IMG/VR virus record: IMGVR_UViG_2740892439_000009 | Origin: a virus | Lineage: Duplodnaviria > Heunggongvirae > Uroviricota > Caudoviricetes | Reading direction: 5' to 3' (one strand) | DNA length: 64,000 bases | In this document: positions 1 through 64,000 of the stretch, piece after piece | Layout: every line of letters starts with the position of its first letter | Position numbering within the stretch: position 1 is the stretch's first letter | Notes under the pieces: model-generated | Database searches by the model: none | Seen by the model: the letters and a program-made list of their open reading frames with translations, nothing else | Told to the model about the DNA's origin: nothing | Position numbers and translations under genes: made by a program

Positions 1-186
1 TGTCTGCACCTTTCTGAAGAAAACGGTGTAACTGGTCTGTACGGCGGCGAAAACGCCGGTATCGTTGTGGAAAACATCGGCACTGTTCAGAACAAAGACG
101 CAGTACGTACTCGTGTGAAGTGGTACTGCTCTCTGGCCAATAAGCACGATAAGGCTATCGCTGCACTGACCAATGTAAAAATTTAA
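1..186 (+). CDS. Partial CDS, 3' end of an upstream structural gene (possibly major capsid protein by lambda-like synteny)
   Basis: Frame open from window start to TAA at 184-186; followed by GC hairpin and T-run. Confidence 0.4.
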   Translation, partial: CLHLSEENGVTGLYGGENAGIVVENIGTVQNKDAVRTRVKWYCSLANKHDKAIAALTNVKI

Positions 187-217
187 TCAGTGCAGTAGAT
201 AAGTAATTATCTATGTT

Positions 218-247
218 AAAGGGTGGGCTATACGCCCACCCTTTTTG
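218..247 (+). terminator. Rho-independent terminator
   Basis: Stem GGGTGGGC / GCCCACCC followed by TTTTT. Confidence 0.6.
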
Positions 248-259
248 TAGGAGCGAGAA

Positions 260-1180
260 ATGCCAGAACAAAAGATGAAGATTACGGAAGAGGCATTTTC
301 GGATTTTACGGGGCATATGTGCCGTGCCGGATTTACCAATTCTATCTCCGATGAACCTTTAACCGAGCGACAACAAAGTCAGCTATCTGCTTGTTTGCAG
401 GCGGTTCCCTTCTCCCAATCCGTAAACATAACCCCGGCTTCACCGTCAGTTTTGGTTGGGAAAACTGTTCAACTTAGTGCAGGTATTACTATGGGTAAGA
501 GTGCCAGTTCATTCACCTGGAAGTCAGCCAATGATCAAATTGCAACCGTCAACGGCACTGGATTAGTAACTGGCGTAGCACCAGGCAAAGTGGAAATTAC
601 CGCAACTGATCAGGAAACCCAGCTTTCCGCATCAGTGGAAGTCACCGTAAATCCGGTAGCCGTTCAATCCGTAACGGTAACGCCAGACTCAACCTCTGTT
701 GAGAAAGGGAAATCAGTCAGTCTGAAAGCGAATGTTCAGCCGTCAAATGCGACGAATAAGGCAGTTACCTGGTCTTCCAAAAATGAAGACAAGGCAACGG
801 TAGACCAGAGCGGGAACGTTACTGGTGTAGAAGTTGGCACTGCGACGATTGAGATCGTTTCCCAAGATGGCAGCAAAAAGGCAACTGCAACGGTGGAAGT
901 AACTGCGCCTGTTGTGGCTGTTACCGGCGTCGAAATCGACCCAAATAGCACAACCGTTGAGGCAAACAAAACTGTTCAGCTGACCGCAAATGTCGAGCCG
1001 GCAGGAGCCACAAATAAAACCGTTACTTGGGAATCCAAAAATACCGAGTTTGCAACGGTTGACAGCGAAACCGGTGTTGTAACTGGTGTTGCGGCTGGTA
1101 CTGCCACAATCGAGGTTACTACCCAAGATGGTAGCCACAAAGCGACAGCAACTGTAGAAGTAACTGCCGCACAGGAATAA
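260..1180 (+). CDS. Virion-associated protein with three tandem Ig-like (Big_2-type) repeats, possibly capsid decoration
   Basis: Repeated VTVTP/VTGV..ATNK.VTW.S...ATVD..G.VTGV..G.A.I motifs typical of bacterial Ig-like domain 2. Confidence 0.6.
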   Translation: MPEQKMKITEEAFSDFTGHMCRAGFTNSISDEPLTERQQSQLSACLQAVPFSQSVNITPASPSVLVGKTVQLSAGITMGKSASSFTWKSANDQIATVNGTGLVTGVAPGKVEITATDQETQLSASVEVTVNPVAVQSVTVTPDSTSVEKGKSVSLKANVQPSNATNKAVTWSSKNEDKATVDQSGNVTGVEVGTATIEIVSQDGSKKATATVEVTAPVVAVTGVEIDPNSTTVEANKTVQLTANVEPAGATNKTVTWESKNTEFATVDSETGVVTGVAAGTATIEVTTQDGSHKATATVEVTAAQE

Positions 1181-1224
1181 CCGATATTGGGCGGCTTTCG
1201 CCGCCCAAGTGGAGAGAAAGCGTT

Positions 1225-1659
1225 ATGAAACCAGCAAAAATTGTTTTATTAGAACCGCAATTTTCCGGTTATTCGGGAATGTTGTGCGGCGTTCAGTTCG
1301 AGAACGGGGTGTCCGTAGCGGAGTTGCCTTTTATCGATCAGCAAAGGATTTGTGCCTCAATGCGAGCATCAACAGTCGAGGGCAAAAATGTTTCTCCGTC
1401 TGCCGCATACAGTGATCGTGGCGAGTTGACCGCAGACCTGATTACCGAGCCAGCAGCACCTGACATTGTACCAATGAAACGTGGGACACCAGATGAACCG
1501 GCCAAACAGATCCAGACTTTCACACGAGAAGAGTTGGAGTCAATTGCAGACAATGAAGGCATTGCCGGTCTACGTGTGATTGGTAATCAGGTTGGTGTCA
1601 AAGCGAAAGGAATTGTCGAGATGATTGAAGGCATCCTGAAAGCACAAGGCGGTGAGTAA
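1225..1659 (+). CDS. Hypothetical head-module protein
   Basis: ORF in operon; stop overlaps next start. Confidence 0.45.
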   Translation: MKPAKIVLLEPQFSGYSGMLCGVQFENGVSVAELPFIDQQRICASMRASTVEGKNVSPSAAYSDRGELTADLITEPAAPDIVPMKRGTPDEPAKQIQTFTREELESIADNEGIAGLRVIGNQVGVKAKGIVEMIEGILKAQGGE

Positions 1660-2492
1660 TGGCGCAGATCGACTCGTATCGTAGCGGTGAAGCTGTTTCC
1701 CTTTCATTTGCCTTCAACGTGCTGGATATCGAATCTGCTACCTACACAGTAAAGGACAGCACCGGGGCTATTCTCGTTGATGGCGAGCCGCTAGAAATTA
1801 CCAGCGGTCAAATGTCGATTCCGGTTGTTGTGTCGGCTGAATATAACCAGCTCTCTGAGAAAGAGCGAGATCTGCGGTACGTCATTGTGAAGGCTGTTGC
1901 ATCGGGCCTGACGCATGAAGAGCGTCAAATGTATGTTCTGCTGAATAGTTTTGAACTGTCGATACCAGAACAGTCGTTTGCAACTGTCGCTGATGCTCAA
2001 ATGCAGGCGATCGATATGCTGAATGGGGACACTTTGCTGTCGGATGGTGAAGGCTTAATGCGCAAGCGTCTCATTGAGGCTACCAGACGAATTAAAACTT
2101 TACCGTTCTCAATCCGCAAAATTCTACGTATCGACTTTGACCGATACGATCGCCCTCAAAATATGCTGAATGTGTATGACATTCCGTGGGGAGCAGATGG
2201 AGCGTACCGGCATGATTTAGTCGATTGGGAAAAGATGACGCAGGAGAAGTTTGAAGAGTTCCCTGACTACTTCAAAGAAGCGTTGATGCTTGCCGTTGTC
2301 AACGAAGCGTGTGAGATCGCAAATGGCAATGATGTAGCCGCAGCACGAGAGGATGGCATTTTGTCAGAGTCCATCGGTGAAACAACCAACATGTACCGTA
2401 CCGGTAAAGCTGCAAACGTGCATGTGGCTCGTAGTACCTGGCGCTTGCTGGTCAGTTACATCAACAACCGTATGATTGTTCGCCGTGCGTAA
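1659..2492 (+). CDS. Hypothetical head-module protein
   Basis: 277-aa ORF, start overlaps previous stop. Confidence 0.45.
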   Translation: MAQIDSYRSGEAVSLSFAFNVLDIESATYTVKDSTGAILVDGEPLEITSGQMSIPVVVSAEYNQLSEKERDLRYVIVKAVASGLTHEERQMYVLLNSFELSIPEQSFATVADAQMQAIDMLNGDTLLSDGEGLMRKRLIEATRRIKTLPFSIRKILRIDFDRYDRPQNMLNVYDIPWGADGAYRHDLVDWEKMTQEKFEEFPDYFKEALMLAVVNEACEIANGNDVAAAREDGILSESIGETTNMYRTGKAANVHVARSTWRLLVSYINNRMIVRRA

Positions 2493-2571
2493 CGCCAGTC
2501 GCATTATTTACTTTTGGTCTAAAGGGTTTTTGGCCAGTAATGAGAGCGACCGACAACAACAGGGAGAGAGC

Positions 2572-2916
2572 ATGAATATTTCATGGCAAACAGAAATTGC
2601 GATCTACCGCTTTGGCGCAAAGAACGTTTACGGTGAGGCGCAATTACAATTCGTCAGGAAGACGAATGTCGGCGTGGTTAAGTTCGAACAGAGTAATGAG
2701 AAATCGTCAGTTCGTGCTGATAGCTCTGGTAGTCGTGGTAAGGCGAGTCTGGAGCTGTTTGATGCTGTGTTAGTTGTCCCTTTAGAAGCGGCTGTACAAC
2801 TTGATGATGTACTGATCCTTGAAGGTCAAAAATTAAAGGTGTCCAGTGTTCATCGCCGCTGGGGGCTACGAGGAAGACCTGGGCATCTTGAAGTAGGGGC
2901 GAATATATGGGTCTGA
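2572..2916 (+). CDS. Putative head-tail joining protein (FII-like by position)
   Basis: ATG at 2572 preceded by AGGGAGAGAG; ORF track frame 2476..2916; synteny only. Confidence 0.4.
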   Translation: MNISWQTEIAIYRFGAKNVYGEAQLQFVRKTNVGVVKFEQSNEKSSVRADSSGSRGKASLELFDAVLVVPLEAAVQLDDVLILEGQKLKVSSVHRRWGLRGRPGHLEVGANIWV

Positions 2917-3380
2917 AATACGATGCGCATCAGTTCAAACGTGCGGGGAATAGACTCAACAACAGCCAGAAAGCATTTAAGCGATATCTTATTCGGGACA
3001 TGGAAAAGCTGGCGCGTTTGGTTGAGCGCCTCAGCCGTGCAATGGCCCCGCTGGAAACCGGATCTCTGGAGACAGCCATCTTTGCCAGGGTGATTAAAGA
3101 AGGTTATTCAGGGCTGCGCATTGAGCTTTCTGTGTCTGGAGCAAAACCACGTCAGGGGCATCCGGGCGTAGAAGTCGGTGACTATGCTAAGTACATGGAG
3201 CTGGGTAAATACCGACTCGGTTATCTTTCTCGAATGAAGAACGTGACAAACCCACCAATTGCCGGTGTTAAACCTCGTGTTGGGCCACACTTTCTGGAAA
3301 GAGCGGTGGAAATTAGCGAGAAGCAGTTCTCAGAAGCGATTCTTGAGGCTGCCAGAAAAGCCGGTTTTACGAGAGGTTAA
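2907..3380 (+). CDS. Putative tail completion protein (Z-like by position)
   Basis: 157-aa ORF overlapping neighbours; synteny only. Confidence 0.4.
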   Translation: MGLKYDAHQFKRAGNRLNNSQKAFKRYLIRDMEKLARLVERLSRAMAPLETGSLETAIFARVIKEGYSGLRIELSVSGAKPRQGHPGVEVGDYAKYMELGKYRLGYLSRMKNVTNPPIAGVKPRVGPHFLERAVEISEKQFSEAILEAARKAGFTRG

Positions 3381-3381
3381 T

Positions 3382-3765
3382 GTGTTTATTGAAGCGTTTG
3401 CAAGTTTGATGCAGAAGGCAAAGATTGGCACGGTCGGGACTGACATTTTCTGTCACTACTTGCCTGCCAATGTGAAATCTGGCGTCCTGCTTATTAACCC
3501 AAATACCGGCATCAGCATCGATCATGAGCTACAGGGCTTTTATCACGAATCATTCACAATCATTGTGCGTGGTTCGTCAATTACTACGACGGTTGAGAAA
3601 GCCAATAAAATCATTGAGATGTTTCCAGTAGAGGAAACGGAATCTGGTGGTGTGTATTTTCGACTTGTACGACCGATGGCGATGCCAATCATTTATCCCA
3701 AAAATGATGGGGCATTAATAGAAGCAGGCATTCCTGTTGAATTTGCTGGCTATTTATTGAATTAA
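3382..3765 (+). CDS. Putative tail terminator (U-like by position)
   Basis: GTG at 3382 after GAGAGG; same frame as ORF 3259..3765; size about 127 aa. Confidence 0.4.
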   Translation: MFIEAFASLMQKAKIGTVGTDIFCHYLPANVKSGVLLINPNTGISIDHELQGFYHESFTIIVRGSSITTTVEKANKIIEMFPVEETESGGVYFRLVRPMAMPIIYPKNDGALIEAGIPVEFAGYLLN

Positions 3766-3839
3766 CTCAATTGGTAAGTATATACTTACTATTAGCGCAA
3801 TGAATGCGTAGAATTAACGGAAAAAGGAGTTTTCCATCA

Positions 3840-4586
3840 ATGTCTAATACCCATGTAAAAAACATCAAACTTGGTGCCTGTAAGGTGTCGTTTGGTGGTG
3901 TGGATTTGGGTTACACCAAAGGTGGTGTTCAGGTTGAAATCGCAACCGAAACGCTGAAAGTGACCGTAGACCAGCTGGGCCAGACCACGATCTCCGAGCT
4001 GATCCAGGGCCGCAACATCACCATTACTGCGCCGCTGGCTGAATCCGTGTTGAAAAACATGGTCGATCTGATGCCAGGTTCCACGCTGAGTTCTGGCGAA
4101 GATACCGTAACCATCACGTCTGCGCAGGGAGTGAACCTGATCGACGTTGCGAAAGAGTTGGTGCTGACCCCGCAGGATGCGACGGATTATGTTCTGACCA
4201 TCCCTAAAGCAGCAACCGCGGGTAACTTCACCATGACCTACCAGTCTGACGACGTTCGCGTGTTCTCAGTTGAGTTTTCCGCTTACCCGGACGACGCTGG
4301 CGTGTTGGGGAAAATGAGCCTCCCAAAGCCGGTTGAGAGCGTCACGCTGACCCCGTCTTCACCGACCGTAAAAGTGGGCACTAAAGTTCAATTGAGCGCA
4401 ACCTTCACCCCGGCCGATGCAACCAATAAGACTGGCGTGTGGAGCTCTGATGCGACTGATAAAGCGACCGTAGATCAGAACGGACTGGTAACTGGTAAAG
4501 CTGTCGGTTCAGCCAATATCACCTTCACAACTAATGACGGTGCCAAGAAGGCGACCAAAGCCGTCTCTGTAACTGCCGCAAGCTAA
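3840..4586 (+). CDS. Major tail protein (lambda V-like) with C-terminal Ig-like domain
   Basis: ATG 3840 after AAAGGAG; C-terminal Big_2-like motif (VTLTPSSPTVKVGTKVQLSATFTPADATNKTGVWSS); position before chaperone and tape measure. Confidence 0.6.
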   Translation: MSNTHVKNIKLGACKVSFGGVDLGYTKGGVQVEIATETLKVTVDQLGQTTISELIQGRNITITAPLAESVLKNMVDLMPGSTLSSGEDTVTITSAQGVNLIDVAKELVLTPQDATDYVLTIPKAATAGNFTMTYQSDDVRVFSVEFSAYPDDAGVLGKMSLPKPVESVTLTPSSPTVKVGTKVQLSATFTPADATNKTGVWSSDATDKATVDQNGLVTGKAVGSANITFTTNDGAKKATKAVSVTAAS

Positions 4587-4647
4587 ATTGTGATAACCCA
4601 AGAGGCCCATGGATGGGCCTCTGTATGAGTTTAAAAGGATTTAAACC

Positions 4648-4965
4648 ATGACCAAATTACTCGATCTCGACTCCATTCTGCCGCCGAAAAAAAGCATCAA
4701 ATTTGGTGGCAAAGAATATCCCATCGTTGAAATGACCGTCGGCCTCTTTGTTTCCATCAAGCAGATGGAAGGCAAAGATCTCATGAACATGTCTCCTGTT
4801 GAGCAAGTGACAGCTTATGCAGATCTGGTTCGTAAGGTTATCCCTTCAGTACCTGACGAAGTTCTTGAAAAACTGACTGTTCCGCAACTCCAGCAGATCT
4901 TCACCTTCGCTATGGAAGTGATTGATGAAGAAAACGAAAAAGCGGCTGGCGAAGGGGCAAAGTAA
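4648..4965 (+). CDS. Tail assembly chaperone (G-like)
   Basis: 105-aa acidic ORF between major tail and tape measure genes. Confidence 0.5.
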   Translation: MTKLLDLDSILPPKKSIKFGGKEYPIVEMTVGLFVSIKQMEGKDLMNMSPVEQVTAYADLVRKVIPSVPDEVLEKLTVPQLQQIFTFAMEVIDEENEKAAGEGAK

Positions 4966-5315
4966 TTTCCCGCGATGAATCCGGGACAAGGACCGTCTCA
5001 ATAGATCTCGGATTCTATTTCAGTCGTGTAGTTGCTCACTACGCCGTGTCGCCATTAGAGCTACTGAACGTTCCTCTCACGATGTTCTGGATGCTCAGTC
5101 GCAATATAGACCGTCTGCGTGCGGAAGAGGATGTCCGCAACTTACAAGTCGCTCGTGCGTCCCAGGCGGATGGCGAGGCTGTGAAGGCGTTCATGGAGGG
5201 TTTGCAACTCAGGATTGGAAGACCAGTCGTAACAGATAAAGTCTACGATCCAAGCCAGGATAAGGCAGACCCTGACGCCAAAGAGCAACTGATGCAAATA
5301 TTTGGCAGAGGATGA
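4929..5315 (+). CDS. Possible T-region reached by -1 frameshift from the G-like chaperone
   Basis: -1 frame opens at 4929 inside the 3' end of the G-like ORF and runs to 5315; no canonical slippery heptamer seen. Confidence 0.25.
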   Translation, partial: RKRKSGWRRGKVISRDESGTRTVSIDLGFYFSRVVAHYAVSPLELLNVPLTMFWMLSRNIDRLRAEEDVRNLQVARASQADGEAVKAFMEGLQLRIGRPVVTDKVYDPSQDKADPDAKEQLMQIFGRG

Positions 5316-5622
5316 CAAGGGAATGTCACAAAACGTAGAGTTTATCCTGTCGCTGGAAGACAAACAGTTTACAGCGTCAATCGATCGTGCGGGGAAACTG
5401 CTTACTCGATTTGGTGAGCAGGTAACAAAGCCTGCTCAAAAAATCCAAACCTTTGAACGCTCTTTGGGTTCGGTCGCCCGTATCATTGGCGTTCTGGAAA
5501 GCAAGCTCGATTCTACGGCAGATAAACTACAGGATGTAGCTGCCGGTTTTGAGCTTGCTTCAGATGCTACGCGTAAAATGCGTGGCAACATCACCAGCCT
5601 CAATTCTGGTCTTAAAGCCTGA
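5302..5622 (+). CDS. Tape measure protein, N-terminal segment
   Basis: Coiled-coil-like ORF; the next frame opens at 5616 and continues the same sequence character. Confidence 0.45.
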   Translation: MAEDDKGMSQNVEFILSLEDKQFTASIDRAGKLLTRFGEQVTKPAQKIQTFERSLGSVARIIGVLESKLDSTADKLQDVAAGFELASDATRKMRGNITSLNSGLKA

Positions 5623-5681
5623 TTGAGCGCGTCGATACGACAACTTCTTCAGTAGATAAACTCACCGCGTCATTACGTAAA

Positions 5682-7415
5682 GTGCAATCAGAGCTAAATG
5701 ATTTCTCTGATTGGGCGACCTATGCAAGCAAAAGCGCAAGCCGCTTTGGTACGGAGGTCAAAGAAGCCTCTGCGTCCGTGAGTGGCATGAATACGCGCCT
5801 TAATACCACGACGAAGCGACTCAGTAATTGGGGTGTCACAACGAGTCAGGCTGCCGAGGGACTGAAAAAGGTTCGTGAGCAGATGGACGAAGTTATCGGA
5901 CGTCAGCAACTGATTAGCAAGCCGGTACGCGTTCGTACATCTGGAAGTGGCGATGGTGGTAGCGGGCGGCGTAGCGGCGCTTCTGGCCATAGCGGTAAAA
6001 GTAACGAAGGAGGTATGTTCTCTGGCCTTCGTGGCAACATTTTCCTGCTTGGCGAGATCGGAGATGCAGCCAGAACGGTTACTGACATCATGTTTGGGTG
6101 GCAGAAGCCTATTGTTGAAGCTGCGGCCGAAATGGAACGTATGCGGGTGATGCTTCGAGGGTTGAATAAGGAGAAGTCCAACCCGGGCCAGGCTGCCGCT
6201 GATGATATGAAGTACATCGTAGACATGGCTCAAAATGCGCCGTTCGCGATGCAGGCGTTAACAGACTCCTTCGTGAAGTTTCGTTCTGCTGGCTTAGATC
6301 CAACCGATGGTTCTCTGAAGGCGCTGGTGGACTCCGTTGCTCGTTTTGGTGGTGATAGTGAGCTGTTGAAACGTGCGGCTGTGGCCGTTCAGCAGATGTC
6401 CGGTAAGGGCGTTGTGTCAATGGAAGAGCTACGTCAGCAATTAGGTGAAGCCGTTCCTAACGCGATGCAGGCAATGGCAGACGCCGCAGGCATCACTATG
6501 GGGGAACTGACTAAAGCCGTTGCCAGCGGTACGGTTGAGGCAAAACAGGCGTTGTCTCTGATGTTTGTTGGTCTGCGTGCGGAGAATGAGAACGCAGCGA
6601 AAGACATGATGCAAACCTACACAGGTGCGCTGGCGCAACTTCAGACGTCATTCACGTTATTTGCTGATCGGGTTGGTCAGGCCGGATATCTGGATTCTCT
6701 ATCGAAGGGGATGAAAGAACTGGCTTCAATCATGAATAGCGCCGAAGGGATTTCGTTTGCCAATTCTTTAGGTTCGGGGTTAACAACGGCAATCGATGGG
6801 TTGCGTCAGCTTGCTCAATGGTTAGCAAAGAACCAAGAGCTGGTAATTAATCTCGGTAAGGTCGTGGCCGCGATGGTTGCGTTCAAACTGATGCGAGCAG
6901 GGATCATGGGGGTAGTTGGCGCTGGGAGCCAGATGGTTAGCACCTTTGCCACGATGGCGACCGCCATACAGACTCCATTTAACCTCGGCGCTACAGCAGT
7001 AACTCGATTCAATCGTGCGGCACGTATGGGGCTGGCTCCGATCCCCTCTCTTATTTTCGCCATCCGTGGGGCGATTACGGGGCTTAAAGGCGCTTTTGCT
7101 GGATTAACGGCGTTCATTGCAGCAAACCCTATAGGGGCAGCATTTACAGTTGCCACTGTAGCTGTTGCTGGCCTAATCACGTACATGACCATGCTCCGCA
7201 GCGAAACTTCAAAGGTCGTTGACGAGATTAGGAAAATACCAGAAGCGATGACAGCGGCCAAACGTGCACAAATGGCCGACCGCGCAGAAAAGCTCGAAAA
7301 GCAGATTCTTGCTGATCAACGAGCATTAAAAACTGGTGAGGGTGTTAATTACGTATCTAACTCTGCCGGTGTTATTACTCACAAAGAGTCGAAGCTGACA
7401 TCGAAGCACGCCTGA
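5682..7415 (+). CDS. Tape measure protein, middle segment
   Basis: Gly/Ser-rich stretch, long hydrophobic segments, position upstream of M/L/K/I/J. Confidence 0.65.
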   Translation: MQSELNDFSDWATYASKSASRFGTEVKEASASVSGMNTRLNTTTKRLSNWGVTTSQAAEGLKKVREQMDEVIGRQQLISKPVRVRTSGSGDGGSGRRSGASGHSGKSNEGGMFSGLRGNIFLLGEIGDAARTVTDIMFGWQKPIVEAAAEMERMRVMLRGLNKEKSNPGQAAADDMKYIVDMAQNAPFAMQALTDSFVKFRSAGLDPTDGSLKALVDSVARFGGDSELLKRAAVAVQQMSGKGVVSMEELRQQLGEAVPNAMQAMADAAGITMGELTKAVASGTVEAKQALSLMFVGLRAENENAAKDMMQTYTGALAQLQTSFTLFADRVGQAGYLDSLSKGMKELASIMNSAEGISFANSLGSGLTTAIDGLRQLAQWLAKNQELVINLGKVVAAMVAFKLMRAGIMGVVGAGSQMVSTFATMATAIQTPFNLGATAVTRFNRAARMGLAPIPSLIFAIRGAITGLKGAFAGLTAFIAANPIGAAFTVATVAVAGLITYMTMLRSETSKVVDEIRKIPEAMTAAKRAQMADRAEKLEKQILADQRALKTGEGVNYVSNSAGVITHKESKLTSKHA

Positions 7416-7486
7416 AAAAAAATCAGGAAGAGTATCAAAAGATAACCGGCACGATAGCTCTTGGTGACGGCGCTGTAGCAAAGCGT

Positions 7487-9844
7487 TTGGCTAAAGAGGC
7501 TGCCGAATCTCAGATTGAGAAAATTCGAGCGGAAAACCAGATTTTCGCGGCAACATTCGTGAAAGCCCGGCAGGAGGCTCTGGATAAGATCCAGAAAATC
7601 AATGATGACGGTTCACTTTCAGATGATGAAAAGAACAAGCTATTGGCACCGTTACGTGAAACGGTAAACAAAAGCTATCTTGAGCCTGCGCAAAAACTGG
7701 TTGATTCACTTTCTTCTCGTAAGAATGCGACCGAGAAGCAAATCGCGACTCTTAATGATCAGCTTGAAAAAGCCAAAAAGGATGGAAATACCGAGCAGAT
7801 CCAGAAACTGCAAGGCAGTATTCGTGGTTATCAGGAGCATTTGGAAGCCGTTGCTCAGGAGCTGACTCAGGCAGAGTTCGAGAGAGATAACGCGGCCAAA
7901 ACTGGTAAGGGCGTAATGTCAAACCAGGGGACTGTTCTTGGGTTAGGTACAACTGATAAAGCTGCTCAGAAGGCGCTGGCGCAATATATGCGAAACCAGA
8001 TGGATTCTGCGACTTATCAACGTACTTTGCCTGACGGCACTCCGATGATGGACTTCGAAGGTAAGCCGATTATTGGGCCTAAACAACTCAAGACGCAGCT
8101 TAATTTGCAGAAAGCATCCAGTGCCAGCTCTCTGGAGAAAATGAGCGATGAAGAGCGTGCCGCAGCCATTGCTGCACTGACTAAAGCTCGTGAACAGGAT
8201 GCAGCAGCCGCCGAGAAAGCAGCCCAACGATCAGCTAACGCCTCGCAGCGTGCGGCCAAGAAGGAACAGGCAGCGCAACAGAAATTGGCAGCCGGATACC
8301 AGAAGGCTCTGGACAAAGCCGATCAGCTTATGGGGCAAATGGGTGAAAGTTCAAAGGCCACCGTGTCGTTTGATCAGTCGCTGCGTGATGTCACTAAGTC
8401 ACTAACCGATCTTGCAAACGCCACGCCTAACGAGTTTATCTCGCAGGAGATGGTTGACCAGGCTAAAAAACGTCTCGCGGATTTGAGGAACGCTACCCCC
8501 GAATACAGTGAAATGTTTAATCGCCGCAACGTCGAGCAAATGATCAGCGCTTGGGCGCCGGAATCGGATTCGATTATCAGCGCAGGCTTGATGCAAAGCC
8601 ATGAGGAGAAGGCTGCAGAGTTTTCGGATACCTACAACCGCAATCTTAAGGCGCTGATCGAGCTGCGTGATAAGGCGACTGACCCGAAAATCATCTCGCT
8701 TTACAACAAGCAGCTTAATCAGCTGGTGGCCGCTGGCAATAATGCGCTGATTAAGCAAACAGGTACAGCGACCCAGCAGTTGGCTCTGGAGTATGAGAAC
8801 CTGGCTGAGCAGATTGAGGGCACCTGGACAGATCTGTTTAGCGGCTTAACTGACACGCTTACTGACTTTGTTGTTAACGGAAAGATGAGCTTCTCCAGTC
8901 TGGCCACATCGATCCTTAAAGACATCACCAACATGGTCGTGAAGACCCAGATCACTCTGCCTCTCATGAATATGTTGGGAATGGGAACGACAAACGCCGG
9001 CAATGCACAAAGTGGAAATCTCATGAATAGCGTAGCGTCTGCGATCGCTAATCAAGGGGTTCAGCTAGGTAATTCTGGTGGGTCGGTGGCCAATGGGGAT
9101 AAATCTGTCGGCGAGGCCACTAAGGAGACAGCCTCCGGCGTGAATTCGATGGGGCAAGCGTCTCAGAATGCGGCCAGTGGTTTAAGTCAGGCGGTGAATG
9201 GCGTCTGGGACTGGACTAAGTCATTGTTCACCGGTACTGACGCTACGAAAGATCAAACCAAAGCGGTTAACAGCAGCATCCTCAGTATGGGGAATCTGTC
9301 TACCGCGGCTGGGGCGCTGGCAGCTACATTCGCCATGGTAGGTGCTTCGTCGTCGAGTTCGTCCAGCCGTTGGCTGAATTTCGGTCTGTCACTGGCCAGT
9401 ACCGCAGTGTCCGCCTGGGCTGGGTCTTCGACGCCATCAGGCTCAAAGCCAAATGTGAAGAAGCACGCCAATGGCGGCATCTTTGGCAGGGAAGGGGTTG
9501 TGCCTCTGAGAGCTTATCAGAAAGGCGGAATTGCCACCTCACCACAGTTGGCGATGTTTGGCGAGGGCTCAATGAACGAGGCTTACGTTCCGTTGCCAGA
9601 TGGTCGAACCATTCCAGTCACACTTTCTGCAGAGTCGGCTGGAAAGAGCACGGGTAACGCGGTGTCCCCTGTCTCGATTCAGATCAATGTAACCAAGGAT
9701 GGCCGAACCAGCGAGAGCAGCAGTGGAAGCGAGAGCAGTCTCTGGAACGGCGCAGCACGGCAAATCAAGTCGATTGTGCTTGAGACGATTGCCGAAGAGA
9801 AACGTTCTGGTGGTTCACTTAATCCGCATACCACCAGAGGGTAG
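7487..9844 (+). CDS. Tape measure protein, C-terminal segment
   Basis: Frame open from 7361; long coiled-coil-like region; frame changes next to an A8 run at 7415-7422. Confidence 0.65.
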   Translation: MAKEAAESQIEKIRAENQIFAATFVKARQEALDKIQKINDDGSLSDDEKNKLLAPLRETVNKSYLEPAQKLVDSLSSRKNATEKQIATLNDQLEKAKKDGNTEQIQKLQGSIRGYQEHLEAVAQELTQAEFERDNAAKTGKGVMSNQGTVLGLGTTDKAAQKALAQYMRNQMDSATYQRTLPDGTPMMDFEGKPIIGPKQLKTQLNLQKASSASSLEKMSDEERAAAIAALTKAREQDAAAAEKAAQRSANASQRAAKKEQAAQQKLAAGYQKALDKADQLMGQMGESSKATVSFDQSLRDVTKSLTDLANATPNEFISQEMVDQAKKRLADLRNATPEYSEMFNRRNVEQMISAWAPESDSIISAGLMQSHEEKAAEFSDTYNRNLKALIELRDKATDPKIISLYNKQLNQLVAAGNNALIKQTGTATQQLALEYENLAEQIEGTWTDLFSGLTDTLTDFVVNGKMSFSSLATSILKDITNMVVKTQITLPLMNMLGMGTTNAGNAQSGNLMNSVASAIANQGVQLGNSGGSVANGDKSVGEATKETASGVNSMGQASQNAASGLSQAVNGVWDWTKSLFTGTDATKDQTKAVNSSILSMGNLSTAAGALAATFAMVGASSSSSSSRWLNFGLSLASTAVSAWAGSSTPSGSKPNVKKHANGGIFGREGVVPLRAYQKGGIATSPQLAMFGEGSMNEAYVPLPDGRTIPVTLSAESAGKSTGNAVSPVSIQINVTKDGRTSESSSGSESSLWNGAARQIKSIVLETIAEEKRSGGSLNPHTTRG

Positions 9845-9887
9845 TAAAGCAGGCCGCCTTAACGGGCGGCCATCACAAGGAAGTGAT

Positions 9888-10223
9888 ATGTCGAGGAAAG
9901 TATTTAATTGGTATCCAGATTATGAGTCTGAGAAAACCGTAAAGCCTAACGTGATCGTGCTGAACTACGGCGACGATTACGAGCAGCGCCAGTCGCAGGG
10001 GCTCAATCGGATTAAAGAAGAGTGGTCTCTCACGTTCACCCGTAGCCATGACGTGGTAAACGACGTTGATGACTTTTTGACTGCCCGCGCTGGGGTGGAG
10101 TCATTCATTTGGACTAACCCAAGAGGCAAAGCAATTATCGTGGTTTGTGACAGCCATACGGTAAAGCGTTACCCCGGTTATCAAGTGCTTACGGCAACAT
10201 TTAGACAGGTTTTTGAGTCTTAA
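9888..10223 (+). CDS. Minor tail protein M
   Basis: GDDYEQR, ESFIWTNP, VVCD and ATFRQV motifs parallel lambda gpM; ATG 9888 after AAGGA. Confidence 0.75.
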   Translation: MSRKVFNWYPDYESEKTVKPNVIVLNYGDDYEQRQSQGLNRIKEEWSLTFTRSHDVVNDVDDFLTARAGVESFIWTNPRGKAIIVVCDSHTVKRYPGYQVLTATFRQVFES

Positions 10224-10232
10224 CTTGCGACT

Positions 10233-10256
10233 ATAGATAAGTAATTACTTATCTAT
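10233..10256. promoter_or_regulatory. Perfect 24-bp palindrome ATAGATAAGTAATTACTTATCTAT
   Basis: Self-complementary; member of a recurrent intergenic GATAAGTA/TACTTATC motif family. Confidence 0.5.
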
Positions 10257-10266
10257 TATCATATAT

Positions 10267-10296
10267 CAACGTCACATCCTGTGACGTTGAGTTTTT
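10267..10296 (+). terminator. Hairpin with T-run between M and L genes (possible attenuator)
   Basis: CAACGTCACA tcc TGTGACGTTG followed by AGTTTTT. Confidence 0.4.
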
Positions 10297-10309
10297 CAAG
10301 GATGAAGTG

Positions 10310-11008
10310 ATGGGTATTAGAGCTGATATTCAGAGTTTATCGCCTTCAGCGCTCATTGAGTTGTTCGAGCTGGATATGTCGGTGACAACCTCCGGCGGCA
10401 AGTTGTATTTCCATGCCGGCACCAACGGGCTTAGCCAGCCAATTGTCTGGCAGGGAGTTTCCTATGAGCCGTGGCCAATTAAAGCGTCTGGCTTTGATAA
10501 AAGCGGTCAGGGAACACTTCCTCGTCCAAAGATTCAGGTTTCCAACTACGACGGTGTAATTTCTGCCGAGCTGCAGGCCAATGACGATCTGATTGGCTGC
10601 AAAATCATTCACAAGATGACGCTGGCACGTTTTCTGGACGCGGTGAACTTTCCGGATGGAAACCCGACCGCAGACCCAAGTCAGCATTTTGCTGATGAAA
10701 TGTGGTTCGTCGAACAGAAGACCCTGGAGACGCACCAGTATGTCGAATTCGAGCTGTCCAGCGTCTTAGATCTGATGGGCGTTCAACTGCCGTATCGTCA
10801 GATCATCAAAAACAGCTGCCCGTGGAAATATCGCGGAACAGAGTGTGGTTACACCGGCCCCTATTTCGACAAAAACAACCAGCAAACCTCTTTGGCCGGC
10901 GCCGACTACTGCACCAAGCGTTACGACGCCTGTAATGCTCGCCGCAACTACTTCGCGAATGGCGTTATTCATTTTGGCGGATTTATTGGGGCGACACGAT
11001 ATGAGTAA
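10310..11008 (+). CDS. Minor tail protein L
   Basis: Motifs WQG..Y.P.PI..SGF, ARFLDAVNF, C.W.YRG.ECGY.GP and GNFGGF parallel lambda gpL. Confidence 0.8.
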   Translation: MGIRADIQSLSPSALIELFELDMSVTTSGGKLYFHAGTNGLSQPIVWQGVSYEPWPIKASGFDKSGQGTLPRPKIQVSNYDGVISAELQANDDLIGCKIIHKMTLARFLDAVNFPDGNPTADPSQHFADEMWFVEQKTLETHQYVEFELSSVLDLMGVQLPYRQIIKNSCPWKYRGTECGYTGPYFDKNNQQTSLAGADYCTKRYDACNARRNYFANGVIHFGGFIGATRYE

Positions 11009-11798
11009 CCAGACGTTACCTGAGCTGGGCTCAGAAGTCATGCAGGATATCTATCGCTGCGCTATCCAACGTTACCCGAATGAAGCGTGTGGCTTTCTTG
11101 TGCGCACACAGGGTGAGAAATATCGCTTTATGGAAGCGATGAATGTCTCTGAAACGCCACGTGAGGATTTTGTCATGCGTGCCAGCGACATTATTGCGGC
11201 CGAAGATGCTGGGGAAGTGATCGCTATTTGGCACTCTCACGTTGAGCGCAGCGCAGAGGCGTCAGACCCGGATCGCTCCGGGTGCGAGGCGACGGAACTA
11301 CCGTGGATGATTCTGGCAATTCGCAAAAATGTGGAAAGCGATATGCCATTCCACTTTAGCGAAATGAACGTCATTTATCCGTGTGGTTTTGAGATGCCCT
11401 ACCTCGGGCGCCCATACGTATTCGGTGTGTTTGATTGCTGGATGCTGTGCCGCGATTACCTAAAGCGTGAATTTGACGTTGAGCTGAATGCAAACGCCCA
11501 CCTGCATATTCCTTCTTGGTACACGGGGGACAACGACATCCTCGACCAGAACTACCGAAATGAAGGACTTGTCCGCATGGCGCCGGGGACGGAACCCCAG
11601 CGCGGCGACATCTTCTTCATCCAGTACGGGAAAATGCCAGATCACTGCGCGGTATACATCGGCGACGGCATGATCATGCATCACCAGATCGACCGTCTCA
11701 GCTGTCGGGCTTATTACGGTGGGATGTATCAGAAGCACACGACGCATCACCTGCGTCACAGGGATTTACTCAAGGGAGACGAGACGTGTCTGAATTAG
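11001..11798 (+). CDS. Tail assembly protein K (JAB/MPN plus NlpC/P60-like)
   Basis: ACGFLV..G, HSH, DCW.L.RD and HCA.YIGDG motifs parallel lambda gpK; ATG 11001 overlaps L stop. Confidence 0.75.
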   Translation: MSNQTLPELGSEVMQDIYRCAIQRYPNEACGFLVRTQGEKYRFMEAMNVSETPREDFVMRASDIIAAEDAGEVIAIWHSHVERSAEASDPDRSGCEATELPWMILAIRKNVESDMPFHFSEMNVIYPCGFEMPYLGRPYVFGVFDCWMLCRDYLKREFDVELNANAHLHIPSWYTGDNDILDQNYRNEGLVRMAPGTEPQRGDIFFIQYGKMPDHCAVYIGDGMIMHHQIDRLSCRAYYGGMYQKHTTHHLRHRDLLKGDETCLN

Positions 11799-12397
11799 TT
11801 CATGTTCAGCTCGGCGGTGCGATGGCAAAGAACTTTGGCCGCCACTGGAAATTGAAGGTGCGCAACACCAAACAAGCCATCGATTTGATTGAGGCGAATC
11901 GCCCGGGCTTTAAAGCCTGGATTAAGCGTAACCGTAACCACTTCGATAAGTACCACATCCAGGTCACAAATAAGCAGGGCCACAAGTGGTCAATGGACGA
12001 CACCGAATACCAGATGATGGGCGAGTCGGAAAATATCGCAAAAATCCGCATTACTCCCGTACCACGTGGCAGCGGTGGTAAGGCGTTTGGGTGGTTCCAG
12101 ACTTTCGTGGGCGCCGCGATGATCGCTGTCGGCGCTCTGGCCTCTGGGCTGACTTTTGGTGCGTCTTCCGCGCTGGTGATGGGAGGGATGTCATTGATGA
12201 TGGGCGGTGTGTCCATGCTGATTTCGCCGCAGGCATCAAATGCGTCTGTCAGACAGGCGGATAACACGGATTCGTTTTATTTCGATGGGCCTCAAAACAC
12301 CAGCAACCAGGGAAACCCGGTTCAGCTTAATTACGGCGAGGAAATTTTAGTTGGCTCACAGATTGTGAGTTCTTCAATCACCATAGACCAACTGTAA
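11786..12397 (+). CDS. Tail assembly protein I
   Basis: Position between K and J; Gly/Ala-rich hydrophobic C-terminal stretch. Confidence 0.6.
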   Translation: MSELVHVQLGGAMAKNFGRHWKLKVRNTKQAIDLIEANRPGFKAWIKRNRNHFDKYHIQVTNKQGHKWSMDDTEYQMMGESENIAKIRITPVPRGSGGKAFGWFQTFVGAAMIAVGALASGLTFGASSALVMGGMSLMMGGVSMLISPQASNASVRQADNTDSFYFDGPQNTSNQGNPVQLNYGEEILVGSQIVSSSITIDQL

Positions 12398-12407
12398 GGG
12401 AAGTTTT

Positions 12408-15400
12408 TTGAACATGTATCAGTTCAAGAAAAAGAGATTGCCCCTCCTGATTGCGGGAGCGGGCGGCAAAAAGAGCTCAGGCTCAAGCCGTACACCAGTT
12501 GAAGCGGATGATACCGTTAATTCGCGGGCCATGGCGTCTATCCTCGATCTGCTCGGGGAAGGTGTTGTTGGTGGGCTTATTAACGGTGCTAAATCTATCT
12601 TCATCGATGGCGTGGCGCTGGAGAACGAAGACGGATCATTCAACTATTCCGGTGTAACCTGGGATTTCCGGGATGGTTCACAAGACCAAAGCCCGATGCC
12701 TGGTTTCGATTTTGTCGAAACGCCAAAGGCCGTTAACACACAGCTGAAAACCACAAACGCGGTTACGGTCGCCATCGATAACGACGACGCTGATCGTGTC
12801 CGAGTGATCATGAAGTTCCCGTCGCTGCGTAGCATTGACAAGAAAACAGGGGACACAAACGGTACTTCTGTCCAGTTTAAGTTCCAGCTGGCCAATGGCA
12901 ATGGCTCTTTCTATGACGTGATTGCTACAGGTGAGAGCAGCTCTGACGTGAAGCTGACTGCGAAAAAGACTGGTGTCTACTACCGCAGTTACGAAATCCA
13001 ACTTCCAAAGCCTGGGCGCGCCTATAAAGTGCGCGTGCTTCGTCTCTCCGCCGACAGCAACGATCAGTATCTCTTTAACGATACCTGGGTCGACTCTATC
13101 GGTGAGATCGTTGACACCCCAATGAACTACCCGAACTCCGTTCTGGTTGGCCTTAAGGTTAACTCTGAGCAGTTTGGTAGCTCTATGCCGTCACGTTCGT
13201 ATCTTATCCGTGGCCTCAAAATCCGTGTGCCTTCGAATTATGATGAAAATACGAACACTTATAACGGCGTTTGGGATGGAACCTTTAAGCTTCTGTCGTC
13301 TTCCAACCCTGCCTGGATTCTGTTCGATCTGCTGACCAATGCTCGTTATGGCCTCGGCAAATTTGTTTCGGAGTCAATGATTGACCTTGGTAAGCTTTAT
13401 CAGATCGGTCGCTACTGCGACGAAGAGGTTGATGATGGCTTTGGCGGCAAAGAAAAACGCTTTGCAATCAACACCCAGATCACCAGTCGTCAGGACGCTT
13501 ATCGTCTGATTCAGGATATTGCCGGCGCTTTCCGTGGCATGGTTTTCTGGGCTGGTGGCATGGTGAATATCATGCAGGACAGCCCGTCTGACCCTGTCAT
13601 GCTCTTTACCAATGCGAACGTAAAAGATGGCCTGTTTACCTATAAAGGCTCAGCTCGAAAAGACCGGCCGTCCGTAGCGTTGATCACTTATAACAACAAA
13701 CAAGACGGCTATAAGCAGAACGTTGAGTATGTTGAAGATCAGGAAGCGATGGCCCGATACGGGGAGCGCAAGACCGAGGCCGTTGCGTTCGGATGCACCA
13801 GCCGAGGTCAGGCTCATCGTGTAGGTTTGTGGCTGCTCTATACCGCGCGTATGGAGTCAGACATGATCACCTTTACCGCGGGCCTGGACGCCTCGTTCCT
13901 GATGCCGGGCGAAACCGTTCTGATCCAGAACAAATATCGTGCCGGCAAACGCAATTCCGGTCGCATTGTCTCTTTCACCAAAAACAGCATCACCCTCGAT
14001 GCACCTGTCTCTCTGAAAAAGAGCGGTAGCTTCATCCGTATCATCAATCAGGAAGGCAAAATCGTTGAGCGAGACATCAACGAGACCGGCGACAACATCA
14101 CTAAAGTTACCTTCAAGACGGCGTTGGCCACAGCCGATCAACCAGTAGCGAATGGCGTCTGGACGATCACCGAACCAGACCTTGTTCCAATGCGGGCGCG
14201 CGTTGTCGCTATCGCGCAAGGTGAAACCCCGGGGTCGTTTGATATCACGGTGGTGCAGAACAATGCATCTAAGTACCAGGCGATTGATAACGGGGCCGCG
14301 CTCGTTCCAGAAAATACGACGGTTCTTGATCCCACATATTCCAAACCGAGCAACCTGGTCATCTCAGAAGGCACCTATCTGTCCAGTCCGGGCAACTTGT
14401 CCGTGAAGCTGATGCTTGCCTGGGAAGGTAAATCACCAGAATACTGGGTCAGCTGGCGCCGCTCCGACGAGGGCAACGTCTCCAACTGGCAATCTGCCCG
14501 CGCCACGGAAGAACAATATGAAATCGTCAATGTTGCCGAAAATGGGCGATATGACTTCCAGCTGTATTCCGTTTCCTTCGGCGGCAAAAAATCCGAGATC
14601 ATTACTGCTGTCTATCAGGTAAAAGGCACGATGACGCCGCCAGGGGCGCCCACATCACTCACCGCGGTGGGGGATTATCGTAACGTGGTATTGAATTGGG
14701 TTAACCCTGATTCAGTCGACCTCGCGCAGATCAACGTGTATGCGTCCAAAACAAATAAGCTGGACACCGCAACACTCATTGCTCAGGCCGCAACAACGAC
14801 TTTCACTCACGCTGGCCTGGGTGACAACGAGACCTGGTATTACTGGATTCGTGCGGTAAACAAACGTGGGATGGTAGGCCAGCCGAACTCGAACCTCGGT
14901 ACAGAGGCCACCACTCGCGACGTATTGTCTTTCCTGAAAGATAAGATCACATCTTCTGAACTCGGCAAGGAGCTGCTCGACGAAATCGACAGCAAAGCCA
15001 CTCAGGAGGCGGTAGACAACGCCATTGGCGAGGTTCAGAACTCAGTCAACGAGTCTATCCAGCAAGTTGAAAACGATCTGGCGCAAACCTCCTCCGAAAT
15101 TAAGGCGCAGGTTGACTCTGTCAATCAGTCGCTGAAAGAGGACATAAAGACCGTCAATCAGACGATTGTTGACAACATCGATACCGTCAACCAGACGATC
15201 AATACCAACATCTCCAACGTAAACAACCAAATTGAAGCTGCAAAACAGTCTATTAAAGACGGCGACGCGGCTCTGTCGCAGGAGATTAAGAATGCGCAGT
15301 CATCACTGACAACGTCGCTGTCCCAGACCAGCAAAGATCTGACTGCGGCCATTCAGAAAGAGACGAATGACCGTATTGCAGATGTTAATGACGCAGCCAA

Positions 15401-15614
15401 GCAAGCGGCCGACCAACTGCTGAGCGCGAAGAATGAGCTGAAAACCTCTATCGATAGCTTGTCTGAGGTTGTGACCTCCGGTGACGAAAACCTCGCGCGA
15501 CAGATCTCGCAGATTGCCGCTGGCACAGGGGAACAGTTTGACTCTCTGAAAATCTGGTATTTCGACCAGGACGCTGAAGGCTGGACGGAAGATGATAATG
15601 CTACACGCCAATGA
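12408..15614 (+). CDS. Tail tip / host specificity protein, lambda J-like N-terminal and central part
   Basis: Motifs NPAWILFDLLTNARYGLGKF, GFGGKEKRF, AMARYGERKTEAVAFGCTSRGQAHRVGLWLL and KITSSELGKELL parallel lambda J; stop overlaps next start (ATGA). Confidence 0.8.
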   Translation: MNMYQFKKKRLPLLIAGAGGKKSSGSSRTPVEADDTVNSRAMASILDLLGEGVVGGLINGAKSIFIDGVALENEDGSFNYSGVTWDFRDGSQDQSPMPGFDFVETPKAVNTQLKTTNAVTVAIDNDDADRVRVIMKFPSLRSIDKKTGDTNGTSVQFKFQLANGNGSFYDVIATGESSSDVKLTAKKTGVYYRSYEIQLPKPGRAYKVRVLRLSADSNDQYLFNDTWVDSIGEIVDTPMNYPNSVLVGLKVNSEQFGSSMPSRSYLIRGLKIRVPSNYDENTNTYNGVWDGTFKLLSSSNPAWILFDLLTNARYGLGKFVSESMIDLGKLYQIGRYCDEEVDDGFGGKEKRFAINTQITSRQDAYRLIQDIAGAFRGMVFWAGGMVNIMQDSPSDPVMLFTNANVKDGLFTYKGSARKDRPSVALITYNNKQDGYKQNVEYVEDQEAMARYGERKTEAVAFGCTSRGQAHRVGLWLLYTARMESDMITFTAGLDASFLMPGETVLIQNKYRAGKRNSGRIVSFTKNSITLDAPVSLKKSGSFIRIINQEGKIVERDINETGDNITKVTFKTALATADQPVANGVWTITEPDLVPMRARVVAIAQGETPGSFDITVVQNNASKYQAIDNGAALVPENTTVLDPTYSKPSNLVISEGTYLSSPGNLSVKLMLAWEGKSPEYWVSWRRSDEGNVSNWQSARATEEQYEIVNVAENGRYDFQLYSVSFGGKKSEIITAVYQVKGTMTPPGAPTSLTAVGDYRNVVLNWVNPDSVDLAQINVYASKTNKLDTATLIAQAATTTFTHAGLGDNETWYYWIRAVNKRGMVGQPNSNLGTEATTRDVLSFLKDKITSSELGKELLDEIDSKATQEAVDNAIGEVQNSVNESIQQVENDLAQTSSEIKAQVDSVNQSLKEDIKTVNQTIVDNIDTVNQTINTNISNVNNQIEAAKQSIKDGDAALSQEIKNAQSSLTTSLSQTSKDLTAAIQKETNDRIADVNDAAKQAADQLLSAKNELKTSIDSLSEVVTSGDENLARQISQIAAGTGEQFDSLKIWYFDQDAEGWTEDDNATRQ

Positions 15615-18600
15615 GCGTCACCAGCGATGGCTGGCTGAAAGCGAACAATCCGACCTCAACCTGTCGTTCCCCTAACGGCTTGACGATCGATGCCCATGCT
15701 TATCGTTTCATTAAGATGCGCATTAAAAAGGTTGGCAACCCAACCTGGAACGCCAAAATGTTCTGGATCGGCGCTGATGAAACCGGCTGGAATGCTGGTC
15801 GCTCCGTGGTTATCAATGAACCGGAATACGATGACAAGGGTATTGCGATTCTGACCCTGCACGACATTGAGTGGCGAGATTCGACAACGATTCGTCGTTT
15901 CCGCTTCGATTTCACTTCAGGTCAGGATGCGGACAATTACCTGTTATTCGACTGGATCGCCGTCGGTCGACCGACGCCGGGCGCAGGCATGGCCGCGTTA
16001 CAGGAAGAGCAGCAGGCTCGTGCGAATGCAGATACCGCCGAAGCGCAGGCGCGCAGCACATTGGCTGCACAAATCCGCGGTTCCTCTGAAAGCGGAAATC
16101 TGGACGACATTCGCTCCGGTCTGATCTATCAGGAGAAAAATGCTCGTATCACCGCCGATGCTGCGGAAGCGAGTGCGCGTGAATCCCTGCAGACTGAATT
16201 CAACAGAAACAAAGCCTCTGTTGCAGAAGAGCTGCATACGCTGTCCACTGAACAAGCTTCTCAGGCAAGCAAGATTACCGGGTTGCAAACAAGCCTTGGC
16301 CAGAAGGCCGATGCCAGTGCAGTACAGACAATTTCCCAGAAGGTTGAAGAGCAGGGCAACACCCTTAAATCACAAGGTGCGGCATTGTCTACGCTGGATA
16401 ATCGCGTAGGAAGTGTTGAGTCTGGTGTATCTGCGAATAGCAAGGCGATCACGGGTCTACAGTCGACCGTAACCCAGCAGGATAAAACCCTTAGCAGCCA
16501 GAGTGAAAGCATCACCACCCTGAATAACTCGCTGAGCGATATCCAGAGCGATACCGATACTGCCAAAAGCAACCCGAGTAATTTGCTGGTTAACGCCTCC
16601 TTTGAGCGTGACCTGGCAGGGTGGTCTGCAGGGAACAGCGTATCCAATGTTATCAAAGCGAGTGCGCCCCATTCTGGTAGCAAAATTCTTGTTTGCGCCG
16701 CTGGCACGGTGCAAATCACGCAATCTGTAAGCGTCGTCGAAGGGCGGACATACAAGCTGTCCTCTTTTGTGCGCTGCACCACTGATGCGGTGATCAGCAG
16801 CCCTGGCAACAACAAACTGCGTATTGGCGCGGCTACGTTGCTCAAAGAGATTCCGATCCGTCCGGAGAATCTGCCCAAAGATGAAACATGGAAGGAGGTC
16901 TCTGATACCTGGAAGGCGACGCTGACCGGTAAAGTTGACGTATCGATCATGTCTTCTCTCAAAACCGGTTCTCAGTACTTCGATGATGTTGGTTTTGTTG
17001 ACGTCACTGATGCTCTGGCGATTGAGGCGAACGCCAGTGCCACCAATGCTTTGACCTCTCGGGTATCGTCTGTTGAGGGCACCATCACAAGTCAGGGGCA
17101 ACAGATCACTTCGATGCAGAACAGTATCAAGAACAAAGCTGACGCCTCAGCTGTGACTAATCTGACAAACCGCGTAACTGCTGCCGAAAATCAGATCTCC
17201 AGCCAGTCCCAGAGCATCACCAGCCTGTCAAATTCGCTGGATAACGCCAATGCTGATGCGGATGCCTCGAAAGCGATCATCGGCAACATGCTCAAAAACA
17301 ACTCTTTTGAACGTGGTTTCGAAGGTTGGGAGTATGTTGGTTGGACTCTGCTGGAGGCCCAAAACCCCAAATCGGGGAAATACATCATCCAGGCGGGCAA
17401 ACTGGCCTCTGGCGGTGACTCGGGCTGCAACCAAACGATCGAGCTGCAGGCTGGCAAGACTTATCGTATCGGCGCATGGGTTCGCAAATCCGCTGACTTC
17501 GCGATTAATAATGCCGGCAACAACAAAATTAGCCTTCGAAACGCAGATCTTACGCCAATAAAGGATATCCCGATCACTGGCGCCGGGCTGTCGACGAACT
17601 GGGCGCTTATTAGCGGCGAGTATACGCCAGCCAAAACCGCGAGCGTGGTTGTGTCTCTGCGCGCAAGTGTCGCTTCAGGCTATATGTATCTCGATGACGT
17701 CTTCTGCGTTGACGTGAGCAATGAGAAAGCGATTGATGCGACGTCCAATGCGTTATCAACCCTCAACAGCACCGTGACCCAGCAGGGAAAAGACATTACG
17801 TCTAACTCCAACAGCATCACTTCGCTGTCAAACCAGATGGTTAACGGCCGCCAGAACATGTGGGTGCGTAGCGTATACAACGTACAACTGGCGAACAATA
17901 CCACTGAGCCGACCTTTAGCGATATCAACGGTAAGGCGCCAATCTCGATCGATGAGGTTCCTGACGCGGCAAAACTGGACTTTGTGAGCGCCGGCAGTTA
18001 CGTGATCGCGCATTACAAAGCCTTCGTGAAAGTCAATGCTGATACCACCATCACTATGGCACCAGGGTCTCGTGTTTTTGATGATACGGGCGCCGTGTAC
18101 GTGAACGGTGTTAGGGTTGCCTTTGGTAATGCGAGCTGGAATACGGTTAGCTTTGATCTGAAAGCTGGCTGGAGCACGGTTGAGTTCTTGGTGAACCAAT
18201 GGACTGGTCAGGCTTACATTAACCTCGGCTTTAAACTGTCCGAGAAGGTAGCCCAGCTGAATTCTGCTCTTGGGATGAACGCGCTTTCGAATGCCATTAG
18301 CGCCGTCACCTCAAACGTCAGCACCGTAGGTGATCGCGTCACGAGCACCTCACAGAGCGTTACTGACCTGCGAAATAGCCTCGAACAGACCAACGCAAAT
18401 CTAGCGAATAAGGCAGATGCACAGGCGCTGTCTACGCTGCAAAATACGGTCTCCAAGCAGGGGGATACGATTTCCAGCCAGGGTAACAGCATCACGAACC
18501 TGAATAACACCCTGACCGCTGCCAGAAACGCCGGTGACAACCTGATCCCGAACTACGATTTCCTGCAGGGTGCAACTGCGTGGGATATCCAGTATCCGGC

Positions 18601-21600
18601 GGGCGTCGCTTTTGGCAACTTCGGTGATGGTAAGGCTGGGGTTAAGCTGAACCGGACGACCACGACCAGCCCAGGCATCTTCTCCAACAACAACAAGCCG
18701 CTGCCGCTTAATGGTCAGCGCAAATATCGTGTTGTGGTTAAAGCCAAGGGCGTGTCCGGGGCGATGAACATGTTGATCCGGCGCCAGAACAAAATCGGCC
18801 AGACCGACAGCAATTATGAAGATAAAAACGTCACACTCACCAGTGAGTGGCAGACCATTACCTGGGAAACTGGGCTTACTGCCTCTAACGCTGATGGTCA
18901 GAACTTTAAGCTTTACGCGCACCCGGCTAATGCCGAAATCTGGGTTGATACCTTTAAGGTCTTTGATATCACGGATGAGGTGAAGATCAAGGCTAATAGC
19001 GATGCGCTGTCTACGTTGTCGAGCACGGTGACGCAGCAGGGTGACAAGATCACCAGTCAGGGCAACAGCATCACTAAGTTGACCAATGACCTCGAAGTCG
19101 CTGACGCAAACATCGCGAAAAAGGCCGATCAGTCGGCAGTCACTACGCTGACAGGTCGGGTAGAGAAGACGGAGTCCGGTCTGACGGCGGCGAACAGCAA
19201 CATTACGTCGCTCAGCAGCTCTCTGAACCAGCAATCCAAACGCGGCGCCAATCTGCTTCCTGATGGCACTTTTGAAAGCTACGCGGTTGGCCATAATCTA
19301 TCAAATAATCGCGTTATCGTGACCACTGATGACTCGCATGGCGGTAGTAAGTGCATCCGTGTGACGCGTCCGAATGATTACAACGCTAACGCAACTGATA
19401 ACAGCGATAATCACATTTTCAGCGGGTTCCAGGTTCGCGATAACGCAGTCTTCTATATGGAATGCTGGGTTAAGCTGGATGCCAAGAGCACCGCTATGGC
19501 CGAGAATGCGCAGATCTCCATTGGCTTGTCGCTCCAGTATCAGGATAACTCCTGGCAGTGGCCAGCAGTAACCAAAGCGGCGAAAGATCTGTCTACAGCT
19601 CAATGGACGAAGGTTTCTGGTTACCTGAAATCAACGAAGAGCGGTATTAAGCAGGCAATGGTGAGGATTTCTATTCCTAACGTTAGCAGCGTTAAGGCGG
19701 GAAACTCATTCCTCATTGATGACCTGGTCATTACCGAAGTGACTGATGCCTACAATGCGCAAAGTACAGCAGACGCTAATGCCAATGCGATTTCGACACT
19801 GGACTCGACCGTCTCCCAACAGGGTGACCAGATCACCAGTCAGGGTAACAGCATCACCAAACTGACAAATGACCTGGCAACGACCAATAACAACGTCAGT
19901 AAAAAAGCGGATCAGAGCGCTTTAAGCGTGTTGTCCGGGCGCGTCGATCAAACAGAATCGGGCTTATCCTCTGCGAATAGCAGTATCACTGCGCTTAATT
20001 CATCTGTACGCGCAGGGAATGCGACAAGTGGCGATTTGATTAGCAACCCGACATTTGACCCAGAGTTTAGTCAGATGGGCTTCACTGTGGTTTCCAGCTC
20101 GTCTGAGGGCGTGCCAGCCAATTGCCCATACGCTTATGTTGCACGCATTGCGGCTCGCGACCATCACCCCAATTTTGCTGCTATTCCGGCGACATTGGGG
20201 GATGTCTATGAAATGTCTGCTCTCGTCGCGTGTGGCACCGGCTCCGCTGATTTCAACCTGTATCTCGGAACCGCAACACGGCCAAGCGGCAGCGTGGGCG
20301 CGCCTCTGTCATCCGGCGGCAACCGCAAGGCGTCGGCCACATGGCAGCGAGTAACCTGGCGATTCAAAATTACTCAGGGGATTGTCGATCGCGGCTTCTT
20401 CCGTCCATTCCTGCAAATTAACCAGTCCAGCCCATTCGGCACCGTCTGGTATGTGACTGACTGGCATCTGCGGAACGTGACCGACTCCTCCAAAGTCCAG
20501 GATTCCCTCGACGCCACGGCGAAAGCGGTTGATTCGCTGACCTCTACGGTAAATCAGCAGGGGGAGAATATCTCCAGCATTGGTACACGTACTACCAATC
20601 TTGAGAATAATTTGAGAACAACAAATGCAAACGTTGCTCAAAAAGCGGACGCCAATGCTCTGACGGCACTGACCAACCGTGTTACCCAGACCGAAAAAGA
20701 CATTAACTCAACGAGTTCTTCTGTCACGAATCTGAACAACAAGGTTGATGCCATTTCTGTTGGCGGTACAAACCTGATTAAGAACTCTGGCGATATGACC
20801 GGCTGGTCGAACGTTACCAGCGACACGTATCGTGGTAACGCGGTAATTGGCGCAACTGTAAAAGCCGGCTCCGGCTACAAGGATCTGCGGGAAATCACGC
20901 TTGAGTCGCCGGTCGATGCAGGTGAGTACGTTTACAGCTTCTATGCAAAAGGCGGTGTTGCTGGCCAGATTATGACGGCGTTCTTCTACAATCCGAACAC
21001 TACAACGTCTATCGAGACCAGCCAGGGTGCGAAAGGTAACAACAGTGATGGCCGTGCGCAGTTCACGCTGACCACTTCATGGTCCCGCTATTGGGTTAAG
21101 TGGAAACAGACACCTACCACGAGTACCAAGCGCCTGATTCTGTGTCGTATCGAGAGCAATACCTCCAAAGACCAGACGGTGTACATCAACAGTCCGAAGT
21201 TTGAGGTAGGTAACGTTGTTTCCGACTGGAACGAGTCTCCGTCTGATAGTGCCAGTGCGTCGGCTGTGGACTCGCTGACAACGAAAGTGAATCAGCAGGG
21301 CACTTCCATTAGCTCTATCGGAAATCGCACCACATCGTTGGAAAACGGGTTATCGACAGCTCAAAACAATATTGCCAAGAAGGCTGATGCTTCTGCATTG
21401 CAGGATCTCCGGAACACGGTGACATCTCAGGGTGATGATTTAACTGCGGCGAACAGCAGCATTACCAGCCTGCATGCCTCGATGAACCGTCGCACTGTGT
21501 TTACTGTCACTGCACGGGGTAATGGCAACAGCGTTACCCATGGGGTGTTTGATGAAAGCGGCAAGAATCTGTTTACCCCTGGTCGCAGCTGGGCGCTGGT

Positions 21601-23413
21601 CACTTTTGCAAAACACAGCGACGGATCAACGGTGATTGCGACCTCCAAAACATACGATGTCTTTGGCAGCGCGAATAATGGCGCCACGATGTCGGCTGAT
21701 ATCGAGGCACTGGCCAGTGGGACTTACGTTTGCGTCCTGACATTCGATGAGCCAACTGGCAACCGAGGTAAGGTGTTGTCTGCCCTGGAATCTCTTGGTG
21801 GCACTTCCGAAGTCGTTAACTCTCTGCCGTATCGTGGCGCCTACATTCTCCTTGGCCGCAAAGGTATGAAGCCGGGCGATGGTCTGGAACTGCGTGCGCC
21901 AACCGGTGGCGACGGCACCGCCCACATTTCGACCTCAGTCGAGTTTGTGAACGGGGTAATGATGGGGCTGGGCGCCGCTGGTGGTGTGATGATGAAGGCT
22001 GATGCGAACGCATCTGCAATTACCACGCTCCAGAATACAGTGAAGACCCAAGGGGATAATATTGACTCCCTGAGCTCCTCGACAACAGCGCTGGAAAACA
22101 GCCTTGCGTCCAGTAACGTCAGCGTGGATGCAGCAAGCCAGATCCCCGGTAACCTGATCGTAAACCCGTCTTTTGAGCGTGGTACGGAGGGCTACACTGG
22201 TTGGAGCGGTATTGCCACGGTGGCAACGCTGCAGGTTCCACATCTTGGCACCAAAGCCGCCAAACTAGCGGCGGGTGGTTCTGCAGGCGTGGGCCAGAAG
22301 ATCTCCTTCAAAAAGGATCGGTCGTACAAAATTGGTATTTGGGCAAAGCAGGACCCTAATACCACCATTCAGTCGACCGACAACACAAAATTCCGTGTGG
22401 CTGACGGTACTGGCCTGATTGCAAGTAAGGTTTATGGTCCGTTCACCTCGAACTGGCAGGAGGTGTCATGGACATGGAAGGCGACAAAGGATGTCCTTGC
22501 TGACGTTCAGTTCACTGCTTTCTTGTCAGCCGGCGCGATGTACTTTGATGATTTTTACGTCGTCGATGTGACCGACTCAGTTGAAACTCAGGCGAACTCG
22601 AGTGCGATCACGAAGCTCGATAGTCGTGTGACCAAGACAGAGAATGACATCACCAGCCAGGGCAGCCAGGTTACGCAACTTAAGAATGACCTTGCTACCA
22701 CAAACACAAATGTTTCGAAGAAAGCGGATGCAGCTGCGTTAACGGCATTAACGAACCGCGTCACGCAGAATGAGAAAGAAATTGGAACCCAGAGCAGCCA
22801 GACAACTTCGCTCAAAAACTCTTTGAGCACTGTTCAGGCAATGGGAAGCAACCCGTGGTTTGATGGTTCTCTGGAGACGTACTCCGAAAACCAGCAGATC
22901 AGCGGCTCGCGCGCGGTCGTCGTCAGCTCTCAGAAACGAAGCGGAACGAAGTCGTTGCGTGTTTCCCGCGGCGCCGGTGAGGGCGGAAACAGCGATAAAA
23001 CCATCGGTAAGTGGATTGCTCTGCGTGAAAATGCGGTATTCCGCATTGAACTCTGGGCGATGATGCCGGCAGATCAGTCGCCATCATCCGGGTGGTCAAC
23101 GCTCGTTGGTTTGCAGACCCAAAACGCTGCCAACAACAATAACTGGCCGACGGCAATCACTATCAATGAAGCCGCATTGGGTGCAAGAGGCGCATGGAAG
23201 AAATTCACCGGTACGCTCCGTGTAGCCGCTGGCCACACTCGCGGCGCATTTTGGGTATCTACCGCGGCACAACTGGCACTGGTACACCGGGGTATGATCT
23301 GTATATCGATGACGTTGTTGTCACCGATATCACCGACGCAAAAGAGGCTCAAGATTCGGCTAATTCGAACGCATCCGCGCTCACCAGCCTTACCTCACGT
23401 GTTACCAATGTAG
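15611..23413 (+). CDS. Giant modular fibre segment (about 2600 aa) of alternating globular and coiled-coil modules
   Basis: About 10 repeats of a globular unit ending in a Y.DDV.V.DVTD-like motif followed by a coiled-coil unit (STV.QQG..ITSQGNSIT.L.N.L). Confidence 0.7.
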   Translation: MSVTSDGWLKANNPTSTCRSPNGLTIDAHAYRFIKMRIKKVGNPTWNAKMFWIGADETGWNAGRSVVINEPEYDDKGIAILTLHDIEWRDSTTIRRFRFDFTSGQDADNYLLFDWIAVGRPTPGAGMAALQEEQQARANADTAEAQARSTLAAQIRGSSESGNLDDIRSGLIYQEKNARITADAAEASARESLQTEFNRNKASVAEELHTLSTEQASQASKITGLQTSLGQKADASAVQTISQKVEEQGNTLKSQGAALSTLDNRVGSVESGVSANSKAITGLQSTVTQQDKTLSSQSESITTLNNSLSDIQSDTDTAKSNPSNLLVNASFERDLAGWSAGNSVSNVIKASAPHSGSKILVCAAGTVQITQSVSVVEGRTYKLSSFVRCTTDAVISSPGNNKLRIGAATLLKEIPIRPENLPKDETWKEVSDTWKATLTGKVDVSIMSSLKTGSQYFDDVGFVDVTDALAIEANASATNALTSRVSSVEGTITSQGQQITSMQNSIKNKADASAVTNLTNRVTAAENQISSQSQSITSLSNSLDNANADADASKAIIGNMLKNNSFERGFEGWEYVGWTLLEAQNPKSGKYIIQAGKLASGGDSGCNQTIELQAGKTYRIGAWVRKSADFAINNAGNNKISLRNADLTPIKDIPITGAGLSTNWALISGEYTPAKTASVVVSLRASVASGYMYLDDVFCVDVSNEKAIDATSNALSTLNSTVTQQGKDITSNSNSITSLSNQMVNGRQNMWVRSVYNVQLANNTTEPTFSDINGKAPISIDEVPDAAKLDFVSAGSYVIAHYKAFVKVNADTTITMAPGSRVFDDTGAVYVNGVRVAFGNASWNTVSFDLKAGWSTVEFLVNQWTGQAYINLGFKLSEKVAQLNSALGMNALSNAISAVTSNVSTVGDRVTSTSQSVTDLRNSLEQTNANLANKADAQALSTLQNTVSKQGDTISSQGNSITNLNNTLTAARNAGDNLIPNYDFLQGATAWDIQYPAGVAFGNFGDGKAGVKLNRTTTTSPGIFSNNNKPLPLNGQRKYRVVVKAKGVSGAMNMLIRRQNKIGQTDSNYEDKNVTLTSEWQTITWETGLTASNADGQNFKLYAHPANAEIWVDTFKVFDITDEVKIKANSDALSTLSSTVTQQGDKITSQGNSITKLTNDLEVADANIAKKADQSAVTTLTGRVEKTESGLTAANSNITSLSSSLNQQSKRGANLLPDGTFESYAVGHNLSNNRVIVTTDDSHGGSKCIRVTRPNDYNANATDNSDNHIFSGFQVRDNAVFYMECWVKLDAKSTAMAENAQISIGLSLQYQDNSWQWPAVTKAAKDLSTAQWTKVSGYLKSTKSGIKQAMVRISIPNVSSVKAGNSFLIDDLVITEVTDAYNAQSTADANANAISTLDSTVSQQGDQITSQGNSITKLTNDLATTNNNVSKKADQSALSVLSGRVDQTESGLSSANSSITALNSSVRAGNATSGDLISNPTFDPEFSQMGFTVVSSSSEGVPANCPYAYVARIAARDHHPNFAAIPATLGDVYEMSALVACGTGSADFNLYLGTATRPSGSVGAPLSSGGNRKASATWQRVTWRFKITQGIVDRGFFRPFLQINQSSPFGTVWYVTDWHLRNVTDSSKVQDSLDATAKAVDSLTSTVNQQGENISSIGTRTTNLENNLRTTNANVAQKADANALTALTNRVTQTEKDINSTSSSVTNLNNKVDAISVGGTNLIKNSGDMTGWSNVTSDTYRGNAVIGATVKAGSGYKDLREITLESPVDAGEYVYSFYAKGGVAGQIMTAFFYNPNTTTSIETSQGAKGNNSDGRAQFTLTTSWSRYWVKWKQTPTTSTKRLILCRIESNTSKDQTVYINSPKFEVGNVVSDWNESPSDSASASAVDSLTTKVNQQGTSISSIGNRTTSLENGLSTAQNNIAKKADASALQDLRNTVTSQGDDLTAANSSITSLHASMNRRTVFTVTARGNGNSVTHGVFDESGKNLFTPGRSWALVTFAKHSDGSTVIATSKTYDVFGSANNGATMSADIEALASGTYVCVLTFDEPTGNRGKVLSALESLGGTSEVVNSLPYRGAYILLGRKGMKPGDGLELRAPTGGDGTAHISTSVEFVNGVMMGLGAAGGVMMKADANASAITTLQNTVKTQGDNIDSLSSSTTALENSLASSNVSVDAASQIPGNLIVNPSFERGTEGYTGWSGIATVATLQVPHLGTKAAKLAAGGSAGVGQKISFKKDRSYKIGIWAKQDPNTTIQSTDNTKFRVADGTGLIASKVYGPFTSNWQEVSWTWKATKDVLADVQFTAFLSAGAMYFDDFYVVDVTDSVETQANSSAITKLDSRVTKTENDITSQGSQVTQLKNDLATTNTNVSKKADAAALTALTNRVTQNEKEIGTQSSQTTSLKNSLSTVQAMGSNPWFDGSLETYSENQQISGSRAVVVSSQKRSGTKSLRVSRGAGEGGNSDKTIGKWIALRENAVFRIELWAMMPADQSPSSGWSTLVGLQTQNAANNNNWPTAITINEAALGARGAWKKFTGTLRVAAGHTRGAFWVSTAAQLALVHRGMICISMTLLSPISPTQKRLKIRLIRTHPRSPALPHVLPM

Positions 23414-24570
23414 AAGGGCAGGTGACATCCCAGGCGTCTCAGCTGTCCTCTTTGACGTCCCAGGTGAATGATGCGTCTTCGAAGGTTGATCAGATGGCGC
23501 AAACCATCACCAACAACGAGAAAACGCAGTCGTCGCTGAATACCAGCTTGCAGTCGCAAATTGATGCGCAGGCATCGGCAAACATCAAGAACCAGACGGA
23601 GTTGAATAACGCCACCACTTCGATGGCGGCAATTAAATCAACTCAGCAGACTCAGGCCACAACGATTAGTGCACTGTCTCAGCAGCAAACGAATTTAACG
23701 GCCCAGGTAGGAGGCCAGTCAGCCGAGCTGCAGGAGCTGAAGAAAACGGTTGTTGAAAACGGCAACGTTAACAGCACCTGGATGGTCAAAATGGAAACCA
23801 ACAGCAACGGTAAAAAGTATGCTGCTGGTATAGCTTTAGGTATCGATGGCAAAAATTTGCAGAGCCAGTTTCTGGTTCAGGCTGATCGCTTCGGCTTAAT
23901 CAACACCTCTAACGGGAATACGACTACACCTTTCGTTATCGAAAATGGCGTTGCGTATATTAATGCCGCTGTCATTAAAGATGGCTCGATCACCAATGCG
24001 AAAATTGGAGGCGAAATCCGTTCTGACAATTTCGTTAATGGTTCAAATGGCTGGAGAATTGGAAAAGACGGTAGTTCACAGTTCAACAATGCGATATTCA
24101 GAGGTCATATTGAAGCGCGCAGTGGTACGTTCAAAGGAACCCTGGAAGCTCAAAACTTTATTGGTGATATCGCTGTAGCTCGGCGTTATGCGGATTTATC
24201 GTTCCGTCGTAACAACACCGTACAGCGTGATGGTCGTTACCAGAACCGCGGATACGGTATGACTATTGTGCTAAGTTGTACCCTGATATATCAGGTTACT
24301 GGGGGGAATGAGGATCGTAACGGTTATATTGTTGAAATGACATTTAACGTTGGCGGTCAGGAGGTAACTCGCCGTTTCCCGATCAACCCGCGAATGAATA
24401 TGGGCTCCTACTCGATGGAGTTTCGTTTTGCAGCGGATATTCCAGGCAACTATGACAACGTCCCGTTCTTTGTAAGAGCACGTGGTCGGGATGCTACTTG
24501 GGACTACCAGTGTTATGTAGAAAACATCACTGCCACTGCTTTCCGTACAAACAGCAACTCATTCAGCTAA
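23194..24570 (+). CDS. Fibre C-terminal segment carrying the lambda J-like C-terminal domain
   Basis: Continues the module motif (YDLYIDDVVVTDITD) in a different frame; from about 23780, WMVKMETNSNGKKYAAGIALG...SQFLVQADRFGLI...GTLEAQNFIGDI parallels the lambda J C-terminus. Confidence 0.65.
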   Translation: MEEIHRYAPCSRWPHSRRILGIYRGTTGTGTPGYDLYIDDVVVTDITDAKEAQDSANSNASALTSLTSRVTNVEGQVTSQASQLSSLTSQVNDASSKVDQMAQTITNNEKTQSSLNTSLQSQIDAQASANIKNQTELNNATTSMAAIKSTQQTQATTISALSQQQTNLTAQVGGQSAELQELKKTVVENGNVNSTWMVKMETNSNGKKYAAGIALGIDGKNLQSQFLVQADRFGLINTSNGNTTTPFVIENGVAYINAAVIKDGSITNAKIGGEIRSDNFVNGSNGWRIGKDGSSQFNNAIFRGHIEARSGTFKGTLEAQNFIGDIAVARRYADLSFRRNNTVQRDGRYQNRGYGMTIVLSCTLIYQVTGGNEDRNGYIVEMTFNVGGQEVTRRFPINPRMNMGSYSMEFRFAADIPGNYDNVPFFVRARGRDATWDYQCYVENITATAFRTNSNSFS

Positions 24571-24697
24571 CATGGCGCCCCTTTGGGGCGCCCACTAAAC
24601 CGTATTAACTCAAGGAAGAGTAAATTATGGCAATGTATGAAGTTGGCACCATAACGGGTGCTGCAAACCAGGCAAAGGTTACAGGTATTTCCACTAA

Positions 24698-26065
24698 GTG
24701 TCGGAGACCGCCCTGGGTATTCAAGAGGGTTCGATTCTTGTCATTTATCGCAATGGAAGTGCCGATCTGTATGCCATCAAATCCGTTAATAACGACACTC
24801 AACTGACCCTGACGAGAAACATTACAACAGCTTTTTCTGGTGCGAAATATGGAATTATCACATCAGAAACAGCCAGCACATCGTCTTTTGCTAATCAACT
24901 CGCCAGTGCATTCACTCTGTGGCGTAATGTTGTCCAGGGGTGGTCTACAGCACTAACAGGTAGTGGCAATATTACAATAACAGACCCTTTAACGGGTGTA
25001 TCTGTGACTGTTCCAGCAATTTCAGGAATGGCGAAAGCGTCCGATCTCACAGCACTTAGCAACTCGCTGAAAGATGTAGCGAAGACTACAACGGCAAACA
25101 CATGGACGCAGGCGCAGACGTGGAACGCAGCATCTACGTTTAAAAATAACCTTACGGTGAACGGCACTTTTACAGTAAATGGGAATTTCTACGGCAAGCA
25201 GCTTGCTGGAGGCCACATAGAGTTAACAGGGGCGACCCCTTATATCGACTTTCACCACGGCAACACCACAACAGACTACACACATCGAATTATTACTGAG
25301 AATGGGGCATTGGCTGTTTATCCGGGCTTACGCGTCCGTGGTGGATTGGGGATTTATGGTGTAGCTACGCAATACGGAGATCAGTACGGGCAGGGATTTA
25401 TCACCCGTCTTAACACAGATCCAGGTAACGTAGCTAACGGCACAATCATTGCCTCTCCACGCGTCACAACTAGGTTCAACACTCGCGGCAGTGACACAAA
25501 TGTTGACGGCGGACAGGGGGCCATGTGGTTTGAGGAGCAGGTGGGGACGAACCATAGGCTGGTATTCATGCTTGGTGGTTTCAGTCAGCCTGTCCAATAT
25601 TGGCAACACTTGCCTGATGGGCGGATCTATAGTAGTTCTCGCGGCGATGTTGCATTTAACGGGACGTCCGACGAACGGTTGAAACATAGTATAGAACCGA
25701 CTGACGGCCATTTGTCAGTCGATCGCATTCGTCAGCTTGAGCTGGTGACGTTCGTCTATAACGATGACGAGCAGGAACGAGTACGCCGCGGGATTATTGC
25801 GCAGCAGGCTCAGCTGGTCGACAAACAGTATGTTAAGCAGATTAACACATCGTATATTCTCAACGGTGAGAAAGTGGACGATGACCGTCTGCAACTCGAT
25901 AATAACGTTATTCTAATGGATACATTGGCGGCGGTTAAAGTACTGATTCAGCGAGTTGAAGAACTTGAGAATAAACTTAACTCATCAGAAGGGAGCGACG
26001 CCATAAATACAAACCAGAATACCTTCGATACAGGCGTGGCCATGAGAAGTGAGCAATCAAATTAA
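24698..26065 (+). CDS. Side tail fibre with C-terminal intramolecular chaperone-like domain
   Basis: C-terminal SDERLKHSIEP motif region; an apparent N-terminus (ATG 24627, MAMYEVGTITGAANQAKVTGISTK) lies in another frame and joins at about 24698. Confidence 0.55.
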   Translation: MSETALGIQEGSILVIYRNGSADLYAIKSVNNDTQLTLTRNITTAFSGAKYGIITSETASTSSFANQLASAFTLWRNVVQGWSTALTGSGNITITDPLTGVSVTVPAISGMAKASDLTALSNSLKDVAKTTTANTWTQAQTWNAASTFKNNLTVNGTFTVNGNFYGKQLAGGHIELTGATPYIDFHHGNTTTDYTHRIITENGALAVYPGLRVRGGLGIYGVATQYGDQYGQGFITRLNTDPGNVANGTIIASPRVTTRFNTRGSDTNVDGGQGAMWFEEQVGTNHRLVFMLGGFSQPVQYWQHLPDGRIYSSSRGDVAFNGTSDERLKHSIEPTDGHLSVDRIRQLELVTFVYNDDEQERVRRGIIAQQAQLVDKQYVKQINTSYILNGEKVDDDRLQLDNNVILMDTLAAVKVLIQRVEELENKLNSSEGSDAINTNQNTFDTGVAMRSEQSN

Positions 26066-26143
26066 TTCAATTCGTATGTAAGTGCTTACCTACAATTAGT
26101 TTCTAATTTATGATATAAATCTGCCATCCGATTTGACTTATTC

Positions 26144-26479
26144 ATGGAGGAAGACATGTCAAACGAGATGGCAGGCGTGACGCCAGAGCAGGTGGAGCGC
26201 ATTGCCGCAATTGTTGCGCGAGAAGTCGTAGGAAAATTAAGTAAGGAGCTTCGCGATGATATTGGCCAGGAGGTCAACGATCAGCTGCGAACCTACTTTG
26301 GCGATATGACTCCGGCGCAACATAGCATTCAGCATTCCAACCTGGACAAACTTCTTAATCGGCTCGACACGATTTCAAGCGGGTTCTTTGGAGGCATTAT
26401 TTCCAAGATTACCTCGTTCCTGATCACCGTGCTGCTTTTGGGTTTGGCCGCTTATGGCGTGAAAAATGGACTGCAATAA
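26144..26479 (+). CDS. Small membrane protein with single C-terminal TM (holin candidate)
   Basis: Hydrophobic C-terminal helix; position at head of lysis cassette. Confidence 0.3.
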   Translation: MEEDMSNEMAGVTPEQVERIAAIVAREVVGKLSKELRDDIGQEVNDQLRTYFGDMTPAQHSIQHSNLDKLLNRLDTISSGFFGGIISKITSFLITVLLLGLAAYGVKNGLQ

Positions 26480-27185
26480 CAGGAGAACAAGGATGAGTAC
26501 TCCAAGAGGCATTCGTAACAACAACCCTGGCAACCTGGATAAAGGGTCGCCGTGGCAAGGGTTAGTAAACAACCCGTCGGAACCGCGGTTCTGTACTTTT
26601 AAAGACCCCGTATGGGGGATTCGAGCACTGACAGTAACGCTCATCACCTACCATGATAAGCGCCGTGCAAAAGATGGCTCCAGCATCGATACGATCCGCG
26701 AAGTCATCGAGCGTTGGGCGCCGCCACACGAAAACAACACCGCCGCCTATATCAATGAGGTTTCTAAAGCCGTTGGCGTGACGCCGGACATGATCATCGA
26801 TCTGCATGACTACAATACTATGCGGCCGCTGGTGGAGGCGATTATTCGTCATGAGAACGGTCGTGGCCCTTTGAAAACACTCAACAGCTGGTATTCGGCC
26901 GAAGTTATTGACGAAGGTATGCGTCGCGCCGGCGTCGTTAAACCGGTAACTGCAGTGAAAGCCGTACCTGTCACGAAAGAAACTGCAGGCGCAACGGTGA
27001 CTGCAGGTATCGGTATTGCGCAGCTGGCGGACGTAATGCCGCAGATCTCCGTTGCGATGGATAAGGCCCAGGGACATATTACCAGCGGTGATACCGTTCG
27101 CATTATCTTCGGTATTGCGACCATTGTTGTCGCCGGCTTTATTGCCTGGTCGCAAGTTCGTAAGCATCAGGCAGGAGTGGTGTAA
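26466..27185 (+). CDS. Putative lysis-associated / muralytic protein, C-terminally membrane-anchored
   Basis: GIRNNNPGNL motif near N-terminus; C-terminal TM; sits between holin-like gene and spanins; function uncertain. Confidence 0.3.
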   Translation: MDCNNRRTRMSTPRGIRNNNPGNLDKGSPWQGLVNNPSEPRFCTFKDPVWGIRALTVTLITYHDKRRAKDGSSIDTIREVIERWAPPHENNTAAYINEVSKAVGVTPDMIIDLHDYNTMRPLVEAIIRHENGRGPLKTLNSWYSAEVIDEGMRRAGVVKPVTAVKAVPVTKETAGATVTAGIGIAQLADVMPQISVAMDKAQGHITSGDTVRIIFGIATIVVAGFIAWSQVRKHQAGVV

Positions 27186-27187
27186 CC

Positions 27188-27439
27188 ATGAACGGCAGCC
27201 TGCTTTCAAAAGTCAAATCGACCATCATGACTTTGGCTGCCGTCTTCTCTGTGCTCGTTGGGGCGTACACCTGGGGTGGACGAGCTGCCCGGCGGGCCAT
27301 GGAAGAAAAGGCGCAGAGAGAAACCAACAAACGGCTTCAAGGCACAGTGGATGTGAAAAATGAGACGATTAATGAAGTCAGGACTAAGGATGCTTCTGCC
27401 GTTCATCGCGAGCTTCGCGATAAGTGGATGCGTGATTAA
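27188..27439 (+). CDS. Inner-membrane spanin (Rz-like)
   Basis: N-terminal TM, charged coiled C-terminal part; overlapped by lipoprotein ORF in another frame. Confidence 0.5.
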   Translation: MNGSLLSKVKSTIMTLAAVFSVLVGAYTWGGRAARRAMEEKAQRETNKRLQGTVDVKNETINEVRTKDASAVHRELRDKWMRD

Positions 27440-27587
27440 ACCCCAGACCGTGGGCGTACAATTCTGCGATGGGGCTAACCCTATCTACATCAGCAAGGAC
27501 GACGCCCTGACAGAAGAAACTGAGAGGGAAATCCTGATCCACAACACGCTGGGTGAGCGAATCTGTGATTGGGGGAAAGGTACATAA
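27360..27587 (+). CDS. Outer-membrane lipoprotein spanin (Rz1-like)
   Basis: Signal peptide with lipobox ISGC; starts inside the Rz-like gene in a different frame. Confidence 0.5.
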   Translation: MRRLMKSGLRMLLPFIASFAISGCVIKPQTVGVQFCDGANPIYISKDDALTEETEREILIHNTLGERICDWGKGT

Positions 27588-27598
27588 GGAACTGACGT

Positions 27599-27640
27599 AA
27601 GATGCGCTTGCGTTGATGTGAGGCGCATCTGTTTCTTCTA
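27599..27640 (+). terminator. Rho-independent terminator after lysis cassette
   Basis: AGATGCGC ... GCGCATCT stem followed by a T-rich tract. Confidence 0.55.
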
Positions 27641-27667
27641 TCTGTAATCGAGTAAATGCCGTCATCC

Positions 27668-27702
27668 AAGTTCACCGAACTTGATTATTCTTCACCGAAC
27701 TT
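27668..27702. promoter_or_regulatory. Direct repeat TTCACCGAACTT x2, first copy within palindrome AAGTTCaccGAACTT
   Basis: Copies at 27671-27682 and 27691-27702, about 130 bp upstream of ORF 27831. Confidence 0.35.
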
Positions 27703-27830
27703 CACTCAAGGTAATCTTGAATCATCCTGCTTAATGATGTAGATTTAACCAACAGCTGACGATGTCGTCAGCCGTTAGACCTGAAAAGGTGCCGCAATGA
27801 CATTCAATTGTTAACGGCTAAGGTGGAAAC

Positions 27831-28223
27831 ATGCACAACGCACTGAACGCATCCCGTTCTATACAAACGATCCGTGATTGCACGAGCGTTATTGAGACTC
27901 ATGTGCTGGCTCAGCACAAGATTGAAGTCCGTAAGCTCAACAATGACGCGGTTGATCTAAAAGACACTCGCTTCATCATCACCTTTAAAAATGATGTTGA
28001 GAAGCCGTGTGCCAGCGTAAAGCCGTTAGCGGAAGCAATCTTCCTGAACGGACGTGTACGTTTTGTCGTAAAACCTGATAAGCAATACCCTGAATTTTTG
28101 CGTCATTTAAAAGAGTTTTCTGAGGTGATAGAACATTCTATTCGTCGCTTCGTACTTGGTCATGGTAGCATTAGTAGTCATGTAAAGGCTGATAGATCTG
28201 CTACCAAATGGCTCCTACACTAG
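27831..28223 (+). CDS. Hypothetical protein (accessory gene)
   Basis: 130-aa ORF; 16-nt overlap with the next ORF. Confidence 0.4.
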   Translation: MHNALNASRSIQTIRDCTSVIETHVLAQHKIEVRKLNNDAVDLKDTRFIITFKNDVEKPCASVKPLAEAIFLNGRVRFVVKPDKQYPEFLRHLKEFSEVIEHSIRRFVLGHGSISSHVKADRSATKWLLH

Positions 28224-28960
28224 ATAGCTCATACTCTAAAGATCTTAGCGAGTTTCCTCATAAAGGGGAGACTCTTGTATCTCGTTTCGGTTACATAATC
28301 AACGAAGCCTCTCTCTTCAAAATTTCTGAAATCACCATTGTTGATCCCGAAGATGATATAGTTTTGTACACCCGGATAGAACGGGTTGGTGCGCTTGATC
28401 AGGATCAGTTGATGGAGTTCATCTTGGACAAGGCTGATGACGATATTCCTGAAGAGGATATCATCAGAGAACTTCTTCGCTCCGGTATAATCGATGAAAG
28501 CAAAAATTCTATAGTAGGCAGAATTGCCTTGCGAGAATACAGCTTCGTTGAAGATGGAAATGAGGTTGAATGCTACCAAGTGGCAGGTGTTGAGACTGTG
28601 AAAGCTATTCGTCAGAGAGGGCTGTGCCATCGCACATACCTGTTCTTGCTTCACTGGTACGAACATCTAGTTTGTGACGATATGCAGACAATCCCTGGTG
28701 CTAAGATCTGGGCAGGGCCTCTCATGCGAACCGGCGATGTGCGTATATACAATGCCAAAACAGAAACGTTCGAGGATGTGTTAGGTGAGTACGGGATGGG
28801 GAAAGAAACCGGATTTTTGCCGTGGAACAGAGGATTGTTGCTTGATGCAGAGTTAAGCTCTTGGCTCCCAAACAAAGTGCAAGTTAACGTTCAGAAATTT
28901 ATCGTACTTATCATCTCCCGCAAAACAAGAACTCCAGTAGGTTTATACCTAAAAGATTAA
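28208..28960 (+). CDS. Hypothetical protein (accessory gene)
   Basis: 250-aa ORF, acidic; followed by terminator. Confidence 0.45.
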   Translation: MAPTLDSSYSKDLSEFPHKGETLVSRFGYIINEASLFKISEITIVDPEDDIVLYTRIERVGALDQDQLMEFILDKADDDIPEEDIIRELLRSGIIDESKNSIVGRIALREYSFVEDGNEVECYQVAGVETVKAIRQRGLCHRTYLFLLHWYEHLVCDDMQTIPGAKIWAGPLMRTGDVRIYNAKTETFEDVLGEYGMGKETGFLPWNRGLLLDAELSSWLPNKVQVNVQKFIVLIISRKTRTPVGLYLKD

Positions 28961-28965
28961 AAATA

Positions 28966-28989
28966 AGGCGACTTTGGTCGCCTTTTTTG
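28966..28989 (+). terminator. Rho-independent terminator
   Basis: GGCGAC ttt GGTCGCC followed by TTTTTT. Confidence 0.6.
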
Positions 28990-29136
28990 TTAACAGCCAT
29001 TGATTCTCGCCTAAAAATTCTAAGGCAGCACCTACCATTTAACCTTTACACCACAGCCGTAGGCATTTAGGCTATATCACATATAAGAAAACAAGTTGTT
29101 TCAGACGATAATTATATACGCAAAGGGAACTCTCCA

Positions 29137-29805
29137 ATGACCAAGATCTTTGTGGTTGGCGGCACAAAGGGCGGGCCTGGCAAATCCACCGTTGCCCAGC
29201 AAATTGCCGTTTGCCTGAAAGTCAAAAAGAAGAAGAAGGTTTATATCACCGATATAGATATTCAGCGCACGACAACGAGCTGGTGTGAAGACCGTCGACA
29301 GAACGAAGACCTTGAGCTGATTCCTTTTGCATACGTTCAGGATGACATCATTAAGCACCTAAAATCGCTTCAGGGTAGAGCTGAGTTTGTAGTGGTAGAT
29401 GCTGGTGGCTTCGACTCCGAAATTCAGCGACAAGCGATGCTGATGGCTGACGTTATCATTATCCCGCTGCGTCCTAAGCGTCGTGATTTGAAATCTTTAC
29501 GTGACATCGATCCTATTATCGACAATGTTCGCAATGTAAACGATAAAGTGAAGGTCCGCGCGGTCATGAACCAGTGCCCGGCTTTGCCATCACAAGTGTC
29601 TCGCATTCTGGCGGCTAAAGAGATTGTCGAGACGTTTGGCATCGAGTCTGCGCCAGTCAATCTATATAACCGCAACGTCTACGATGATGCGGAAGAGTCT
29701 GGTCGTTCTATCTTCGAAATGACCGGTAGCGAGCGCGACAAAAAGGCGGAAGCCGAGTTTGAAGAATTTGTAGATTATCTGTTGAGTCTGGAGGAAGAAG
29801 AATAA
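29137..29805 (+). CDS. parA: ParA-family partition ATPase (small type)
   Basis: Deviant Walker A GGTKGGPGKST; 222 aa. Confidence 0.75.
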   Translation: MTKIFVVGGTKGGPGKSTVAQQIAVCLKVKKKKKVYITDIDIQRTTTSWCEDRRQNEDLELIPFAYVQDDIIKHLKSLQGRAEFVVVDAGGFDSEIQRQAMLMADVIIIPLRPKRRDLKSLRDIDPIIDNVRNVNDKVKVRAVMNQCPALPSQVSRILAAKEIVETFGIESAPVNLYNRNVYDDAEESGRSIFEMTGSERDKKAEAEFEEFVDYLLSLEEEE

Positions 29806-30164
29806 TGTCCATGAAAATGGGTGACCTAGCAAAGCGCAAAGAGCCTGATGCACCGGCTAAGAACACAACTCCTTTGCGCCAACCAGTCAGACCACAAGGA
29901 CGCCCGACTCGTGGCAAAGAGAAAATTAAAAGCCGCACCATGTCACTGGAAGACGAATACTTCGAGCTTCTGGAAATGATGAAGTTTATCCCTCGTTTCG
30001 AGAAGTTCACCCGCTCTGATGTGATTCGTGCTGCTATTTTCCATCTGGCAGAGAAGTCGCCGCAGGAAATCGAGGATATCGTGAAACTTAACGAGGCGAT
30101 CACTGCTGCCGACGTCACGATGCGTACCGATGAAATCAAACGCGAGTTGATGAAGAAAGGTTAA
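29805..30164 (+). CDS. Putative centromere-binding partner of ParA (ParG-like)
   Basis: 119-aa basic N-terminus, start overlaps parA stop. Confidence 0.45.
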   Translation: MSMKMGDLAKRKEPDAPAKNTTPLRQPVRPQGRPTRGKEKIKSRTMSLEDEYFELLEMMKFIPRFEKFTRSDVIRAAIFHLAEKSPQEIEDIVKLNEAITAADVTMRTDEIKRELMKKG

Positions 30165-30208
30165 TTTTATTGAGGTGCTGCTTGGCACCTCTTTCTATAG
30201 GTTCCCTA

Positions 30209-30928
30209 ATGCTCTACAAATATATTGGAAGTGAAGATTCGCAAAAAGTGTTACGTAACCTCAAACGGTTTGTAGAGGACGGCACTATCTCTGCTAGCGC
30301 ACCTTCTTCATTCAACGACCCATCAGAGTTCAAAGTTTCGATAACGATGGGAGGTACAGAAGTGGAGCGCCGGAAACACTTTGAAGACAATGGATGTAAG
30401 GATTTTTCCTTTGAAGACTGGGATGCTGTAGCTCCTGAAGCTGCAAAATCGTTGGCTGTGGATTTGCGGAAAGAATCATTAGGGGCTTTTGGTGTGGTGT
30501 GCTTGTCACCAAACGAAGATAACATCTTGATGTGGTCACATTACTCAGTGTCGCATAAAGGTTTCTGCATAGGCTTTGATGATGATTTTGTTACCTCTAT
30601 TGAGGGGTATCACAGCTTTGATAATGTGAAATATATACCTTCTGTTCCCGTGTTCGATGAAGTTACAGATGAGTTTAAGGTACTTTTTGATAAGCTCTTT
30701 TTCTACAAGCACGAATGCTGGAAATATGAGGAAGAACAAAGGGTTATTACTAAAAAAATAGGCGCTCAGGCATTTGATAAGAAATATATTAGAGAGATCA
30801 TTCTTGGACATAACGTTTCTCCTGAAGTAGAAGAATATGCCCGGACACAGCTAGACACGAGCATCGAGGTTTACAAAATGAGTACACCTGATGATGGTTA
30901 TCTTCTTGTCAAAGAAAAGCTGAAGTAG
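30209..30928 (+). CDS. DUF2971-family protein
   Basis: SFNDPSEF and LMWSHYSVSHKGFCIGFDDDF motifs; AT-rich gene. Confidence 0.6.
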   Translation: MLYKYIGSEDSQKVLRNLKRFVEDGTISASAPSSFNDPSEFKVSITMGGTEVERRKHFEDNGCKDFSFEDWDAVAPEAAKSLAVDLRKESLGAFGVVCLSPNEDNILMWSHYSVSHKGFCIGFDDDFVTSIEGYHSFDNVKYIPSVPVFDEVTDEFKVLFDKLFFYKHECWKYEEEQRVITKKIGAQAFDKKYIREIILGHNVSPEVEEYARTQLDTSIEVYKMSTPDDGYLLVKEKLK

Positions 30929-30994
30929 CTCCAGACTTTCCTCAAATGATTATGTTGGGCGCTTTTCTTATTGAACTGGTTAGTGAGGCTAATA

Positions 30995-32167
30995 ATGGAT
31001 TTGTTCTCAACCAAAATAGCAAAAAACAAGCTGCACGAATCTTTTAAACAGATTTATCAAGATAATACATATGCTCCAGTAAGAGAAGTGATACAGTCGT
31101 GGGGGCGTGGGTTACTGGAGCGTAGCGGTGAGCAGACTAAATTCGTTAAAGAGTTTCAGACAACCTTCAATTCCGCCTTATGGGAATTGTATCTGAACGA
31201 AATGTTTATTCGTCTCGATTATTCTGTCGACTACACAAAAGACAGTCCCGATTTCTGTGTTACTACACCGTCAGGCTACCAGTTTAACGTCGAAGCTGTG
31301 ATATCAGATCGGCCACATAATCCACCTGCAGGTGCTCTTTTTAGCGAATCAAAATTCAAACATCAATCAACGCTAAAATTAATCGGAAAAATCAAAGACA
31401 AACATGATCTTTTTACAGGAGTTAATGGCAAAAAATTCCCGTACTCTACGATGTCTCATGTAGTTAATAAGCCGTTTGTTCTGGCGCTTGCACCCTTTGA
31501 CTCCGATTTATCATTGTCTCAAAATAACACAATCATCAATCGAGTGTTGTTTGGCATTGAGGAACCTACCACCAGAAATTTGGTGACTGGCAGCCAAACT
31601 AAAGTTACCTCAATCAAAAAGAATGAAGACGTTGAAATTCCATTAGGTATATTTACTAACGACTCATATAAAGAAATAAGTGCGGTTATTTTCTCCACCA
31701 CCGGCACTTTTGGAAAAGCCGTGGTTCAAAGCGGTATCGGTAGATATGTAAGGTCAACACGATATCGAGCCATTGATGTGAATGATTTCATCGCCAATGA
31801 AGGGATGAAAAACGAGGGAAAGCACACACAAAGGATAGGACCTGATCATTTCATCACTACATATCGGCATTTTTTAAATAACGAAGTCACTGGTGCGGAT
31901 ATTGTAGTTTGCCATTCCACTGCTCATGAAGAGACGCACTTTGACGGCCTTCATATTTACTACAATCCTTTTGCGACAGTGCCACTGGACAGAAATATTT
32001 TCTTCCCCCCAGAGATAACTCATAATTTTTACGATATGGAAAAAGAACAGTCTGTTCAGAATCATCCTGATGGAGCGCTGGTATCTAGACAGGTTTTTGA
32101 ACCAACTAGAGCACATTTTAGGTATATCATGAAACATTGGTTTCCAGGCTTTCTAAAAGATGTTTAA
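30995..32167 (+). CDS. Hypothetical protein downstream of the DUF2971 gene
   Basis: ATG 30995 after TGAGG; AT-rich; no recognisable motif. Confidence 0.45.
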   Translation: MDLFSTKIAKNKLHESFKQIYQDNTYAPVREVIQSWGRGLLERSGEQTKFVKEFQTTFNSALWELYLNEMFIRLDYSVDYTKDSPDFCVTTPSGYQFNVEAVISDRPHNPPAGALFSESKFKHQSTLKLIGKIKDKHDLFTGVNGKKFPYSTMSHVVNKPFVLALAPFDSDLSLSQNNTIINRVLFGIEEPTTRNLVTGSQTKVTSIKKNEDVEIPLGIFTNDSYKEISAVIFSTTGTFGKAVVQSGIGRYVRSTRYRAIDVNDFIANEGMKNEGKHTQRIGPDHFITTYRHFLNNEVTGADIVVCHSTAHEETHFDGLHIYYNPFATVPLDRNIFFPPEITHNFYDMEKEQSVQNHPDGALVSRQVFEPTRAHFRYIMKHWFPGFLKDV

Positions 32168-32355
32168 GCATCCTGCTGGTTGAATTTGGAACCTGCTTCT
32201 GTATATAAATACTAAGTTACTTATTATTATTTATACGGAAGCAGGTCTTTTTCTATGCCAACTTCCCAGACACATTCCCTTCCGTTTCCACTTCCAAAAA
32301 CTGCCACCAGTCGCTATCATCCGCTCATTGCAATAAGTAAGTAACTACCTATCGG

Positions 32356-33105
32356 GTGAGCCACATGAGCCAAATCTTTTTTGATACCATTGACAACGAC
32401 CAGTACGACTTCATGACAGAGTGGAATACCGCTGTTATGGACAAGTGGGTCGCTGAAAACATTGGTTTGTCGCGCTGCAAAGACGAGGCTGAACTCTTCG
32501 AGACGAAGTGGTTTGATTACCGCGATATGCATCCTCTCATGGCCACCTGTCTGTTTACGGAGGCGTACAAACGTCAGTACTCAAATATCATGCTGACGCA
32601 CGGTCGCGAACACTTTGAAACAGCTCCGTTCACCACCGGGTTAAAACGCCTGCCTTATCAGGAGTTGTCGACTGCCAATAAAACGTCGCTATGGAAAGCA
32701 CGCCAGTTTGCTGATCGCTATTGCTGTTCATACGACTACTTTATCTCCACGGTTCTTTCCGCAGCTGCACGGCGTCTGTGGGACAAGTTGCCGCGCCCAC
32801 AGCATTTATGGCAGCCAGAACTGATTGAGATATTCGAAGAGAAATTATCCAGACGCGCAACAACCCGTCTGGATGACTCTCTGGTTAGCTTTAAGCATAT
32901 GGGAGACATGCAGTTCAACCCGATTCAGGAAAGCTATTTTGAGTGGATTCTGGAGCGTTTGCGCATCATCCCCCGCAGCAAGCGCATACGCGCAATTTTC
33001 TCTGCTATCTGGCTAATGGAAATCGTTCCAGAGCGCCTTATTTCCGCCCACTTTCCAGAAGAACTGGAAGAAGCACGGCGGTTTATTGATCCCCTATCTA
33101 ATTAA
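32356..33105 (+). CDS. Hypothetical protein upstream of helicase
   Basis: 249-aa ORF. Confidence 0.45.
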   Translation: MSHMSQIFFDTIDNDQYDFMTEWNTAVMDKWVAENIGLSRCKDEAELFETKWFDYRDMHPLMATCLFTEAYKRQYSNIMLTHGREHFETAPFTTGLKRLPYQELSTANKTSLWKARQFADRYCCSYDYFISTVLSAAARRLWDKLPRPQHLWQPELIEIFEEKLSRRATTRLDDSLVSFKHMGDMQFNPIQESYFEWILERLRIIPRSKRIRAIFSAIWLMEIVPERLISAHFPEELEEARRFIDPLSN

Positions 33106-33148
33106 CTAATACTAGAAAACAATTTGTTTAAAAAACAAAGGAAAGCAC

Positions 33149-34087
33149 ATGACCGAACTTTGCCATACAGGACGCGGGCTGTCCGAAGAGTTTGATGAAG
33201 ATTTCCAGAACAGACTGACGGCATATTTTTGTCGTGATCACGAGTTTCTTACTCGTGCGGGAGATCTGGTTGTGCCTAGCCAATTTGCCAATGCGGCCAA
33301 TGCCATATTGGTTAATATGGTTTCGGGCTATTACCGTATGTACAAGAGCGCGCCTTCTTCATCTGCGATTCTGGATATGCTTAAGCGCGCGAAACGCGAT
33401 AAGACCATCCGTGAGGAACTCTTCCCGGATGTTGTTGCTGCGTTTAAGCGCATCCTTGCAGAAAAATTGTCTGATACCTCGTACATGGTTGACCAGGTAT
33501 CCACATTCGCAAAAAGTGTAGCGTTTGATGATGCTCTGATTAAAGCTGCTGAACTGAAAGAGAAGGGCGACTTTCAGGGGGCGATGGCAATCATGGCCAA
33601 GGTTCAGCAGATAGGCTCGAACGAAGCGACCGGAATCTATGACTACTACACCTCCGCAAGTGAGCGATTGAAAGCGCGTGAATATGAGGCTTCAGAGGAG
33701 TATGTGCCAAACAGCATTACAACTGGACTCCCTCTGCTTGATAGATTGCTGTACCAAAAAGGCTGGGCGAAGCGTGAAATGGTGCTCTTCATGGGGTTCG
33801 CTAAATCCGGTAAATCGACCGCAATGGGTGAGTTTTCCATAAACGCAACACTTGCTGGCTACAATGTTCTGTATCTCTCGCTGGAGGTTCACACCACCAT
33901 TTTATCCGACCGTTTTGATGCAAGATTGTCGGAGACAGAAATGTCCAGGCTGGTGGAACGGCGCGATGAGGTTCATCGTAAGTTGGCAGAGTTGGGAGCA
34001 CGAAGGGGATTGGTAGTTTGTGGGTGGTTGAGCGTCCGTCAGGAAGTATGTCACCGGCAGATCTGGACCGTATGCTTAACAGCATGA
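33149..34087 (+). CDS. DnaB-like replicative helicase, N-terminal segment with Walker A
   Basis: GFAKSGKST Walker A; continues in another frame. Confidence 0.6.
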   Translation: MTELCHTGRGLSEEFDEDFQNRLTAYFCRDHEFLTRAGDLVVPSQFANAANAILVNMVSGYYRMYKSAPSSSAILDMLKRAKRDKTIREELFPDVVAAFKRILAEKLSDTSYMVDQVSTFAKSVAFDDALIKAAELKEKGDFQGAMAIMAKVQQIGSNEATGIYDYYTSASERLKAREYEASEEYVPNSITTGLPLLDRLLYQKGWAKREMVLFMGFAKSGKSTAMGEFSINATLAGYNVLYLSLEVHTTILSDRFDARLSETEMSRLVERRDEVHRKLAELGARRGLVVCGWLSVRQEVCHRQIWTVCLTA

Positions 34088-34488
34088 AAGCCAACGGCAT
34101 GGTGCCTGATATGGTTGTTGTCGACTACGCAGATTTGATGCGTGCCAGTTATGACCTTCGTGATGATCGCGCCAACATTCGTAGTATCTACACCGATTTA
34201 CGTGCTCTTTATGACAAACATAACGTTGCTGGAATCACGGCATCGCAGACAAACCGTGAAGGTGGCGCGTCAGAAGTTGCCACAATGATGCACGCCGCCG
34301 ACAACATCGAAAAAGTACGTATTGCTGACCTGGTAATAACGATCAACAAAACCGAAGAAGAAGAAGCGAAAGGAGAGGCTCGTCTCTACTTTGCTGGTTC
34401 ACGTAACCAGCAGGGAGGGATCAGCATTCGTGTTAAACAAAACCTCGAACAAATGCGCTTCATTGAGCGAATCTTAGACGTTACCTAA
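34018..34488 (+). CDS. DnaB-like helicase, C-terminal segment
   Basis: MVVVDYADLM Walker B-like and ITASQTNREG motifs; overlaps previous ORF by 70 nt in a different frame. Confidence 0.6.
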   Translation: MWVVERPSGSMSPADLDRMLNSMKANGMVPDMVVVDYADLMRASYDLRDDRANIRSIYTDLRALYDKHNVAGITASQTNREGGASEVATMMHAADNIEKVRIADLVITINKTEEEEAKGEARLYFAGSRNQQGGISIRVKQNLEQMRFIERILDVT

Positions 34489-34497
34489 AAAATAAGC

Positions 34498-35751
34498 GTG
34501 GAGAACACCTCCACGCTTGATTCATTGGTGAAACAACTTTTCTTTTGCCAAACCACAAAAGAAAAACACATGAACCTTTATATTATATCAACATTTAGGT
34601 TGGTCACAATATTGCCTGTTAAAAGTGGAATTATCGTGAGCGAGCTGAAAGAGCTAATTGCCGAATTAGATTTTGAACAATGGTTGGATACTGAAGGTAT
34701 CGTTTATCGACGTGGAGGCGTGAGTGCTCGCGGTCGTGAAGTGAATATCAAAGAGTGTCCGGTATGCGGCAGCTCCAACTGGAAGGTATATTTCAATCTG
34801 ACCAGTGGCGTCGGCAAATGCTTCGCTGGTGATCATCCCGAAGAGATTCAGTTCAATAAGCTGGTCTTCCTCAAGCACTACAGCAGTAAATCACGACGAC
34901 AGTTCGAGGAATATGTGCAGAACGCTCTTCTTTCCCAGGGGTGGGCACCAAAGAAAGAAGAGCTAGTGCTTGCAAGCACAGTCGAGTTAGAGGGGCCAGT
35001 TGCACTCCCTCGTCATTACGAACTTCCTATAGATGGCCGTCTTCCAGACTATCTGGTTGAACGAAACATATCACCTGAAATGGCAAAGTATTTTGACCTA
35101 CGATACTGCGTCGAAGGCAAGCACGCTTATGTAGATCCGTATACAGATCAGGTTAAAGGACAGATATTCGATATGCGAATACTGATACCGATTTACGATC
35201 TGGATGGGGTAATGAAGACATTTCAGGGACGAGACATTACCGGTACAGCAGAACGCCGCTACCTCTTTCCTATGCAGCTTCCAGCTTCAGGTAAATTTCT
35301 CTACAACGGCCATAATGCAGTCGGCAAACAGACTGTAGTTGTCTGTGAGGGTGCGTTCGATGTTATGGGGGTCAAACGAGCTATTTTCGACGAAGAAACA
35401 TTACGTGATTACGTGGAGCCAATAGGAACGTTCGGGATGCATCTATCTGGCAACACCACTCAGGATGCAGAAGATCAGTTGGGCGCGTTCCTGACGCTCA
35501 AGGCGCGTGGATTACGTAATGTGATCATGATGTGGGATAGTGAAAAGCAAGCTATACGCAACACTATGGCCGCAGCCAGGCGACTGACCAGTATCGGTCT
35601 TAATGTCAAAGTTGCGTGTTTGGGCGAGGAAGGACTCGACCCGGGCGGTGCAACGCCAGAACAAATTATCAAAGCCTATTATCGGGCAAAACCGTATACC
35701 AAACAGTTGGAGTTGCAAAGCAAGGTTTTGGGCATTAAGGCTCTATCGTAA
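34498..35751 (+). CDS. DNA primase (zinc ribbon plus TOPRIM)
   Basis: CPVCGSSNW...C..GDH zinc-binding motif; VVVCEGAFDVMG TOPRIM motif; true start may be internal (34570 or 34636). Confidence 0.6.
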   Translation: MENTSTLDSLVKQLFFCQTTKEKHMNLYIISTFRLVTILPVKSGIIVSELKELIAELDFEQWLDTEGIVYRRGGVSARGREVNIKECPVCGSSNWKVYFNLTSGVGKCFAGDHPEEIQFNKLVFLKHYSSKSRRQFEEYVQNALLSQGWAPKKEELVLASTVELEGPVALPRHYELPIDGRLPDYLVERNISPEMAKYFDLRYCVEGKHAYVDPYTDQVKGQIFDMRILIPIYDLDGVMKTFQGRDITGTAERRYLFPMQLPASGKFLYNGHNAVGKQTVVVCEGAFDVMGVKRAIFDEETLRDYVEPIGTFGMHLSGNTTQDAEDQLGAFLTLKARGLRNVIMMWDSEKQAIRNTMAAARRLTSIGLNVKVACLGEEGLDPGGATPEQIIKAYYRAKPYTKQLELQSKVLGIKALS

Positions 35752-35764
35752 CAAGTGCCGCCAA

Positions 35765-35786
35765 AATAAGTAGATGATTACTTATC
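35765..35786. promoter_or_regulatory. Intergenic inverted repeat AATAAGTAGATGATTACTTATC
   Basis: ATAAGTA / TACTTAT arms; motif family member. Confidence 0.4.
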
Positions 35787-35826
35787 TTTCTGTAAGAATA
35801 CTTTCATCTGTTAGCTAGGAGTTGGT

Positions 35827-36609
35827 ATGAAAGACGAAATTCAGAAATTAGCCTGCGACATCATTGATAAAACTGGTTTAGAAATCAGCGAGAGCAATCG
35901 GCTAGACATCATTGAAAAAGCCGTAAAAACAGCAATGGATCATATCGCCACTCGTTTGGTCGAGATCCCGCTACCGGGGCTACCTTATCTGAAGGTTAAG
36001 TTACACGTATGGGGTGAACCTTCTTGTGCACGGCGTTCTGCATTAGTTGTTTTTATTAGCAAAGAAAACCCGATCAGTCTTAAAGTGCAGGTTGGGGCAT
36101 GGATGGATGGCAAAGTGATCTACACAAATACCGTTTTTTGTGCGTCAAATGACAGTATTATTGAAGAGGCTATTCAAGAATCACTTCTAACTATGCATAG
36201 CTTAGTTTTGCTGGAAGACAAGCAAAACTACGAAGAGTACTTACGGTCGATAAAAGGTGAGAGAACATTGTCACTTAAAGCAGATTTCGTTACCCCGACA
36301 AACCTGTTGGAAGTCTTGCTTAATAAAGGGGCTAATGATGCCGTAAATGTAATCAGAGAGAGTGAGTATGCGTCTCTTTGCGACATGTGCAAAAGCCAGT
36401 TGGATCTGGTGCATATCGTTATTGATGCTGGGAAGGCATGTGATGGCGTAATGGCGGAATTTGCTGGGAAGGTGGTCAGGATTGCTAACGAATTACCGAT
36501 GATAGAGCAAGAGGCTAAATCATACGCCACCAATCATGTCACAGAGCTTCTTGCCCCCTATCGCTTAGAAAGCAATCAGCGCAAGATGATTAGCTGGGGA
36601 AGTTGGTAA
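35827..36609 (+). CDS. Hypothetical protein
   Basis: 260-aa ORF. Confidence 0.45.
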   Translation: MKDEIQKLACDIIDKTGLEISESNRLDIIEKAVKTAMDHIATRLVEIPLPGLPYLKVKLHVWGEPSCARRSALVVFISKENPISLKVQVGAWMDGKVIYTNTVFCASNDSIIEEAIQESLLTMHSLVLLEDKQNYEEYLRSIKGERTLSLKADFVTPTNLLEVLLNKGANDAVNVIRESEYASLCDMCKSQLDLVHIVIDAGKACDGVMAEFAGKVVRIANELPMIEQEAKSYATNHVTELLAPYRLESNQRKMISWGSW

Positions 36610-36664
36610 TCTCTCAGTGTGTCGTTTTTTACGCAAAGAATGATAGGTAAGTACAAGATTATTT

Positions 36665-37147
36665 GTGGCGGTGGTTGTGAAAGCTGATTTGTCAAAAATC
36701 CCCTCTATTTCAGGAAATAATGGTTATTCACTTCGTTGTGAGGAAGTAAAGATAAACGGTGAGTCGGCATATTGCAGCTATTCCGTTTGCCAGCACACCA
36801 TTCTTGCCTTCAAAGAAAACCGTCTTCCTCGAACTTCATTCCAGTCGTGCGCAACCGCTATCAAAGCAGGCAAATGCAAGGCGTTAAAAATGATGGTTGA
36901 AGAGATTCGTAAAGGAGAATCTCTGTATTTCGAAGATATGACCGCACTCATTAAGGAGGTTGAAGAACGGAATAAACAAGCCAGAACTATAAAACGAAAA
37001 CGTGACAGTGTAACGATTAATAGCATGGTTAAGAAGAGCGCCATATCACAAACAGCGATCACTGACGTGTATGCGGCGTTGCTTGAAGAAACAACAAAAA
37101 AAACACATGAGCAAATCGATCAACATATGGAGGCAAAACAACAATGA
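36665..37147 (+). CDS. Hypothetical Cys-rich protein
   Basis: 160-aa ORF; stop overlaps ligase start. Confidence 0.4.
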   Translation: MAVVVKADLSKIPSISGNNGYSLRCEEVKINGESAYCSYSVCQHTILAFKENRLPRTSFQSCATAIKAGKCKALKMMVEEIRKGESLYFEDMTALIKEVEERNKQARTIKRKRDSVTINSMVKKSAISQTAITDVYAALLEETTKKTHEQIDQHMEAKQQ

Positions 37148-38466
37148 AAAAGTTGATCGCACTTAAGCATAAGCTGGACGAAATGAAAGCTATGGGAACC
37201 AATGCAAAAAAAGAGGCATTGGCCAACATGGATGACTTTGAACAAAGCATGGTTTCATTGATGCTCAACCCTTTCATCCGTTTTGGGGTAAAGAAATACA
37301 AAGTGGCAAAGCCGCTTAGTGAGTCCGTCCCAAGTGACGAAAAAGCCATTGATGTACTGAATAAGCTGGCCTCTCGCGAGCTGACGGGGAACGCAGCAAT
37401 AGCAGCTGTTGAGTCTATCGTGGCGTCAATGTGCGCCGATGGGCAGGACGTGTTCCGTCGTTTCCTCTTAAAAGACCCGAAAGCAGGTGTTGGGATTAGC
37501 CTATGCAACAAGGTTTTTGAAAATCCCATTCCGAAATTCGAGGTGCAGCTGGCGTCACCGTATAAAGAAAAAGGCGACAAATACCCCTTCAAGCCAAATC
37601 CTAAAGCAAAATGGCCGATGATTGGCAGTCTTAAGCTCGATGGTTTGCGAGTAATTTGCGAGGTTATTGTTGACGAGGAAGAGGTTAACTTCCTTTCTCG
37701 TACTGGTAATCCAATCACGTCTCTCGATCACCTAAAGCCAGCAATGCTCGAATTAGGCAAACTTTCAGGCCACAAACACATCTTCTTCGATGGTGAAGGA
37801 ACAGCCGGTTCATTTAACCAGTCCGTATCTGCATTGCGCAAAAAGAACGTGCAGGCAATTGGCGCTATTTATCATGTTTTCGACTTCTTCCTACCGGAAT
37901 GGCGAGCACAGGCTAAATCCAAAGAGTATGCAAAGACAGGTATGAAGCTGAAAGAGCGCCTGGCTATTCTCGTGGCGTTGTTCAAAAACGATCGCAGTGA
38001 AGGCTACACACAAGACATTCACCTGCATCCGTTCTATATCATCCATAGCCACGAAGACTTCATCGAACGCTTCATGAAACGCCTGGACGATAACGAAGAA
38101 GGGGAGATGGGTAAAGATCCGAACTCTGTTTACGAGTTTAAACGCACCCGCAGCTGGTGGAAGTTAAAAGACGAAGATTCAGAAGATGGTGAAATTATCG
38201 ACTTTGAGCCGGGCGACCCGGACTCTGGTTTTGCCAACACGCTTGGAAAAATTGTTATTCGTCTTGAAAACGGCGTCATCGTGCGTGCGAGCGGCATTAA
38301 GCATAAATATCTGGACGAGATCTGGAACAACAAAGAGAAGTACCGTGGTCGTATTGTTGAGGTTCATTGTCACGAGAAAACACCGGATGGCAGCTTACGC
38401 CACCCACGACTGAAATGGCCGCGTTGCTTACGCGATACAGAAGATCGAATCGGAGATAAAGAATGA
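37144..38466 (+). CDS. ATP-dependent DNA ligase
   Basis: KxDGxR motif (SLKLDGLRV) and FFDGEG motif. Confidence 0.7.
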   Translation: MKKLIALKHKLDEMKAMGTNAKKEALANMDDFEQSMVSLMLNPFIRFGVKKYKVAKPLSESVPSDEKAIDVLNKLASRELTGNAAIAAVESIVASMCADGQDVFRRFLLKDPKAGVGISLCNKVFENPIPKFEVQLASPYKEKGDKYPFKPNPKAKWPMIGSLKLDGLRVICEVIVDEEEVNFLSRTGNPITSLDHLKPAMLELGKLSGHKHIFFDGEGTAGSFNQSVSALRKKNVQAIGAIYHVFDFFLPEWRAQAKSKEYAKTGMKLKERLAILVALFKNDRSEGYTQDIHLHPFYIIHSHEDFIERFMKRLDDNEEGEMGKDPNSVYEFKRTRSWWKLKDEDSEDGEIIDFEPGDPDSGFANTLGKIVIRLENGVIVRASGIKHKYLDEIWNNKEKYRGRIVEVHCHEKTPDGSLRHPRLKWPRCLRDTEDRIGDKE

Positions 38467-38639
38467 TGCTCGGCTGGATGATTGCATTTTTAGCAGTTGG
38501 TTTTTTCATCGGTATTGTGGTGATGTCCAGTTGCATTAATGACTACATTAAAAACGGTGTTATAGAAAGACGCGGTCGTATTTATCGCATTGTAGAAATA
38601 ACCAACACCCTGAAGGAGATTAAGGATGATCGTATTAAG
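38463..38639 (+). CDS. Small membrane protein (58 aa)
   Basis: ATG overlaps ligase stop; one TM. Confidence 0.35.
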
Positions 38640-38841
38640 TAAACGGGAGAAGGAAACGCTTCATGAAATCAGTAAGTGGCCGGAGTTCCCTGAGTACTGG
38701 AAGCCTAAAACGCGAGCTAAGTTAGAGCGTTTAGGGTTGGTTGCAAACGTTTCTGAAACGAAGTGTTCGGCCAACTACCAGTTAACTGATAAAGGGAAAG
38801 TATTGCTACAGCAATTAGTAGAATCAGGAGTGTTAAAATGA
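38626..38841 (+). CDS. Small hypothetical protein (71 aa)
   Basis: ORF in ATGA-coupled series. Confidence 0.4.
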   Translation: MIVLSKREKETLHEISKWPEFPEYWKPKTRAKLERLGLVANVSETKCSANYQLTDKGKVLLQQLVESGVLK

Positions 38842-38990
38842 TTCCATACATCTCATTAGCTTTTATGAGTGGCTTCCTTATCGGCTTCGGCATCTGTCGT
38901 GATTTAATTAAGCAGGAACTTAAAACCAAAACACTGTGCATCGGAAAGCGTGTGTATCGGGTAGTTCATGAAACAAAGGTTAAAAAATGA
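38838..38990 (+). CDS. Small membrane protein (50 aa)
   Basis: ATGA overlap; one TM; C-terminal KRVYRVVHETK resembles 38463 ORF. Confidence 0.35.
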   Translation: MIPYISLAFMSGFLIGFGICRDLIKQELKTKTLCIGKRVYRVVHETKVKK

Positions 38991-39277
38991 GCAATTTAAC
39001 TTCTTGGGACTGGTGGTTGGCCACCTATTTCTTAGCGGCCGGAGTCGCATTCGCCTTTTACGTAGGTCAGTTAGTCGTAAAACTGTTGCTGATTAAATTT
39101 GCTAGTCATAAACGTATCGATGATGGTCTGTGGCGTCTTGGCACCCTGGTGGAAACTCGCTACGGGCAACTTAAGGAGAACGAAACCATTACTATCCAGG
39201 CGAAACGATTCACTGCCACCATCACAAGAACACCTAGTCGTAGAGTGGCCTTGATCAAAAAAGTCACAACCGAATAA
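38987..39277 (+). CDS. Small membrane protein (96 aa)
   Basis: ATGA overlap; N-terminal TM. Confidence 0.4.
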   Translation: MSNLTSWDWWLATYFLAAGVAFAFYVGQLVVKLLLIKFASHKRIDDGLWRLGTLVETRYGQLKENETITIQAKRFTATITRTPSRRVALIKKVTTE

Positions 39278-39286
39278 AAATATCAT

Positions 39287-39308
39287 GATAAGTATTTACT
39301 TACTTATC
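39287..39308. promoter_or_regulatory. Intergenic inverted repeat GATAAGTATTTACTTACTTATC
   Basis: GATAAGTA / TACTTATC arms. Confidence 0.4.
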
Positions 39309-39691
39309 TTTTATGTATAAGATGACTTTGTTTTCGTTGAGACGCGACTGTTTGAACTTAAATACAAGTGCAAACGAAGAAGTCTATCTGGCAGTAGCCT
39401 AATAAGCCAAACACCAGCGAGGTCAGTTTCCAGCCTCGTTACCGAAATGGGACACACTGAGCGAGTGTGATTGCAGAACGCAGGATAGGGCATAGACAGC
39501 CAAACCACTATGCCCTATTCGATGAAGTAACAGAATGGGCGGTTGGTATATTTTCAACTCCATATGACTCCCGGATTCTTAGCCTCTGACCGCCCATCCT
39601 GTTACGTCATTTTGTTCAATTATGTCGTTTATACTGGGTTAAAAAGCGGCGACGTAGCCCGGCTGGTATGGTTAGCCAGCACACAACGTTG

Positions 39692-39803
39692 AGGCCATTA
39701 CATTTTTATCAATTCTAAGGTTCTATTCACAGAGATACCGGCGAGCGTTGATATGTAACATGTTGGGCAAACATTCAATCGGAGTAGTGGCCTCAACGTT
39801 GTG
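39692..39803. repeat. Perfect 15-bp inverted repeat CACAACGTTGAGGCC / GGCCTCAACGTTGTG separated by about 82 nt
   Basis: Read directly; lies in a 750-bp non-coding region with other long stems. Confidence 0.5.
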
Positions 39804-40068
39804 AAGACAGGATTGTTGTGTAGGTTTAACCACTGTTGCCATTGGTGCCTGTTTTCACAACAAATGATTCCATACATCACATTGTATAAATTACAAAGTA
39901 GGTGCTGTCCTCAAAAAACATCATCTACTTAAAGATTTTGCCTTCTATTGAGCGAAGTCGAAAACGTCTGGCACTAACGAAAAGTGCAAGTAGCGGTGCG
40001 TTTCCTGGCAGAAACTAACACCGCCGCGATTGGCACTGTTGAGTAATAAATACTGGCAGTGCTGAATT

Positions 40069-40143
40069 GATGGTGTAGCTCAGCGGTAGAGCAGTTGGCT
40101 GTTAACCAACTGGTCGGTGGTTCGAATCCACCCACCATCGCCA
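40069..40143 (+). tRNA. tRNA-Asn (anticodon GTT)
   Basis: Acceptor GATGGTG/CACCATC, D-arm GCTC..GAGC, anticodon loop CTGTTAA, T-loop TTCGAAT, encoded CCA. Confidence 0.8.
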
Positions 40144-40148
40144 ATTTA

Positions 40149-40235
40149 GGGGAGTTAGTCCGTAGAGGTAGCGGTGTAGACTGTAAATCTACTGTCATTG
40201 CGACTCGGGTGGTTCGACTCCATCACTCCCCACCA
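40149..40235 (+). tRNA. tRNA-Tyr (anticodon GTA), long variable arm
   Basis: Acceptor GGGGAGT/ACTCCCC, anticodon arm GTAGA-CTGTAAA-TCTAC, T-loop TTCGACT, CCA. Confidence 0.75.
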
Positions 40236-40239
40236 AATT

Positions 40240-40315
40240 GCCGGTTTAGCTCAGTTGGTAGAGCGCTGCCTTGTAAGCAGGATGTCAGCGGTTCGAGTCC
40301 GCTAACCGGCACCAA
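40240..40315 (+). tRNA. tRNA-Thr (anticodon TGT)
   Basis: Acceptor GCCGGTT/AACCGGC, D-arm GCTCAGTTGGTAGAGC, loop CTTGTAA, T-arm AGCGG-TTCGAGT-CCGCT, CCA. Confidence 0.7.
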
Positions 40316-40538
40316 TACAACGATAAGATCATTACGGTTAATCGTCGTTCATGTGCACAATGACTGGTCGAAAGGTAGTGATCTTACCGTTGTGGTGGAT
40401 TCGCAGACTGATGCGATAGCTTTCTTGGATGTTAGGGAAATGCGGCCGCAAATCTTCCCTTTCGCGAGCGGTGATCGTCCGTAGTCCTAATTGGCTGCAC
40501 CGTATGCCGGAGATTCAGTACCGGCCACCACAACGGCC

Positions 40539-40625
40539 GGAGAGTAGGGAGCATGGTGCTCAAGCGGTCTTGAAAACCGTCCCATTGCGCAAGCGATGAT
40601 GGTTCGATTCCATTACTCTCCGCCA
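40539..40625 (+). tRNA. tRNA-Ser (anticodon TGA), long variable arm
   Basis: Acceptor GGAGAGT/ACTCTCC, anticodon loop CTTGAAA, T-loop TTCGATT, CCA. Confidence 0.75.
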
Positions 40626-40628
40626 GAC

Positions 40629-40696
40629 ACAGCGTTGAGCGGTTTGGCCTTTTAATCAACTCGATTAAGACTCCGCTAACATAAACCAGACCGCTC
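40629..40696. terminator. Long inverted repeat ACAGCGTTGAGCGGT / ACCGCTCAACGCTGT
   Basis: 15-bp arms separated by about 38 nt between the tRNA cluster and convergent minus-strand genes. Confidence 0.45.
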
Positions 40697-40779
40697 AACG
40701 CTGTGATAGACAATTACGGCAGACGTTCTTAACCATAGCTTGCTAACATCCTAGCAACACTTTTTTCAGCGCAAAATTC

Positions 40780-40803
40780 AAAGGGGCTTCGGCCCCTTTT
40801 CTT
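40780..40803. terminator. Bidirectional rho-independent terminator
   Basis: AAAGGGGC ttcg GCCCCTTTT flanked by T/A runs on both strands. Confidence 0.6.
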
Positions 40804-42014
40804 CAAAAAAGTTTTATAAATTCATAATTCTGGTCAATTAAGGATTCAATACACACCATGCAAAAATCTACATCGTCAAAATCAGGTGTGTAATATTCAT
40901 CCTCATAACATTCATTTAGACCTTCAATCAATTTTTCTTTAAAAACTCCCCACGTTTCAATATGAACCATTTCCATATAAGGCGCATGTGTATGTGCTTG
41001 CAATACATCCCAGGTGTCTATAACCTCGATCCGCGGCTTGCAATTAATTTTTTCTAAATATGCCTTCCCAGAATTGTAAATTTTCGACATTGATGCCCCA
41101 AAACCTGATGGTTGGTAATGAGTGTAAATGTCATAAATTTTTTGTCCTATTCTAGGGAGTTGAGAAGCATTGGATATTTGTGGCGAATGAAAGTATCGCT
41201 CTATGGAAGAAAACGCAGAAACATTAACTAGAGTAATCGTATATGGCGCTAAAGTTCTCTCATTCAAATTTCTACATAAAATAGCAAACCCATGGCTATT
41301 AGTCTTTTCACCGTCTGAGGACATTTTTGCCATGCTGGCTTTAATAACATTCAATTTCGAATGTAAACGAGAAGTTGAAGTCGGTTTATTATACATTTCA
41401 TCATCATACAAACATATATGAAACCCACCAAGATGACGAAATGAGAACTTGAGTGCTTCTTCCGCAATAACTAATTTATTAATATCTAAAGGAGTAAGTG
41501 ATACGTTACCTTGTAAATCATAGCAAGGTTCTAAACATAGAAAGTTTTTCTTCTGCCACACGATCATATTAAAAATAAAGTGTCTAACCAGGGGTGGCCA
41601 GTCAGGTGATATAAGTACATTGGTAATATCTCCATCAGACAAGTATGACAAGTAACTTTTTAGTTCCGCAGCATATGCCACCAACTCAGTTCCAGCTTCC
41701 CTTGTTGGTGTTGAAAAGTTTTTTAACTCAATAAGAACTAAGGATTCATTCTCTGTTGAATAAGCAACAACATCAGGTCTTAATATCTCAGATTTTGTTG
41801 CTGAGATATTCTCATCATCTGTCATTAAATGTAACAATGTTATGTTCTTTAAACAAAACTGATAACTCTCCTTAATTTTTTTCTCTTCGGGTCTTTTCGG
41901 ATTAAATTCGTTTAATTTATCAATATTGATGATTGAATTATATAATCCATCTTGATCAGATAATTTGTCAATTATCCAATTTTGCATTTCCTTTTCGCTT
42001 AAAAATATTGACAC
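40803..42014 (-). CDS. Candidate defence effector: 403-aa protein with putative PD-(D/E)xK nuclease motif
   Basis: RPDVVAY ... LVLIELK arrangement in N-terminal third; GTG start preceded by GGGAG; markedly AT-rich. Confidence 0.5.
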   Translation of the reverse strand: MSIFLSEKEMQNWIIDKLSDQDGLYNSIINIDKLNEFNPKRPEEKKIKESYQFCLKNITLLHLMTDDENISATKSEILRPDVVAYSTENESLVLIELKNFSTPTREAGTELVAYAAELKSYLSYLSDGDITNVLISPDWPPLVRHFIFNMIVWQKKNFLCLEPCYDLQGNVSLTPLDINKLVIAEEALKFSFRHLGGFHICLYDDEMYNKPTSTSRLHSKLNVIKASMAKMSSDGEKTNSHGFAILCRNLNERTLAPYTITLVNVSAFSSIERYFHSPQISNASQLPRIGQKIYDIYTHYQPSGFGASMSKIYNSGKAYLEKINCKPRIEVIDTWDVLQAHTHAPYMEMVHIETWGVFKEKLIEGLNECYEDEYYTPDFDDVDFCMVCIESLIDQNYEFIKLF

Positions 42015-42040
42015 TAATTAGGCTCCCGTTAAACCAAAAA

Positions 42041-42862
42041 TTAAAAATCTTGCTTTACTTTATCCATGGTCAGAATTTTGCTAATAATTGAAGATTCAAA
42101 TCCATCTAAACCTGAGAGAAAGTTAATTAGCTTTTGGATATGTTGTTCTTTAGGTATAAGTATATATTTTATATCATTGAACTCAAAATCAATGCCAAAC
42201 TTTGAAAATTCTGAGCTAATTTTTGCTTTGTCATCAGAAGTGATAACACGCTCCAAACTCAGACTAGGCCATAAATCACCAATAAAAGGAGCTGGCACAT
42301 AACGCCACTCTTTCTCGTCTGCATATATATAATTCTCTATTGTTTTATTATCTTTTCGCTCTAGCTTGCCTCTGTAATTTTTCATATAACGCAGTAAATT
42401 ATATAGATCAGAGTATTCTGCTTTCAATTTCTCAAACTCTATTCTGTTTTTGGTATCTAAATTTCCTCTAGCCTTCCAAAGCGGCACCAACTTATTTTTA
42501 ATAAGTCGAATTCTGGCATTGTATTTAGAAAATATTTCACTACTCTTATTCATATATAGAACTGGGTGTAGACCTTTCTTTTCCGCCCAAGACTTAGTTA
42601 GCCCAAGACCGAATTCTCCATATTTTCCGCTATGATCTCTGATTTGTGATAGTTTTATGTCACAAAACGATACCATTGGTACTGCAAACCTCCTACGTCC
42701 CCCGACTCCTCTTATTTCCTCGCGAGCAAGAAATGGTTTAAAATATTTCTCAGCCAATATGCTATAGAAAGCATCTTCGTTTTTTGTAAAATGAAACAAC
42801 GTGGTTGGATGAAGACTATAAACAGATTCAACATTCGCATCAGGATTTTCAAGGATAGTCAT
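42041..42862 (-). CDS. Candidate defence partner protein (about 273 aa from ATG; track ORF extends to 42907)
   Basis: ATG (MTILENPD) preceded by AGGTG; LFHFTK...YG.FGLGL motifs; AT-rich; co-oriented 26 bp upstream of the 403-aa gene. Confidence 0.5.
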   Translation of the reverse strand: MTILENPDANVESVYSLHPTTLFHFTKNEDAFYSILAEKYFKPFLAREEIRGVGGRRRFAVPMVSFCDIKLSQIRDHSGKYGEFGLGLTKSWAEKKGLHPVLYMNKSSEIFSKYNARIRLIKNKLVPLWKARGNLDTKNRIEFEKLKAEYSDLYNLLRYMKNYRGKLERKDNKTIENYIYADEKEWRYVPAPFIGDLWPSLSLERVITSDDKAKISSEFSKFGIDFEFNDIKYILIPKEQHIQKLINFLSGLDGFESSIISKILTMDKVKQDF

Positions 42863-42938
42863 TTTACACCTTGTGGAAAGCCAGTTTAGTTCTGTAAATA
42901 GTATCACACGACAGGCGGCTATTCTTCTATCAATAAAT

Positions 42939-42955
42939 GATAGGTAAGCACTTAC
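42939..42955. promoter_or_regulatory. Palindrome GATAGGTAAGCACTTAC in divergent control region
   Basis: GTAAG..CTTAC inverted repeat, motif family. Confidence 0.35.
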
Positions 42956-43151
42956 TTTTTACGCACGTTAACTGTATAGTTCTTTCGGATACTCACTTGA
43001 AAGGACTCAATATGGGAAATAAATGTAAACATGCGCGTCGCGCATCTCGTCAGGTGCAGAAGTCAAATCCATACATTCACGAGCACTACCACCTCAGCTC
43101 TTTCACTAACCGCTACACGTTCCCCAGCGAAGCGCATAACGAGGCAAAGCA

Positions 43152-43397
43152 ATGACGATCACTATCTATGGACGAGATAACTGCTCATACTGCAAACGTG
43201 CGGTCGAACTGGCGAAGCAACTAAAGGGACATGGCTACGGTGATTATGAGTACATCGACATCACAACTGCCGGTCTCGACAAAGAAAAACTAAGTGAAAT
43301 TGTTGGTAAATCGGTAGAGACAATCCCCCAAGTGCTGATCGATGGCCAACCGATTGGCGGATACACAGAACTGGCTGCATACGTCAGCACCCTCTGA
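43152..43397 (+). CDS. Glutaredoxin-like protein
   Basis: CSYC redox motif at N-terminus; 81 aa. Confidence 0.65.
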   Translation: MTITIYGRDNCSYCKRAVELAKQLKGHGYGDYEYIDITTAGLDKEKLSEIVGKSVETIPQVLIDGQPIGGYTELAAYVSTL

Positions 43398-43403
43398 TTT
43401 TAA

Positions 43404-43426
43404 CGGCTCACAGGAGCCGTTTTTTA
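43404..43426 (+). terminator. Rho-independent terminator
   Basis: CGGCTC acag GAGCCG followed by TTTTTT. Confidence 0.6.
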
Positions 43427-43468
43427 TTCCCACCAAACTCACTCCTGTTTCCCTTAAAATTCAAAAAA

Positions 43469-43501
43469 AAAACGTCTAAATGATTCCATACCTACTATGT
43501 A
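43469..43501. other. lox/FRT-like candidate recombination core: 13-bp perfect inverted repeats around a 7-bp spacer
   Basis: AATGATTCCATAC ctactat GTATGGAATCATT, about 110 bp upstream of the tyrosine recombinase gene. Confidence 0.45.
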
Positions 43502-43609
43502 TGGAATCATTACTGAAAATGAGTTACTTTTACTCTTGATCCTATAAGAATCTATGCCTAATATACTGTTTACTTATACAGTGCATCGGCGTAACTCGGT
43601 GATTGTCAT

Positions 43610-44713
43610 ATGAAAAATAGCTTTGACAGAGCACGCGCTGCGGAGAACACCTCAAAAGAGGCGATAGAGTATCTCGAAAGAGCATCTCAAATGCAGGCCG
43701 TTATGATCTCGCAGGTTAGCAATGACATGAGATTCTCGGACGCATTCATGTTATTCACTCGCTTATCTCTGCTGATAACCAGACGTCGGCCAGAGATCGC
43801 TGTTCATTGTATTTTGATACATGTTTTGCCGCACATTGCCGATGTAAAAGTAAGTGACATTAATAGGTTCATGGTGAACCAACTGGTCAACCCACTAATA
43901 CTGGATGGCAAAATTGTTATGGGCCGCCGCGTTTTCTCTCTGATGAAGCAGTTCCTTAGCTGGTGCGCCTTCCAGGGGATGATAGACGTGTCACCGTTAA
44001 ACGATATGTCACTTAACAAAGTTGCCGGTGGCGCAAAGCCCACACCTCGCGAGCGGAAGCTGACCGACGCAGAGGTATGGGTGTTCTGGAATATATGGGA
44101 CTACTTCAATGTGTGCGCTGGTACAAAATGGGCGGCCAGGCTGTGTCTTGTATCAGCAAGACGACCTGATGAAGTACTGCGGGCTAAAAAAAGTGAGTTC
44201 AATCTTAAGCGTGGGGTTTGGAATCAAGGCAAAAGAAACAAGTCAGCACGTGAGCATTCGCTGCCTTTAAGCACATTAATGCGCACATGCATTGAAGAGT
44301 TGTTCGAATACGGTAAAGACAGCCAGTGGCTCGTGCCTTCGAATAAAAAAATCGGGAAAGACCTTCCTATGTCTAAAGTGGCAATAGCCCAGGCATTACG
44401 TCGTATTCTGGAACGACCAGAACTGATGGAGCTTGAGCCATTTACACCCCGAGATTTGCGCCGTACTGCGCGTAGTTACTTCCCAGCATTAGGCATAAGC
44501 CAGGAGGTATCACGCAAAATCATGAACCACAGTCTTGAGGGGATAGATCGGGTCTACGACCGGCACGATTATATGGACGAGATGCGAGACGCCTTAGAAA
44601 GTTTCTCGACGTACATCGCATCAATCGTAGAGCAACCGGATTTAGACGAAATTGACCACAAATTCAAGGGAGATCGTCTATCAACAGAGCTTATTCGTGT
44701 AAATTTTTCATAG
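43610..44713 (+). CDS. int: Tyrosine recombinase (integrase/resolvase family)
   Basis: C-terminal R...H..R...Y pattern (DLRRTARSYF, MNHSLEG, VYDRHDY). Confidence 0.7.
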   Translation: MKNSFDRARAAENTSKEAIEYLERASQMQAVMISQVSNDMRFSDAFMLFTRLSLLITRRRPEIAVHCILIHVLPHIADVKVSDINRFMVNQLVNPLILDGKIVMGRRVFSLMKQFLSWCAFQGMIDVSPLNDMSLNKVAGGAKPTPRERKLTDAEVWVFWNIWDYFNVCAGTKWAARLCLVSARRPDEVLRAKKSEFNLKRGVWNQGKRNKSAREHSLPLSTLMRTCIEELFEYGKDSQWLVPSNKKIGKDLPMSKVAIAQALRRILERPELMELEPFTPRDLRRTARSYFPALGISQEVSRKIMNHSLEGIDRVYDRHDYMDEMRDALESFSTYIASIVEQPDLDEIDHKFKGDRLSTELIRVNFS

Positions 44714-45094
44714 AGACTTTATGGCCTCAACAACCTTTTGTGATGCGCCTTTCTCTTTACCGAATCGCTCGTTATATGCAGCAAGAACCTGTTTTTCGTC
44801 CTCGTTAAGAGGAGCGGTGCCTTCTTTGTATAAAAATGCTGCGAGTTCAGGTTGGCGTTCTTCCAGCACCATCATCATAAGACGACTTGGCTCAATACCC
44901 AGCGCCAGCGCCAACGGACGAACCTTATCGATAGGCAAAGGAATTTTGCCACTTTTAATTAAAGAAAGGTTGTTGGCATTTTTATAACCAATAAGTCTGG
45001 CTATTTGGGCCTGACTCATAGGTGAGGATTCAATCAGCCCTGCGATAAAAGCAGCATAGCGACTTTCTATAAATTCAATCTTGTTGTCAGACAT
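44708..45094 (-). CDS. XRE-family HTH transcriptional regulator (repressor-like)
   Basis: HTH segment SQAQIARLIGYKNANNLSLIKSG. Confidence 0.6.
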   Translation of the reverse strand: MSDNKIEFIESRYAAFIAGLIESSPMSQAQIARLIGYKNANNLSLIKSGKIPLPIDKVRPLALALGIEPSRLMMMVLEERQPELAAFLYKEGTAPLNEDEKQVLAAYNERFGKEKGASQKVVEAIKSL

Positions 45095-45126
45095 TGTTAC
45101 AACCTTTGCGCGTTCAATTCTCTCTG

Positions 45127-45140
45127 GTAAGTGCTTACCG
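45127..45140. promoter_or_regulatory. Palindrome GGTAAGTGCTTACC upstream of the regulator gene
   Basis: Perfect 14-bp palindrome in divergent intergenic region. Confidence 0.4.
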
Positions 45141-45345
45141 ATATTACATCAAAGGTTAGGGTTGTAAAGCTATTATCATTTTTTTCGATAGGCACTTAAA
45201 AGACCGGTTAAAGGCCATTGCACGGAGAAAAATTAGCCCAAAATAGGTAAGAAAATTAACTTGCATATGATATGAATGTATTCAGTATTGATATAGATTT
45301 TAGTAGTATTCCTTACCATAGTATAAGTTAGAATGGATTGATTGA

Positions 45346-45558
45346 ATGAACACCACTATTCCCAGCCTAATCGCTCTTGAGATCGGACACGTACAGAAAT
45401 TAGCTGATGAGTGTGTAGCTGACATCCTCACCGATCTACCGAATGAGCAGATTCAGGTTGGTGTGAATGACACAACTGGCTTTATATTCGAACTTAACAA
45501 CAAACGCTTCACGCTTCTCAATACCGGCTCCGGGTCTTTAGCCGTCAGAATCTGTTAA
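45346..45558 (+). CDS. Small hypothetical protein divergent from regulator
   Basis: 70-aa ORF. Confidence 0.35.
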   Translation: MNTTIPSLIALEIGHVQKLADECVADILTDLPNEQIQVGVNDTTGFIFELNNKRFTLLNTGSGSLAVRIC

Positions 45559-45656
45559 CCCCTCTTCTCCCTGCGCGAATGGCTTAGTTCCCTGTTCGCG
45601 CAGTGCTACATTAAACACACTAGTAAATAATTTGTTTTCATAACAAAGGATTAGCC

Positions 45657-47036
45657 ATGTCTAAAAAACGTTCCATCAAAGAGGTTCAGGACTTCCGTGA
45701 CAGTGTAAAACGAGTAGTCGCTCTCCTTTCAGGTAAAAACATCCCTGTTGCAGAACGAGGGGACGACGCTTATGTACGCTATAACGATGATGGAGAGCCA
45801 ATTCTCGTAAACATCCCATCAATCCCGGATAACGCAACACCGGCATTGATGAATGCTGTGCGCGGATTTCTCGATCATGAGGTTGCTCACATTTTGTTTA
45901 CCGATATTCGTGTGTCCAACAAAATGAGAGAAAAAGGACGCGTTCCTTCCTGGTCGCTATGGAATGCCTTAGAAGACGTGTTCATCGAGCGAAAAATGGG
46001 GCAGGTCTTTAACGGAACAAGACGTAATCTGATGGCAACTCAGCGCCTTATAATCGAAAAAGTCTTTAAACCAAAGGCTTCAGAGGCTATTGCTTATTGT
46101 GGCAAAGATCAGCGCGCGCTTTTTCTAAACTTCTTTCTCTGTCCGGTTGTAAGAGCCTGGGATGGCCAAGCACCGTTCGTAGATTTCATGGATGAATATT
46201 GGCCTGTCATTGAGAAACCAATTTCATTATTAAAAGAACATGGTATCGATGTGGCCGTGCGTAACATGTCTTGCACCGAGGATTGTGTAAAGGTGGCTGC
46301 GACCATAGCTAAGATCCTCAAAGACACTGAAAGTGAAAGCAAAGGTAAGGAGTCAGCTCCGGGAAAAACTTCCGATCCTTCAGACGCTGACCAGACGGAT
46401 GCCTCTGGAGAAAACAATGAAGACAACGAAGATCATGAGACACCCTCATCGTTAGATAATCACAAATCTATCGAATCAGAATCACATAGTAAGCACAAAC
46501 ATGATAATAACGACAGCGATGATTCAGATAATTCTGAATCATCAGAAACAATATTCGATGATACAGAAAATGATAAAGAGGTATCAGATTCTGATGCTTC
46601 TGATAACGCGGCGTCAGAATCATTAACCGCTGACCACGAAAAAAGAAAAACGACAGAAGACGGCTCTTCAGATATCCCAACTCCGTCAAAAATGAGTCTG
46701 GAAGAGGCTTTAGAGGAGCTGGATAGCATAGAAGATGAAGTCGGAGGCATGACAGAAGATGCTCTATCCGAAACGATTAAAAGCGAGTTAACAGAAAGCT
46801 CGAAAAGCGAATACAGGCCATACAATCGCTCATACGACTTCATCGGCTCGATTGATCAGGCAGAAGCCATATCAAACGGCTTATTAAAACATTCTCCGAT
46901 ATTGATTTGGGAGGATATCCAATCAGCCGCTATCGCATCGTTCCTGAAGGCAACCAGCTCTTCGACAAATATATTGAAAAGCATCTTTCGTCAGGTGTTT
47001 CGTCGACGCTGGCAAAAGACCTGGAGCGAGCAATAG
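45657..47036 (+). CDS. CobT-like protein, N-terminal segment with acidic Ser/Asp-rich linker
   Basis: Long acidic low-complexity tract; continues into vWA segment in another frame. Confidence 0.45.
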   Translation: MSKKRSIKEVQDFRDSVKRVVALLSGKNIPVAERGDDAYVRYNDDGEPILVNIPSIPDNATPALMNAVRGFLDHEVAHILFTDIRVSNKMREKGRVPSWSLWNALEDVFIERKMGQVFNGTRRNLMATQRLIIEKVFKPKASEAIAYCGKDQRALFLNFFLCPVVRAWDGQAPFVDFMDEYWPVIEKPISLLKEHGIDVAVRNMSCTEDCVKVAATIAKILKDTESESKGKESAPGKTSDPSDADQTDASGENNEDNEDHETPSSLDNHKSIESESHSKHKHDNNDSDDSDNSESSETIFDDTENDKEVSDSDASDNAASESLTADHEKRKTTEDGSSDIPTPSKMSLEEALEELDSIEDEVGGMTEDALSETIKSELTESSKSEYRPYNRSYDFIGSIDQAEAISNGLLKHSPILIWEDIQSAAIASFLKATSSSTNILKSIFRQVFRRRWQKTWSEQ

Positions 47037-47764
47037 CAAGCAGAAACAGAGTTCAGTTTATACCGGGCCAGCGTCGGGGGCGCATTCATGGTTCTAGTAT
47101 CTACAGATTAGCAATGAATGATGATCGCGTGTTTCGTAAAAAAGAAGAATCTAAAGCCGTTAACGCCTGTGTTCAACAAGTGATTGATTTATCAGGTTCA
47201 ATGAGTGGTATAACGATACAATTGGCTCTTGCAAGTGCATATACCATCGCCGATGCCCTTGATCGAATAAATGTTCCCAACATTATCACCGGCTTCACTA
47301 CATTTGGTAGTCATATGGCGGCAGGAGAACTTAAGGCTGTCAAGTATGAGTTCTCTCGCTTTGAATCTTTAATGCTACCTATCATCAAAAATTGGAATGA
47401 AAAGGTAAATTCTCGCGAAGTTCGCTCACGTATGGGGTGCGTAGGCTACACATTCCCACTTCTTAATAACGTGGATGGTGAAAGCATAGCCAGCCTTGCA
47501 TCGTTATTTTCCGGTCGCATGGAGGACAGGAAGATCATGCTTGTTCTGAGTGACGGCGCGCCGTGGGCTGTTGGGAGAGGTTTTGACGCTCATTTGCGTT
47601 CGGTTGCGAAGCAAATTGAAACGCAGACTGACATTGATTTGATGGCAATTGGCATCATGACTGACGCACCGGAGAGATTTTACTCAAATCATGCCCTGGT
47701 AACGAGCGTTGATAGTCTTGGTTCATCTGTAGTTACTGAACTATCTCGTATCATTTTGAAGTGA
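46907..47764 (+). CDS. von Willebrand factor A domain segment (CobT-like C-terminus)
   Basis: MIDAS motif VIDLSGSMSG; overlaps previous ORF by 130 nt in a different frame. Confidence 0.55.
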   Translation: MGGYPISRYRIVPEGNQLFDKYIEKHLSSGVSSTLAKDLERAIASRNRVQFIPGQRRGRIHGSSIYRLAMNDDRVFRKKEESKAVNACVQQVIDLSGSMSGITIQLALASAYTIADALDRINVPNIITGFTTFGSHMAAGELKAVKYEFSRFESLMLPIIKNWNEKVNSREVRSRMGCVGYTFPLLNNVDGESIASLASLFSGRMEDRKIMLVLSDGAPWAVGRGFDAHLRSVAKQIETQTDIDLMAIGIMTDAPERFYSNHALVTSVDSLGSSVVTELSRIILK

Positions 47765-47780
47765 ATAAAACAGCCTTAAT

Positions 47781-47802
47781 GATAAGTAACCACTTACGAT
47801 AG
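47781..47802. promoter_or_regulatory. Intergenic inverted repeat GATAAGTAACCACTTACGATAG
   Basis: TAAGT / ACTTA arms. Confidence 0.35.
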
Positions 47803-47859
47803 TTAATGGTATATTTATATAAGAAGTTGAACGCTCATTAGAGAACAAAGGAAAAACGC

Positions 47860-49095
47860 ATGACGACTACTGCACTGCAAAATGAAAAAAATCATTCTGA
47901 TTACCTTGTTTGCAAGTGGTGCGGCAAATCATTTCACTATTTTAAGTCCCATGTAGCCAATGGTAATTGCGAGGGCATTCCTGAGTCAGTAAAAGATGCC
48001 GATCCTGACACCGTACTGAAAATGTACACAACGCAGTTTCCAGATGAACCAACGCTATCGAAAAAGGCACTTGATGCAATTCAAGCTAAACGTGCCGAGC
48101 AAAAAAGCGAAATGGCCAAATCTTCTAGCTTGACCAGTAGCCCTGGCTACACAGGCACAGTTGAGTACAAGACAGATCTGGTCGCAGCTCACGAACTGCT
48201 AAACGTAACGGTGGAAGAACTCGGAACAAAACGTGGGACGCCGCTCATGGTTAGCGTCAACGTCAATACGCCGTATCCAGAGTTCGTTCCCGAAGTGAAG
48301 AAAGGCTACGTATATGGCGACTTCGAACTGATCAAAGATATTTTCATGATGCTTGAACTTGGCATACCTGGCTATTTGTGGGGTCATGCAGGAACAGGCA
48401 AATCGTCATTGCCTACACAGCTATGTGCTTTGCTCAATCGTCCGTTGATCCGTGCCCAACATACAGCATCAATGGAAGAGGCACATGTTACGGGGCAAAT
48501 TCTGGCGCGTGATGGCTCTACGTATTTCGAACCTGGCTTGCTTGCGCTCGCAATGAAGCATGGCTGGGTTTACCTCGCGGATGAATACGACTTTGCGTTT
48601 CCACAAATTCTTGGCGTGTATCAGCCAGTGCTGGAAGGTGAAGCGTTAGTCATCAAAGAGGCGACTCCAGAATGGCGTCGCATTACTCCGCATGAACGGT
48701 TTGCTTTCATTGGCACTGGCAACACGAACGGATCTGGTGATGAAACCGGCTTGTACCAGGGTACAAACATCCAGAACGCCGCGAACTTTTCGCGTTTTGG
48801 CATCGTTTCGAATGTGAAATACATGAGCAAAGACGCAGAGATCAACATGTTGATAAATGCCGGTATCGTGGATGAATACGCAGAAAAGATGGTTAAGTTT
48901 GCCGGTATCGTTCGCGATGGATACGAAGAACACCTTATCAGTCAGCCAATTGGCCCTCGTGAACTTTTGTTGTCGGCCAAGATTGGAATGATGCGAGGCG
49001 ACTTTGTGACAGGTATTGAGCGTTCTTTCATTAACAAACTCCCTTCAGCTTCTGCACAAGCGGCTCGTGAAGTTGTTCAAAAAATATTTGGTTGA
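47860..49095 (+). CDS. AAA+ ATPase, CobS/MoxR-like
   Basis: Walker A GHAGTGKSS; Walker B-like VYLADEYD. Confidence 0.6.
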   Translation: MTTTALQNEKNHSDYLVCKWCGKSFHYFKSHVANGNCEGIPESVKDADPDTVLKMYTTQFPDEPTLSKKALDAIQAKRAEQKSEMAKSSSLTSSPGYTGTVEYKTDLVAAHELLNVTVEELGTKRGTPLMVSVNVNTPYPEFVPEVKKGYVYGDFELIKDIFMMLELGIPGYLWGHAGTGKSSLPTQLCALLNRPLIRAQHTASMEEAHVTGQILARDGSTYFEPGLLALAMKHGWVYLADEYDFAFPQILGVYQPVLEGEALVIKEATPEWRRITPHERFAFIGTGNTNGSGDETGLYQGTNIQNAANFSRFGIVSNVKYMSKDAEINMLINAGIVDEYAEKMVKFAGIVRDGYEEHLISQPIGPRELLLSAKIGMMRGDFVTGIERSFINKLPSASAQAAREVVQKIFG

Positions 49096-49274
49096 TCGTG
49101 CGTAAAGGATGTTTCGGCTCTCTTATCGCTGCTTCTGAAACTGGTAAGGCTTGTCTGGTGTGTCCAGACAAGCCCGATTGTCACCAATCAGCAAAAGAAG
49201 TTGCGATTTCGATGCATGGGAAGTTCGTAGCTTCCCCAATGACAAAATCAAAAAAACCAGAAAGGTAAAAACAC

Positions 49275-52200
49275 ATGAAGGCACTGATGGTTCGAACTGA
49301 CTTCTCACTTGGGGAGTCGGCTTTAAAAGCAGAAAACGCGGTGAAGATTGCCAGAGAAGCTGGCTACACCGCTGTAATTTCAGCAGATAGCATGAATATT
49401 GCGAGCGTTATTCCACTACAACGTGCCGCTGGTGACGACATGGCGGTTATTTGTGGTGTGAAACTAAACATTGTTGATGATCCCACATACGAGCACCGGG
49501 TTAAACTTGCTAAAGAATCTATGAGATGTATGGAATCATTAGAGCGGGGACGTAACTACTCGTTTACCGCTCTAATTAAAAATGAGCAAGGATATCGCGA
49601 CATCTGCGAACTAATGACGGTGGCCAACACACGAGAACAGTTCTACTTTGTACCGCGTCTCTCGCTCGAACAGTTGGTTTCTACATATGCCAAAGGCAAC
49701 ATCATCCTGCTCACTTCCGACATCGGTAGCGTGTTCCAACGCAACGATTTTGCAAAAATCATAAGCTCACTGATTACAGCGGGCGGGAAAGACAACTTCT
49801 ATAGCGTGGTTTATCCGCACCCTACCCCATTCTACGACCAGATTAACGTCCGGGCGATGAAAGTCGCCAGCGCATTGAAAATAGAGCCAGTGGCGTTCTA
49901 TCCCGCTTATTACGAATCGATCGACGATGCAGACATTAAAGACATTGCGCACATGGTTACGAACAACATAAAAATCGACCAGCCGCATCGTCTGCGTATC
50001 CCCCACCAGCGAGATAACGCCATCAATGGTCGTCGCCATCTCCTTGAGGCGCTTAAAGCCTTCTCCGTTCGCATGGATGTGCCGGTAACAGCTGCAATGG
50101 CCTCAACAACGCAGGACTCCATTATCGATGCCTGCACATGGCGCTGGCATGAATTGCCACCAGCACTGCCCAAGATGGCAGACGACGAACCTGCAACGCT
50201 GATGAAACTGGCTGTTGCAGGGCTGCGTAAACGTCTTACCACAAAAGAGTTTGGATACACACCACCTGCTTCTGAGAACAGGGTTTATGTTGAGCGGCTA
50301 AAGTACGAAATGGACACGCTGACTCGCCTGGGATTCTGTGGTTACTTCCTGATGGTACGCGATCTGATGAATCACAGCCGTGAAACTGGCATTCCTGTCG
50401 GGCCTGGTCGTGGTTCCTCTGCCGGTTCTCTGGTGGCGTGGTGCATAGGCATAACCAACGTCGACCCAATCCGTCACGGTCTTCTGTTTGAGCGTTTCAT
50501 CAACCCTGAGCGTCTCGACTTGCCGGATGCGGACTTGGACTTCAGCCAGGCACGTCGCCATGAGGTGATCGAGTATCTGAATGAACGCTACGGCGAAGAT
50601 TACGTTGCAGGCATTCCGAACTTCACCTATCTGGGCGCGGCATCTGCGCTGCGTGACACTGCACGTATTTACGGTGTCGATGCTGCGGATATGGCGGTAT
50701 CCAAAGAGTTCAAGAATATGGAGGACGACAGCCTGTCTCTGGAAGAGCTGCGCGAGCAACTGGCCAGCCTGGACAAATACGCCACGAAAAACCCGGAAGC
50801 GTTCAAAGCGGCGTGTAAGCTGCAAAGCCTGATGCGTGGTTTTGGTCGTCACGCTGCGGGGATGATCGTCGCTGGCGTTCCATTAGTAGAGCGCACGCCC
50901 GTCGAGCTGCGTGGCAATGCTCGATGTATTGCGTTCGATAAACGTTACTGCGAGGCGATGGGGCTGATTAAGTTGGACGTTCTCGGTCTGGCAACACTCG
51001 ATCTTCTGGATAGCGCGAAACGCTACATCAAAGAGAGTACCGGTGAATACATCAATCTCGACGCTATCCCACTGGACGATCGCAAGGTTCTGGATGGGTT
51101 CGCTGCAGGGTACACGCAGGGCGTATTCCAGCTGGAGTCCGGCCCCATGCGTAAGCTGCTTAAAGATCTGGGCGGTGGCATCGAGCCAATGAGTTTCAAA
51201 ACCGTTGTCGCAACTACCGCCCTCTTCCGACCGGGACCGATTCAATCCGGCATGTTGGATGACTATGTTTCCGTTGCGAAAGGATTTATGACGCCTACAT
51301 CACTACATCCTGTCTTGGATGAACTGACCTCTGAAACAAATGGAGTGATTCTCTATCAGGAACAAACGATGAACGCAACAAGGCTTCTTGCTGGTTTCAC
51401 AATGGCCGAGGCGGATGGTGTGCGTTCAGCAATCGGTAAGAAGAACATGGAAAAGATGAGGAGCATGGGTGAGAAATTTGTCATTCAGGCTCAAGCTGGG
51501 TGGATCGACGTAGAGCTTGAAAATGGCGCAATACAACGGATTCATCGCGCAGAACATTTTAAATGCGAGGACGGTACTCTGAGGACAGTTGAAGAGGCGT
51601 TGGAGCATGGAGTGAAGCTGCCAATGCCAGTTGTGCGCGTTACAACGTCACATCCAGGTCTGTCTGAGACGAAGGCAAAAGAGATATGGACTGCATTTGA
51701 GAAAAACGGAGCCTATCAGTTCAATAAATCACACTCCGTTGCTTATTCTTTAATCAGTTATCAGTCTATGTGGCTAAAGACGCACTACCCTGCTGAGTTC
51801 TTCGCAGCTGCGCTCACCATTCTGGGCGAGGATAAGCATCAGGGGCTGGTGAAGGATGCGCTGACCTATGGCATTCGCGTATTGCCACCAGACGTTAATG
51901 TGTCATCTAACCGAATTGAGATCCGCACACTCGAAGACGGCAGTCAGGCACTGTATGCGCCATTCTCTGCTGTGAAAGGCTGTTCTGAAAATGGTTGTCA
52001 GGCAATTATGCGTGCGCGTGAGAAAGTTGGTGGCAAATTCGAGTCAGTGGCACAATTCGATGAAGCGGTCGAGAAGCGTGCATGTAACAGTCGTGTACGC
52101 GAGTCGCTTCATAAAGTAGGGGCTTTTGCGTCAATTGAGCCAGGCAGTCTGCCAGCAACTGATCCTGAACGACTGCGCGACCAGGCTGAGCTGATGGGCA

Positions 52201-52793
52201 ATCTCATCATTGACGCTGTTAAAGCATCACGTCCGTTCGAAATGAATCCTAAGCGTTCTGCCGAAATCAACGTACTCATGACACGTATGGCGGCTGAAAT
52301 GGGCTTGGGTGAGGAGTTGATACGCCCGACTATTGGTATTAAACCCAAAATCATGATCATTCTGGACAATGCGAACGGCAATGACGCTCGTACCGGCTAC
52401 TTCATGGAGAACGGATACGACGACTTTAAGGCAAAACTACTGACAGTTGGAGATCTGCGCATGGGCGATCTTTATGTCACGGGTGTTTGTAAGAAGGTTA
52501 AGGACAAAGAGAAAGACTATACCAAAGACGAGATAGGCCAGTTCACAGACTTTATGCGGGAAGAAATTAATCTTGTACGACCAACCTACATTTTGACGTG
52601 TGGTAGTCGTTCAACCGCACTATTTAACAATAAGAGTAAACCATCAGATCTGATTGGTCGTAAGGAGTACTTCCCAGAGCTTGATGCAACCGTCTTCTAC
52701 GGATTTAACCCGAATATCCTGTACTTCCGACCGGAAGAAGGAGAGCGACTGGAGGCCATTCTGGCTGATATCGCGGAGACAATAAATAAGTAA
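49275..52793 (+). CDS. dnaE: DNA polymerase III alpha subunit-like (DnaE-type) replicative polymerase
   Basis: 1172 aa; GLIKLDVLGL and GVILYQEQ motifs characteristic of the Pol III alpha core. Confidence 0.75.
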   Translation: MKALMVRTDFSLGESALKAENAVKIAREAGYTAVISADSMNIASVIPLQRAAGDDMAVICGVKLNIVDDPTYEHRVKLAKESMRCMESLERGRNYSFTALIKNEQGYRDICELMTVANTREQFYFVPRLSLEQLVSTYAKGNIILLTSDIGSVFQRNDFAKIISSLITAGGKDNFYSVVYPHPTPFYDQINVRAMKVASALKIEPVAFYPAYYESIDDADIKDIAHMVTNNIKIDQPHRLRIPHQRDNAINGRRHLLEALKAFSVRMDVPVTAAMASTTQDSIIDACTWRWHELPPALPKMADDEPATLMKLAVAGLRKRLTTKEFGYTPPASENRVYVERLKYEMDTLTRLGFCGYFLMVRDLMNHSRETGIPVGPGRGSSAGSLVAWCIGITNVDPIRHGLLFERFINPERLDLPDADLDFSQARRHEVIEYLNERYGEDYVAGIPNFTYLGAASALRDTARIYGVDAADMAVSKEFKNMEDDSLSLEELREQLASLDKYATKNPEAFKAACKLQSLMRGFGRHAAGMIVAGVPLVERTPVELRGNARCIAFDKRYCEAMGLIKLDVLGLATLDLLDSAKRYIKESTGEYINLDAIPLDDRKVLDGFAAGYTQGVFQLESGPMRKLLKDLGGGIEPMSFKTVVATTALFRPGPIQSGMLDDYVSVAKGFMTPTSLHPVLDELTSETNGVILYQEQTMNATRLLAGFTMAEADGVRSAIGKKNMEKMRSMGEKFVIQAQAGWIDVELENGAIQRIHRAEHFKCEDGTLRTVEEALEHGVKLPMPVVRVTTSHPGLSETKAKEIWTAFEKNGAYQFNKSHSVAYSLISYQSMWLKTHYPAEFFAAALTILGEDKHQGLVKDALTYGIRVLPPDVNVSSNRIEIRTLEDGSQALYAPFSAVKGCSENGCQAIMRAREKVGGKFESVAQFDEAVEKRACNSRVRESLHKVGAFASIEPGSLPATDPERLRDQAELMGNLIIDAVKASRPFEMNPKRSAEINVLMTRMAAEMGLGEELIRPTIGIKPKIMIILDNANGNDARTGYFMENGYDDFKAKLLTVGDLRMGDLYVTGVCKKVKDKEKDYTKDEIGQFTDFMREEINLVRPTYILTCGSRSTALFNNKSKPSDLIGRKEYFPELDATVFYGFNPNILYFRPEEGERLEAILADIAETINK

Positions 52794-52798
52794 TAAAG

Positions 52799-52826
52799 AA
52801 AACCCGCCTGTTGGCGGGTTTATAAA
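52799..52826 (+). terminator. Rho-independent terminator
   Basis: AAACCCGCC tgtt GGCGGGTTT. Confidence 0.6.
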
Positions 52827-53096
52827 GAATTATGGCGCTTGTTGAGGAAGTCACTCCTCTTACGCACTTTGTTTTGCCATGCCGGCAGTTAGCTTCTGCC
52901 TTTGACTATTCATGCGGCAACCCCGCATTTCGCCACAATGGGCAATTCACTTTTATGGAATAAACTGGCCGTTGTGTCGATTTAATTAGCATGGCCTTAC
53001 CATGCTAATTTATTCAACTTGTACAATCCTACAAATCTATCCACTCAGGCTTACACCGTCTTCGTTATTGTAGAAATGAGGATCATCAGCGTTGAA

Positions 53097-53312
53097 TCAG
53101 CTTAGAGCAACGACATTTGCTGCTGCTGGGCCTTTAGCCCCATTCTCGATAGAGAATTCGACCTGCTGGCCTTCTTCCAAAGTGCGGAAATTATTACTCT
53201 GAATTGCCGAAAAATGTACAAAAACATCTTTACTGCCATCAGCAGGAGAAATAAAGCCAAAGCCTTTATCAGAGTTAAACCATTTTACTAAACCAGTCAT
53301 TTTATTAGACAT
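53097..53312 (-). CDS. Cold-shock protein (CspA family)
   Basis: [23 protein letters not shown]...VFVHFSAI closely parallels E. coli CspA. Confidence 0.85.
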
Positions 53313-53641
53313 AGATATTACCTTCTTAATTTTGTGAGCCACATAGTGCGGCGAGAATTTGATCTGTATAGATTGGGACTTACTTAGGCACTTAAGGAGG
53401 AGACTCACGAAGAAGGGAAATCAGAAGATAACACTGAACTGAGACTGCTTTACTAAAACTGCTTACATAAGGTCTGTCTTGCAAACCAACGATGCTATTA
53501 ACGCATACCCCTTCTTTTCATGCAACCTTTATTTTTCAAAGATAACTAATTTTTGTCACCATTGGTTTAGTAAACGTTAACGAACCAGACGATGCCAGAC
53601 ACCTTTACAGAGAACAGATGCCCGCCAATTGGCGGGCATCA

Positions 53642-54241
53642 TTATGCGCATTTCGCAATATCTTTGCGGCGTTTAATCAGTTTCTCCGCAATTTGCTCTA
53701 TTTCGTTGAAATCTTTCGAGACGCTGTTTCGAAGCGCCAGATTCCATTTACTCAAAGTTCGGGCATTTTGGACAATTTGATCGCCCTCTTTAAGTCGTCC
53801 GTTATTCATGAGCCATTCAGCCACATCAGCCCAATCCCAGAGAGGAGACTGGCCTTTTATGCGTTGTACAGGGCAAGGGAAGTCGCCGCTTCCGCGCTTA
53901 CCGTCTTTGAGCAACGCCACTGCCTGGCGAGACAGGTCTGTCAGTTCCGCGATATCGCTTAAGCCCACAAGAGCCGAGTCGACGGATTCAACAATTGCAC
54001 CGATACCGGCTGATTCAATATTGTCGACCGCAGATGCGATAGCTGCATCAAGTGATTGTGCTTCGCGGTCAAATTCTACATAGACGGAGTTTCCATATGC
54101 GCAAATTAGCGCATCGTCACAGCCGTTTTGGTACAGCGCGTCTTCCAGTCCTTCCGTCTCATACGATACGCCTGAGAGCGTCAGAGTGAAGTTATAAAGC
54201 GCCATAGTTTTCCTTTGAAGATAGTTGGACAGTTTCTGCAA
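53642..54241 (-). CDS. Putative antitoxin/regulator with C-terminal HTH (HicB-like)
   Basis: Second gene of a two-gene minus-strand operon; HTH-like segment LSDIAELTDLSRQAVALL. Confidence 0.4.
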   Translation of the reverse strand: MQKLSNYLQRKTMALYNFTLTLSGVSYETEGLEDALYQNGCDDALICAYGNSVYVEFDREAQSLDAAIASAVDNIESAGIGAIVESVDSALVGLSDIAELTDLSRQAVALLKDGKRGSGDFPCPVQRIKGQSPLWDWADVAEWLMNNGRLKEGDQIVQNARTLSKWNLALRNSVSKDFNEIEQIAEKLIKRRKDIAKCA

Positions 54242-54265
54242 AAGGCGGCTAATGCCGCCTTGAAA

Positions 54266-54490
54266 TCATTTACAACGATCAACCATTCGTTTGATCTGTT
54301 TGGCATGGTTTTCGGGATTACCCGGAGTCGACCATACGCTCATTTGGTGAGTTTTGTGTTCACCTTCTGGATTACCGCATCGCAGTCTGCAAAAACAATG
54401 TGCAGCACCACCAGCTGCTACCCAGATCCAGCCTTTACTTAATGCATAGTCAATGGCTGCTTGAATATGCTTATTCGGATGTTGCTTCAT
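54266..54490 (-). CDS. Small protein, possible HicA-like toxin
   Basis: 74 aa; GW...AH pattern; GGAGG before ATG; first gene of operon. Confidence 0.35.
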   Translation of the reverse strand: MKQHPNKHIQAAIDYALSKGWIWVAAGGAAHCFCRLRCGNPEGEHKTHQMSVWSTPGNPENHAKQIKRMVDRCK

Positions 54491-54504
54491 TCGCCTCCGA
54501 TAAT

Positions 54505-54540
54505 AGTATTCTATTCACAGTGTTGACATCTGTCAACGGC
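54505..54540 (-). promoter_or_regulatory. Sigma70-like promoter (TTGACA-17-TAGAAT) with overlapping palindrome GTTGACAtctGTCAAC
   Basis: Read on minus strand upstream of ORF 54490; palindrome at 54522-54537. Confidence 0.5.
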
Positions 54541-54744
54541 GACTGAATTTCATCCGTTCATGCCACACCCCCATCCATCTCATGTATGTGACCTAAAGAT
54601 GGTCAGCACAGCTTACCAAAATAAGACAACTAATTATCTTCGGTGATCTCAACATTTTCCCCTGAACAAAGTTGACATGACGCCATAAACCCGTTCTCTG
54701 TTTGATATAATTGATACAGATTTTATAAGTAGGAACTTATTAGA

Positions 54745-55176
54745 ATGAACACTGATATTTTTTCTAAAATCATGGCTGATCTGGAGTTCGACCGCGACAA
54801 CCTTGAGGAAGTATGGCGTAAGCAGCCACGGCTTTTAATGGAGTATGGGTCAAAACTAGCGCTGGCAGATCGAGATGTCGCAGAGGCAAAACTTAACCTT
54901 GAAGCTGTTGAAGCAAAGCTATACGACACAGAGCGTAAGAACTTGAGTATGAACGGCATTAAGTTCAACGAGTCTGTACTGGACGCTAAGGTTAAAACAA
55001 ACCCACAGTATCTGTCTAAACGGCAGAAGTTGGATGAAGCACGGCACATCGCAGACATATACAAACATGCTGTCGCCGCCTTTTCGCATCGCCGAGACAT
55101 GATCGTTCAGGCGTCGAAGATGGCTATCGTTGAATTAGAGCGATTAGGCTCTGAACGCTTTATTTCTCCCCGTTGA
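54745..55176 (+). CDS. Hypothetical coiled-coil protein upstream of SSB
   Basis: 143-aa ORF. Confidence 0.45.
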   Translation: MNTDIFSKIMADLEFDRDNLEEVWRKQPRLLMEYGSKLALADRDVAEAKLNLEAVEAKLYDTERKNLSMNGIKFNESVLDAKVKTNPQYLSKRQKLDEARHIADIYKHAVAAFSHRRDMIVQASKMAIVELERLGSERFISPR

Positions 55177-55181
55177 TTTTT

Positions 55182-55210
55182 GATAGATAATAAGTAAGTA
55201 CTGATCTATC
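55182..55210. promoter_or_regulatory. Intergenic inverted repeat GATAGATAATAAGTAAGTACTGATCTATC
   Basis: GATAGAT / ATCTATC outer arms. Confidence 0.35.
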
Positions 55211-55293
55211 ATTTAACAGCTCGAAAGAGCCACGAATGAACGAAAGCCCAACGCGCATAGCGCCATCGGCCAAATCACAACAAGGAGAAACAC

Positions 55294-56322
55294 ATGTCTA
55301 AGACATTACTTGATTTGCTTAACAAAACTCGTGAAGACATTGCCGCCAAACGTGGCAACAACGTTGATCTGACTCGCTTAAAAGACGGCGTCAACTATAT
55401 CCGCATCTTCCCGAATAAAGACGACCCAAACGGTAAGTTCTTCCAGACTTTCGGTATGCACTACGTTAAGTATCAGAACGAGGAAGGTAAAGAAGCAACC
55501 AACGCTTATATTTGTGAGCAACATACTCACGGTCGCGCTTGTCAGCTATGCGAAATGGTGATGGAAGGTCGCGCTCGTCACAAGGGTAACAAAGCAATGG
55601 AAGAACGCATCGGTCAAATGCGTGCCACTCCTCGCTACCTGGTCAACGGCATTCTTTCTGCTCGTGAGGATTTCGCAGATGCTGAGAAATGCCAGTTAAT
55701 CGAGCTGCCGTCTACTGTATTCGATGATATCTGCAAAGCAATCACCGAAGACATCGCTGATGATATCGGCAATCCACTGAGCAAAGAGGAAGGCTACGCA
55801 TTCCTGATTAAACGTACTGGCTCTGGTCGCGATACCAAATATGACGTCTCGCCTAAGCGTAAAGTCTACAAAGGCGATATCGAAGATAAATTCTGGAACA
55901 CCCAGCATGATCTGATCGCATACGCAAATCAGGCTGATGAAACTCGTCTTCTGTCGACAGTTCGCACTATGGGTCGTCTGATTGGCATCGCTGCACCAAC
56001 TGCCGCAGCATCTGCACCAGCAATTTCCTCAACCGCGAAAACATCGGCTGCGGCACTACCTGGATTTGGCTCTGTCACTGGTCATACAGAAGGAGCGACG
56101 GCTGTAGCAACCGCGCACACACCGGCTTCTGAACCAACCAGTCTGGTTGATGAAGAAATCCTCCGTGCCGTTGAAACTGAATTTAAACCAGAGGCAAGTT
56201 CCGCTGCCGTTGCCGTATCAGTCAAAGAGTCTGAAGCAGTCGCAGCGACATCTGTAGCAACCGCATCTGCGACGGAAGATGAAGGTCTGGATGACCTACT
56301 GAGAGAACTGGACTCTCTGTAA
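55294..56322 (+). CDS. Single-stranded DNA-binding protein (T4 gp32-like)
   Basis: Zn-binding-like C..H.H...C..C cluster; acidic C-terminal tail. Confidence 0.5.
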   Translation: MSKTLLDLLNKTREDIAAKRGNNVDLTRLKDGVNYIRIFPNKDDPNGKFFQTFGMHYVKYQNEEGKEATNAYICEQHTHGRACQLCEMVMEGRARHKGNKAMEERIGQMRATPRYLVNGILSAREDFADAEKCQLIELPSTVFDDICKAITEDIADDIGNPLSKEEGYAFLIKRTGSGRDTKYDVSPKRKVYKGDIEDKFWNTQHDLIAYANQADETRLLSTVRTMGRLIGIAAPTAAASAPAISSTAKTSAAALPGFGSVTGHTEGATAVATAHTPASEPTSLVDEEILRAVETEFKPEASSAAVAVSVKESEAVAATSVATASATEDEGLDDLLRELDSL

Positions 56323-56339
56323 TCCCATTACGTGACCAG

Positions 56340-56368
56340 TAAGGCGTCTACGGACGCCTTACTTTTTG
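56340..56368 (+). terminator. Rho-independent terminator
   Basis: AAGGCGTC tacg GACGCCTT followed by ACTTTTT. Confidence 0.55.
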
Positions 56369-56441
56369 GAAGGAGTGTACCGGTGAATTATCTCTTCGTA
56401 GATGGCAATAGCTGGGTTATTACCACCAACAATCTGACAAA

Positions 56442-57326
56442 TTGCACAACGGCGAAATGGAAGTACAGGCTGCTTTCGGCTTTGTTAAGAACGTCCGTCG
56501 TTATGCCTCCATCCTCCATGCCCGACCTATGATTCTTTGGGATGGATTTAGTGACAAGCGTCGCGACTTTTACCCGGACTACAAAGCAAATCGCGACGAC
56601 GATCCTGATATGAAAAAGATGAAGGAAGGCTTTGCTATCCAGAAGCCATACATCCTCAAAATGATGACCGCGCTTGGAGTTACCCAACTCATTGCAAAAG
56701 ATGCAGAAGCGGATGATCTGGCCGGGCTGCTGGTATCCCGCATGGCACCGCAGCCAACCGTTGAACACATCTATCTGTTAACAGGCGATAGCGACTGGCT
56801 TCAGTTAGTTCGCGAAAACGTAAGCTGGGTAAGCCTGCGCGAAGACGCCAAAAACAAGCAGGTTAATTTTGAGCAATTTGCGGAGCTGACAGGATTCGCT
56901 ACTCCTCGCGCATTTTTGGAAGCAAAAGCATTACAAGGCGATAAATCGGACAACATTAGCGGTGTTGGTGGCATTGGTGCTGGCGGTGCGAAAGAGCTGC
57001 TGCATGAATGGGGAAGTGTCGCAACGATGGTACGCGGCATCAACGACGGCTCAATCGTGGTTGACAAAGGACGCCATAAGACCGCCTTCAACAAACTAGC
57101 GAAGAATGCCTTCAACGAGAAAACAGGCTGTCGAATGCTCGAAGCGTTCAAGAGAAACATCACGCTAATGAACCTGATTGAGACGAAGTTTCCGCCTACC
57201 GAAATCGAAACAATCAAAGGCAATCGTGACGTGAAAGCATTCGAGCAACTGTGCTACGAGCTGAATTTCCGTTCGTTCCTTGAAGACCTTGAAGTGTTTG
57301 TTCTTCCATTCGAAAGGTATTGCTAA
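56442..57326 (+). CDS. 5'-3' exonuclease / flap endonuclease (FEN, RNase H-like)
   Basis: LLTGDSDWLQL and DKSDNISGVGGIG motifs; expected N-terminal motif (NYLFVDGNSW, GTG 56383) lies in a different frame. Confidence 0.65.
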   Translation: MHNGEMEVQAAFGFVKNVRRYASILHARPMILWDGFSDKRRDFYPDYKANRDDDPDMKKMKEGFAIQKPYILKMMTALGVTQLIAKDAEADDLAGLLVSRMAPQPTVEHIYLLTGDSDWLQLVRENVSWVSLREDAKNKQVNFEQFAELTGFATPRAFLEAKALQGDKSDNISGVGGIGAGGAKELLHEWGSVATMVRGINDGSIVVDKGRHKTAFNKLAKNAFNEKTGCRMLEAFKRNITLMNLIETKFPPTEIETIKGNRDVKAFEQLCYELNFRSFLEDLEVFVLPFERYC

Positions 57327-57592
57327 TGCTTAAATCGATTATTAATGGCGCTACAACCACCCCTACCCAACTGGCAAAAGAGATTGTCTTTTATCACGGT
57401 GAATACGCTGTCATCGCACTGCCGTCAATTCTGGGCGCTGCCGGAATGAAAGCGACAGATCGCGAGTTTGGATTAGTCAGCGAGCAGGTCGTAAAAATCC
57501 TCGCTCGTGTATCCAGACTCCTTAATCACGATGCGATTGTATTCGACGAATCCGCCGCTTTAAAACGAATCAACGAAACAAAAGGAGCCTGA
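57320..57592 (+). CDS. Hypothetical protein
   Basis: 90-aa ORF between FEN and RecA-like genes. Confidence 0.4.
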   Translation: MLMLKSIINGATTTPTQLAKEIVFYHGEYAVIALPSILGAAGMKATDREFGLVSEQVVKILARVSRLLNHDAIVFDESAALKRINETKGA

Positions 57593-57594
57593 TC

Positions 57595-58668
57595 ATGGCA
57601 AAAGGAAAATCCGCACTGGCACTTGCTCTGAAAAAGAAAATCGGTAGCAACGACGAAATTCAGAAAGTAACTCATTGGATTGACACAGGCTTTCCTCCGT
57701 TAAACAAAGCTATTTCTGGTCGTTACGATGGCGGCTTCCCATGTGGTCGTATCGTCGAAGTATTCGGTCCTCCAAGCGCGGGGAAAACGTTCCTTGCAAC
57801 AGCAGCGATGATCTCCGCTCAAAAACAAGATGGTCTGGCGGTATTCCTCGATCATGAAAACAGTTTTGACGTTGGCCTGGCTGTAGCCAATGGCCTGAAC
57901 GCAGATGAGGATGACGGTCAGTGGGTATACAAGCAGCCAGATACCTTCGAAGACTCTGTAGAGTTGATCGGCACAATACTTAAATTGGTTCGTGATGAAG
58001 AGCTTATCCCCGAATCAGCACCTATCTGTATCGTGGCTGACTCTCTTGCGTCTATGGTTCCGAACTCCAAAGCCGAGAAGTTCGAAAAGATGGCTGAAGG
58101 CACTGCCAAAGACAAAGATCAGCTAAACATGAACGACAATACGGCACTGGCTCGTGCGACGAGTGCGAACTTCCCTACTCTGGCTTTGTGGGCACGCAAA
58201 TACAACGCCTGCATCATCTTCTTGAATCAGGTTCGCACAAAAATCGGTGTAATGTTTGGCGACCCTACTACGTCGCCAGGTGGAGATTCACCGAAGTTCT
58301 ACGCTTCTGTACGTATCCGTCTTGGTGCATCGGTGATGAAGGATGGTAAAGAGAAGATCGGCCAGGACGTAGGCGCAGAATGCATCAAAAACAAAGTTGC
58401 ACCACCGTATGGCAAATGCACCTGGAAATTCTACTTCGATCCTACTCGTGGCCTCGACGTTATCGAATCGCTCGTCGAGTACATGCTGGAAGAAGGATAC
58501 CTGCCAAAGAACGCCAGCGGGCGAGTTGAAATTGGTGACAAGAAATACACAAAATCGCAGATCGTCGAGATGTATCGGGAGAAGCCACTGGCTGAAATCA
58601 TTGCGGCTTTGCAGGCAATCGACGACCGAAGAGCAAAAGACAACCCCACCGAGTCAGTAGAAGAGTAA
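57595..58668 (+). CDS. RecA/UvsX-like recombinase
   Basis: GRIVEVFGPPSAGKT Walker A region and overall pattern parallel RecA. Confidence 0.75.
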   Translation: MAKGKSALALALKKKIGSNDEIQKVTHWIDTGFPPLNKAISGRYDGGFPCGRIVEVFGPPSAGKTFLATAAMISAQKQDGLAVFLDHENSFDVGLAVANGLNADEDDGQWVYKQPDTFEDSVELIGTILKLVRDEELIPESAPICIVADSLASMVPNSKAEKFEKMAEGTAKDKDQLNMNDNTALARATSANFPTLALWARKYNACIIFLNQVRTKIGVMFGDPTTSPGGDSPKFYASVRIRLGASVMKDGKEKIGQDVGAECIKNKVAPPYGKCTWKFYFDPTRGLDVIESLVEYMLEEGYLPKNASGRVEIGDKKYTKSQIVEMYREKPLAEIIAALQAIDDRRAKDNPTESVEE

Positions 58669-58712
58669 ACACAAGGCGTCCACATGACGCCTTTTTTATC
58701 TCTTGAAAATAC

Positions 58713-58728
58713 ATAAGTACTTACTTAT
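58713..58728. promoter_or_regulatory. Palindrome ATAAGTACTTACTTAT
   Basis: ATAAGTA / TACTTAT arms with 2-bp spacer. Confidence 0.4.
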
Positions 58729-58760
58729 TATTTTCGCATAACAACCACATAGGAAAACAC

Positions 58761-58961
58761 ATGATCAAAATCTATCTATTGGCAGTAGCCACAGGCCTTT
58801 CAGTGGCTCTCATCTACGGTTTACTGGTTCCATCGCTGATTTCTACCAAGAGTGATTTAGCCGTCATGTTTGGAGTTGTCGTTGGTTTTGGCGCTCCAGT
58901 AATCGGTCTTATTGGTGGTCGTAAGTTTATTAACTCATTAATCAAAGCAAAGGGGAAATAA
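58761..58961 (+). CDS. Small hydrophobic membrane protein
   Basis: 66 aa, two hydrophobic stretches. Confidence 0.45.
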   Translation: MIKIYLLAVATGLSVALIYGLLVPSLISTKSDLAVMFGVVVGFGAPVIGLIGGRKFINSLIKAKGK

Positions 58962-59095
58962 GTAATGAAGAAAGGTTTACTTGCAGTTGCTCTGGCGGCT
59001 ATTTGCACAATGGGTCTTACTGGCTGTGATCGCGTGGAGCTGGATACGTTGGCATCAAAGTAAACAAATTAGGTGAAGACAAAGGGATTGGTGAA

Positions 59096-59794
59096 GTGGT
59101 TGGCGTTGGTCGCCAATGGACAGGTCTTAACACCGAACTTTACGTATTCCCAACCTTCAAACAAATGAAGACCTACGACGAGCCGTTCACATTCCAGATG
59201 AGTGACGGTACTGCTATTGGTCACAAAATTGGCGTTGCGTATCTGGTTAATCGTGACAAGGTAACGACGGTGTTCCAGACCTATCGCAAAGGCGTAGACG
59301 ATATCACCGAATCAGATCTGCGTCAGAAAATTGCCGACTCTCTAAACCGTTTGGCCAGCCGTATGACCACTGATTCATTTATCGACGGTGGTAAGGCGCA
59401 ATTGCTGGACAACGCACTTAAAGATATTCAGAAAGAGATGTCTCCGGTTGGTATTGAGGTACTGAGCCTGTCATGGGTTGGAAAACCTGATTACCCAAAA
59501 ACCGTCATTGAATCTATCAACGCCAAAGTAACGGCTAACCAGCGTACTCTGCAACGTCAGCAGGAAGTTGAACAGCGTAAAGCTGAGGCGAATATGCTAC
59601 GTGAACAGGCTAATGGTGAAGCTGATGCTATCCGTGCTCGTGCGCAAGCAGAAGCAGACGCCATTCGTCTGCGCGGTGAAGCTCTGCGTCAAAACCCGAA
59701 CGTTATGGAGCTGGAAGCCATCAATAAATGGAATGGCCAGTTACCGCAGTACATGACTCAAGGGGCTAACACTCCTTTCATTACAGTGAAATAA
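59096..59794 (+). CDS. SPFH/band-7 domain protein
   Basis: GYVGIKVNKLGEDKGI-type N-terminal region in frame upstream of the called start; a lipoprotein signal peptide (58965-59063) lies in another frame. Confidence 0.55.
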   Translation: MVGVGRQWTGLNTELYVFPTFKQMKTYDEPFTFQMSDGTAIGHKIGVAYLVNRDKVTTVFQTYRKGVDDITESDLRQKIADSLNRLASRMTTDSFIDGGKAQLLDNALKDIQKEMSPVGIEVLSLSWVGKPDYPKTVIESINAKVTANQRTLQRQQEVEQRKAEANMLREQANGEADAIRARAQAEADAIRLRGEALRQNPNVMELEAINKWNGQLPQYMTQGANTPFITVK

Positions 59795-59808
59795 CTCCCC
59801 TTAAAAGT

Positions 59809-59837
59809 TCAGGCGTCCAGTTGGACGCCTTTTTTAT
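59809..59837 (+). terminator. Rho-independent terminator
   Basis: AGGCGTCC agtt GGACGCCT followed by TTTTTT. Confidence 0.6.
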
Positions 59838-59885
59838 CGCAATTATCTTATTAAGAAAACAATTTGTTTAAAGGGTCAAGAAAAT

Positions 59886-60311
59886 ATGACAGCTATTAAG
59901 AAACTCTACGATGCTGCAAACGCGGCTCTGGATGTTATTGATGATGAAGTATCAAAAGGCTTTCCTGAACCTGATTGGGCGCATCAGCTACGAAACGCTA
60001 TCGCCGAAATGAATCCACCAGATCCAACCCCCGACGAGACAGACTGGCAGCGATTCATCCGTATGTACGCTCAGGAAATAGGTCCAACGCCAACGGCAGA
60101 GCAGGCAATGCTGCTGAAATACTTCAAAGAGGCGGGAGAGGATTTACCAATTGATGACTCAGCATATTGGTTCCACTGCGCATGGCGTAAGTATGACGTG
60201 ATATTCACACAAGGCATGGGAAGCAAAGATATGGTTGTGTGGCATCTACTCCATATAGACACAGCCGTTGACAGAGTTATTGAACAGTTTTTACCTAAAC
60301 AAGAAGATTGA
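59886..60311 (+). CDS. Hypothetical protein
   Basis: 141-aa ORF. Confidence 0.45.
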   Translation: MTAIKKLYDAANAALDVIDDEVSKGFPEPDWAHQLRNAIAEMNPPDPTPDETDWQRFIRMYAQEIGPTPTAEQAMLLKYFKEAGEDLPIDDSAYWFHCAWRKYDVIFTQGMGSKDMVVWHLLHIDTAVDRVIEQFLPKQED

Positions 60312-60366
60312 TCGCCTATTCATAACTAACAAAATAAGTAAACACTAACCACAAAAGGAAAAACAC

Positions 60367-60642
60367 ATGAGAGTTTTAGTTCGAATCGTTACCAGCACTG
60401 TCTATGACGTGTTTCCGCTTTTTATGGTCAAAGCCGATGGCCTTAACGACGAAGAAACTGACGCGCTGATCCAGCGTATTCTCGTTGAATATACAGGTCA
60501 TGACGCTGATTCAGTGATGGTTGATGATGATGGTGTTTGTTGGCATAACGGCAACTGTTGGTACGTAGAAGAGACTCAACAAATCAGTGATGAAGATGCC
60601 GCACATCTTGAGCGTATTTTAAGCATCAGCACTTTTGAGTGA
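60367..60642 (+). CDS. Hypothetical protein
   Basis: 91-aa acidic ORF. Confidence 0.4.
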   Translation: MRVLVRIVTSTVYDVFPLFMVKADGLNDEETDALIQRILVEYTGHDADSVMVDDDGVCWHNGNCWYVEETQQISDEDAAHLERILSISTFE

Positions 60643-60857
60643 GTTTACAGTAAAATTTATATAAGTTAGTATCTACCTATCATGAAGATTTTTATTGAAT
60701 ACTTGTTACTCATCGTTTCAATAGCTTTTGTCATCGACTGCATTTTCACTGGTGTCATTCGTAAAGTCTTTTCCCCGGTGAACGACGTAGTCATAAACGC
60801 TTTGGCTATCGTGCTCGTATTTAATTCAGCATTTGATGTAATCAAAGAGGTGGCAGC

Positions 60858-61193
60858 ATGAAGGCCATCCCATTCGCGCTGTTGTTCCTTTCTTCGATCG
60901 TTGTGGCCGACACCACTGTTTATCAGTGTGAAATGTCTGTAGCCGACGTTAAGAATGGCGCTCTTACCGACGTCATAAAAGCACCATATGGAGCGATGGT
61001 CGTAGACAGCGGCGACCAGTTCTATGTTGTGCGTGACGATCGAGTATTGTCATCCCCATATCTCACAAACCGTAATGGCAAATTAACCGGCGTCGGAGAA
61101 GACCACTTCGTATACAATAAATACAAGGGCTTCTATGGCGTTCACGCTTCTCAGCAAAGCTACCTTTTCGATGACTGCAAGGAGGTTGGATAA
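60858..61193 (+). CDS. Secreted small protein with N-terminal signal peptide
   Basis: Hydrophobic N-terminus MKAIPFALLFLSSIVVA. Confidence 0.45.
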   Translation: MKAIPFALLFLSSIVVADTTVYQCEMSVADVKNGALTDVIKAPYGAMVVDSGDQFYVVRDDRVLSSPYLTNRNGKLTGVGEDHFVYNKYKGFYGVHASQQSYLFDDCKEVG

Positions 61194-61450
61194 TGGCATT
61201 AACACTGGCAGGTCTGGAAATCGAGAAAACAAGCGGCTACTGGCGTGCTAAGGGTTTCAAGCAGCCTGGCATTCTTGAGCGTCTGGAACGTGAAGATGGG
61301 TATATCGTCCACCAGCGGCGTGAATGGCGTATGTACGATCCAGAAACAGGAAACTGACTACAAAAGCCGGAACACTTTGGGGTCTGTTAAAGAAAATACA
61401 CTAAATGCAAACTGACTGCGGCACGTTCCGCAGTCATATTTCATAGTCGT

Positions 61451-61985
61451 CACCGCTGACAGCATACACAATCAACTACCGCTGATAGCATATCGAGAGT
61501 CTATCTCACCGCTCACAGCATACTTTACTCGATTTTTTACCGCTGACAGCATACTTAAGACATTGCATGAATAATGTGTACCGGTATGGGTATAACCAGA
61601 ACAAAATTACCGCTGGCAGCATACGAAGGTCTGACATATGCCATTAATTACCGCTGATAGCATATCCAAACAAAAATTCCTCAATAAAACACCGCTGACA
61701 GCATACATTCTATCAGAGAGTAGCAGGCAATAAATGCCTTTCACTACAAGCAATCAGCGCAATAGCAATAGAATGTTAGTGAGCGCAAACCTATATGGAA
61801 TGCACTCTTCGAGGTTAGTAACCACTGGGGAGGTATGACAGAGCATTGAGTGGTGATAGATGATTTACCGCTCACAGCATACGTTCATCTCACTATACCG
61901 CTGGTAGCATATCTTTAACCGTTCACAGCATACTTTTCAGAAAAATAGCCGCTGATAGCATACATTTCACCGCTGACAGCATATC
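61451..61985. repeat. Iteron array (12 copies, consensus about yACCGCTGACAGCATAC) downstream of repA
   Basis: Copies near 61451, 61478, 61507, 61538, 61607, 61647, 61690, 61865, 61896, 61917, 61947, 61969. Confidence 0.8.
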
Positions 61986-63078
61986 AAAGCAGTTTGAGAC
62001 TATTGGAAAGGATCTCAATCATCTTGATATTTTCAGGCGTCAAATTCTGCGAAAGTTCAGTTATCTTGTTGATAATGTTCTGTTTGGCATCAATTTCCCC
62101 GGCTTTCTCATCTGGTTTTTTGGGTTCGATGTCTTCAGGTTTTGGCGGTGCGACTTTGAGTTTTGGATTGCGGCTGTGAATCTGGATATAGATCGACCGC
62201 CCACGCTTAATCTCGCTGTATTCGAGATAGCCCAAATCTTGGAGAGCTTTTAAGCCGTTACGTATAGTCTGATTCTGCGAGCTGACATTCCTGCTACTCA
62301 AATTGAGTCGCGCACGCAATCGAGCAAGCGATACCGGCGCAGGCTTGGTTGGAAGACTTTCGATGAAGGTGTACAGAGCCTGTGCTGTTTCTTTGCGTGG
62401 TAGCTTATTGATAACCTTTAACTGCAAAAGAACCTTATGGTCAAAGCGATATAGTTCGGCCAGCTTCGGTTCTGCATAGAACACCACCGTATCTTTCTGC
62501 TCGTTGTAGTCCACGCTATTGATGAGGTGCACCATCAGAAGCGAGATCTTGTTAGAGCCGTCGACGTTCTTTTCTTCATACGTTCTCTGGAAAGACAGAG
62601 TTGTACGCATGATCTTCAAAAGACTGTTTGTAAGCCGGTCGCGGAGTGTTTTGCGGATCTGTGACGATGGATAGCCACAAAACTTCGCAAATTTCGTGAT
62701 GCTTAACTCGACACGACCATTAGGTTCGCCGTATTCTGCCAGCGAACGCACAACGCCCACCCACGTTTTGAAATCATGATCCATGTCCAGGCGAGGACCG
62801 GTTATCTTGATATCGGAATAGCCTTCAGAACGGGCTACTTCGAGCTGGACAAGCTCCTTTGAAGCATCGATCTCATTTGGCTTGTTACGTTTACTGTATT
62901 TTGTTCCCTTAAGCGTGGGGACGAACAACCCCAGTCGCATCAACGCAATTGGTTGGACTGTATTGTTGCTATTAGGGACAAGTTCCCCTGTGTACAATTC
63001 AAGGGAACCTTCTTCAAAGTTGTCGATGTTATCTTCTACTTCTTTGTTATTTTTACCTTTTTTATTTTTTGTGGACAT
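61984..63078 (-). CDS. repA: Plasmid replication initiator RepA (iteron-binding)
   Basis: Flanked on both sides by iterons; ATG (MSTKNKKGKNNK) preceded by AGGTG; track ORF extends to 63198. Confidence 0.65.
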   Translation of the reverse strand: MSTKNKKGKNNKEVEDNIDNFEEGSLELYTGELVPNSNNTVQPIALMRLGLFVPTLKGTKYSKRNKPNEIDASKELVQLEVARSEGYSDIKITGPRLDMDHDFKTWVGVVRSLAEYGEPNGRVELSITKFAKFCGYPSSQIRKTLRDRLTNSLLKIMRTTLSFQRTYEEKNVDGSNKISLLMVHLINSVDYNEQKDTVVFYAEPKLAELYRFDHKVLLQLKVINKLPRKETAQALYTFIESLPTKPAPVSLARLRARLNLSSRNVSSQNQTIRNGLKALQDLGYLEYSEIKRGRSIYIQIHSRNPKLKVAPPKPEDIEPKKPDEKAGEIDAKQNIINKITELSQNLTPENIKMIEILSNSLKLL

Positions 63079-63098
63079 GTGGACACCTTTGTCATTCA

Positions 63099-63200
63099 AC
63101 CGCTGACAGCATACTTGATTTGCCGCTGACAGAATACCAAAAACAGTTGGCAGCATACGGTGAACCGCTGACAGACTATCAATTACCGCTGACAGCATAC
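63099..63200. repeat. Origin-proximal iterons (4-5 copies) upstream of repA
   Basis: AACCGCTGACAGCATAC, TGCCGCTGACAGAATAC, GAACCGCTGACAGACTAT, TTACCGCTGACAGCATAC plus a partial copy. Confidence 0.75.
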
Positions 63201-63240
63201 ATGAACATGGCTTCAGACCAGTCGTGGCGCGGCTTACAGC

Positions 63241-63313
63241 GATCGGGGATCTTATTTGATCTATACAAGGATCTATCTATGGATCTCTTTATTAGGATCT
63301 ATCCTGTGGATAT
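63241..63313. other. Candidate replication origin: six GATC sites in about 60 bp plus a DnaA-box-like ATATCCACA
   Basis: GATC at 63241, 63248, 63258, 63270, 63282, 63296; DnaA-box-like 9-mer on the minus strand at about 63301-63313. Confidence 0.55.
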
Positions 63314-63399
63314 GTGAATAATTAAAACAGGCATTTACTACCTTCGGCGCACCTGGTGGGTTATCGTTGCCTCGGCTAACAATCACAGAAAAATGACAT

Positions 63400-64000
63400 A
63401 TGGATCTAAAACGCACGCGCTGGGTTCGTCGTCTTGAAGACGGCTCCTACACTATCGAATCAAATTCCAACCTGAATAAGCAGAAGTTGCTTTGTGACAT
63501 CTGCGGTATAGCGGCGAAGTGCCCGATCTACGAAACCAGAATTAAACTTGATAAGGCTGGTGTGAATTTTCATTTAAACAGTTGCATCAGGTACGTTCCA
63601 TTACTCGCATTTCGTAAACCGATCATCGGATTGGATGCTCCCTACTTCAACACACTCCGTTCAGGTGTGACGTGGCGAGATCGTTTATCACCAGACAAGC
63701 TGATTTGCCTTGTATCCGCAGACACAGGGAAAATCATCCGTTTTGGGAAAGTAGACAAGGTTTACTCAGGTCCAGTAGACGAAATGTTACGGAAACACAG
63801 CCGGTTTAATCATCTCTGTATGGGTGGTGAGAAAATCGAAAAGGTGGAAGAAGTGATCCGCAAATCCTACGGACACTTCCTGACCAAAGATAGCCTGCTC
63901 ACCGCAATCTACATCAGACATGTAAAACGTGAGTTCGACCTCGAATACCACAGTGAAGAAGAGCTTAACCTTGTTGACCCACGTCCAAAAGCTGGCGTCA
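63400..64000 (+). CDS. Partial CDS running off the window end
   Basis: ATG at 63400 with open frame to 64000; no stop inside the window. Confidence 0.4.
   Translation, partial: MDLKRTRWVRRLEDGSYTIESNSNLNKQKLLCDICGIAAKCPIYETRIKLDKAGVNFHLNSCIRYVPLLAFRKPIIGLDAPYFNTLRSGVTWRDRLSPDKLICLVSADTGKIIRFGKVDKVYSGPVDEMLRKHSRFNHLCMGGEKIEKVEEVIRKSYGHFLTKDSLLTAIYIRHVKREFDLEYHSEEELNLVDPRPKAGV

What the first reader, a model, noticed from the sequence alone, without database searches (positions are those of the whole stretch)
45657..49095. CobT-like vWA protein and CobS-like AAA+ ATPase pair
A MIDAS-containing vWA domain (VIDLSGSMSG) sits C-terminal to a long acidic linker and is followed by an AAA+ ATPase with Walker A GHAGTGKSS. 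CobS/CobT-like pairs occur in diverse phages and their role there is unclear.
Basis: partly seen in the sequence, partly recalled or inferred. Interest (0 to 1): 0.4.

Follow-up and report, generated by a model that had tools for sequence, protein, structure and literature searches.

The report
Phage CobT-like/CobS-like gene pair, frameshifted
This is the well-known, widely distributed phage "CobT/CobS-like" gene pair (a metal-site adaptor protein plus an ATP-driven motor) on an E. coli SSU5-type phage-plasmid; it is ordinary here, and its first gene is broken by a one-base deletion that is probably a sequencing error.

Summary
The gene pair is real and sits at the stated coordinates. Both quoted motifs are present. 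In this window, however, the CobT-like gene is not one ORF. A 1-nt deletion in a C-run at 46867-46868 splits it into 45657-47036 and 46907-47764. More than 200 near-identical plasmids and phages carry an intact 2109-nt gene. Restoring the C gives a 702-aa protein 100% identical to a cluster with 3,307 members. The window has at least eight other single-base homopolymer deletions, and five of them break other conserved genes, so a sequencing artefact is the likeliest cause.

The family assignment holds: Pfam CobT, CobT_C and AAA_5, and the best solved-structure hits are cobaltochelatase CobT and CobS. Neither protein is a true chelatase orthologue: both score far below the NCBIfam equivalog cut-offs, and no CobN is present.

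The phage family keeps an N-terminal HExxH zincin-like domain that authentic CobT has lost. This lineage's CobS-like protein adds an N-terminal C2H2-like zinc finger. In several unrelated phage lineages the pair lies inside DNA-replication modules.

The most likely role is a MoxR/vWA-type ATP-driven protein remodeller, possibly a protease, and not B12 synthesis. The pair is already known and annotated, its function remains untested, and interest is low to moderate.

The parts
45346..45558 (+). Small upstream ORF (70 aa, phrog_2627, unknown function). It is the first gene of the rightward operon after the divergent repressor gene (44708-45094, minus strand).
   Evidence: The same small ORF precedes the pair in Cyrano and PhiR41_1 and in distant prophage relatives.
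45657..46331 (+). CobT-like N-terminal domain (residues 1-225). It is zincin-like, with HEVAH at nt 45876-45890 and NALEDVFIE at nt 45963-45989.
   Evidence: Pfam CobT E=1.8e-21. H74/E75/H78, N103, E106, D107, E111, G120 and N124 are at least 93% conserved in 147 relatives of 30-57% identity. The AF2 model has pLDDT 89.7 and shows a three-stranded sheet followed by the HExxH helix.
46332..46856 (+). Acidic, Ser/Asp/Glu-rich linker (residues about 226-400). It is low-complexity and hypervariable in length and sequence.
   Evidence: 30% D+E and 26% S+T. Column conservation is 0.10-0.23 over residues 226-375 (0.39 for 376-400), with 12-36% gaps across relatives. Orthologue lengths range from 594 to 864 aa.
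46867..46868 (+). Frameshift site. The run is CC here and CCC in all close relatives. This 1-nt deletion moves the rest of the gene to the -1 frame.
   Evidence: The top E. coli plasmid hits all align 802 nt to the 801-nt query. There is no slippery heptamer in the overlap.
46869..47764 (+). CobT-like C-terminal part, read in the shifted frame. It is the CobT_C vWA domain. MIDAS residues are DLSGS at 47186-47200, GFTT at 47291-47302 and LSDGAP at 47546-47563.
   Evidence: Pfam CobT_C E=2.2e-83. PDB CobT 9uka_G E=1.3e-17 with the single sequence and 1.3e-60 with the profile. D511, S513, S515 and D633 are invariant and T548 is 96% conserved.
47860..49095 (+). CobS-like MoxR-class AAA+ ATPase (411 aa, intact). 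Features: C2H2-like CxxCx4Hx4H at 47911-47952, Walker A at 48382-48405, Walker B (YLADEYD) at 48571-48591, GTGNTNG at 48712-48732, R312 at 48784-48798 and R367 at 48952-48963.
   Evidence: AAA_5 E=2.1e-15, phrog_249 E=2.8e-106 and PDB CobS 9ujv_A E=4.7e-26. Motif conservation was measured in 111 homologues.
49092..49268 (+). Small Cys-rich ORF (phrog_6337) between the CobS-like gene and dnaE. It is also hit by a 1-nt deletion, GG to G at about 49229.
   Evidence: The orthologue SSU5_051 is annotated in phage SSU5.

Best explanation
The window is part of an E. coli SSU5-type phage-plasmid. Positions 45657-49095 encode the phage-type 'CobT-like/CobS-like' two-gene module. It is the first large gene pair of the early rightward operon, between the repressor/integrase switch and the phage's own DNA polymerase III alpha gene.

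Protein 1 is 702 aa once the missing base is restored. It has three parts: an N-terminal zincin-like domain with an intact HExxH...E motif, a disordered acidic linker, and a C-terminal CobT-type vWA domain with a complete MIDAS metal site. Protein 2 is a MoxR-class AAA+ ATPase. Its catalytic motifs are all conserved and it has an N-terminal C2H2-like zinc finger.

Shown here: the family membership, the motifs, the synteny, and the one-base deletion in this copy. The deletion is most likely a sequencing or assembly error, because the same kind of homopolymer deletion breaks at least five other conserved genes in the window.

Inferred mechanism, by analogy with CobST, NorQ/NorD, CbbQ/CbbO and midasin: the ATPase forms a hexameric ring that grips the vWA protein. 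The MIDAS site binds an acidic residue of a target protein. ATP hydrolysis then pulls or twists that target. The conserved HExxH domain adds a metal-dependent, possibly proteolytic, step.

Inferred role: an early-expressed remodeller acting on a phage or host protein connected with DNA replication or host takeover. It is not cobalt insertion into a B12 precursor.
For: Identity of the element:
- The region is 97.5-99.1% identical to Escherichia phages CMS-2020a, Cyrano and PhiR41_1, and 74.5% identical to SSU5.
- 219 complete E. coli genomes carry it, always on plasmids.

Frameshift:
- Relatives have one 2109-nt ORF.
- The single gap is in a C-run.
- The repaired protein is 100% identical to P0001, a cluster of 3,307 members.
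- The CobT-like match lies in a single frame in 83 of the 84 related loci examined, directly upstream of the CobS-like gene wherever that flank is held.
- Other 1-nt deletions in the window break the tape-measure gene, the helicase gene, the phrog_6337 ORF, the 5'-3' exonuclease gene and the SPFH gene.

Families.

Not a chelatase orthologue:
- TIGR01651 scores 76.6 bits against a cut-off of 759. TIGR01650 scores 87 bits against a cut-off of 558.
- No CobN-like ORF is in the window.
- No CobN or other cobalamin gene is annotated in the roughly 96 of 108 kb of the Cyrano genome examined. Its ribonucleotide reductase is the two-subunit alpha/beta (NrdAB) type, which by established knowledge is not B12-dependent.

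HExxH domain:
- HExxH is kept in 142 of 146 representatives.
- It is also present in the cyanophage S-SM1, DLP_6, ICP2 and Rhizobium-phage homologues.
- Authentic CobT has DSMALR at the same place.

ATPase motifs and zinc finger: conserved across 111 homologues.

Context in replication modules of independent lineages:
- SSU5-like prophages and phage-plasmids, Nickievirus and Rhizobium phages: before DnaE.
- ICP2: before primase, helicase and PolA.
- T4-like cyanophage: between gp46/47 and gp45/44/62.
- DLP_6: between primase-helicase and ThyX.

Mechanistic precedent: the NorQD cryo-EM work. Iyer et al. 2021 describe a phage MoxR plus metallopeptidase-vWA pair.
Against: - No experiment on any phage CobST pair was found in the literature searched.
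- The N-domain model has no significant Foldseek match to any solved zincin. No peptidase Pfam family is hit. Peptidase activity therefore rests on the motif and the topology alone.
- Much of the synteny with replication genes lies within a single large phage lineage and could reflect shared descent rather than function.
- Position in an early operon does not exclude a late or structural role.
- The frameshift cannot be proven to be an artefact without the reads. A real inactivating mutation in a decaying element would look the same.
- The absence of CobN from E. coli rests on established knowledge and was not tested here.
Confidence: 0.6

Rival explanations
1. Auxiliary metabolic genes: the viral CobS/CobT join a host CobN (or a Mg-chelatase H-type subunit) to form a cobaltochelatase and raise cobalamin supply during infection.
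For: The closest solved relatives are cobaltochelatase CobS and CobT. This hypothesis is stated in the literature for viral cobST and for ICP2. PHROG places the CobS-like family under 'auxiliary metabolic gene'.
Against: - Scores are far below the equivalog cut-offs.
- No CobN is in the window or in the Cyrano annotation examined.
- By established knowledge, E. coli makes no corrin ring and has no CobN. CbiB is noted as absent from E. coli.
- The element's own ribonucleotide reductase is the two-subunit alpha/beta (NrdAB) type, which is B12-independent by established knowledge.
- The phage family keeps an HExxH motif and, in this lineage, a zinc finger. Authentic CobT lacks the HExxH, and the alignment to authentic CobS starts only after the zinc-finger extension.
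- The pair sits in replication modules, not with metabolic genes.
Confidence: 0.1
2. Virion-assembly chaperone and maturation protease: the MoxR/vWA pair helps assemble head or tail structures, and the zincin domain processes structural proteins.
For: Iyer et al. 2021 proposed this for the MoxR plus metallopeptidase-vWA pair of jumbo phages. They cite a MoxR-vWA system needed for tail assembly in the Acidianus two-tailed virus.
Against: In every context examined, the pair lies in the early/replication region and far from the structural genes. In this window the structural genes occupy roughly 1-27 kb, while the pair sits next to the repressor, integrase and dnaE.
Confidence: 0.15
3. The frameshift is real: this copy of the phage-plasmid is a decaying, defective element in which the CobT-like gene and several other genes are pseudogenes.
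For: The deletion is in the sequence as given. Several essential-looking genes are also broken: tape measure, helicase and exonuclease. One other relative, L060, also shows a frame change in this gene.
Against: - Every gene-breaking difference found is a single-base deletion in a short homopolymer. Several share the same AG[C]C context, which is typical of a systematic base-calling error.
- Apart from this one gap, the 801-nt stretch around the site is identical to the best-matching plasmids (99.9% identity).
- None of the best-matching records lacks this base. The top hits all align 802 nt to the 801-nt query; one lower-ranked record, CP012114.1, also spans 801 nt and was not examined.
Confidence: 0.2
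4. Programmed -1 ribosomal frameshift, or an evolved split, that yields a separate N-domain/linker product and a full-length product. This would resemble the frameshifting described for chlD, or the split cobT of haloarchaeal virus HHTV-2.
For: The frame change has the -1 geometry. Frameshifting in chlD and a split viral cobT are documented.
Against: There is no X XXY YYZ slippery site in the overlap. All close relatives encode one continuous ORF with an extra C. No Shine-Dalgarno sequence or start codon sits where it could express the vWA part separately.
Confidence: 0.01

Closest known systems
Aerobic cobaltochelatase subunits CobS and CobT (CobNST; PDB 9ujv, 9uka, 21vu)
   Same: - AAA+ core of the same subfamily. 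The alignment covers CobS residues 39-315 at E=4.7e-26.
- CobT-type vWA domain with a complete MIDAS (profile E=1.3e-60).
- Acidic linker between the two CobT domains.
- Homologous N-domain (Pfam CobT; hhalign alignment).
- Adjacent genes.

   Different: - Scores are 7- to 10-fold below the NCBIfam equivalog cut-offs.
- There is no CobN partner.
- The phage N-domain keeps DHEVAH where CobT has DSMALR.
- The phage CobS-like protein has about 100 extra N-terminal residues with a C2H2-like motif.
- It is encoded in a phage replication operon of a host that does not make corrins (the host point is established knowledge, not tested here).
Phage MoxR AAA+ plus metallopeptidase-vWA 'chaperone-cochaperone' pair (Iyer et al. 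2021, jumbo phages); phrog_249 and phrog_1576; the cyanophage core genes cobS and 'peptidase' (T4-like GC 150 and 146)
   Same: - Same architecture: N-terminal HExxH domain, linker and vWA, with an adjacent AAA_5 ATPase.
- The N-domain fold recurs in CobT-like and vWFA-domain proteins from bacterial and haloarchaeal tailed viruses.
   Different: - The SSU5, Nickievirus and related prophage branch adds the zinc finger to the ATPase.
- I could not fetch the jumbo-phage accessions to show directly that they belong to the same family.
NorQ/NorD, CbbQ/CbbO, RavA/ViaA and midasin (MoxR-class AAA+ with a MIDAS vWA partner)
   Same: - AAA_5 ATPase paired with a MIDAS-bearing vWA protein.
- Sequence hits to midasin, CbbQ, NorQ and NorD.
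- A mechanistic model exists: a vWA finger in the ATPase pore and remodelling of a linker.
   Different: - Sequence similarity is only distant.
- Those systems act on defined enzymes or on the ribosome, and none has an HExxH domain.
- The target of the phage pair is unknown.

Membership tests
Cobaltochelatase subunit CobT (NCBIfam TIGR01651, equivalog) | Whole-protein score at or above the curated cut-off (759 bits) | tested here: not met
   76.6 bits, and only the C-terminal part matches (profile positions 327-594). The N-terminal ORF gives no hit even at E<=10.
Cobaltochelatase subunit CobT | C-terminal vWA domain with MIDAS (DxSxS...T...D) | tested here: met
   Pfam CobT_C 279.7 bits. DLSGS, GFTT and LSDGAP are present and conserved.
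Cobaltochelatase subunit CobT | N-terminal domain of the authentic CobT type (no HExxH; DSMALR in 21vu_H and 9uka_G) | tested here: not met
   The domain is homologous (Pfam CobT E=1.8e-21; hhalign E=1.2e-4), but the phage family has DHEVAH with H, E and H 97-98% conserved.
Cobaltochelatase CobNST | A CobN (or ChlH-type) porphyrin-binding subunit available in the element or the host | tested here: not met
   None was found among the window's large ORFs. None is annotated in the 1-43,000 and 46,700-96,000 stretches of the Cyrano genome. For the E. coli host, the absence rests on established knowledge and was not tested here.
Cobaltochelatase subunit CobS (NCBIfam TIGR01650, equivalog) | Whole-protein score at or above the curated cut-off (558.55 bits) | tested here: not met
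   87 bits.
MoxR-class AAA+ ATPase (Pfam AAA_5) with a vWA partner | AAA_5 domain with Walker A, Walker B, arginine finger and sensor residues, and an adjacent gene for a MIDAS vWA protein | tested here: met
   AAA_5 57.4 bits against a cut-off of 22. G175-K181, D241/E242, N288/N290, R312 and R367 are at least 97% conserved. The vWA gene lies 95 nt upstream. Many homologues also carry CbbQ_C.
MoxR-class AAA+ ATPase with a vWA partner | Physical complex: hexameric ring engaging the vWA protein, with ATP-dependent remodelling | not testable with these tools
   Inferred from CobST and NorQD precedents. The single-sequence AF2 model of the ATPase failed, with pLDDT 36.9.
Zincin (HExxH) metallopeptidase | HExxH on a helix, plus a downstream acidic third ligand, both conserved | tested here: met
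   H74, E75 and H78 lie on helix 62-81. E106, D107 and E111 lie on helix 97-117. A three-stranded sheet precedes them. Conservation is at least 97% for these residues.
Zincin (HExxH) metallopeptidase | Fold or profile match to a known peptidase family | tested here: not met
Known anti-phage defence systems (PADLOC) | Significant match to a defence-system protein model | tested here: not met
   The only hit was a marginal one to DrmE, E=0.0014 at 15 bits, lying across the linker and the start of the vWA part (residues 340-533). The ATPase gave nothing.
Programmed -1 ribosomal frameshift | Slippery heptamer in the overlap, and the frameshift conserved in relatives | tested here: not met
   No heptamer is present. 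Relatives have a continuous ORF.

The most novel reading that the evidence does not exclude
The phage 'CobST' module, which is a core gene pair of marine cyanomyoviruses and is present in more than 1,000 enterobacterial and Acinetobacter phage-plasmids, may have nothing to do with vitamin B12. On this reading it is an ATP-driven, MIDAS-targeted metalloprotease/remodeller that acts on a replication or host-takeover target early in infection. In the SSU5 and Nickievirus lineage the zinc finger on the ATPase would tether it to nucleic acid or to the replisome. Cellular CobT would then be a catalytically dead relative of this ancestral zincin-vWA protein.
Probability: 0.3. Interest if true: 0.6.

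Novelty: already known. Interest (0 to 1): 0.25.

Why it matters
The pair is abundant. It is near-universal in T4-like cyanophages and present in 494 phage records and 1,019 plasmid records here. It is routinely counted as a 'B12 auxiliary metabolic gene' in viral ecology, although nobody has shown what it does.

The E. coli phage-plasmids offer a genetically tractable setting in a host that, by established knowledge, has no CobN. PhiR41_1 is recorded with E. coli K-12 MG1655 as host, and Cyrano resides in LF82. In these systems the B12 hypothesis can be tested cleanly.

The intact HExxH motif, the zinc finger and the replication-module position argue that the current annotations are misleading. 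In the Cyrano record they are wrong outright: the pair is labelled 'dimethylbenzimidazole phosphoribosyltransferase' and 'cobalamin synthetase', which is a CobT/CobS name collision.

For this particular window, the practical point is data quality. The sequence carries systematic single-base deletions that break genes.

Tried and rejected
- Single-sequence AlphaFold of the CobS-like protein failed, with pLDDT 36.9. No structural statement is made about its N-terminal extension.
- phmmer and profile searches of the N-domain against the PDB did not retrieve authentic CobT. I obtained the authentic N-terminal sequence by querying with a consensus recalled from memory, which made the tool print the real chain. 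I then aligned it locally.
- tblastn of the vWA domain against plasmids was meant to find an authentic cobT for comparison. It returned only phage-plasmids.
- PADLOC gave no defence-system match.
- Scanning all 23 N-domain sequences against Pfam at E<=10 gave no recurrent peptidase family.
- The promoter/terminator scan of 44900-49400 found nothing above the shuffled background, and no plus-strand terminator inside the pair.
- Programmed frameshifting was considered and rejected.
- The LF82/Cyrano paper does not mention these genes in its main text; its transcriptome tables were not examined.
Full report
**What the window is**

Positions 45300-49300 are 97.5-99.1% identical to Escherichia phages CMS-2020a, Cyrano and PhiR41_1. 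They are 74.5% identical to Salmonella phage SSU5. The same DNA is found in 219 of 5,426 complete E. coli genomes, always on plasmids of about 100-120 kb, and in 194 PLSDB plasmids. The window is therefore part of an SSU5-type phage-plasmid. Its gene order is as follows:
- tail genes
- lysis, partition, helicase, primase and ligase genes
- a tRNA cluster
- an AbiGi-like island
- glutaredoxin, integrase and repressor (minus strand)
- a small ORF, then the CobT-like and CobS-like genes, then another small ORF
- DNA polymerase III alpha, gp32-like SSB, 5'-3' exonuclease and RecA

**Checking the observation**

Both quoted motifs exist. DLSGS lies at nt 47186-47200 and GHAGTGKS at nt 48382-48405. 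The linker, residues 226-400, is 30% Asp+Glu and 26% Ser+Thr.

The CobT-like gene is split in this window. ORF 45657-47036 carries the N-domain and the linker, then runs on into 56 residues of out-of-frame sequence. The vWA domain is in the -1 frame, which is open from 46856.

Alignment with Cyrano, PhiR41_1 and plasmid NZ_CP061757 shows a single gap. GAAGCCCATATC in the relatives is GAAGCCATATC in the window, so one C is missing from the run at 46867-46868. The relatives encode one 2109-nt ORF of 702 aa. Restoring the C gives a protein 100% identical to P0001, a 90%-identity cluster with 3,307 member sequences.

The top E. coli plasmid hits all align 802 nt to my 801-nt query, and the best are otherwise identical. 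One lower-ranked record, CP012114.1, also spans 801 nt and was not examined. Among 84 related loci the CobT-like match lies in a single frame in all but one, L060, and sits directly upstream of the CobS-like gene wherever that flank is held. The overlap contains no slippery heptamer.

**Artefact or real mutation?**

Compared with its closest relatives, the window has further single-base deletions. Those in coding sequence are:
- 5617, tape-measure gene, CCC to CC
- 33998, helicase, CC to C
- 49229, phrog_6337 ORF, GG to G
- 56411, 5'-3' exonuclease, CC to C
- 59039, SPFH gene, CC to C

Others lie at 40760, 59829 and 61350, and there are more in non-coding DNA. Every gene-breaking difference is a deletion in a short homopolymer. 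Five of them share the context AG[C]C.

This pattern fits a systematic base-calling error better than six independent inactivating mutations in conserved genes. I put the artefact reading at about 0.75-0.8, but only the reads can settle it.

**What the proteins are**

The CobT-like protein matches Pfam CobT (PF06213, E=3.5e-28) over its N-terminal part. It matches CobT_C (PF11775, E=2.2e-83) over the vWA domain. It covers PHROG phrog_1576 end to end.

The CobS-like protein matches AAA_5 (E=2.1e-15) and phrog_249. Its nearest solved structures are cobaltochelatase CobS (9ujv_A, E=4.7e-26), then midasin, CbbQ and NorQ. For the vWA half the nearest are cobaltochelatase CobT (9uka_G, profile E=1.3e-60) and, distantly, NorD.

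Neither protein is an orthologue of the real chelatase subunits. TIGR01651 (CobT) scores 76.6 bits against a cut-off of 759. TIGR01650 (CobS) scores 87 bits against a cut-off of 558.55.

**The N-terminal domain**

An exhaustive search of 1.84 billion representatives found 4,842 relatives at E<=0.001. Among 146 full-length representatives of 30-57% identity, 142 have HExxH within the first 200 residues and all 146 have DxSxS.

Highly conserved positions are G70, F71, D73, H74, E75, H78, N103, E106, D107, E111, G120, N124 and R166.

An AlphaFold model built on 23 sequences has pLDDT 89.7. It shows a long helix, a three-stranded sheet, the HExxH helix (62-81) and a helix that carries E106 and E111 (97-117). 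This is the order of elements in a small gluzincin. Foldseek against viral models finds the same fold at the N-terminus of CobT-like and vWFA-domain proteins from sipho-, podo- and haloarchaeal tailed viruses and Gordonia phages.

The same HExxH...MIDAS layout is present in several other phage proteins:
- the cyanophage S-SM1 'peptidase' (HEVGH at 57, DWSGS at 389)
- the Stenotrophomonas DLP_6 'peptidase'
- ICP2 'CobT'
- the Rhizobium phage CobT

Authentic CobT is homologous in this region but has lost the motif. Chains 21vu_H and 9uka_G read ...TRGLGDSMALRQARH...FDAVEQARVEAIGA.... The phage protein reads ...VRGFLDHEVAHILFT...WNALEDVFIERKMG....

Three results weaken the peptidase reading. There is no significant fold match to a solved zincin. 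There is no peptidase Pfam hit. The family profile does not find the CobT N-domain in the PDB. Peptidase activity is therefore plausible but unproven. Iyer et al. 2021 had already described a jumbo-phage MoxR ATPase paired with a vWA protein fused to an N-terminal metallopeptidase domain.

**The ATPase**

In 111 homologues of 43-98% identity the following are at least 97% conserved: Walker A (G175, G178, G180, K181), Walker B (D241, E242), N288/N290, R312 and R367. An active ATPase is therefore expected.

The alignment to authentic CobS begins only at residue 142. The extra N-terminal region contains C18, C21, H26 and H31 (CxxCx4Hx4H), conserved in at least 92% of homologues. The motif is also present in SSU5, in distant prophage relatives, and in phiK7B1 once its mis-called start is extended upstream. 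It is absent from the cyanophage, ICP2 and DLP_6 proteins.

**Context**

Around CobS-like homologues down to 44% identity the neighbourhood is the same. The order is integrase, HTH repressor on the opposite strand, a small ORF, CobT-like, CobS-like, sometimes a sigma-70-like protein, then DnaE, gp32, 5'-3' exonuclease and RecA. This holds both in plasmid-sized contigs and in integrated prophages. Nickievirus phiK7B1 and Rhizobium phages also place the pair just before DnaE.

In unrelated lineages the pair again sits among replication genes:
- ICP2, a podovirus: before primase, helicase and PolA
- T4-like cyanophage S-SM1: between gp46/47 and gp45/gp44/gp62
- DLP_6: between primase-helicase and ThyX

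No plus-strand terminator or above-background promoter separates the two genes here. Both have AAGGA ribosome-binding sites.

**What it most likely does**

The architecture is that of MoxR/vWA machines. In those machines a hexameric AAA+ ring engages the vWA partner, the MIDAS site binds an acidic residue of a client, and ATP hydrolysis remodels the client. The NorQD cryo-EM study shows a vWA finger in the pore and force applied to a linker. I infer the same mechanism here, with the HExxH domain adding a metal-dependent, possibly proteolytic, activity. I infer a client connected with replication or host takeover.

The published alternative is that viral CobST borrows host CobN to raise B12. 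That fits this element poorly, for four reasons:
- No CobN is in the window or in the annotation of the Cyrano stretches examined.
- E. coli lacks corrin synthesis (established knowledge; CbiB is noted as absent from E. coli).
- The element's ribonucleotide reductase is the two-subunit alpha/beta type, which is B12-independent by established knowledge.
- The distinguishing motifs are not those of the chelatase subunits.

The virion-assembly proposal is not excluded, but gene position does not favour it. No experimental test of any of these ideas was found.

**Verdict**

The finding is real at the family level and correctly interpreted, but it is ordinary. The pair is annotated in hundreds of records and discussed in the literature. 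In this window one gene is broken, probably by a sequencing error. The residual interest lies in the unresolved function of a very abundant phage module, and in the clues assembled here that point away from B12 synthesis.

Noticed in passing
window 5617, 33998, 40760, 46867, 49229, 56411, 59039, 59829, 61350: The window has single-base deletions relative to all close relatives, always in short homopolymers. Five share the context AG[C]C. They break the tape-measure, helicase, CobT-like, phrog_6337, 5'-3' exonuclease and SPFH genes. This looks like systematic sequencing error across the whole window.
   Followed up: partly
window 57595-58668: RecA here is a plain 357-aa protein. In Cyrano and plasmid NZ_CP061757 the same gene is 2340 nt long. 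In the plasmid it is annotated as a LAGLIDADG homing endonuclease, which points to an intein, and that record holds about 1.26 kb absent from the window at this point. The window therefore appears to carry an intein-free allele.
   Followed up: partly
window 40803-42907 (minus strand): This is a two-gene island: an AbiGi-family protein (42041-42907, Pfam AbiGi E=2e-24) and a 403-aa partner with no Pfam hit. It lies between the tRNA cluster and glutaredoxin. It is present in NZ_CP061757 but replaced by other genes in Cyrano, so it is a variable spot that may carry defence cargo.
   Followed up: partly
window 40069-40625: A cluster of four tRNA genes (Asn-GTT, Tyr-GTA, Thr-TGT, Ser-TGA). The Cyrano annotation lists three (Asn, Thr, Ser) at the corresponding place.
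   Followed up: no
PDB chain 9zq6_B (AcrIIA26) versus CobT-like residues about 96-143 (window about 45942-46085): The N-domain family profile gives a weak hit (E=0.0016) to the anti-CRISPR AcrIIA26 over the NxxEDxFIE...G..N helix. This may be chance, or a distant relationship between this helix and an anti-defence protein.
   Followed up: no
L001 (Escherichia phage Cyrano OV696614.1) 3358-6797: The pair is annotated as 'dimethylbenzimidazole phosphoribosyltransferase' and 'cobalamin synthetase'. Those are the unrelated Salmonella/E. coli enzymes that happen to be called CobT and CobS, so this is a name-collision misannotation.
   Followed up: yes
L088 (Pseudomonas phage phiK7B1) about 7020-7118: The annotated start of the CobS-like gene is too far downstream. 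An in-frame GTG upstream adds VSDKIKCEICGEEVHSIANH..., which restores the conserved zinc-finger motif.
   Followed up: partly
L060 (IMGVR_UViG_2579778564_000015) 3630-5898: This is the only other relative in which the CobT-like match changes frame. The break falls within the linker region. It was not examined further.
   Followed up: no
window 51296-51690: A short stretch inside dnaE diverges sharply from Cyrano and NZ_CP061757, while the flanks are 97-99% identical. This suggests a mosaic or recombination patch.
   Followed up: no

Follow-up and report, generated by a model that had tools for sequence, protein, structure and literature searches.

What does it mean that three hairpins within one short region of a phage-plasmid genome, two of them directly behind recombination genes, are built on the same stem? 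The window analysed here, a single stretch of 64,000 nucleotides, belongs to an SSU5-like phage-plasmid of E. coli with 98% identity to Escherichia phages CMS-2020a and Cyrano, the latter a related complete genome of 108 kb, and about 80% identity to SSU5 itself. Phage-plasmids of the SSU5 type, among them pHCM2, pMT1, pLF82/Cyrano and numerous plasmids of Klebsiella and E. coli, occur widely in Enterobacteriaceae and carry variable accessory genes, and the RecA-like protein of the window matches 1380 PLSDB plasmids. The recombination operon comprises a UvsY-like gene, a gp32-like SSB, a 5'-3' exonuclease, a small ORF and a RecA-like gene. The SSB, RecA, exonuclease and Band_7/SPFH identities come from Pfam, using the window genes or, where these are frameshifted, intact orthologues, and the UvsY-like gene, which has no Pfam match, is named by the annotation of Cyrano. 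The exonuclease is one of the genes frameshifted in the window, and its assignment was made on an intact orthologue.

Three hairpins with a common stem and T-runs lie on the + strand where the first-pass annotation had placed them, and start 18, 5 and 14 nt past the stop codons of the SSB, RecA-like and SPFH genes, respectively, in each case on the coding strand. Site 1 (56338-56363, to 56368 with its T-run) follows the SSB stop codon (56320-56322, + strand) and has an 11-bp stem, AGTAAGGCGTC-tacg-GACGCCTTACT, closed by a C(UACG)G tetraloop and followed by TTTTGG. Site 2 (58673-58693, to 58699) reads AAGGCGTC-cacat-GACGCCTT and then TTTTAT behind the RecA-like gene, and site 3 (59811-59830, to 59836) reads AGGCGTCC-agtt-GGACGCCT and then TTTTTAT behind the SPFH gene. 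The window copy of site 2 carries a private G-to-T change (CACAG to CACAT), and its stem is one pair shorter than in all relatives. With stems of 8-11 bp including 5-6 G-C pairs, loops of 4-5 nt and a following run of 5-6 T, in which C takes the place of the first T at site 1, the three sites show the anatomy of intrinsic terminators, namely a GC-rich stem-loop and then a U-tract closely behind a stop codon. Folded with about 50 nt of context, sites 1, 2 and 3 gave energies of -20.2, -17.8 and -15.7 kcal/mol, with z-scores of -4.5, -5.6 and -4.0, respectively. An Rfam scan of 54.5-61 kb gave no family match at the hairpins, the only signal being a sub-threshold isrG inside the SSB gene. Judging from this anatomy, the hairpins most likely act as Rho-independent terminators or attenuators, and would provide annotation with three probable transcript boundaries and one probable attenuator within the recombination operon.

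The common stem exceeds what chance would supply. In the window, GGCGTC-N(3-8)-GACGCC has three matches vs 0.01 expected, and none of 100 shuffles reached three; the suspicion that the stem might be no more frequent than chance is thus not borne out for its inverted-repeat form. The heptamer AGGCGTC occurs 16 times vs 7.06 expected, with the hairpin arms accounting for 6 of the 16 and the remaining 10 being unremarkable. In the complete genome of Cyrano, the inverted-repeat stem is found at the three orthologous sites only, so that the three copies stand in the same register and on the same strand inside 3.5 kb of a 108-kb genome. As a background, a 6-mer is common to the stems of 31 of 1170 pairs of GC-rich hairpins lying far apart in Cyrano (2.6%) and of 9 of 156 pairs within 5 kb (5.8%), a rate that three same-register, same-strand copies exceed well beyond. 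This near-versus-far enrichment is weak, and stem sharing as a general trait of neighbouring terminators was rejected. Two further neighbouring hairpin pairs with common stems were seen (CCCGCC/GGCGGG and GCGCCCA-cta-TGGGCGC).

Comparison among relatives shows that pairing is kept in 88.5% of cells vs 25-55% with slid partners, and G.U wobbles occur at the stem base. Covariation is sparse, with double changes in 3 of 10 pairs, and the stem of site 2 passes through the series GGCGTCC/GGACGCC, GGCGTCC/GGGCGCC (with a U.G wobble) and GGCGCCC/GGGCGCC; the wobble intermediate and the compensatory change point to a structure formed by the RNA. Across 27 distinct variants, and also in a relative whose RecA is 74% identical, six core pairs hardly change, a conservation higher than pairing alone strictly requires. 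The loops of sites 2 and 3 are free to vary and are non-UNCG, whereas the UNCG loop is kept at site 1.

Sites 2 and 3 form a pair of direct repeats, the left and right copy, respectively, at a spacing of about 1137 bp. In the E. coli lineage both copies read AGGCGTCC, loop, GGACGCCTTTTTTATC, with the identity reaching into the T-run and flank. Between them lies a two-gene cassette on the + strand, preceded by a sigma-70-like promoter called by the promoter scan (TTGAAA-17-TATTAT, 58703..58731, + strand, 10/12), which SSU5 keeps as TTGAAA-17-TATCAT and which is absent from cassette-less relatives. The first gene (58761..58961) encodes a 66-aa membrane protein with no Pfam match, and a homologous small membrane ORF stands upstream of the SPFH gene in phiP27 and Stx2 phages. 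The second (58967..59794) encodes an SPFH/Band 7 lipoprotein (Pfam Band_7, 2.6e-30, on the intact orthologue); in the window it is frameshifted by one C lost at 59039 within CCTGG, as compared with four relatives. In phiP27 and Stx2 phages the two-gene unit is closed by a hairpin of unrelated sequence, GCCCGGC...GCCGGGC, which rules out that the hairpin was imported along with the SPFH genes and shows that the GGCGTC stem belongs to the SSU5-type backbone. A foreign base composition of the cassette was likewise rejected: its GC content (0.452 vs 0.474) is not distinctive, thus a foreign origin is not visible in composition.

The cassette is polymorphic. Among 84 related loci, 44 carry the SPFH gene, with hairpins at about +9 and about +1147 from the recA stop, and roughly 35 have no SPFH gene and a single hairpin. 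Some of these single hairpins are chimeric. In one lineage (L072/L073/L093) the left flank and loop of site 2 are fused to the right flank of site 3, and in another (L080-L084) the left flank of site 2 is fused to the loop and right flank of site 3. The crossovers thus fall in the 3' arm and T-run in one lineage and in the 5' arm in the other, and two crossover points mean at least two events. The first-pass suggestion of a duplicated terminator cassette therefore holds for sites 2 and 3, which are direct repeats around a polymorphic cassette with the junction inside the hairpin; for site 1, which shares only the 8-bp arms and of which IMG/VR yielded no recombinant with site 2 or 3, a common origin is plausible at most. 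The reciprocal junction, a mini-circle or tandem duplication, was absent from IMG/VR and JGI metagenome contigs, although the test is weak, small circles seldom being assembled.

In the cassette-less state one hairpin stands after recA, and directly behind it come a -10-like box, a palindrome resembling an operator and then the DUF7238 operon; in the window lineage the cassette sits between two copies of that hairpin. In the mechanism that we propose, homologous recombination between the 24-29-nt direct repeats would excise the cassette precisely and leave one chimeric hairpin, and the reverse reaction could insert it. The direction of the original event is a matter of interpretation. We consider it probable that paralogous stem-loops punctuate the recombination operon and that sites 2 and 3 bracket a moron-like cassette lost by homologous recombination in the hairpin. 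Loss of a repeat-bounded cassette is a real finding and a fairly ordinary one, following a known route of phage gene shuffling, and it alters the general picture only modestly, since terminators between modules and the loss of cassettes through repeats are both well-known ideas.

A moron, in the concept of Hendrix and Juhala, is an accessory gene with its own promoter and terminator between backbone genes. The cassette resembles one in being a two-gene unit with its own predicted promoter and terminator, located between backbone operons and polymorphic among relatives, and its genes also occur in unrelated lambdoid prophages. It differs in that its 3' terminator copies the backbone recA terminator instead of being imported, and in that its base composition is not atypical. 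Morons, including those defined by RNA-seq in Cyrano, have been described (bioRxiv 10.1101/2022.10.28.514194). The closest functional parallel is the PeSL (promoter-early stem-loop) cassettes of T4-type myoviruses (PMC2839356; Comeau et al. 2014, PMC4122927), in which PeSL-mediated excision leaves a single chimeric element (Arbiol et al. 2010, PMC2839356). Common to both are an intergenic repeat with a terminator-like stem-loop, joined to a sigma-70-like promoter that is here a putative one, an accessory ORF between two copies with one chimeric copy in a close relative (here in both chimeric lineages), the same inferred mechanism of homologous recombination between repeats, and T4-like recombination proteins, which the phage-plasmid encodes. 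Within the locus, however, the composite form differs by site, as site 2 is followed by a separate called promoter and site 1 has no promoter. Unlike the T4-like myoviruses, the host element here is a temperate phage-plasmid of siphovirus type, and it has no sequence relationship to PeSLs; it has three hairpin-bearing copies vs about 50 PeSLs per genome, its terminator and promoter are predicted, an additional 13-bp palindrome lies downstream of the -10 box, and no mini-circle junction was found in IMG/VR or JGI metagenomes. The resemblance is thus one of function, not of family.

Site 1 stands apart. It lies 21 nt upstream of the exonuclease start (RBS GGAAGGAG, GTG 56383, + strand), shows no promoter features and leaves no room for a promoter ahead of the next start codon; transcription must therefore pass it, and as a hairpin internal to the operon it can cause partial termination at most. 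It is near-invariant among 79 relatives, with a single loop variant, TGCG, that is also UNCG, and a K. oxytoca plasmid (RecA 74% identical) has the identical 8-bp stem with a UUCG loop between unrelated flanks. A UNCG tetraloop closed by a C-G pair (in UACG, UGCG and UUCG forms) is thus found at site 1 only. The possibility that the hairpin lies within an N-terminal extension of the exonuclease, from an in-frame GTG at 56332 in the window or from the upstream ATG used in the annotation of pJN2-26, was rejected because several lineages have no such start codon and the K. oxytoca plasmid has an in-frame TAA before the hairpin. Site 1 probably serves either as a leaky terminator or to stabilise the mRNA, and would probably keep SSB high in ratio to exonuclease and RecA through partial termination and/or protection of the 3' end of the SSB transcript. 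Attenuating terminators inside operons set product ratios in E. coli rpsU-dnaG-rpoD and after gene VIII of filamentous phages. Similarly, site 1 parts a stoichiometric protein (SSB) from catalytic enzymes (exonuclease, RecA), although its role is here read from gene layout. Intercistronic C(UUCG)G or UNCG tetraloop hairpins reportedly occur in phage T4 mRNAs, and the C(UACG)G hairpin of site 1 likewise stands between two cistrons of a T4-like recombination module; it differs in having a T-run after it, so it may also terminate, and in being known from sequence. At the SSB/exonuclease junction of an Acinetobacter relative there is a hairpin with a GNRA loop and no T-run, an arrangement that mRNA stabilisation or processing would explain no less well than termination.

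Does site 1 then share its origin with the other two? Common descent is plausible, and its kinship with sites 2 and 3 could instead be convergence, because the 8-bp arms only are in common and no recombinant joining the left arm of site 1 to the right tail of site 2 or 3 was present in IMG/VR. Strong terminators draw on few GC-rich stems, with A before and T after, and at least site 1 might have arisen independently; besides the roughly 2.6% of unrelated Cyrano hairpin pairs with a common 6-mer, one distant pair in that genome even shares an 8-mer with the arms swapped. We regard convergence or chance as unlikely given three matches where 0.01 were expected, all in one register and strand within 3.5 kb and with no other copy in Cyrano. 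For sites 2 and 3 it is further opposed by the identity that runs through GGACGCCTTTTTTATC into the T-run and flank, and by the chimeric single hairpins, which show shared ancestry or recombination of the two sites.

The first-pass annotation had also raised a shared recognition element. On such a reading, a protein of the phage or the host would bind the stem as RNA or DNA at all three sites and coordinate expression of the recombination genes; candidates would be an antiterminator, a nuclease that processes the transcript, or the gp32-like SSB regulating its own expression. The near-invariance of the core six pairs in 27 variants while loops and flanks diverge, the preserved site 1 stem of the K. 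oxytoca plasmid amid unrelated flanks, and the location of all three sites in one functional module are what such an element would lead one to expect. Yet the half-site spacing varies from 4 to 6 nt, and at site 2 some lineages, among them a Yersinia plasmid of the pMT1 type, have exchanged the T-A pair for T.G and further for C-G with no change at sites 1 and 3, so the sites do not co-vary. Moreover, Klebsiella relatives of the pJN2-26 type have an unrelated terminator at site 2 and retain site 1, nothing of the kind follows recA in a K. oxytoca relative, no Rfam family matches, and stem conservation at sites 2 and 3 is also explicable by strong purifying selection on the hairpin, perhaps with promoter-like overlap. 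Recognition of the stem thus finds no support in the variation among relatives, and we consider it quite unlikely. A dedicated site-specific mechanism acting on the hairpin, such as an integron integrase with attC-like sites or a hairpin-targeting transposase, appears highly improbable. The cassette is indeed bounded by hairpin-forming repeats and an integrase is encoded elsewhere in the genome according to the Cyrano annotation, but no recombinase gene lies in or beside the cassette, and a circular junction was found in neither IMG/VR nor JGI metagenomes. The crossover points differ between the two lineages, in keeping with homologous exchange but not with a cut at one set position, and a full T4-like recombination set (UvsY-like by annotation, gp32, RecA and exonuclease) is encoded by the phage-plasmid itself.

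Homologous exchange at sites 2 and 3 may be part of a wider arrangement. The site 3 hairpin forms the 5' end of a repeated composite of hairpin, -10-like box and palindrome AAACAA-N-TTGTTT; in the window the box is TATCTT (59844-59849, + strand), which most relatives have as TATTAT, and the 13-bp palindrome, AAACAATTTGTTT (59857-59869, + strand), lies in the leader of the DUF7238 gene (ATG 59886). The loop end and 3' arm of site 3 read TTGGAC (59821-59826), which is weakly -35-like with 3/6 consensus positions, and the promoter scan made no call there. In site 3 and in the single-site form, TATTAT or TATCTT follows 16-17 nt past TTGGAC and is succeeded by a conserved leader, and an alignment of about 55-60 nt links these elements to further promoter-like repeats in the genome. 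The composite is a putative terminator/promoter/operator, with promoter and operator activity suggested by sequence. The palindrome occurs 4 times in the window vs 0.35 expected, and about 20 times in Cyrano with at most one mismatch, most copies being at most 75 nt upstream of start codons, with a dense group at 93-99 kb among small hypothetical ORFs. We found no prior description in the literature of the palindrome, or of a stem-loop, hairpin or moron of SSU5, pHCM2 or pMT1, although incomplete coverage makes this weak evidence of novelty. The C1 repressor of P1 acts at operators scattered over the P1 genome. We tentatively propose, as a possibility short of an expectation, that SSU5-type phage-plasmids carry such composites genome-wide, with the palindrome, placed close upstream of the RBS, as operator of a single global regulator comparable to C1 and the repeats as crossover points for their own T4-like recombination machinery. 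If so, the three hairpins would be the visible tip of PeSL-like shuffling in temperate phage-plasmids, a group that matters as a vehicle for accessory and resistance genes. Terminator/promoter repeats serving as crossover points would offer a concrete, testable mechanism for the gain and loss of morons by phage-plasmids, the SPFH cassette among them, and would carry the PeSL concept beyond virulent T4-like phages into temperate phage-plasmids. A possible fourth relative of the three sites is a bidirectional hairpin at 28965..28990, AAGGCGAC-tttg-GTCGCCTT with a T-run (-13.9 kcal/mol), which is one pair swap away from the shared stem and has a further copy of the palindrome 105 nt downstream of it, at 29089 in the parA leader.

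Identity over 55000-61000 (98% to Escherichia phages CMS-2020a and Cyrano (pLF82), the latter a complete 108-kb relative, and about 80% to Salmonella phage SSU5) places the window within an E. coli phage-plasmid of the SSU5-like type. PLSDB lists about 800 SSU5-like plasmids whose RecA is at least 90% identical. Its T4-like recombination module on the + strand comprises UvsY-like, gp32-like SSB (PF08804), 5'-3' exonuclease, small ORF and RecA (PF00154) genes, the UvsY-like gene having no Pfam match and being named after the annotation of Cyrano, and is followed by genes for a 66-aa membrane protein, an SPFH/Band 7 lipoprotein and a DUF7238 protein. The first-pass annotation had reported that hairpins after the SSB, RecA-like and SPFH genes reuse one stem followed by T-runs, and all three, with the common stem GGCGTC/GACGCC, are present on the coding strand and non-random. 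Site 1 (56338-56363, AGTAAGGCGTC-tacg-GACGCCTTACT, then TTTTGG), site 2 (58673-58693, AAGGCGTC-cacat-GACGCCTT, then TTTTAT) and site 3 (59811-59830, AGGCGTCC-agtt-GGACGCCT, then TTTTTAT) start 18, 5 and 14 nt past the respective stop codons, with folding energies of -20.2, -17.8 and -15.7 kcal/mol and z-scores of -4 to -5.6. A search found GGCGTC-N3-8-GACGCC three times in the window against 0.01 expected, and the complete genome of Cyrano has it nowhere but at the three orthologous sites. The plain heptamer of the stem occurs 16 times against 7.06 expected, an enrichment due to the three hairpins only, whose arms account for 6 of the 16. Scanning for terminator-like hairpins gave 29 candidates in the window and 58 in Cyrano, or 25 and 52 distinct loci with same-site matches on both strands merged, and the other stems are unrelated to the common one. 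A single 6-mer is shared by 2.6% of distant pairs of GC-rich stems, and hence is not rare; three same-register copies inside 3.5 kb are not due to chance. Termination, as well as the promoter activity and operator function discussed below, we infer from anatomy and conservation. In the window, site 2 carries a private G-to-T change at 58684 (CACAG to CACAT), by which the closing C-G pair of other E. coli-lineage relatives is lost and the hairpin weakened from -20.6 to -17.8 kcal/mol in context; the equivalent G is retained in every other site 2 variant.

The sequence downstream of the RecA-like gene was extracted from 80 IMG/VR loci (92-100% protein identity), together with SSU5, Cyrano and one Klebsiella relative. 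The SPFH gene is present in 44 loci, with hairpins about 9 and about 1147 nt past the recA stop, and missing in about 35, with one hairpin at +9; in most of the latter, the post-site-3 sequence of the window lies directly 3' of the single hairpin, other sequence being found in a few lineages. In two contigs with flanks 98-100% identical to the window (L072 and L073), the exact junction is recA-TAAACAC-AAGGCGTCC-aca-GGACGCCTTTTTTATC/GCAATTATCTTATTAAGAAAACAA, i.e. the left flank and loop of site 2 joined at the slash to the right flank of site 3, and searching by pattern revealed the same junction in one further contig, L093. In L080, L081, L083 and L084, which belong to the SSU5 lineage, TAATCAC-AAGGCGTCC-actt-GGACGCCTTTTTTATTTCC combines the left flank of site 2 with the loop and right flank of site 3, thus the crossover lay within the 5' arm. 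With two crossover positions, at least two independent events must have occurred, and these positions fit homologous exchange between repeats, not cleavage at one fixed position. The 1138-bp unit starts with a putative sigma-70-like promoter (58703-58731, TTGAAA-17-TATTAT, 10/12 consensus; TTGAAA-17-TATCAT in SSU5), ends with the second hairpin, and is a moron in form. This moron-like SPFH cassette has its recombination joints at sites 2 and 3, and the terminator duplication proposed earlier holds for these two direct repeats with their chimeric junctions. Site 1 may share their ancestry, but it has only the 8-bp arms in common with them, and no recombinant with either was found in IMG/VR.

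The full cassette with both flanks was found in 195 complete E. coli genomes, and the SPFH gene at about 75% identity in 208 further chromosomal places, which the matches to Stx and phiP27 phages suggest to be lambdoid prophages. The membrane-protein and SPFH gene pair (58761-59794) has about 75% nucleotide identity to lambdoid Stx-converting phages and phiP27 (1236-2247 in phiP27, L087; about 1260-2274 in the Stx2 phage L088), in which its position is near int/xis and 'serine protease' is a frequent annotation. After the stop of the pair, phiP27 and Stx2 phages have GCCCGGC-aggcc-GCCGGGC, a hairpin unrelated to the common stem, which makes the site 3 hairpin a copy of the local recA terminator; the common stem itself is a property of the backbone, not brought by the imported genes. 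The spread of the cassette-less form across the most diverged Klebsiella-type lineages suggests that this form is ancestral, and L072/L073 and L080-L084 look like secondary deletions because they are nested in cassette-bearing clades.

At site 3, the loop end and 3' arm form TTGGAC, followed 16-17 nt on by TATTAT in nearly all lineages (TATCTT in the window), and this promoter-like arrangement was not called by a promoter scanner. AGA and then the 13-bp palindrome AAACAA-N-TTGTTT lie about 11 nt past the -10-like box, with an RBS and start codon 15-30 nt further. With at most one mismatch, the palindrome occurs four times in the window against 0.35 expected, always in gene leaders, namely those of parA (29089-29101), a helicase gene (33117-33129), a cobT-like gene (45625-45637) and the DUF7238 gene (59857-59869). 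These four copies lie 15-50 nt upstream of start codons, and the palindrome usually has AAGA before it and a -10-like GATAAT/TATTAT about 11 nt upstream. In Cyrano's complete genome, about 20 matches were found at the same threshold; most precede a start codon by no more than 75 nt, and they are crowded at 93-99 kb among small hypothetical ORFs. The alignment of site 3 and the single-site elements with other members of the family covers the -35 region (TTnGACGCCTT), the -10 and the palindrome, and the copy at Cyrano 98425 retains TCCACTTTGACGCCTTATT with a decayed 5' arm. A repeated terminator/promoter/operator-like element thus has site 3, the right-hand repeat copy, at its 5' end, and its palindrome, of which we found no description in the searchable literature, resembles either a global regulator's operator or a conserved leader. 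Candidate regulators are the element's HTH proteins, homologues of Cyrano CYRAN_37, _45, _98 and _114.

It has been shown that the stem-loops of PeSLs, the promoter-early stem-loop cassettes of T4-type phages, terminate transcription, and that recombination between PeSLs deletes ORFs and yields mini-circles (PMC2839356; PMC4122927). The composite element of hairpin, -10-like box and palindrome parallels PeSLs in layout: a terminator-like stem-loop would overlap or adjoin a putative sigma-70-like promoter, copies of this arrangement may precede accessory ORFs, and indels have two copies in one genome and one chimeric copy in a relative. The resemblance is confined to function. Just three copies have the hairpin, the genome is no T4-like myovirus, the -35 match at site 3 is weak (3/6), and neither in IMG/VR nor in metagenomes was the reciprocal junction expected of a circle or tandem copy found. 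No prior description of the terminator/cassette arrangement of SSU5-type elements was found in the searchable literature; the underlying principle is already established, and the significance is modest.

Site 1 is without promoter features, and the exonuclease RBS (GGAAGGAG) and GTG start (56383) lie within 21 nt of it, so close that expression of the exonuclease and recA needs read-through. Site 1 is near-invariant in 79 loci, even in those with about half of the 16 nt upstream substituted, and has a UACG loop on a C-G closing pair, with UGCG as the sole loop variant. A K. oxytoca plasmid whose RecA is 74% identical has the stem AAGGCGTC unchanged, a UUCG loop and unrelated flanks, so that each of the three loops is a UNCG tetraloop. 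At the SSB/exonuclease junction of an Acinetobacter relative there is another stable hairpin, with a GCAA loop and no T-run. We infer that site 1 is a leaky terminator and/or a 3'-end-protecting hairpin, through which SSB transcripts would outnumber those of the exonuclease and RecA. The pJN2-26 record annotates the exonuclease with an N-terminal extension from an ATG (window 56332-56385; 7283 in locus L003). Such an extension from the in-frame GTG 56332, which would enclose site 1, was rejected; since other lineages have no start codon there, translation probably starts at GTG 56383, which has a strong RBS.

The other earlier suggestion, that the stem is a shared recognition element, gained no positive support. 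Among 27 distinct variants aligned from the three sites, the stem is paired in 88.5% of cells, versus 25-55% with the 3' partners slid. The T-A pair of site 2 becomes T.G in three loci (L053, L054 and L065) and C-G in L034, L035 and a Yersinia pMT1-type plasmid, and the wobble intermediate is paired in the + strand transcript only; the loops of sites 2 and 3 vary freely (aca, att, gtt, gaat, aaac, actt, agtt, agta). These patterns point to constraint on the hairpins as RNA structures. While the six core pairs are otherwise nearly invariant and covariation is sparse, which leaves some room for a sequence-specific reading, the spacing between half-sites is not fixed (4 to 6 nt), changes at the three sites are not concerted, and the stem matches no Rfam family. 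Moreover, Klebsiella pJN2-26-type relatives retain site 1, yet their site 2 terminator is unrelated (AAAGGCGC-tagtat-GCGCCTTT).

A bidirectional hairpin at 28965-28984 (AAGGCGAC-tttg-GTCGCCTT, T-runs on both strands) differs from the common stem by one swapped pair, T-A to A-T. It ends a 250-aa ORF, in place of whose module Cyrano has a KacT toxin-antitoxin pair, and homology between window and Cyrano breaks about 45 nt downstream. Other boundaries between the two also tend to fall at terminator hairpins (near 30232, 43467 and 61421), as is expected for mosaic phage genomes. Between the DNA polymerase III alpha gene and hicB, two neighbouring hairpins on the - strand (52800-52821 and 53617-53640, spaced by 817 bp) share a stem of their own, CCCGCC-aaNN-GGCGGG, and Cyrano 99531-99551 and 99804-99820, 273 bp apart and outside the window, have GCGCCCA-cta-TGGGCGC; both pairs may be further duplicated terminators around small inserts. 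The RecA-like gene (57595-58668) is uninterrupted in the window, while Cyrano and many relatives (L068-L086) have a 1263-bp insertion at about 57786, and several plasmids with it are annotated 'intein-containing recombinase RecA' or 'LAGLIDADG family homing endonuclease'. Against four near-identical relatives, the only two 1-nt deletions in 54.7-60.7 kb are at 56411 and 59039, breaking the reading frames of the 5'-3' exonuclease and SPFH genes. Each is a C lost from CCTGG, the Dcm methylation site, a signature of systematic long-read basecalling error at methylated sites, thus the frameshifts are probably assembly artefacts, not pseudogenes.

Follow-up and report, generated by a model that had tools for sequence, protein, structure and literature searches.

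The gene pair described here lies within the window, a stretch of viral DNA of 64,000 nucleotides that was analysed as a whole. The surrounding region matches SSU5/pHCM2-type phage-plasmids of E. coli, with Cyrano, PhiR41_1 and CMS-2020a among its phage relatives. A total of 186 plasmid records match the region, 179 of them at a coverage of at least 80%. Almost all of the matching plasmids are non-mobilizable, and the four that were fetched are typed as rep_cluster_488. Among complete E. coli genomes, 195 of 5426 (~3-4%) harbor the region at near-full length. Upstream, the pair is preceded by genes for SSB, an exonuclease and RecA; downstream, it is followed by DUF7238, a Cra-like gene and RepA. 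The locus consists of the following features:

58673..58700, + strand: intrinsic terminator after recA, the upstream cassette boundary (stem AAGGCGTCC/GACGCCTT, then a T-run; detected in a terminator scan and kept in relatives)
58703..58731, + strand: sigma-70-like promoter TTGAAA-17-TATTAT (10 of 12 consensus matches; predicted by consensus match alone)
58761..58961, + strand: gene for a 66-aa partner protein with two transmembrane helices (PHROG 1130; core Y-G-L-L-V-P-x-L-I-S-x-K-S-D, basic C-terminal tail), with the ribosome-binding site AGGAAA 6 nt upstream
58965..59794, + strand: single SPFH lipoprotein gene, broken by a 1-nt deletion (276 aa in relatives)
59039..59041, + strand: site of the missing C, GAG-C-TGG as compared with GAG-CC-TGG in relatives (the intact form is a CCTGG Dcm motif)
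59811..59838, + strand: intrinsic terminator after the SPFH gene, the downstream cassette boundary (AGGCGTCCAGTTGGACGCCT, then a T-run)

Both promoter hexamers are kept in CMS-2020a, PhiR41_1 and CP056250; Cyrano has TATCAT. The two terminators are near-duplicates of each other (2 matches as compared with 0 expected). The phage-plasmids carry the pair as a self-contained unit that comprises a terminator, a promoter-like site, the two genes and a second terminator. In lambdoid prophages the pair belongs to the leftward operon, where the S24 repressor and xis/int flank it. The genes are either translationally coupled or form a self-contained promoter/terminator cassette.

The first gene encodes the partner. 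The sequence-only reading had placed a 66-aa hydrophobic protein ahead of the SPFH gene, and the protein is present at 58761-58961 with an ATG start (MIKIYLLAVATGLSVALIYGLLVPSLISTKSDLAVMFGVVVGFGAPVIGLIGGRKFINSLIKAKGK). It has two hydrophobic segments and matches PHROG 1130, annotated as 'membrane protein' in the moron/auxiliary category, at 1.7e-24. The gene is intact in the window, and its product shares 94% of its residues with the representative of the nearest cluster. An example of the same PHROG is CYRAN_56 of Cyrano, which shares the length of 66 aa, the two helices, the core Y..LLVP.LIS.KSD and the position directly upstream of the SPFH gene. More generally, a homologous ORF of 62-78 aa with two transmembrane segments is found immediately upstream of the SPFH gene, with either a 3-nt gap or a stop/start overlap, at every locus examined that has enough intact upstream sequence (46 SSU5-like IMG/VR loci and 34 prophage loci). 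Such partners occur in phiP27, where the ORF is unannotated (2235-2423 of our locus L005), as well as in prophages of E. coli/Shigella, Klebsiella, Salmonella, Pantoea and Lelliottia. The exceptions are two loci in which IS1 replaces the upstream DNA (L101 and L102) and a decayed copy in a symbiont (L106). No such partner was found beside a 37%-identical homologue from Bacteriovoracaceae (L107).

Partner sequences diverge more than those of the SPFH proteins: identities to the window copies range from 24 to 70% for the former and from 71 to 95% for the latter. Five residues (Y5, Y19, S28, G38 and P46) never vary, and the core Y-x-L-L-V-P-x-L-I-S-x-K-S-D covers the end of helix 1 and the loop. 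Since the C-terminal tail is basic, both termini are probably cytoplasmic, and the conserved loop would face the periplasm, on the side predicted for the SPFH domain. We note that the two transmembrane helices fill nearly the whole protein, and that it has no match in Pfam or NCBIfam at E<=0.1. In the window, PHROG 1130 and PHROG 200 are matched by adjacent, co-oriented genes, with the partner upstream and separated by 3 nt.

The second gene encodes the SPFH protein, whose reading frame is discussed below. The sequence-only reading had named a failed domain search as a reason to discard the SPFH assignment; the search supports it. The protein matches the Pfam family Band_7 (PF01145) with an E-value of 4.5e-29 and 102.2 bits, as compared with a gathering cutoff of 23.6, across positions 5-176 of the 176 positions of the profile. 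After restoration of the frame the protein also matches PHROG 200 ('lipoprotein') at 3e-108. A structure prediction of the monomer with AF2 (mean pLDDT 76.8, core blocks 80-95, low confidence for the C-terminal 30 residues) consists of an N-terminal signal helix, strands in 21-95, helices in 97-162, a strand in 164-176 and a continuous helix in 179-243. The model thereby displays the pattern of cage formers, in which a long helix succeeds the SPFH alpha/beta domain. Foldseek matches the model to HflK/C (7vhq/7wi3), erlin1/2, prohibitin, stomatin, flotillin and QmcA-YbbJ (8z5g), all with a probability of 1.0 at 13-18% identity. The E-values for HflK/C, erlin, prohibitin, stomatin and flotillin range from 1e-14 to 1e-8, with 5e-14 for HflK/HflC, where the similarity of fold extends over the full length. 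A profile built from 34 homologues gave weak matches to HflK and prohibitin-2 among solved structures. The SPFH assignment is solid.

The closest relatives are the members of PHROG 200, exemplified by CYRAN_57 of Cyrano ('Stomatin-like integral membrane protein'), a PhiR41_1 protein ('putative lipoprotein'), WP_000715581.1 and L05 of phiP27, the latter annotated as 'lipoprotein/putative serine protease'. They share the N-terminus with the lipobox and the motif CDRVEPG, as well as the upstream partner gene; the sole difference is the C missing at 59040 in the window, which splits the ORF. The equivalog cutoffs of NCBIfam are not reached, neither for HflC (TIGR01932, 30.2 vs 134.4 bits) nor for HflK (TIGR01933, 18.7 vs 159.4 bits). 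The cage of HflK/HflC around FtsH (7vhq, 7wi3, 9cz2) resembles the phage protein in the combination of an SPFH domain with a long helix and in the predicted periplasmic location at the inner membrane. However, the identity is ~17%, the phage protein is putatively anchored by a lipid whereas HflK/C are anchored by an N-terminal transmembrane helix, and the phage has a single paralogue of half the size of HflK instead of a K/C heteromer. The protein is a member of a separate SPFH subfamily and no orthologue of HflK/C. Neither protein of the pair matches a defence model of PADLOC-DB v2 at E<=0.1.

The SPFH gene is not contiguous in the window. The ATG at 58965, 3 nt after the partner ORF, opens with MKKGLLAVALAAICTMGLTGC and yields an ORF of 32 aa that carries the lipoprotein signal (MKKGLLAVALAAICTMGLTGCDRVELDTLASK) and ends at a stop at 59063. 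The SPFH frame is shifted by -1 relative to this frame; it is open from 59030 to 59794, with GTG 59096 as its first canonical start. In the broken gene, frame 0 carries the signal peptide, the LTGC motif with Cys21, and Asp22, and extends as far as 59039; from 59040 the -1 frame takes over, with the SPFH domain, the long helix and the C-terminal tail.

Comparison with relatives explains the arrangement. An uninterrupted ORF of 831 bp (276 aa) is found in all eight aligned relatives (Cyrano, PhiR41_1, two CMS-2020a records, CP056250, CP116917, CP103659 and MF554642), each of which has GAGCCTGG. In the DNA alignment the window lacks one C of GAG-CC-TGG that is present in all eight, with otherwise almost identical flanks. 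The missing C falls within 59030-59096, the stretch that had been singled out for checking. Likewise, the full 276 aa are encoded in one segment in all 46 IMG/VR loci of the lineage. With the C put back the window encodes MKKGLLAVALAAICTMGLTGCDRVEPGYVGIKVNKLGEDKG..., a protein identical in 276 of 276 residues to the product of ~25 IMG/VR loci. The restored protein shares 99% identity with the most populous cluster in the database (P0029, 848 members), 93-99% with other phage-plasmid copies and ~72-80% with copies from prophages. As had been expected, the lipoprotein signal is part of the SPFH protein, since relatives encode both in one ORF of 276 aa with the LTGC lipobox. The statement that the signal lies in a neighbouring frame is true of the sequence as given, and the frame change is without biological meaning, being due to a private 1-nt deletion. 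An exact search with a 32-mer across the deletion found no occurrence in viral, genome-representative and metagenome collections. Three records (CP116917, CP103659 and MF554642) match with one base less and were considered as carriers of a shared deletion allele; their 831-bp gene is intact and the indel is intergenic.

The deletion at the SPFH gene is one of several. The window was compared with close relatives, namely CP056250 for 43-63 kb and CP019002 together with CP019283 for 1-25 kb. Ten private 1-nt deletions were found, at 5617, 7393, 15599, 23261, 24699, 46866, 49229, 56411, 59039 and 61350, and no private insertion relative to the same relatives in these two regions. Two relatives confirm the five deletions in 1-25 kb, and four or five confirm those at 56411 and 61350; for those at 46866 and 49229, CP056250 was the sole relative compared. 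A further apparent deletion at 40265, in a tRNA-Thr gene, was left out of the count because the aligned relative is 86% identical there. In nine of the ten deletions, the lost base belongs to a G or C run that is two or three bases long. Nine of ten are located in coding sequence, which equals the coding density and hence implies no selection against them. The genes split in this way are the tape measure gene (twice), a 12-kb tail gene (twice) and the genes for a tail fibre, a CobT-like protein, an exonuclease, the SPFH protein and a Cra-like protein. One base put back per site restores a tape measure protein of 1507 aa, a tail protein of 4052 aa, a tail fibre of 479 aa, a CobT-like protein of 702 aa, an exonuclease of 314 aa, the SPFH protein of 276 aa and a Cra-like protein of 70 aa. 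These lengths are those annotated in relatives, and no other lesion is found in these genes.

The missing C at 59040 is most probably a consensus error, introduced by basecalling or assembly, because nine further private 1-nt deletions, mostly in short runs of G or C, break essential genes that are otherwise intact. Frameshifts in a single direction, spread according to coding density, located mostly in G/C runs and unaccompanied by decay argue for an error of the consensus and not for evolution. With respect to a specific cause, modification-induced nanopore errors at Dcm motifs are documented (PMC11610603). Within the window, a C is lost at two of 29 aligned CCWGG sites, including the site at 59039. 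Such errors do not suffice as the sole cause, as only two of the ten deletions occur at CCWGG and 114 CCWGG sites are intact. Very probably, therefore, the locus is an ordinary two-gene cassette with one SPFH gene of 276 aa, split by a lost C that is most likely an error of the consensus.

The main alternative is a genuine and very recent inactivating mutation, by which the SPFH gene of this phage-plasmid copy would be a fresh pseudogene. Its products would be at most a mature lipopeptide of 12 residues and possibly a leaderless cytoplasmic fragment starting from GTG 59096. The frames are indeed separate in the given sequence, and natural lesions of the module exist: Ca. Symbiopectobacterium (L106) has a truncated copy, IS1 takes the place of the partner ORF in the Shigella/E. 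coli loci L101-L102, and PHROGs includes fragment families of the SPFH lipoprotein gene. However, the remaining ORF is without decay and 100% identical to intact copies, and the allele is unique across the viral, genome and metagenome collections. The mutation would also have to coincide with nine further private 1-nt deletions that inactivate genes for the exonuclease and for structural proteins (tape measure, tail and tail fibre), again with no other lesion. We consider a genuine mutation unlikely. Programmed -1 ribosomal frameshifting, or some other form of recoding that would connect the lipoprotein signal with the SPFH body, is effectively excluded: the SPFH frame does lie at -1 relative to the signal frame, and the zero-frame ORF ends with TCA AAG TAA, so that slippage of tRNA-Lys from AAG to AAA on A-AAG just 5' of the TAA at 59061 is conceivable, as is known for AAG beside a stop from frameshifting in E. 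coli in general, but no heptamer of the form X XXY YYZ is present in the overlap (59030-59063), the product would carry LDTLAS in place of the invariant PGYVGI, and all relatives have one open frame that needs no recoding, with the two-frame layout in none of them.

For the intact gene, the location of the protein can be predicted from sequence rules. The N-terminus, MKK-GLLAVALAAICTMG-LTG-C21, consists of a basic n-region, a hydrophobic h-region and a lipobox that conforms to [LVI][ASTVI][GAS]C. The lipobox cysteine is conserved in at least 90% of 34 homologues. The following Asp22 belongs to the highly conserved motif DRVEPG; one alignment (A2, 10 sequences) has it throughout, and in another (A3, 34 sequences) at least 90% have it. 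Lipidation is not universal in the family, as a common natural variant (P0033, 175 contigs) has a Tyr in place of the lipobox cysteine. Asp at position +2 is described as a LolCDE-avoidance signal that retains lipoproteins in the inner membrane (PMC5727369). The SPFH protein is accordingly predicted by its signal motifs to be a lipoprotein retained in the inner membrane. A lipid anchor kept there would place the SPFH domain on the periplasmic face; the domain should therefore be oriented like that of HflK/C and unlike that of the stomatin QmcA, which faces the cytoplasm.

Taken together with the fold, these patterns suggest how the intact pair might work. The SPFH precursor would be exported and lipidated at Cys21, and the conserved Asp at +2 would keep the lipoprotein in the inner membrane. 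On the periplasmic face, the SPFH domain and the helix of ~65 residues may oligomerise into a ring or cage, as in HflK/C, prohibitin and erlin. The co-translated hairpin of two transmembrane helices would serve as the integral-membrane partner, with its ends in the cytoplasm and its conserved loop in the periplasm. The analysis establishes the structure of the genes, their families, the class of fold, the conserved signal motifs and the linkage of the partner; we infer the location, the oligomerisation, the contact between the partners and the biological role from sequence patterns and fold similarity. As to the role, our best guess, a tentative one, is an effect at the level of the envelope, by which the entry of superinfecting phage DNA is blocked or the envelope is protected or, somewhat less probably, a membrane protease such as FtsH is modulated. 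Superinfection exclusion and membrane remodelling, the roles named by the sequence-only reading, are likewise guesses.

Several phage superinfection-exclusion proteins are membrane-located, namely Imm and Sp of T4, SieA of P22, gp15 of HK97, the lipoprotein Ltp of TP-J34 and Llp of T5. In its predicted form the pair resembles these proteins in that they are small, anchored by membrane segments or lipids, face the periplasm and are often encoded in accessory cassettes. To our knowledge, none of them is an SPFH protein, and we know of no kinship in sequence or fold between them and the pair. In the literature that we searched on SPFH proteins in connection with phage-plasmids, superinfection exclusion or defence against phages, the family has no functional study, and PM0222 of Pasteurella multocida (see below) was the sole lead. 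A 2026 paper on another phage calls the reason for its SPFH lipoprotein unclear (PMC13239085).

A somewhat less probable reading than the blocking of DNA entry, and one that we regard as rather doubtful, is that the pair mimics HflK/C and cages or modulates FtsH of the host, thereby tuning the turnover of a lysis-lysogeny regulator or of an envelope enzyme. HflK/HflC and further extracytoplasmic cages associated with proteases head the fold matches. The profile matches to HflC and HflK, weak as they are, and the predicted periplasmic orientation point in the same direction. The position of the pair in lambdoid prophages, where it shares the leftward operon and has the repressor on one side and xis/int on the other, is also consistent with such a role; in lambda the corresponding region carries cIII, an inhibitor of FtsH. 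On the other hand, the identity to HflK/C is ~17%, the scores are far below the equivalog cutoffs (30 vs 134 bits), and the protein lacks the N-terminal transmembrane segment and the cytoplasmic part of HflK; the link to FtsH is drawn by analogy. We know of no SPFH protein that has been shown to cage FtsH or to block superinfection on behalf of a phage. By analogy, the pair may be a phage-borne cage of the HflK/C type with a specific role, either the caging of FtsH or the blocking of superinfecting DNA, and we hold this broader proposal as a possibility that is tentative as a whole.

We consider it improbable that the lipoprotein is a factor of lysogenic conversion or virulence, one that would leave the cell in vesicles and affect the animal host as a TLR2 agonist. 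The precedent is PM0222, an SPFH protein similar to HflK/C that a prophage of Pasteurella multocida encodes and that is reported to be associated with OMVs, to induce cytokines in a TLR1/2-dependent manner and to be required for full virulence (PMC9872710); the likeness to PM0222 is one of description rather than of sequence comparison. Against this reading, the Asp at +2 predicts retention in the inner membrane and not release, and the family is common in phage-plasmids of commensal E. coli from many sources.

The least probable reading takes the pair to be a canonical NfeD-SPFH operon of bacteria, similar to YbbJ-QmcA or YqiJ-YqiK and carried by a phage, with a stomatin-type cage that faces the cytoplasm. 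The sequence-only reading had likened the genes to the pairs of a membrane partner and an SPFH protein in bacteria, and a gene for a small membrane protein beside an SPFH gene is the hallmark layout of such operons. The phage pair shares with QmcA-YbbJ (8z5g), YqiJ-YqiK and NfeD2-FloA of B. subtilis the gene order and a probable co-assembly, and QmcA-YbbJ is among the fold matches. The likeness does not extend to the partner itself: an NfeD identity was rejected, as the protein has no profile match in Pfam or NCBIfam and its 66 aa leave no room for the C-terminal OB-fold domain of NfeD. Nor does the SPFH protein fit, since a cleavable lipoprotein signal replaces the N-terminal hairpin or transmembrane segment and the protein should face the periplasm as a secreted lipoprotein, in contrast to hairpin-anchored stomatins that face the cytoplasm. 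The best fold matches are moreover the extracytoplasmic HflK/C, erlin and prohibitin, which rank above QmcA. We consider such an operon very improbable.

The gene pair is already known, being annotated in hundreds of records and widely conserved, and the split of its frame is ordinary. For the window, the systematic under-calling of single bases means that findings of split genes, frameshifts or overlapping frames need to be checked against relatives prior to interpretation. The pair is widespread, with occurrences in ~180 plasmids, in 195 of 5426 complete E. coli genomes and in many enterobacterial lambdoid prophages. The role as a cage, if true, would be a property of the gene family and not of the frameshift in the window. 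The assignment of a function to the pair would be a modest advance for a widespread accessory module of phages, and not a surprising one.

Besides the single-base deletion that breaks its SPFH gene, the window carries nine further 1-nt deletions that are private with respect to its close relatives, at positions 5617, 7393, 15599, 23261, 24699, 46866, 49229, 56411 and 61350, mostly within G/C runs of 2-3. The tape measure gene and the 12-kb tail protein gene are each split twice by such deletions, and the tail fibre, CobT-like, exonuclease and Cra-like genes are split as well; putting one base back at each deletion repairs the broken gene. Frameshift-type findings anywhere else in the window are to be held suspect.

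The features discussed below are as follows.

Features in the window and in the compared loci
Window, 40069-40625: four tRNA genes (Asn-GTT, Tyr-GTA, Thr-TGT, Ser-TGA)
Window, 57595-58668: recA; intein insertion point in relatives at ~57785
Window, 58674-58696 and 59811-59834: flanking terminator pair, a near-identical direct repeat (AGGCGTCC...GACGCCTTTTT)
Phage phiP27 (L005, NC_003356), 2235-2423: unannotated 62-aa ORF with two TM segments, homologue of the 66-aa protein of the window
Shigella flexneri and E. coli chromosomes (L101/L102), ~2650-2970: IS1 in place of the partner ORF
Ca. Symbiopectobacterium, symbiont genome (L106), 3001-3153: SPFH gene cut off after 50 aa
Bacteriovoracaceae MAG (L107), 2956-3816: distant SPFH lipoprotein, 37% identity

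The phiP27 ORF runs 4 nt into the beginning of the SPFH gene, annotated there as L05 'lipoprotein'. In records of Stx-converting phages the SPFH gene is wrongly labelled 'serine protease'. In PHROGs, phrog_21428 and phrog_38808 are separate families that cover nothing but the ends of the SPFH protein (N-terminal 60 aa, C-terminal 61 aa), and one database protein (P0046) joins Band_7 and the DUF7238 encoded downstream in a single fusion; public records thus repeatedly contain calls of the SPFH gene that are broken or mis-joined.

The IS1 replacement, in which IS1 sequence lies directly 5' of an intact SPFH gene, and the truncation in the symbiont genome are natural disruptions of the module. 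In the window, the terminators form a short direct repeat on both sides of the two genes (2 matches, versus 0 expected by chance), which could be a mark of module acquisition or could promote module loss by recombination.

Upstream of the module, RecA of the window is an uninterrupted protein of 357 aa. In most relatives RecA has 779 aa, and its Walker-A (GPPSAGKT) region is interrupted by a LAGLIDADG homing-endonuclease intein of 1263 bp; the related plasmid CP116917, like the window, lacks the intein. The intein is a presence/absence polymorphism among the phage-plasmid population. The tRNA cluster region differs considerably from the aligned relative (86% identity).

The SPFH protein itself also varies. 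A common variant of Enterobacteriaceae phage-plasmids (P0033, on 175 contigs) has GIIGY in place of GLTGC; with Tyr at the position of the lipobox Cys it cannot be lipidated, and it may be signal-anchored or cleaved in another way. The Bacteriovoracaceae homologue, with no small 2-TM partner upstream, keeps the LTGC lipobox but has Glu at +2. The lipid-anchored SPFH type therefore reaches beyond enterobacterial phages.

Follow-up and report, generated by a model that had tools for sequence, protein, structure and literature searches.

The window, by which we mean the whole 64,000-nucleotide stretch of viral DNA analysed here (IMG/VR record IMGVR_UViG_2740892439_000009, Caudoviricetes), carries near its right end a gene for a replication initiator, repA. 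Repeated short sequences (iterons) lie on both sides of this gene, and a cluster of GATC sites and a pair of DnaA-box-like 9-mers lie beyond the upstream iterons. The features, in order of position, are as follows.

61413..61436, no strand: terminator-like hairpin, bidirectional, bordering the control array on its outer side; its 9-bp stem includes 6 GC pairs and was detected on either strand
61452..61706, plus strand: distal control block (incA-like), 7 iterons spaced 26-70 bp
61707..61866, no strand: iteron-free spacer of 160 bp between the control blocks
61867..61984, plus strand: proximal control block, 5 iterons spaced 21-30 bp, the last overlapping the repA stop codon by 1 nt
63078..61984, minus strand: repA, replication initiator of 364 aa, predicted to bind iterons (Pfam, phrog and P1/RepFIB homology)
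63070..63086, minus strand: two tandem copies of TGTCCACA across the repA start codon, each a 7/9 match to the DnaA box
63099..63200, plus strand: five origin iterons (incC-like), spaced 23/21/21/21 bp, i.e., two helical turns
63201..63240, no strand: GC-rich spacer from the iterons to the GATC repeats, containing GCCGCGCCACG in the repA-sense orientation
63241..63299, no strand: six GATC (Dam) sites in AGATCC-type short repeats, within an AT-rich stretch
63305..63321, minus strand: tandem DnaA-box-like 9-mers, ATATCCACA (63305-63313) and TTATTCACA (63313-63321), which overlap by one base and lie outermost in the origin

RepA was identified by a profile search of the kind proposed in an earlier, sequence-only reading of this DNA. 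The N-terminal winged-helix domain Rep3_N (PF01051) matched residues 118-239 with an E-value of 3.9e-9 and 37.5 bits (cutoff 22.4), and phrog_775 matched the protein at 5e-133. RepA is 52% identical to the initiator of the F-plasmid RepFIB (BLASTP, E 2e-110), the closest outside the SSU5 group of phage-plasmids, and 43.5% identical to P1 RepA (tblastn, E 2e-64). Alignment with its relatives has 76 invariant columns. The core of the protein comprises residues 30-310, and relative to P1 RepA there are about 30 extra amino acids at the N-terminus and about 55 at the C-terminus. The same protein, at 100% identity, is present in CMS-2020a and NZ_CP024264. We identified no meaningful match in a PDB sequence search, either with RepA alone or with a 6-sequence profile, and no match in an NCBIfam search. 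Comparison of the RepA profile with F RepE using hhalign gave a weak local match in WH1 (probability 2.7%), and a single-sequence AlphaFold2 model (pLDDT 40) was unusable. P1 RepA is reportedly related in fold to the RepE-class initiators, to go by the title of a 2004 JBC paper by Sharma et al. The start of repA annotated in RefSeq (63198, against 63078 here) is probably 120 nt too far upstream, within the origin iterons.

The 16-bp iteron ACCGCTGACAGCATAC has 18 matches in the window at no more than three mismatches, and 17 of these fall within 61452-63200, all on the plus strand. Shuffles of the whole window gave a mean of 0.39 matches and a maximum of 3. The gene for RepA divides the 17 iterons into 12 downstream and exactly five upstream, where the sequence-only reading had counted 12 and four to five. 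The number of control iterons differs among relatives (12 here, 9 in PhiR41_1 and 8 in the Klebsiella type), and in PhiR41_1 three iterons of the distal block were lost via an 87-bp iteron-to-iteron deletion. In Klebsiella pJN2-26 the control blocks are only about 70 bp apart, against 160 bp here, so the length of the spacer is not conserved. The hairpin at 61413-61436 would set the control iteron array apart from the converging plus-strand genes. The promoter for repA presumably lies within the origin iterons; a sigma-70 consensus scan identified no repA-strand promoter in this interval, and manual inspection gave weak candidates only.

It could be argued that these repeats serve in recombination, in phage attachment or as a centromere for partition, and are not binding sites for an initiator. 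The GenBank record for the Klebsiella phage pJN2-26 labels two 20-bp copies attL and attR, labels that an automatic repeat finder seems to have produced, and a tyrosine recombinase is encoded in the window at 43610-44713. However, the 17 copies flank an initiator of the Rep3 family, and their spacing and positions match those of the experimentally mapped RepA-binding iterons of P1. The element was never found integrated in complete E. coli genomes, and the ParA-like gene is 32 kb away. We regard this explanation as extremely improbable, and treat the repeats as iterons.

Beyond the GC-rich spacer, GATC sites start at 63241, 63248, 63258, 63270, 63282 and 63296. The sequence-only reading had placed six such sites within about 60 bp; they span 59 bp and form the sole cluster of at least six GATC in the window. 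When the 283 GATC of the window were placed at random, a cluster of this kind arose in 8 of 2000 trials. The GC content is 31% at 63260-63339, and the stretch 63241-63299 is presumed to be the unwinding and methylation-sensing element. The DnaA-box-like 9-mer noted earlier beside the GATC sites turned out to be two tandem 8/9 matches, each with one mismatch, so that the feature extends to 63321 and not only to 63313. Single 8/9 matches to the DnaA box occur at chance level (15 found, 14.1 expected), and a lone match was rejected as a standalone signal. The two boxes are retained through positional homology, because both align with the two annotated DnaA boxes of P1; they also align with boxes in Klebsiella (TTATCCACT, twice), SSU5 and F RepFIB (TTATCCACATATCCAGA). 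The nucleotide sequence of the origin core as a whole can be aligned with those of P1, SSU5 and Klebsiella pJN2-26, and in this alignment GCCGCGCCACG in the spacer is common to P1 oriR and pJN2-26. The TGTCCACA motif over the repA start occurs in the window only as the tandem pair, and at the matching place the Klebsiella relative reads GTATCCACA (8/9). Since 7/9 matches are frequent, at about 3 per kb, it is position that suggests these may be weak DnaA boxes, tentatively analogous to the second, repA-proximal DnaA-box array of P1.

A phage-plasmid lifestyle had also been proposed from the sequence, and gene content, distribution and the literature on the SSU5 group agree with it. The window codes for a tape measure protein, tail fibre J and other tail fibres, and for phage replication proteins (DnaE, primase, SSB, ligase and helicase-like ATPases). 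The combination of siphovirus structural genes with a rep/ParA-like gene, and with relatives on plasmids of about 100-115 kb, is that of the SSU5 supercommunity (PMC7969092, PMC3999498). Elements of the SSU5 group are extrachromosomal, inducible and packaged (PMC9600943, PMC9928086), and Cyrano, an SSU5-like phage-plasmid, exists as an episome that can be induced and has about 5.5 copies per chromosome (PMC9928086). Of 5426 complete E. coli genomes, 120 (about 2%) carry the 2-kb segment, mostly at 95% identity or above. It occupies 185 places in these 120 genomes, all of them on plasmids; among those listed, the carrier plasmids are mostly about 100-115 kb. This plasmid location of every copy found is, like the anatomy and homology of the segment, a direct observation. 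An element known only in integrated form had been named as an outcome that would speak against the phage-plasmid proposal, and an integrated prophage was rejected, with 0 chromosomal copies in the 5426 genomes. The segment is also present in 143 PLSDB plasmids, 136 of which are non-mobilizable, and in three phage records, with near-identical DNA in PhiR41_1 and CMS-2020a. Because the tape-measure gene is frameshifted in the copy in the window (around 5618 and 7414-7421), this particular element may be a plasmid no longer able to make phage, or the sequence may have errors.

The presence in the window of a full set of phage replication proteins (DnaE, primase, helicase-like ATPases) raises the question of which genes maintain the element. 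The repA-iteron module could be a non-functional relic from an IncF plasmid, with maintenance by the phage-type replication genes from another origin. The closest relatives of RepA are plasmid RepFIB initiators, and proteins about 50% identical to it occur in more than 4500 plasmid records, as a relic of this kind would have it. Yet repA is intact and is 99-100% conserved in more than 100 independent plasmids, and the whole set of 17 iterons has been retained, together with the GATC repeats and the DnaA boxes. In the Klebsiella and SSU5 relatives the layout stays the same even as RepA and the iterons diverge together, which is characteristic of selection on function. The iteron tracks RepA: it is the same where RepA is 85% identical (Klebsiella) and different at 48% (SSU5) and 43.5% (P1), and the DnaA/GATC module is unchanged throughout. 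In addition, rep_cluster_488 is the sole replicon typed on p09EL50, with no second plasmid replicon. A relic is thus very unlikely.

We are confident, therefore, that the window comes from a siphovirus phage-plasmid of the SSU5 group (pECOH89/p09EL50 lineage), and that the segment 61452-63321 is its prophage-plasmid maintenance replicon, a theta replicon under iteron control that belongs to the RepFIB/P1 family and is the sequence behind episomal maintenance. The biochemical steps proposed here are all drawn from homology with P1 and RepFIB. RepA monomers would bind the five phased origin iterons (63099-63200), and host DnaA would bind the tandem boxes at the far end (63305-63321). RepA and DnaA would jointly open the AT-rich stretch that contains the six Dam sites (63241-63299), and the host helicase and replisome would load there. 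Firing would need Dam methylation, and the hemimethylated GATCs would be sequestered afterwards. By analogy with P1, RepA bound to the origin iterons would repress the repA promoter, so that the gene would be autoregulated. The 12 downstream iterons (61452-61984) would titrate RepA and pair with the origin iterons ('handcuffing'), which would keep the copy number down. The element probably uses its genes for DnaE, primase, SSB and ligase in lytic replication and not in plasmid maintenance. Elements of this kind are common in E. coli; their replicon sets incompatibility, copy number and gene dosage, and some of them carry ESBL genes.

The layout matches P1 oriR/incC-repA-incA and RepFIB, as the sequence-only reading had it. 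The annotation of P1 (NC_005856) has the same order of tandem DnaA boxes, GATC repeats, GC-rich spacer, 5 iterons, repA and control iterons. The origin iterons are spaced 22/21/21/21 bp in P1 incC, against 23/21/21/21 bp here, and in P1 copy 9 of the incA iterons extends exactly to the final base of the repA coding sequence, much as the control array here abuts the repA stop codon. The iteron sequence, in contrast, differs (GTATGCTGTCAGCGGT here and GATGTGTGCTGGAGGGAAA in P1), P1 has 5 GATC sites where there are 6 here, and the repA-proximal DnaA boxes are clear in P1 whereas only weak 7/9 motifs were identified here. Unlike P1, in which parAB is directly beside incA, no parA-parB-parS was identified next to the incA-like array; there are only small converging ORFs downstream of the iterons, and a gene for a ParA-like ATPase lies at 29137-29805. 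The replication part is thus P1-like, but the whole is not the P1 rep-par cassette. The phage backbones are also unrelated, as P1 is a myovirus and the element here is an SSU5-type siphovirus.

Some differences from P1 concern control of replication. The 12 control iterons are all direct and lie in two blocks separated by 160 bp, whereas P1 has 9 in mixed orientation and orientation is also mixed in SSU5. Iteron number varies naturally among the relatives, the N- and C-terminal extensions of RepA include a tail of about 55 amino acids that is absent from P1 RepA, and the copy number of Cyrano, which has another RepA type within the group, is above that of classic P1 (PMC9928086). The two-block direct iterons and RepA extensions could therefore mean that a RepFIB/P1-type replicon has its control wired otherwise, with a copy-number regime or a coupling of lysis and lysogeny unlike that of P1. 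However, F RepFIB RepA too has a C-terminal tail, which aligns in part with the tail here, and ordinary iteron plasmids vary widely in iteron number and orientation with no change in mechanism. We give such rewiring very little credence. The separate proposal that the SSU5-group replicon is tuned differently from P1, through its 12-iteron, all-direct, two-block array, varying iteron number and RepA tail, is doubtful. If it were so, iterons gained or lost, or an altered tail, would change the copy number and with it the dosage of cargo genes such as blaCTX-M-15, and plasmid replication might also be coupled to the lytic switch. A 2026 preprint with the title 'Novel phage-plasmid mediated mechanism of antibiotic heteroresistance in Escherichia coli', which is said to name RepA 41 times, may address tuning of copy number and dosage.

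RepFIB of the IncF plasmids (F, P307 and REPI of pColV-K30) provides the initiator closest to RepA outside the SSU5 group. Reading the F RepFIB origin directly shows the same TTATCCACA box and, after it, five GATC sites at 11-13-bp spacing. The iterons of F RepFIB have other sequences, and the carrier is a conjugative plasmid and not a phage. Because the iterons differ, incompatibility with classical IncFIB seems unlikely from the sequences.

The replicons of SSU5, pHCM2 and Cyrano, and the Klebsiella 'IncpKPHS1' replicons, have the same genomic position and architecture as the one described here. The RepA of SSU5 and Cyrano is only 48% identical to that in the window and is associated with another iteron (AACCACTGTAGAGAGTAG); in SSU5, the origin module is tandemly duplicated and the iterons are in mixed orientation. 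The Klebsiella type is closer, with the same iteron, 85% RepA identity and 8 control iterons. The spacing of the GATC sites (14/12/12/10/7) is identical to that in Klebsiella, and in SSU5 it is 13/12/12/10/7. The Klebsiella 'IncpKPHS1' replicon has been described as a single iteron-regulated replicon (PMC6735626). The 'attL/attR' labels on iterons in the pJN2-26 record are a wrong annotation.

In pECOH89/p09EL50 and the E. coli SSU5-group phage-plasmids PhiR41_1, CMS-2020a and pAvM_E1373_29, the sequence is essentially the same, with no difference of substance. The 2-kb segment of p09EL50 is 99.5% identical over its full length, with all 17 iterons at the same positions, and pECOH89 and p09EL50 have identical RepA proteins (PMC3999498). 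The SSU5 supercommunity has been typed IncFIB (PMC7969092; 10.1101/2025.09.12.675607), and pAvM_E1373_29, one of the matches to the segment, has been typed FIB (PMC8085198). From the name itself and PMC3999498, we infer that the PlasmidFinder name IncFIB(H89-PhagePlasmid) derives from the pECOH89/p09EL50 lineage. The result thus serves annotation and not discovery: the replicon is already known from this lineage, typed IncFIB and in use as a typing marker, and its mechanism is that of the textbook P1/RepFIB replicons.

We identified an iteron-regulated replicon at 61452-63321 of the window. Searching with the iteron ACCGCTGACAGCATAC (up to three mismatches, with 100 shuffles as background) found 18 matches in 64 kb, where 0.39 would be expected and no shuffle exceeded 3. 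All but one (17/18) fall in 61452-63200 and share one orientation. The elements are:

61452-61706, seven distal control iterons (incA-like, downstream of repA)
61867-61984, five proximal control iterons, the last sharing one base with the repA stop codon
63198..61984, minus strand, long form of repA, 404 aa, from the first ATG
63078..61984, minus strand, short form of repA, 364 aa, starting at an internal ATG that follows AAAGG
63099-63200, five origin iterons (incC-like, upstream of repA), spaced 23, 21, 21 and 21 bp
63241-63296 (starts), six GATC sites
63305-63321, two tandem DnaA-box-like 9-mers, each matched at 8/9 positions

The observation made in the sequence-only reading is thus confirmed. 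Its twelve iterons downstream of repA and six GATC sites within about 60 bp stand as described, and its four to five upstream iterons number exactly five. The DnaA-box-like 9-mer is present, as one of two rather than singly, and the right-hand end of the feature moves from 63313 to 63321. No other GATC cluster in the window is as dense, and at least six sites in 63 bp arose in 8 of 2000 random placements of the window's 283 GATC sites. GC content is 31% in the AT-rich stretch carrying these Dam sites. Taken on their own, DnaA-box matches of 8/9 are no more frequent than chance predicts (15 found against 14.1). The only two copies of the 8-mer TGTCCACA in the window lie in tandem across the start of repA; the Klebsiella relative has GTATCCACA there. 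Tentatively, the pair may be the counterpart of P1's second DnaA-box array.

The single long ORF of the region is on the minus strand, by ORF listing and by direct reading. The RefSeq/PGAP annotation uses the 404 aa form from ATG 63198, but the extra 40 codons consist of origin iteron sequence (all five are read through), and annotated repA genes of both Salmonella phage SSU5 and PhiR41_1 begin past the iterons, PhiR41_1 at the ATG corresponding to 63078. For these reasons ATG 63078, with its AAAGG Shine-Dalgarno sequence, seems the likelier start. A promoter scan of the origin found none on the repA strand. The profile search proposed for RepA returned Pfam Rep3_N (E 3.9e-9, over the gathering score) and PHROG 775 (5e-133). 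Identity is 100% to RepA of phage CMS-2020a, 99.7% to PhiR41_1, about 85% to Klebsiella phage-plasmids, 52% to the F-plasmid RepFIB initiator (E 2e-110), 48% to SSU5 and Cyrano, and 43.5% to P1 and P7 RepA over residues 32-309 (E 2e-64). RepFIB-type initiators about 50% identical to it occur in more than 4500 plasmid records. A RepE-like two-domain fold is suggested by the Rep3_N match and published work on P1 RepA. Its basis is confined to these two, as PDB searches with sequence and profile gave no meaningful match, NCBIfam gave none, single-sequence structure prediction reached pLDDT 40, and hhalign of the RepA profile against F RepE found a weak local WH1 match (probability 2.7%).

Replication may proceed as in P1 and RepFIB. 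DnaK/DnaJ/GrpE would turn RepA dimers into monomers that fill the five phased origin iterons, while DnaA would bind the tandem boxes. The AT-rich Dam-site stretch between the RepA and DnaA sites would then melt and DnaB load. Firing would need full methylation, with hemimethylated sites sequestered afterwards. RepA sitting on the origin iterons would repress repA, and the 12 downstream iterons would titrate RepA and handcuff origins, limiting copy number. Publications on P1 include Abeles & Austin 1987, Wickner et al. 1992 and Park, Mukhopadhyay & Chattoraj 1998, which are among the references of PMC4980987 and PMC2865523.

Three phage records, 143 PLSDB plasmids (136 non-mobilizable) and 120 of 5426 complete E. 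coli genomes carry the 2-kb replicon, in most cases with an identity of at least 95%. The E. coli matches occupy 185 places, all on plasmids; no chromosomal copy was found in the 120 carrying genomes, so the integrated element without episomal form considered in the sequence-only reading was not encountered. Together with the tail genes (tail tape measure, J-type central tail fibre and tail fibres), this supports the phage-plasmid lifestyle proposed there. Most records among the matches listed are about 100-115 kb. Plasmid p09EL50 matches at 99.5% and has this as its sole typed replicon; its RepA is identical to that of the phage-like plasmid pECOH89 (PMC3999498). PlasmidFinder types the SSU5 supercommunity as IncFIB (PMC7969092; 10.1101/2025.09.12.675607), and pAvM_E1373_29, also among the matches (H98), is typed FIB and placed in the pHCM2/SSU5 family (PMC8085198). 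The Klebsiella relatives have one iteron-regulated replicon and were given the name IncpKPHS1 (PMC6735626). Mitomycin C induces SSU5-like phage-plasmids, and these are packaged (PMC9600943). Cyrano, an episome with about 5.5 copies per chromosome, produces virions in response to ciprofloxacin (PMC9928086). The feature belongs to the P1/RepFIB family of iteron replicons and is the IncFIB-type replicon, catalogued before, that characterizes the pECOH89/p09EL50 lineage among SSU5-group phage-plasmids. This identification helps annotation and adds little new. For this lineage, the searchable literature yielded no account of the boxes, GATC repeats and 5+12 iterons; this fine anatomy can be read directly from homology.

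The window also encodes replication and repair proteins (primase, ligase, DnaE, gp32-like SSB, 5'-3' exonuclease, RecA-like protein). Maintenance functions are dispersed, unlike P1's one cassette, since the ParA/MipZ-like ATPase (29137-29805) is 32 kb away from repA and the tyrosine recombinase (43610-44713), which may act as a dimer resolvase, is 17 kb away. The tape-measure gene (5302-9844), a single 4578-nt ORF in Cyrano, is in three ORFs (5302-5622, 5682-7415, 7487-9844) matching successive parts of phrog_1292. Compared with Cyrano, one nucleotide is missing at 5618 (GCCCTG to GCCTG), and the frame changes again near an A8 run (7414-7421). Either the sequence is in error here or this copy is defective as a phage. 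Four tRNAs (Asn-GTT, Tyr-GTA, Thr-TGT, Ser-TGA) cluster at 40069-40625; the pECOH89 paper gives Thr and Asn only (PMC3999498). A full-length Rfam cspA thermoregulator 5'UTR (RF01766, 185.7 bits, 53072-53490, minus strand) implies a phage-plasmid-borne cold-shock protein gene with an RNA thermosensor. An AbiGi-domain protein (42041-42907, Pfam 2e-24) adjoins a 403-aa ORF without Pfam match (both within 40803-42907, minus strand), and together they may make up an AbiG-type abortive-infection pair among the cargo genes. PhiR41_1 has a RecA-like gene of 2340 nt (L002 927-3266), versus 1074 nt in the window (57595-58668) and p09EL50, which suggests that the PhiR41_1 copy holds an insertion of intein or homing-endonuclease type. 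Between the SPFH gene and a 141-aa ORF, p09EL50 (L001 2402-4424) has three additional hypothetical genes (about 2.1 kb) absent from the window (59795-59885) and PhiR41_1; the interval is a spot of variable cargo, at a distance of 1.5 kb from the replicon.

The P1 oriR/incC-repA-incA and RepFIB-type layout named in the earlier reading is supported by element order in P1, RepA homology and the F RepFIB DnaA-box/GATC module. P1 has incA (9 iterons, the final one ending at the last base of repA), repA, incC (5 iterons, spacing 22/21/21/21 bp), five Dam sites and an 18-bp DnaA site (curated record NC_005856). The window matches this order, the iteron phasing and the iteron/stop-codon juxtaposition in the same orientation. 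In repA sense, the outer halves of the two origins are visibly homologous, each with tandem DnaA boxes, GGATAGATCC, AGATCC units in repeats, GATCG and the GCCGCGCCACG spacer. Unlike P1 (6 inverted and 3 direct), the window has 12 control iterons, all direct, in two blocks 160 bp apart. It has six GATC sites rather than five, partition genes not adjacent to the replicon, and a RepA longer by about 30 aa N-terminally and about 55 aa C-terminally, the latter extension being partly shared by the F RepFIB initiator.

The TTATCCACA box recurs in F RepFIB, with five GATC sites after it. GATC spacing in Klebsiella phage pJN2-26 is that of the window (14/12/12/10/7), whereas SSU5 has 13/12/12/10/7 and control iterons in mixed orientation. 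Two RepA iterons of pJN2-26 (L005 1378-1397, 2648-2667) are labelled attR/attL in GenBank, and automatic att prediction from repeats almost certainly produced these labels in error. SSU5 (L004 1780-2400) has its complete origin module, with DnaA-like box, GATC repeats and iterons, tandemly duplicated at a 375-bp period, and several GATC sites of the repA-proximal copy have degenerated to GAACC/GACCC. Iteron number varies naturally: pJN2-26 has eight control iterons, and an 87-bp deletion has removed three distal ones from PhiR41_1. Mean column identity across five aligned origin cores (window, pJN2-26, both SSU5 copies, P1) is 71%. Iteron sequence follows RepA divergence: the Klebsiella relative, at 85% RepA identity, has the window's iteron, and SSU5, P1 and F have others. 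A conserved host-factor module with co-varying initiator and iterons is how a functional iteron replicon should look.
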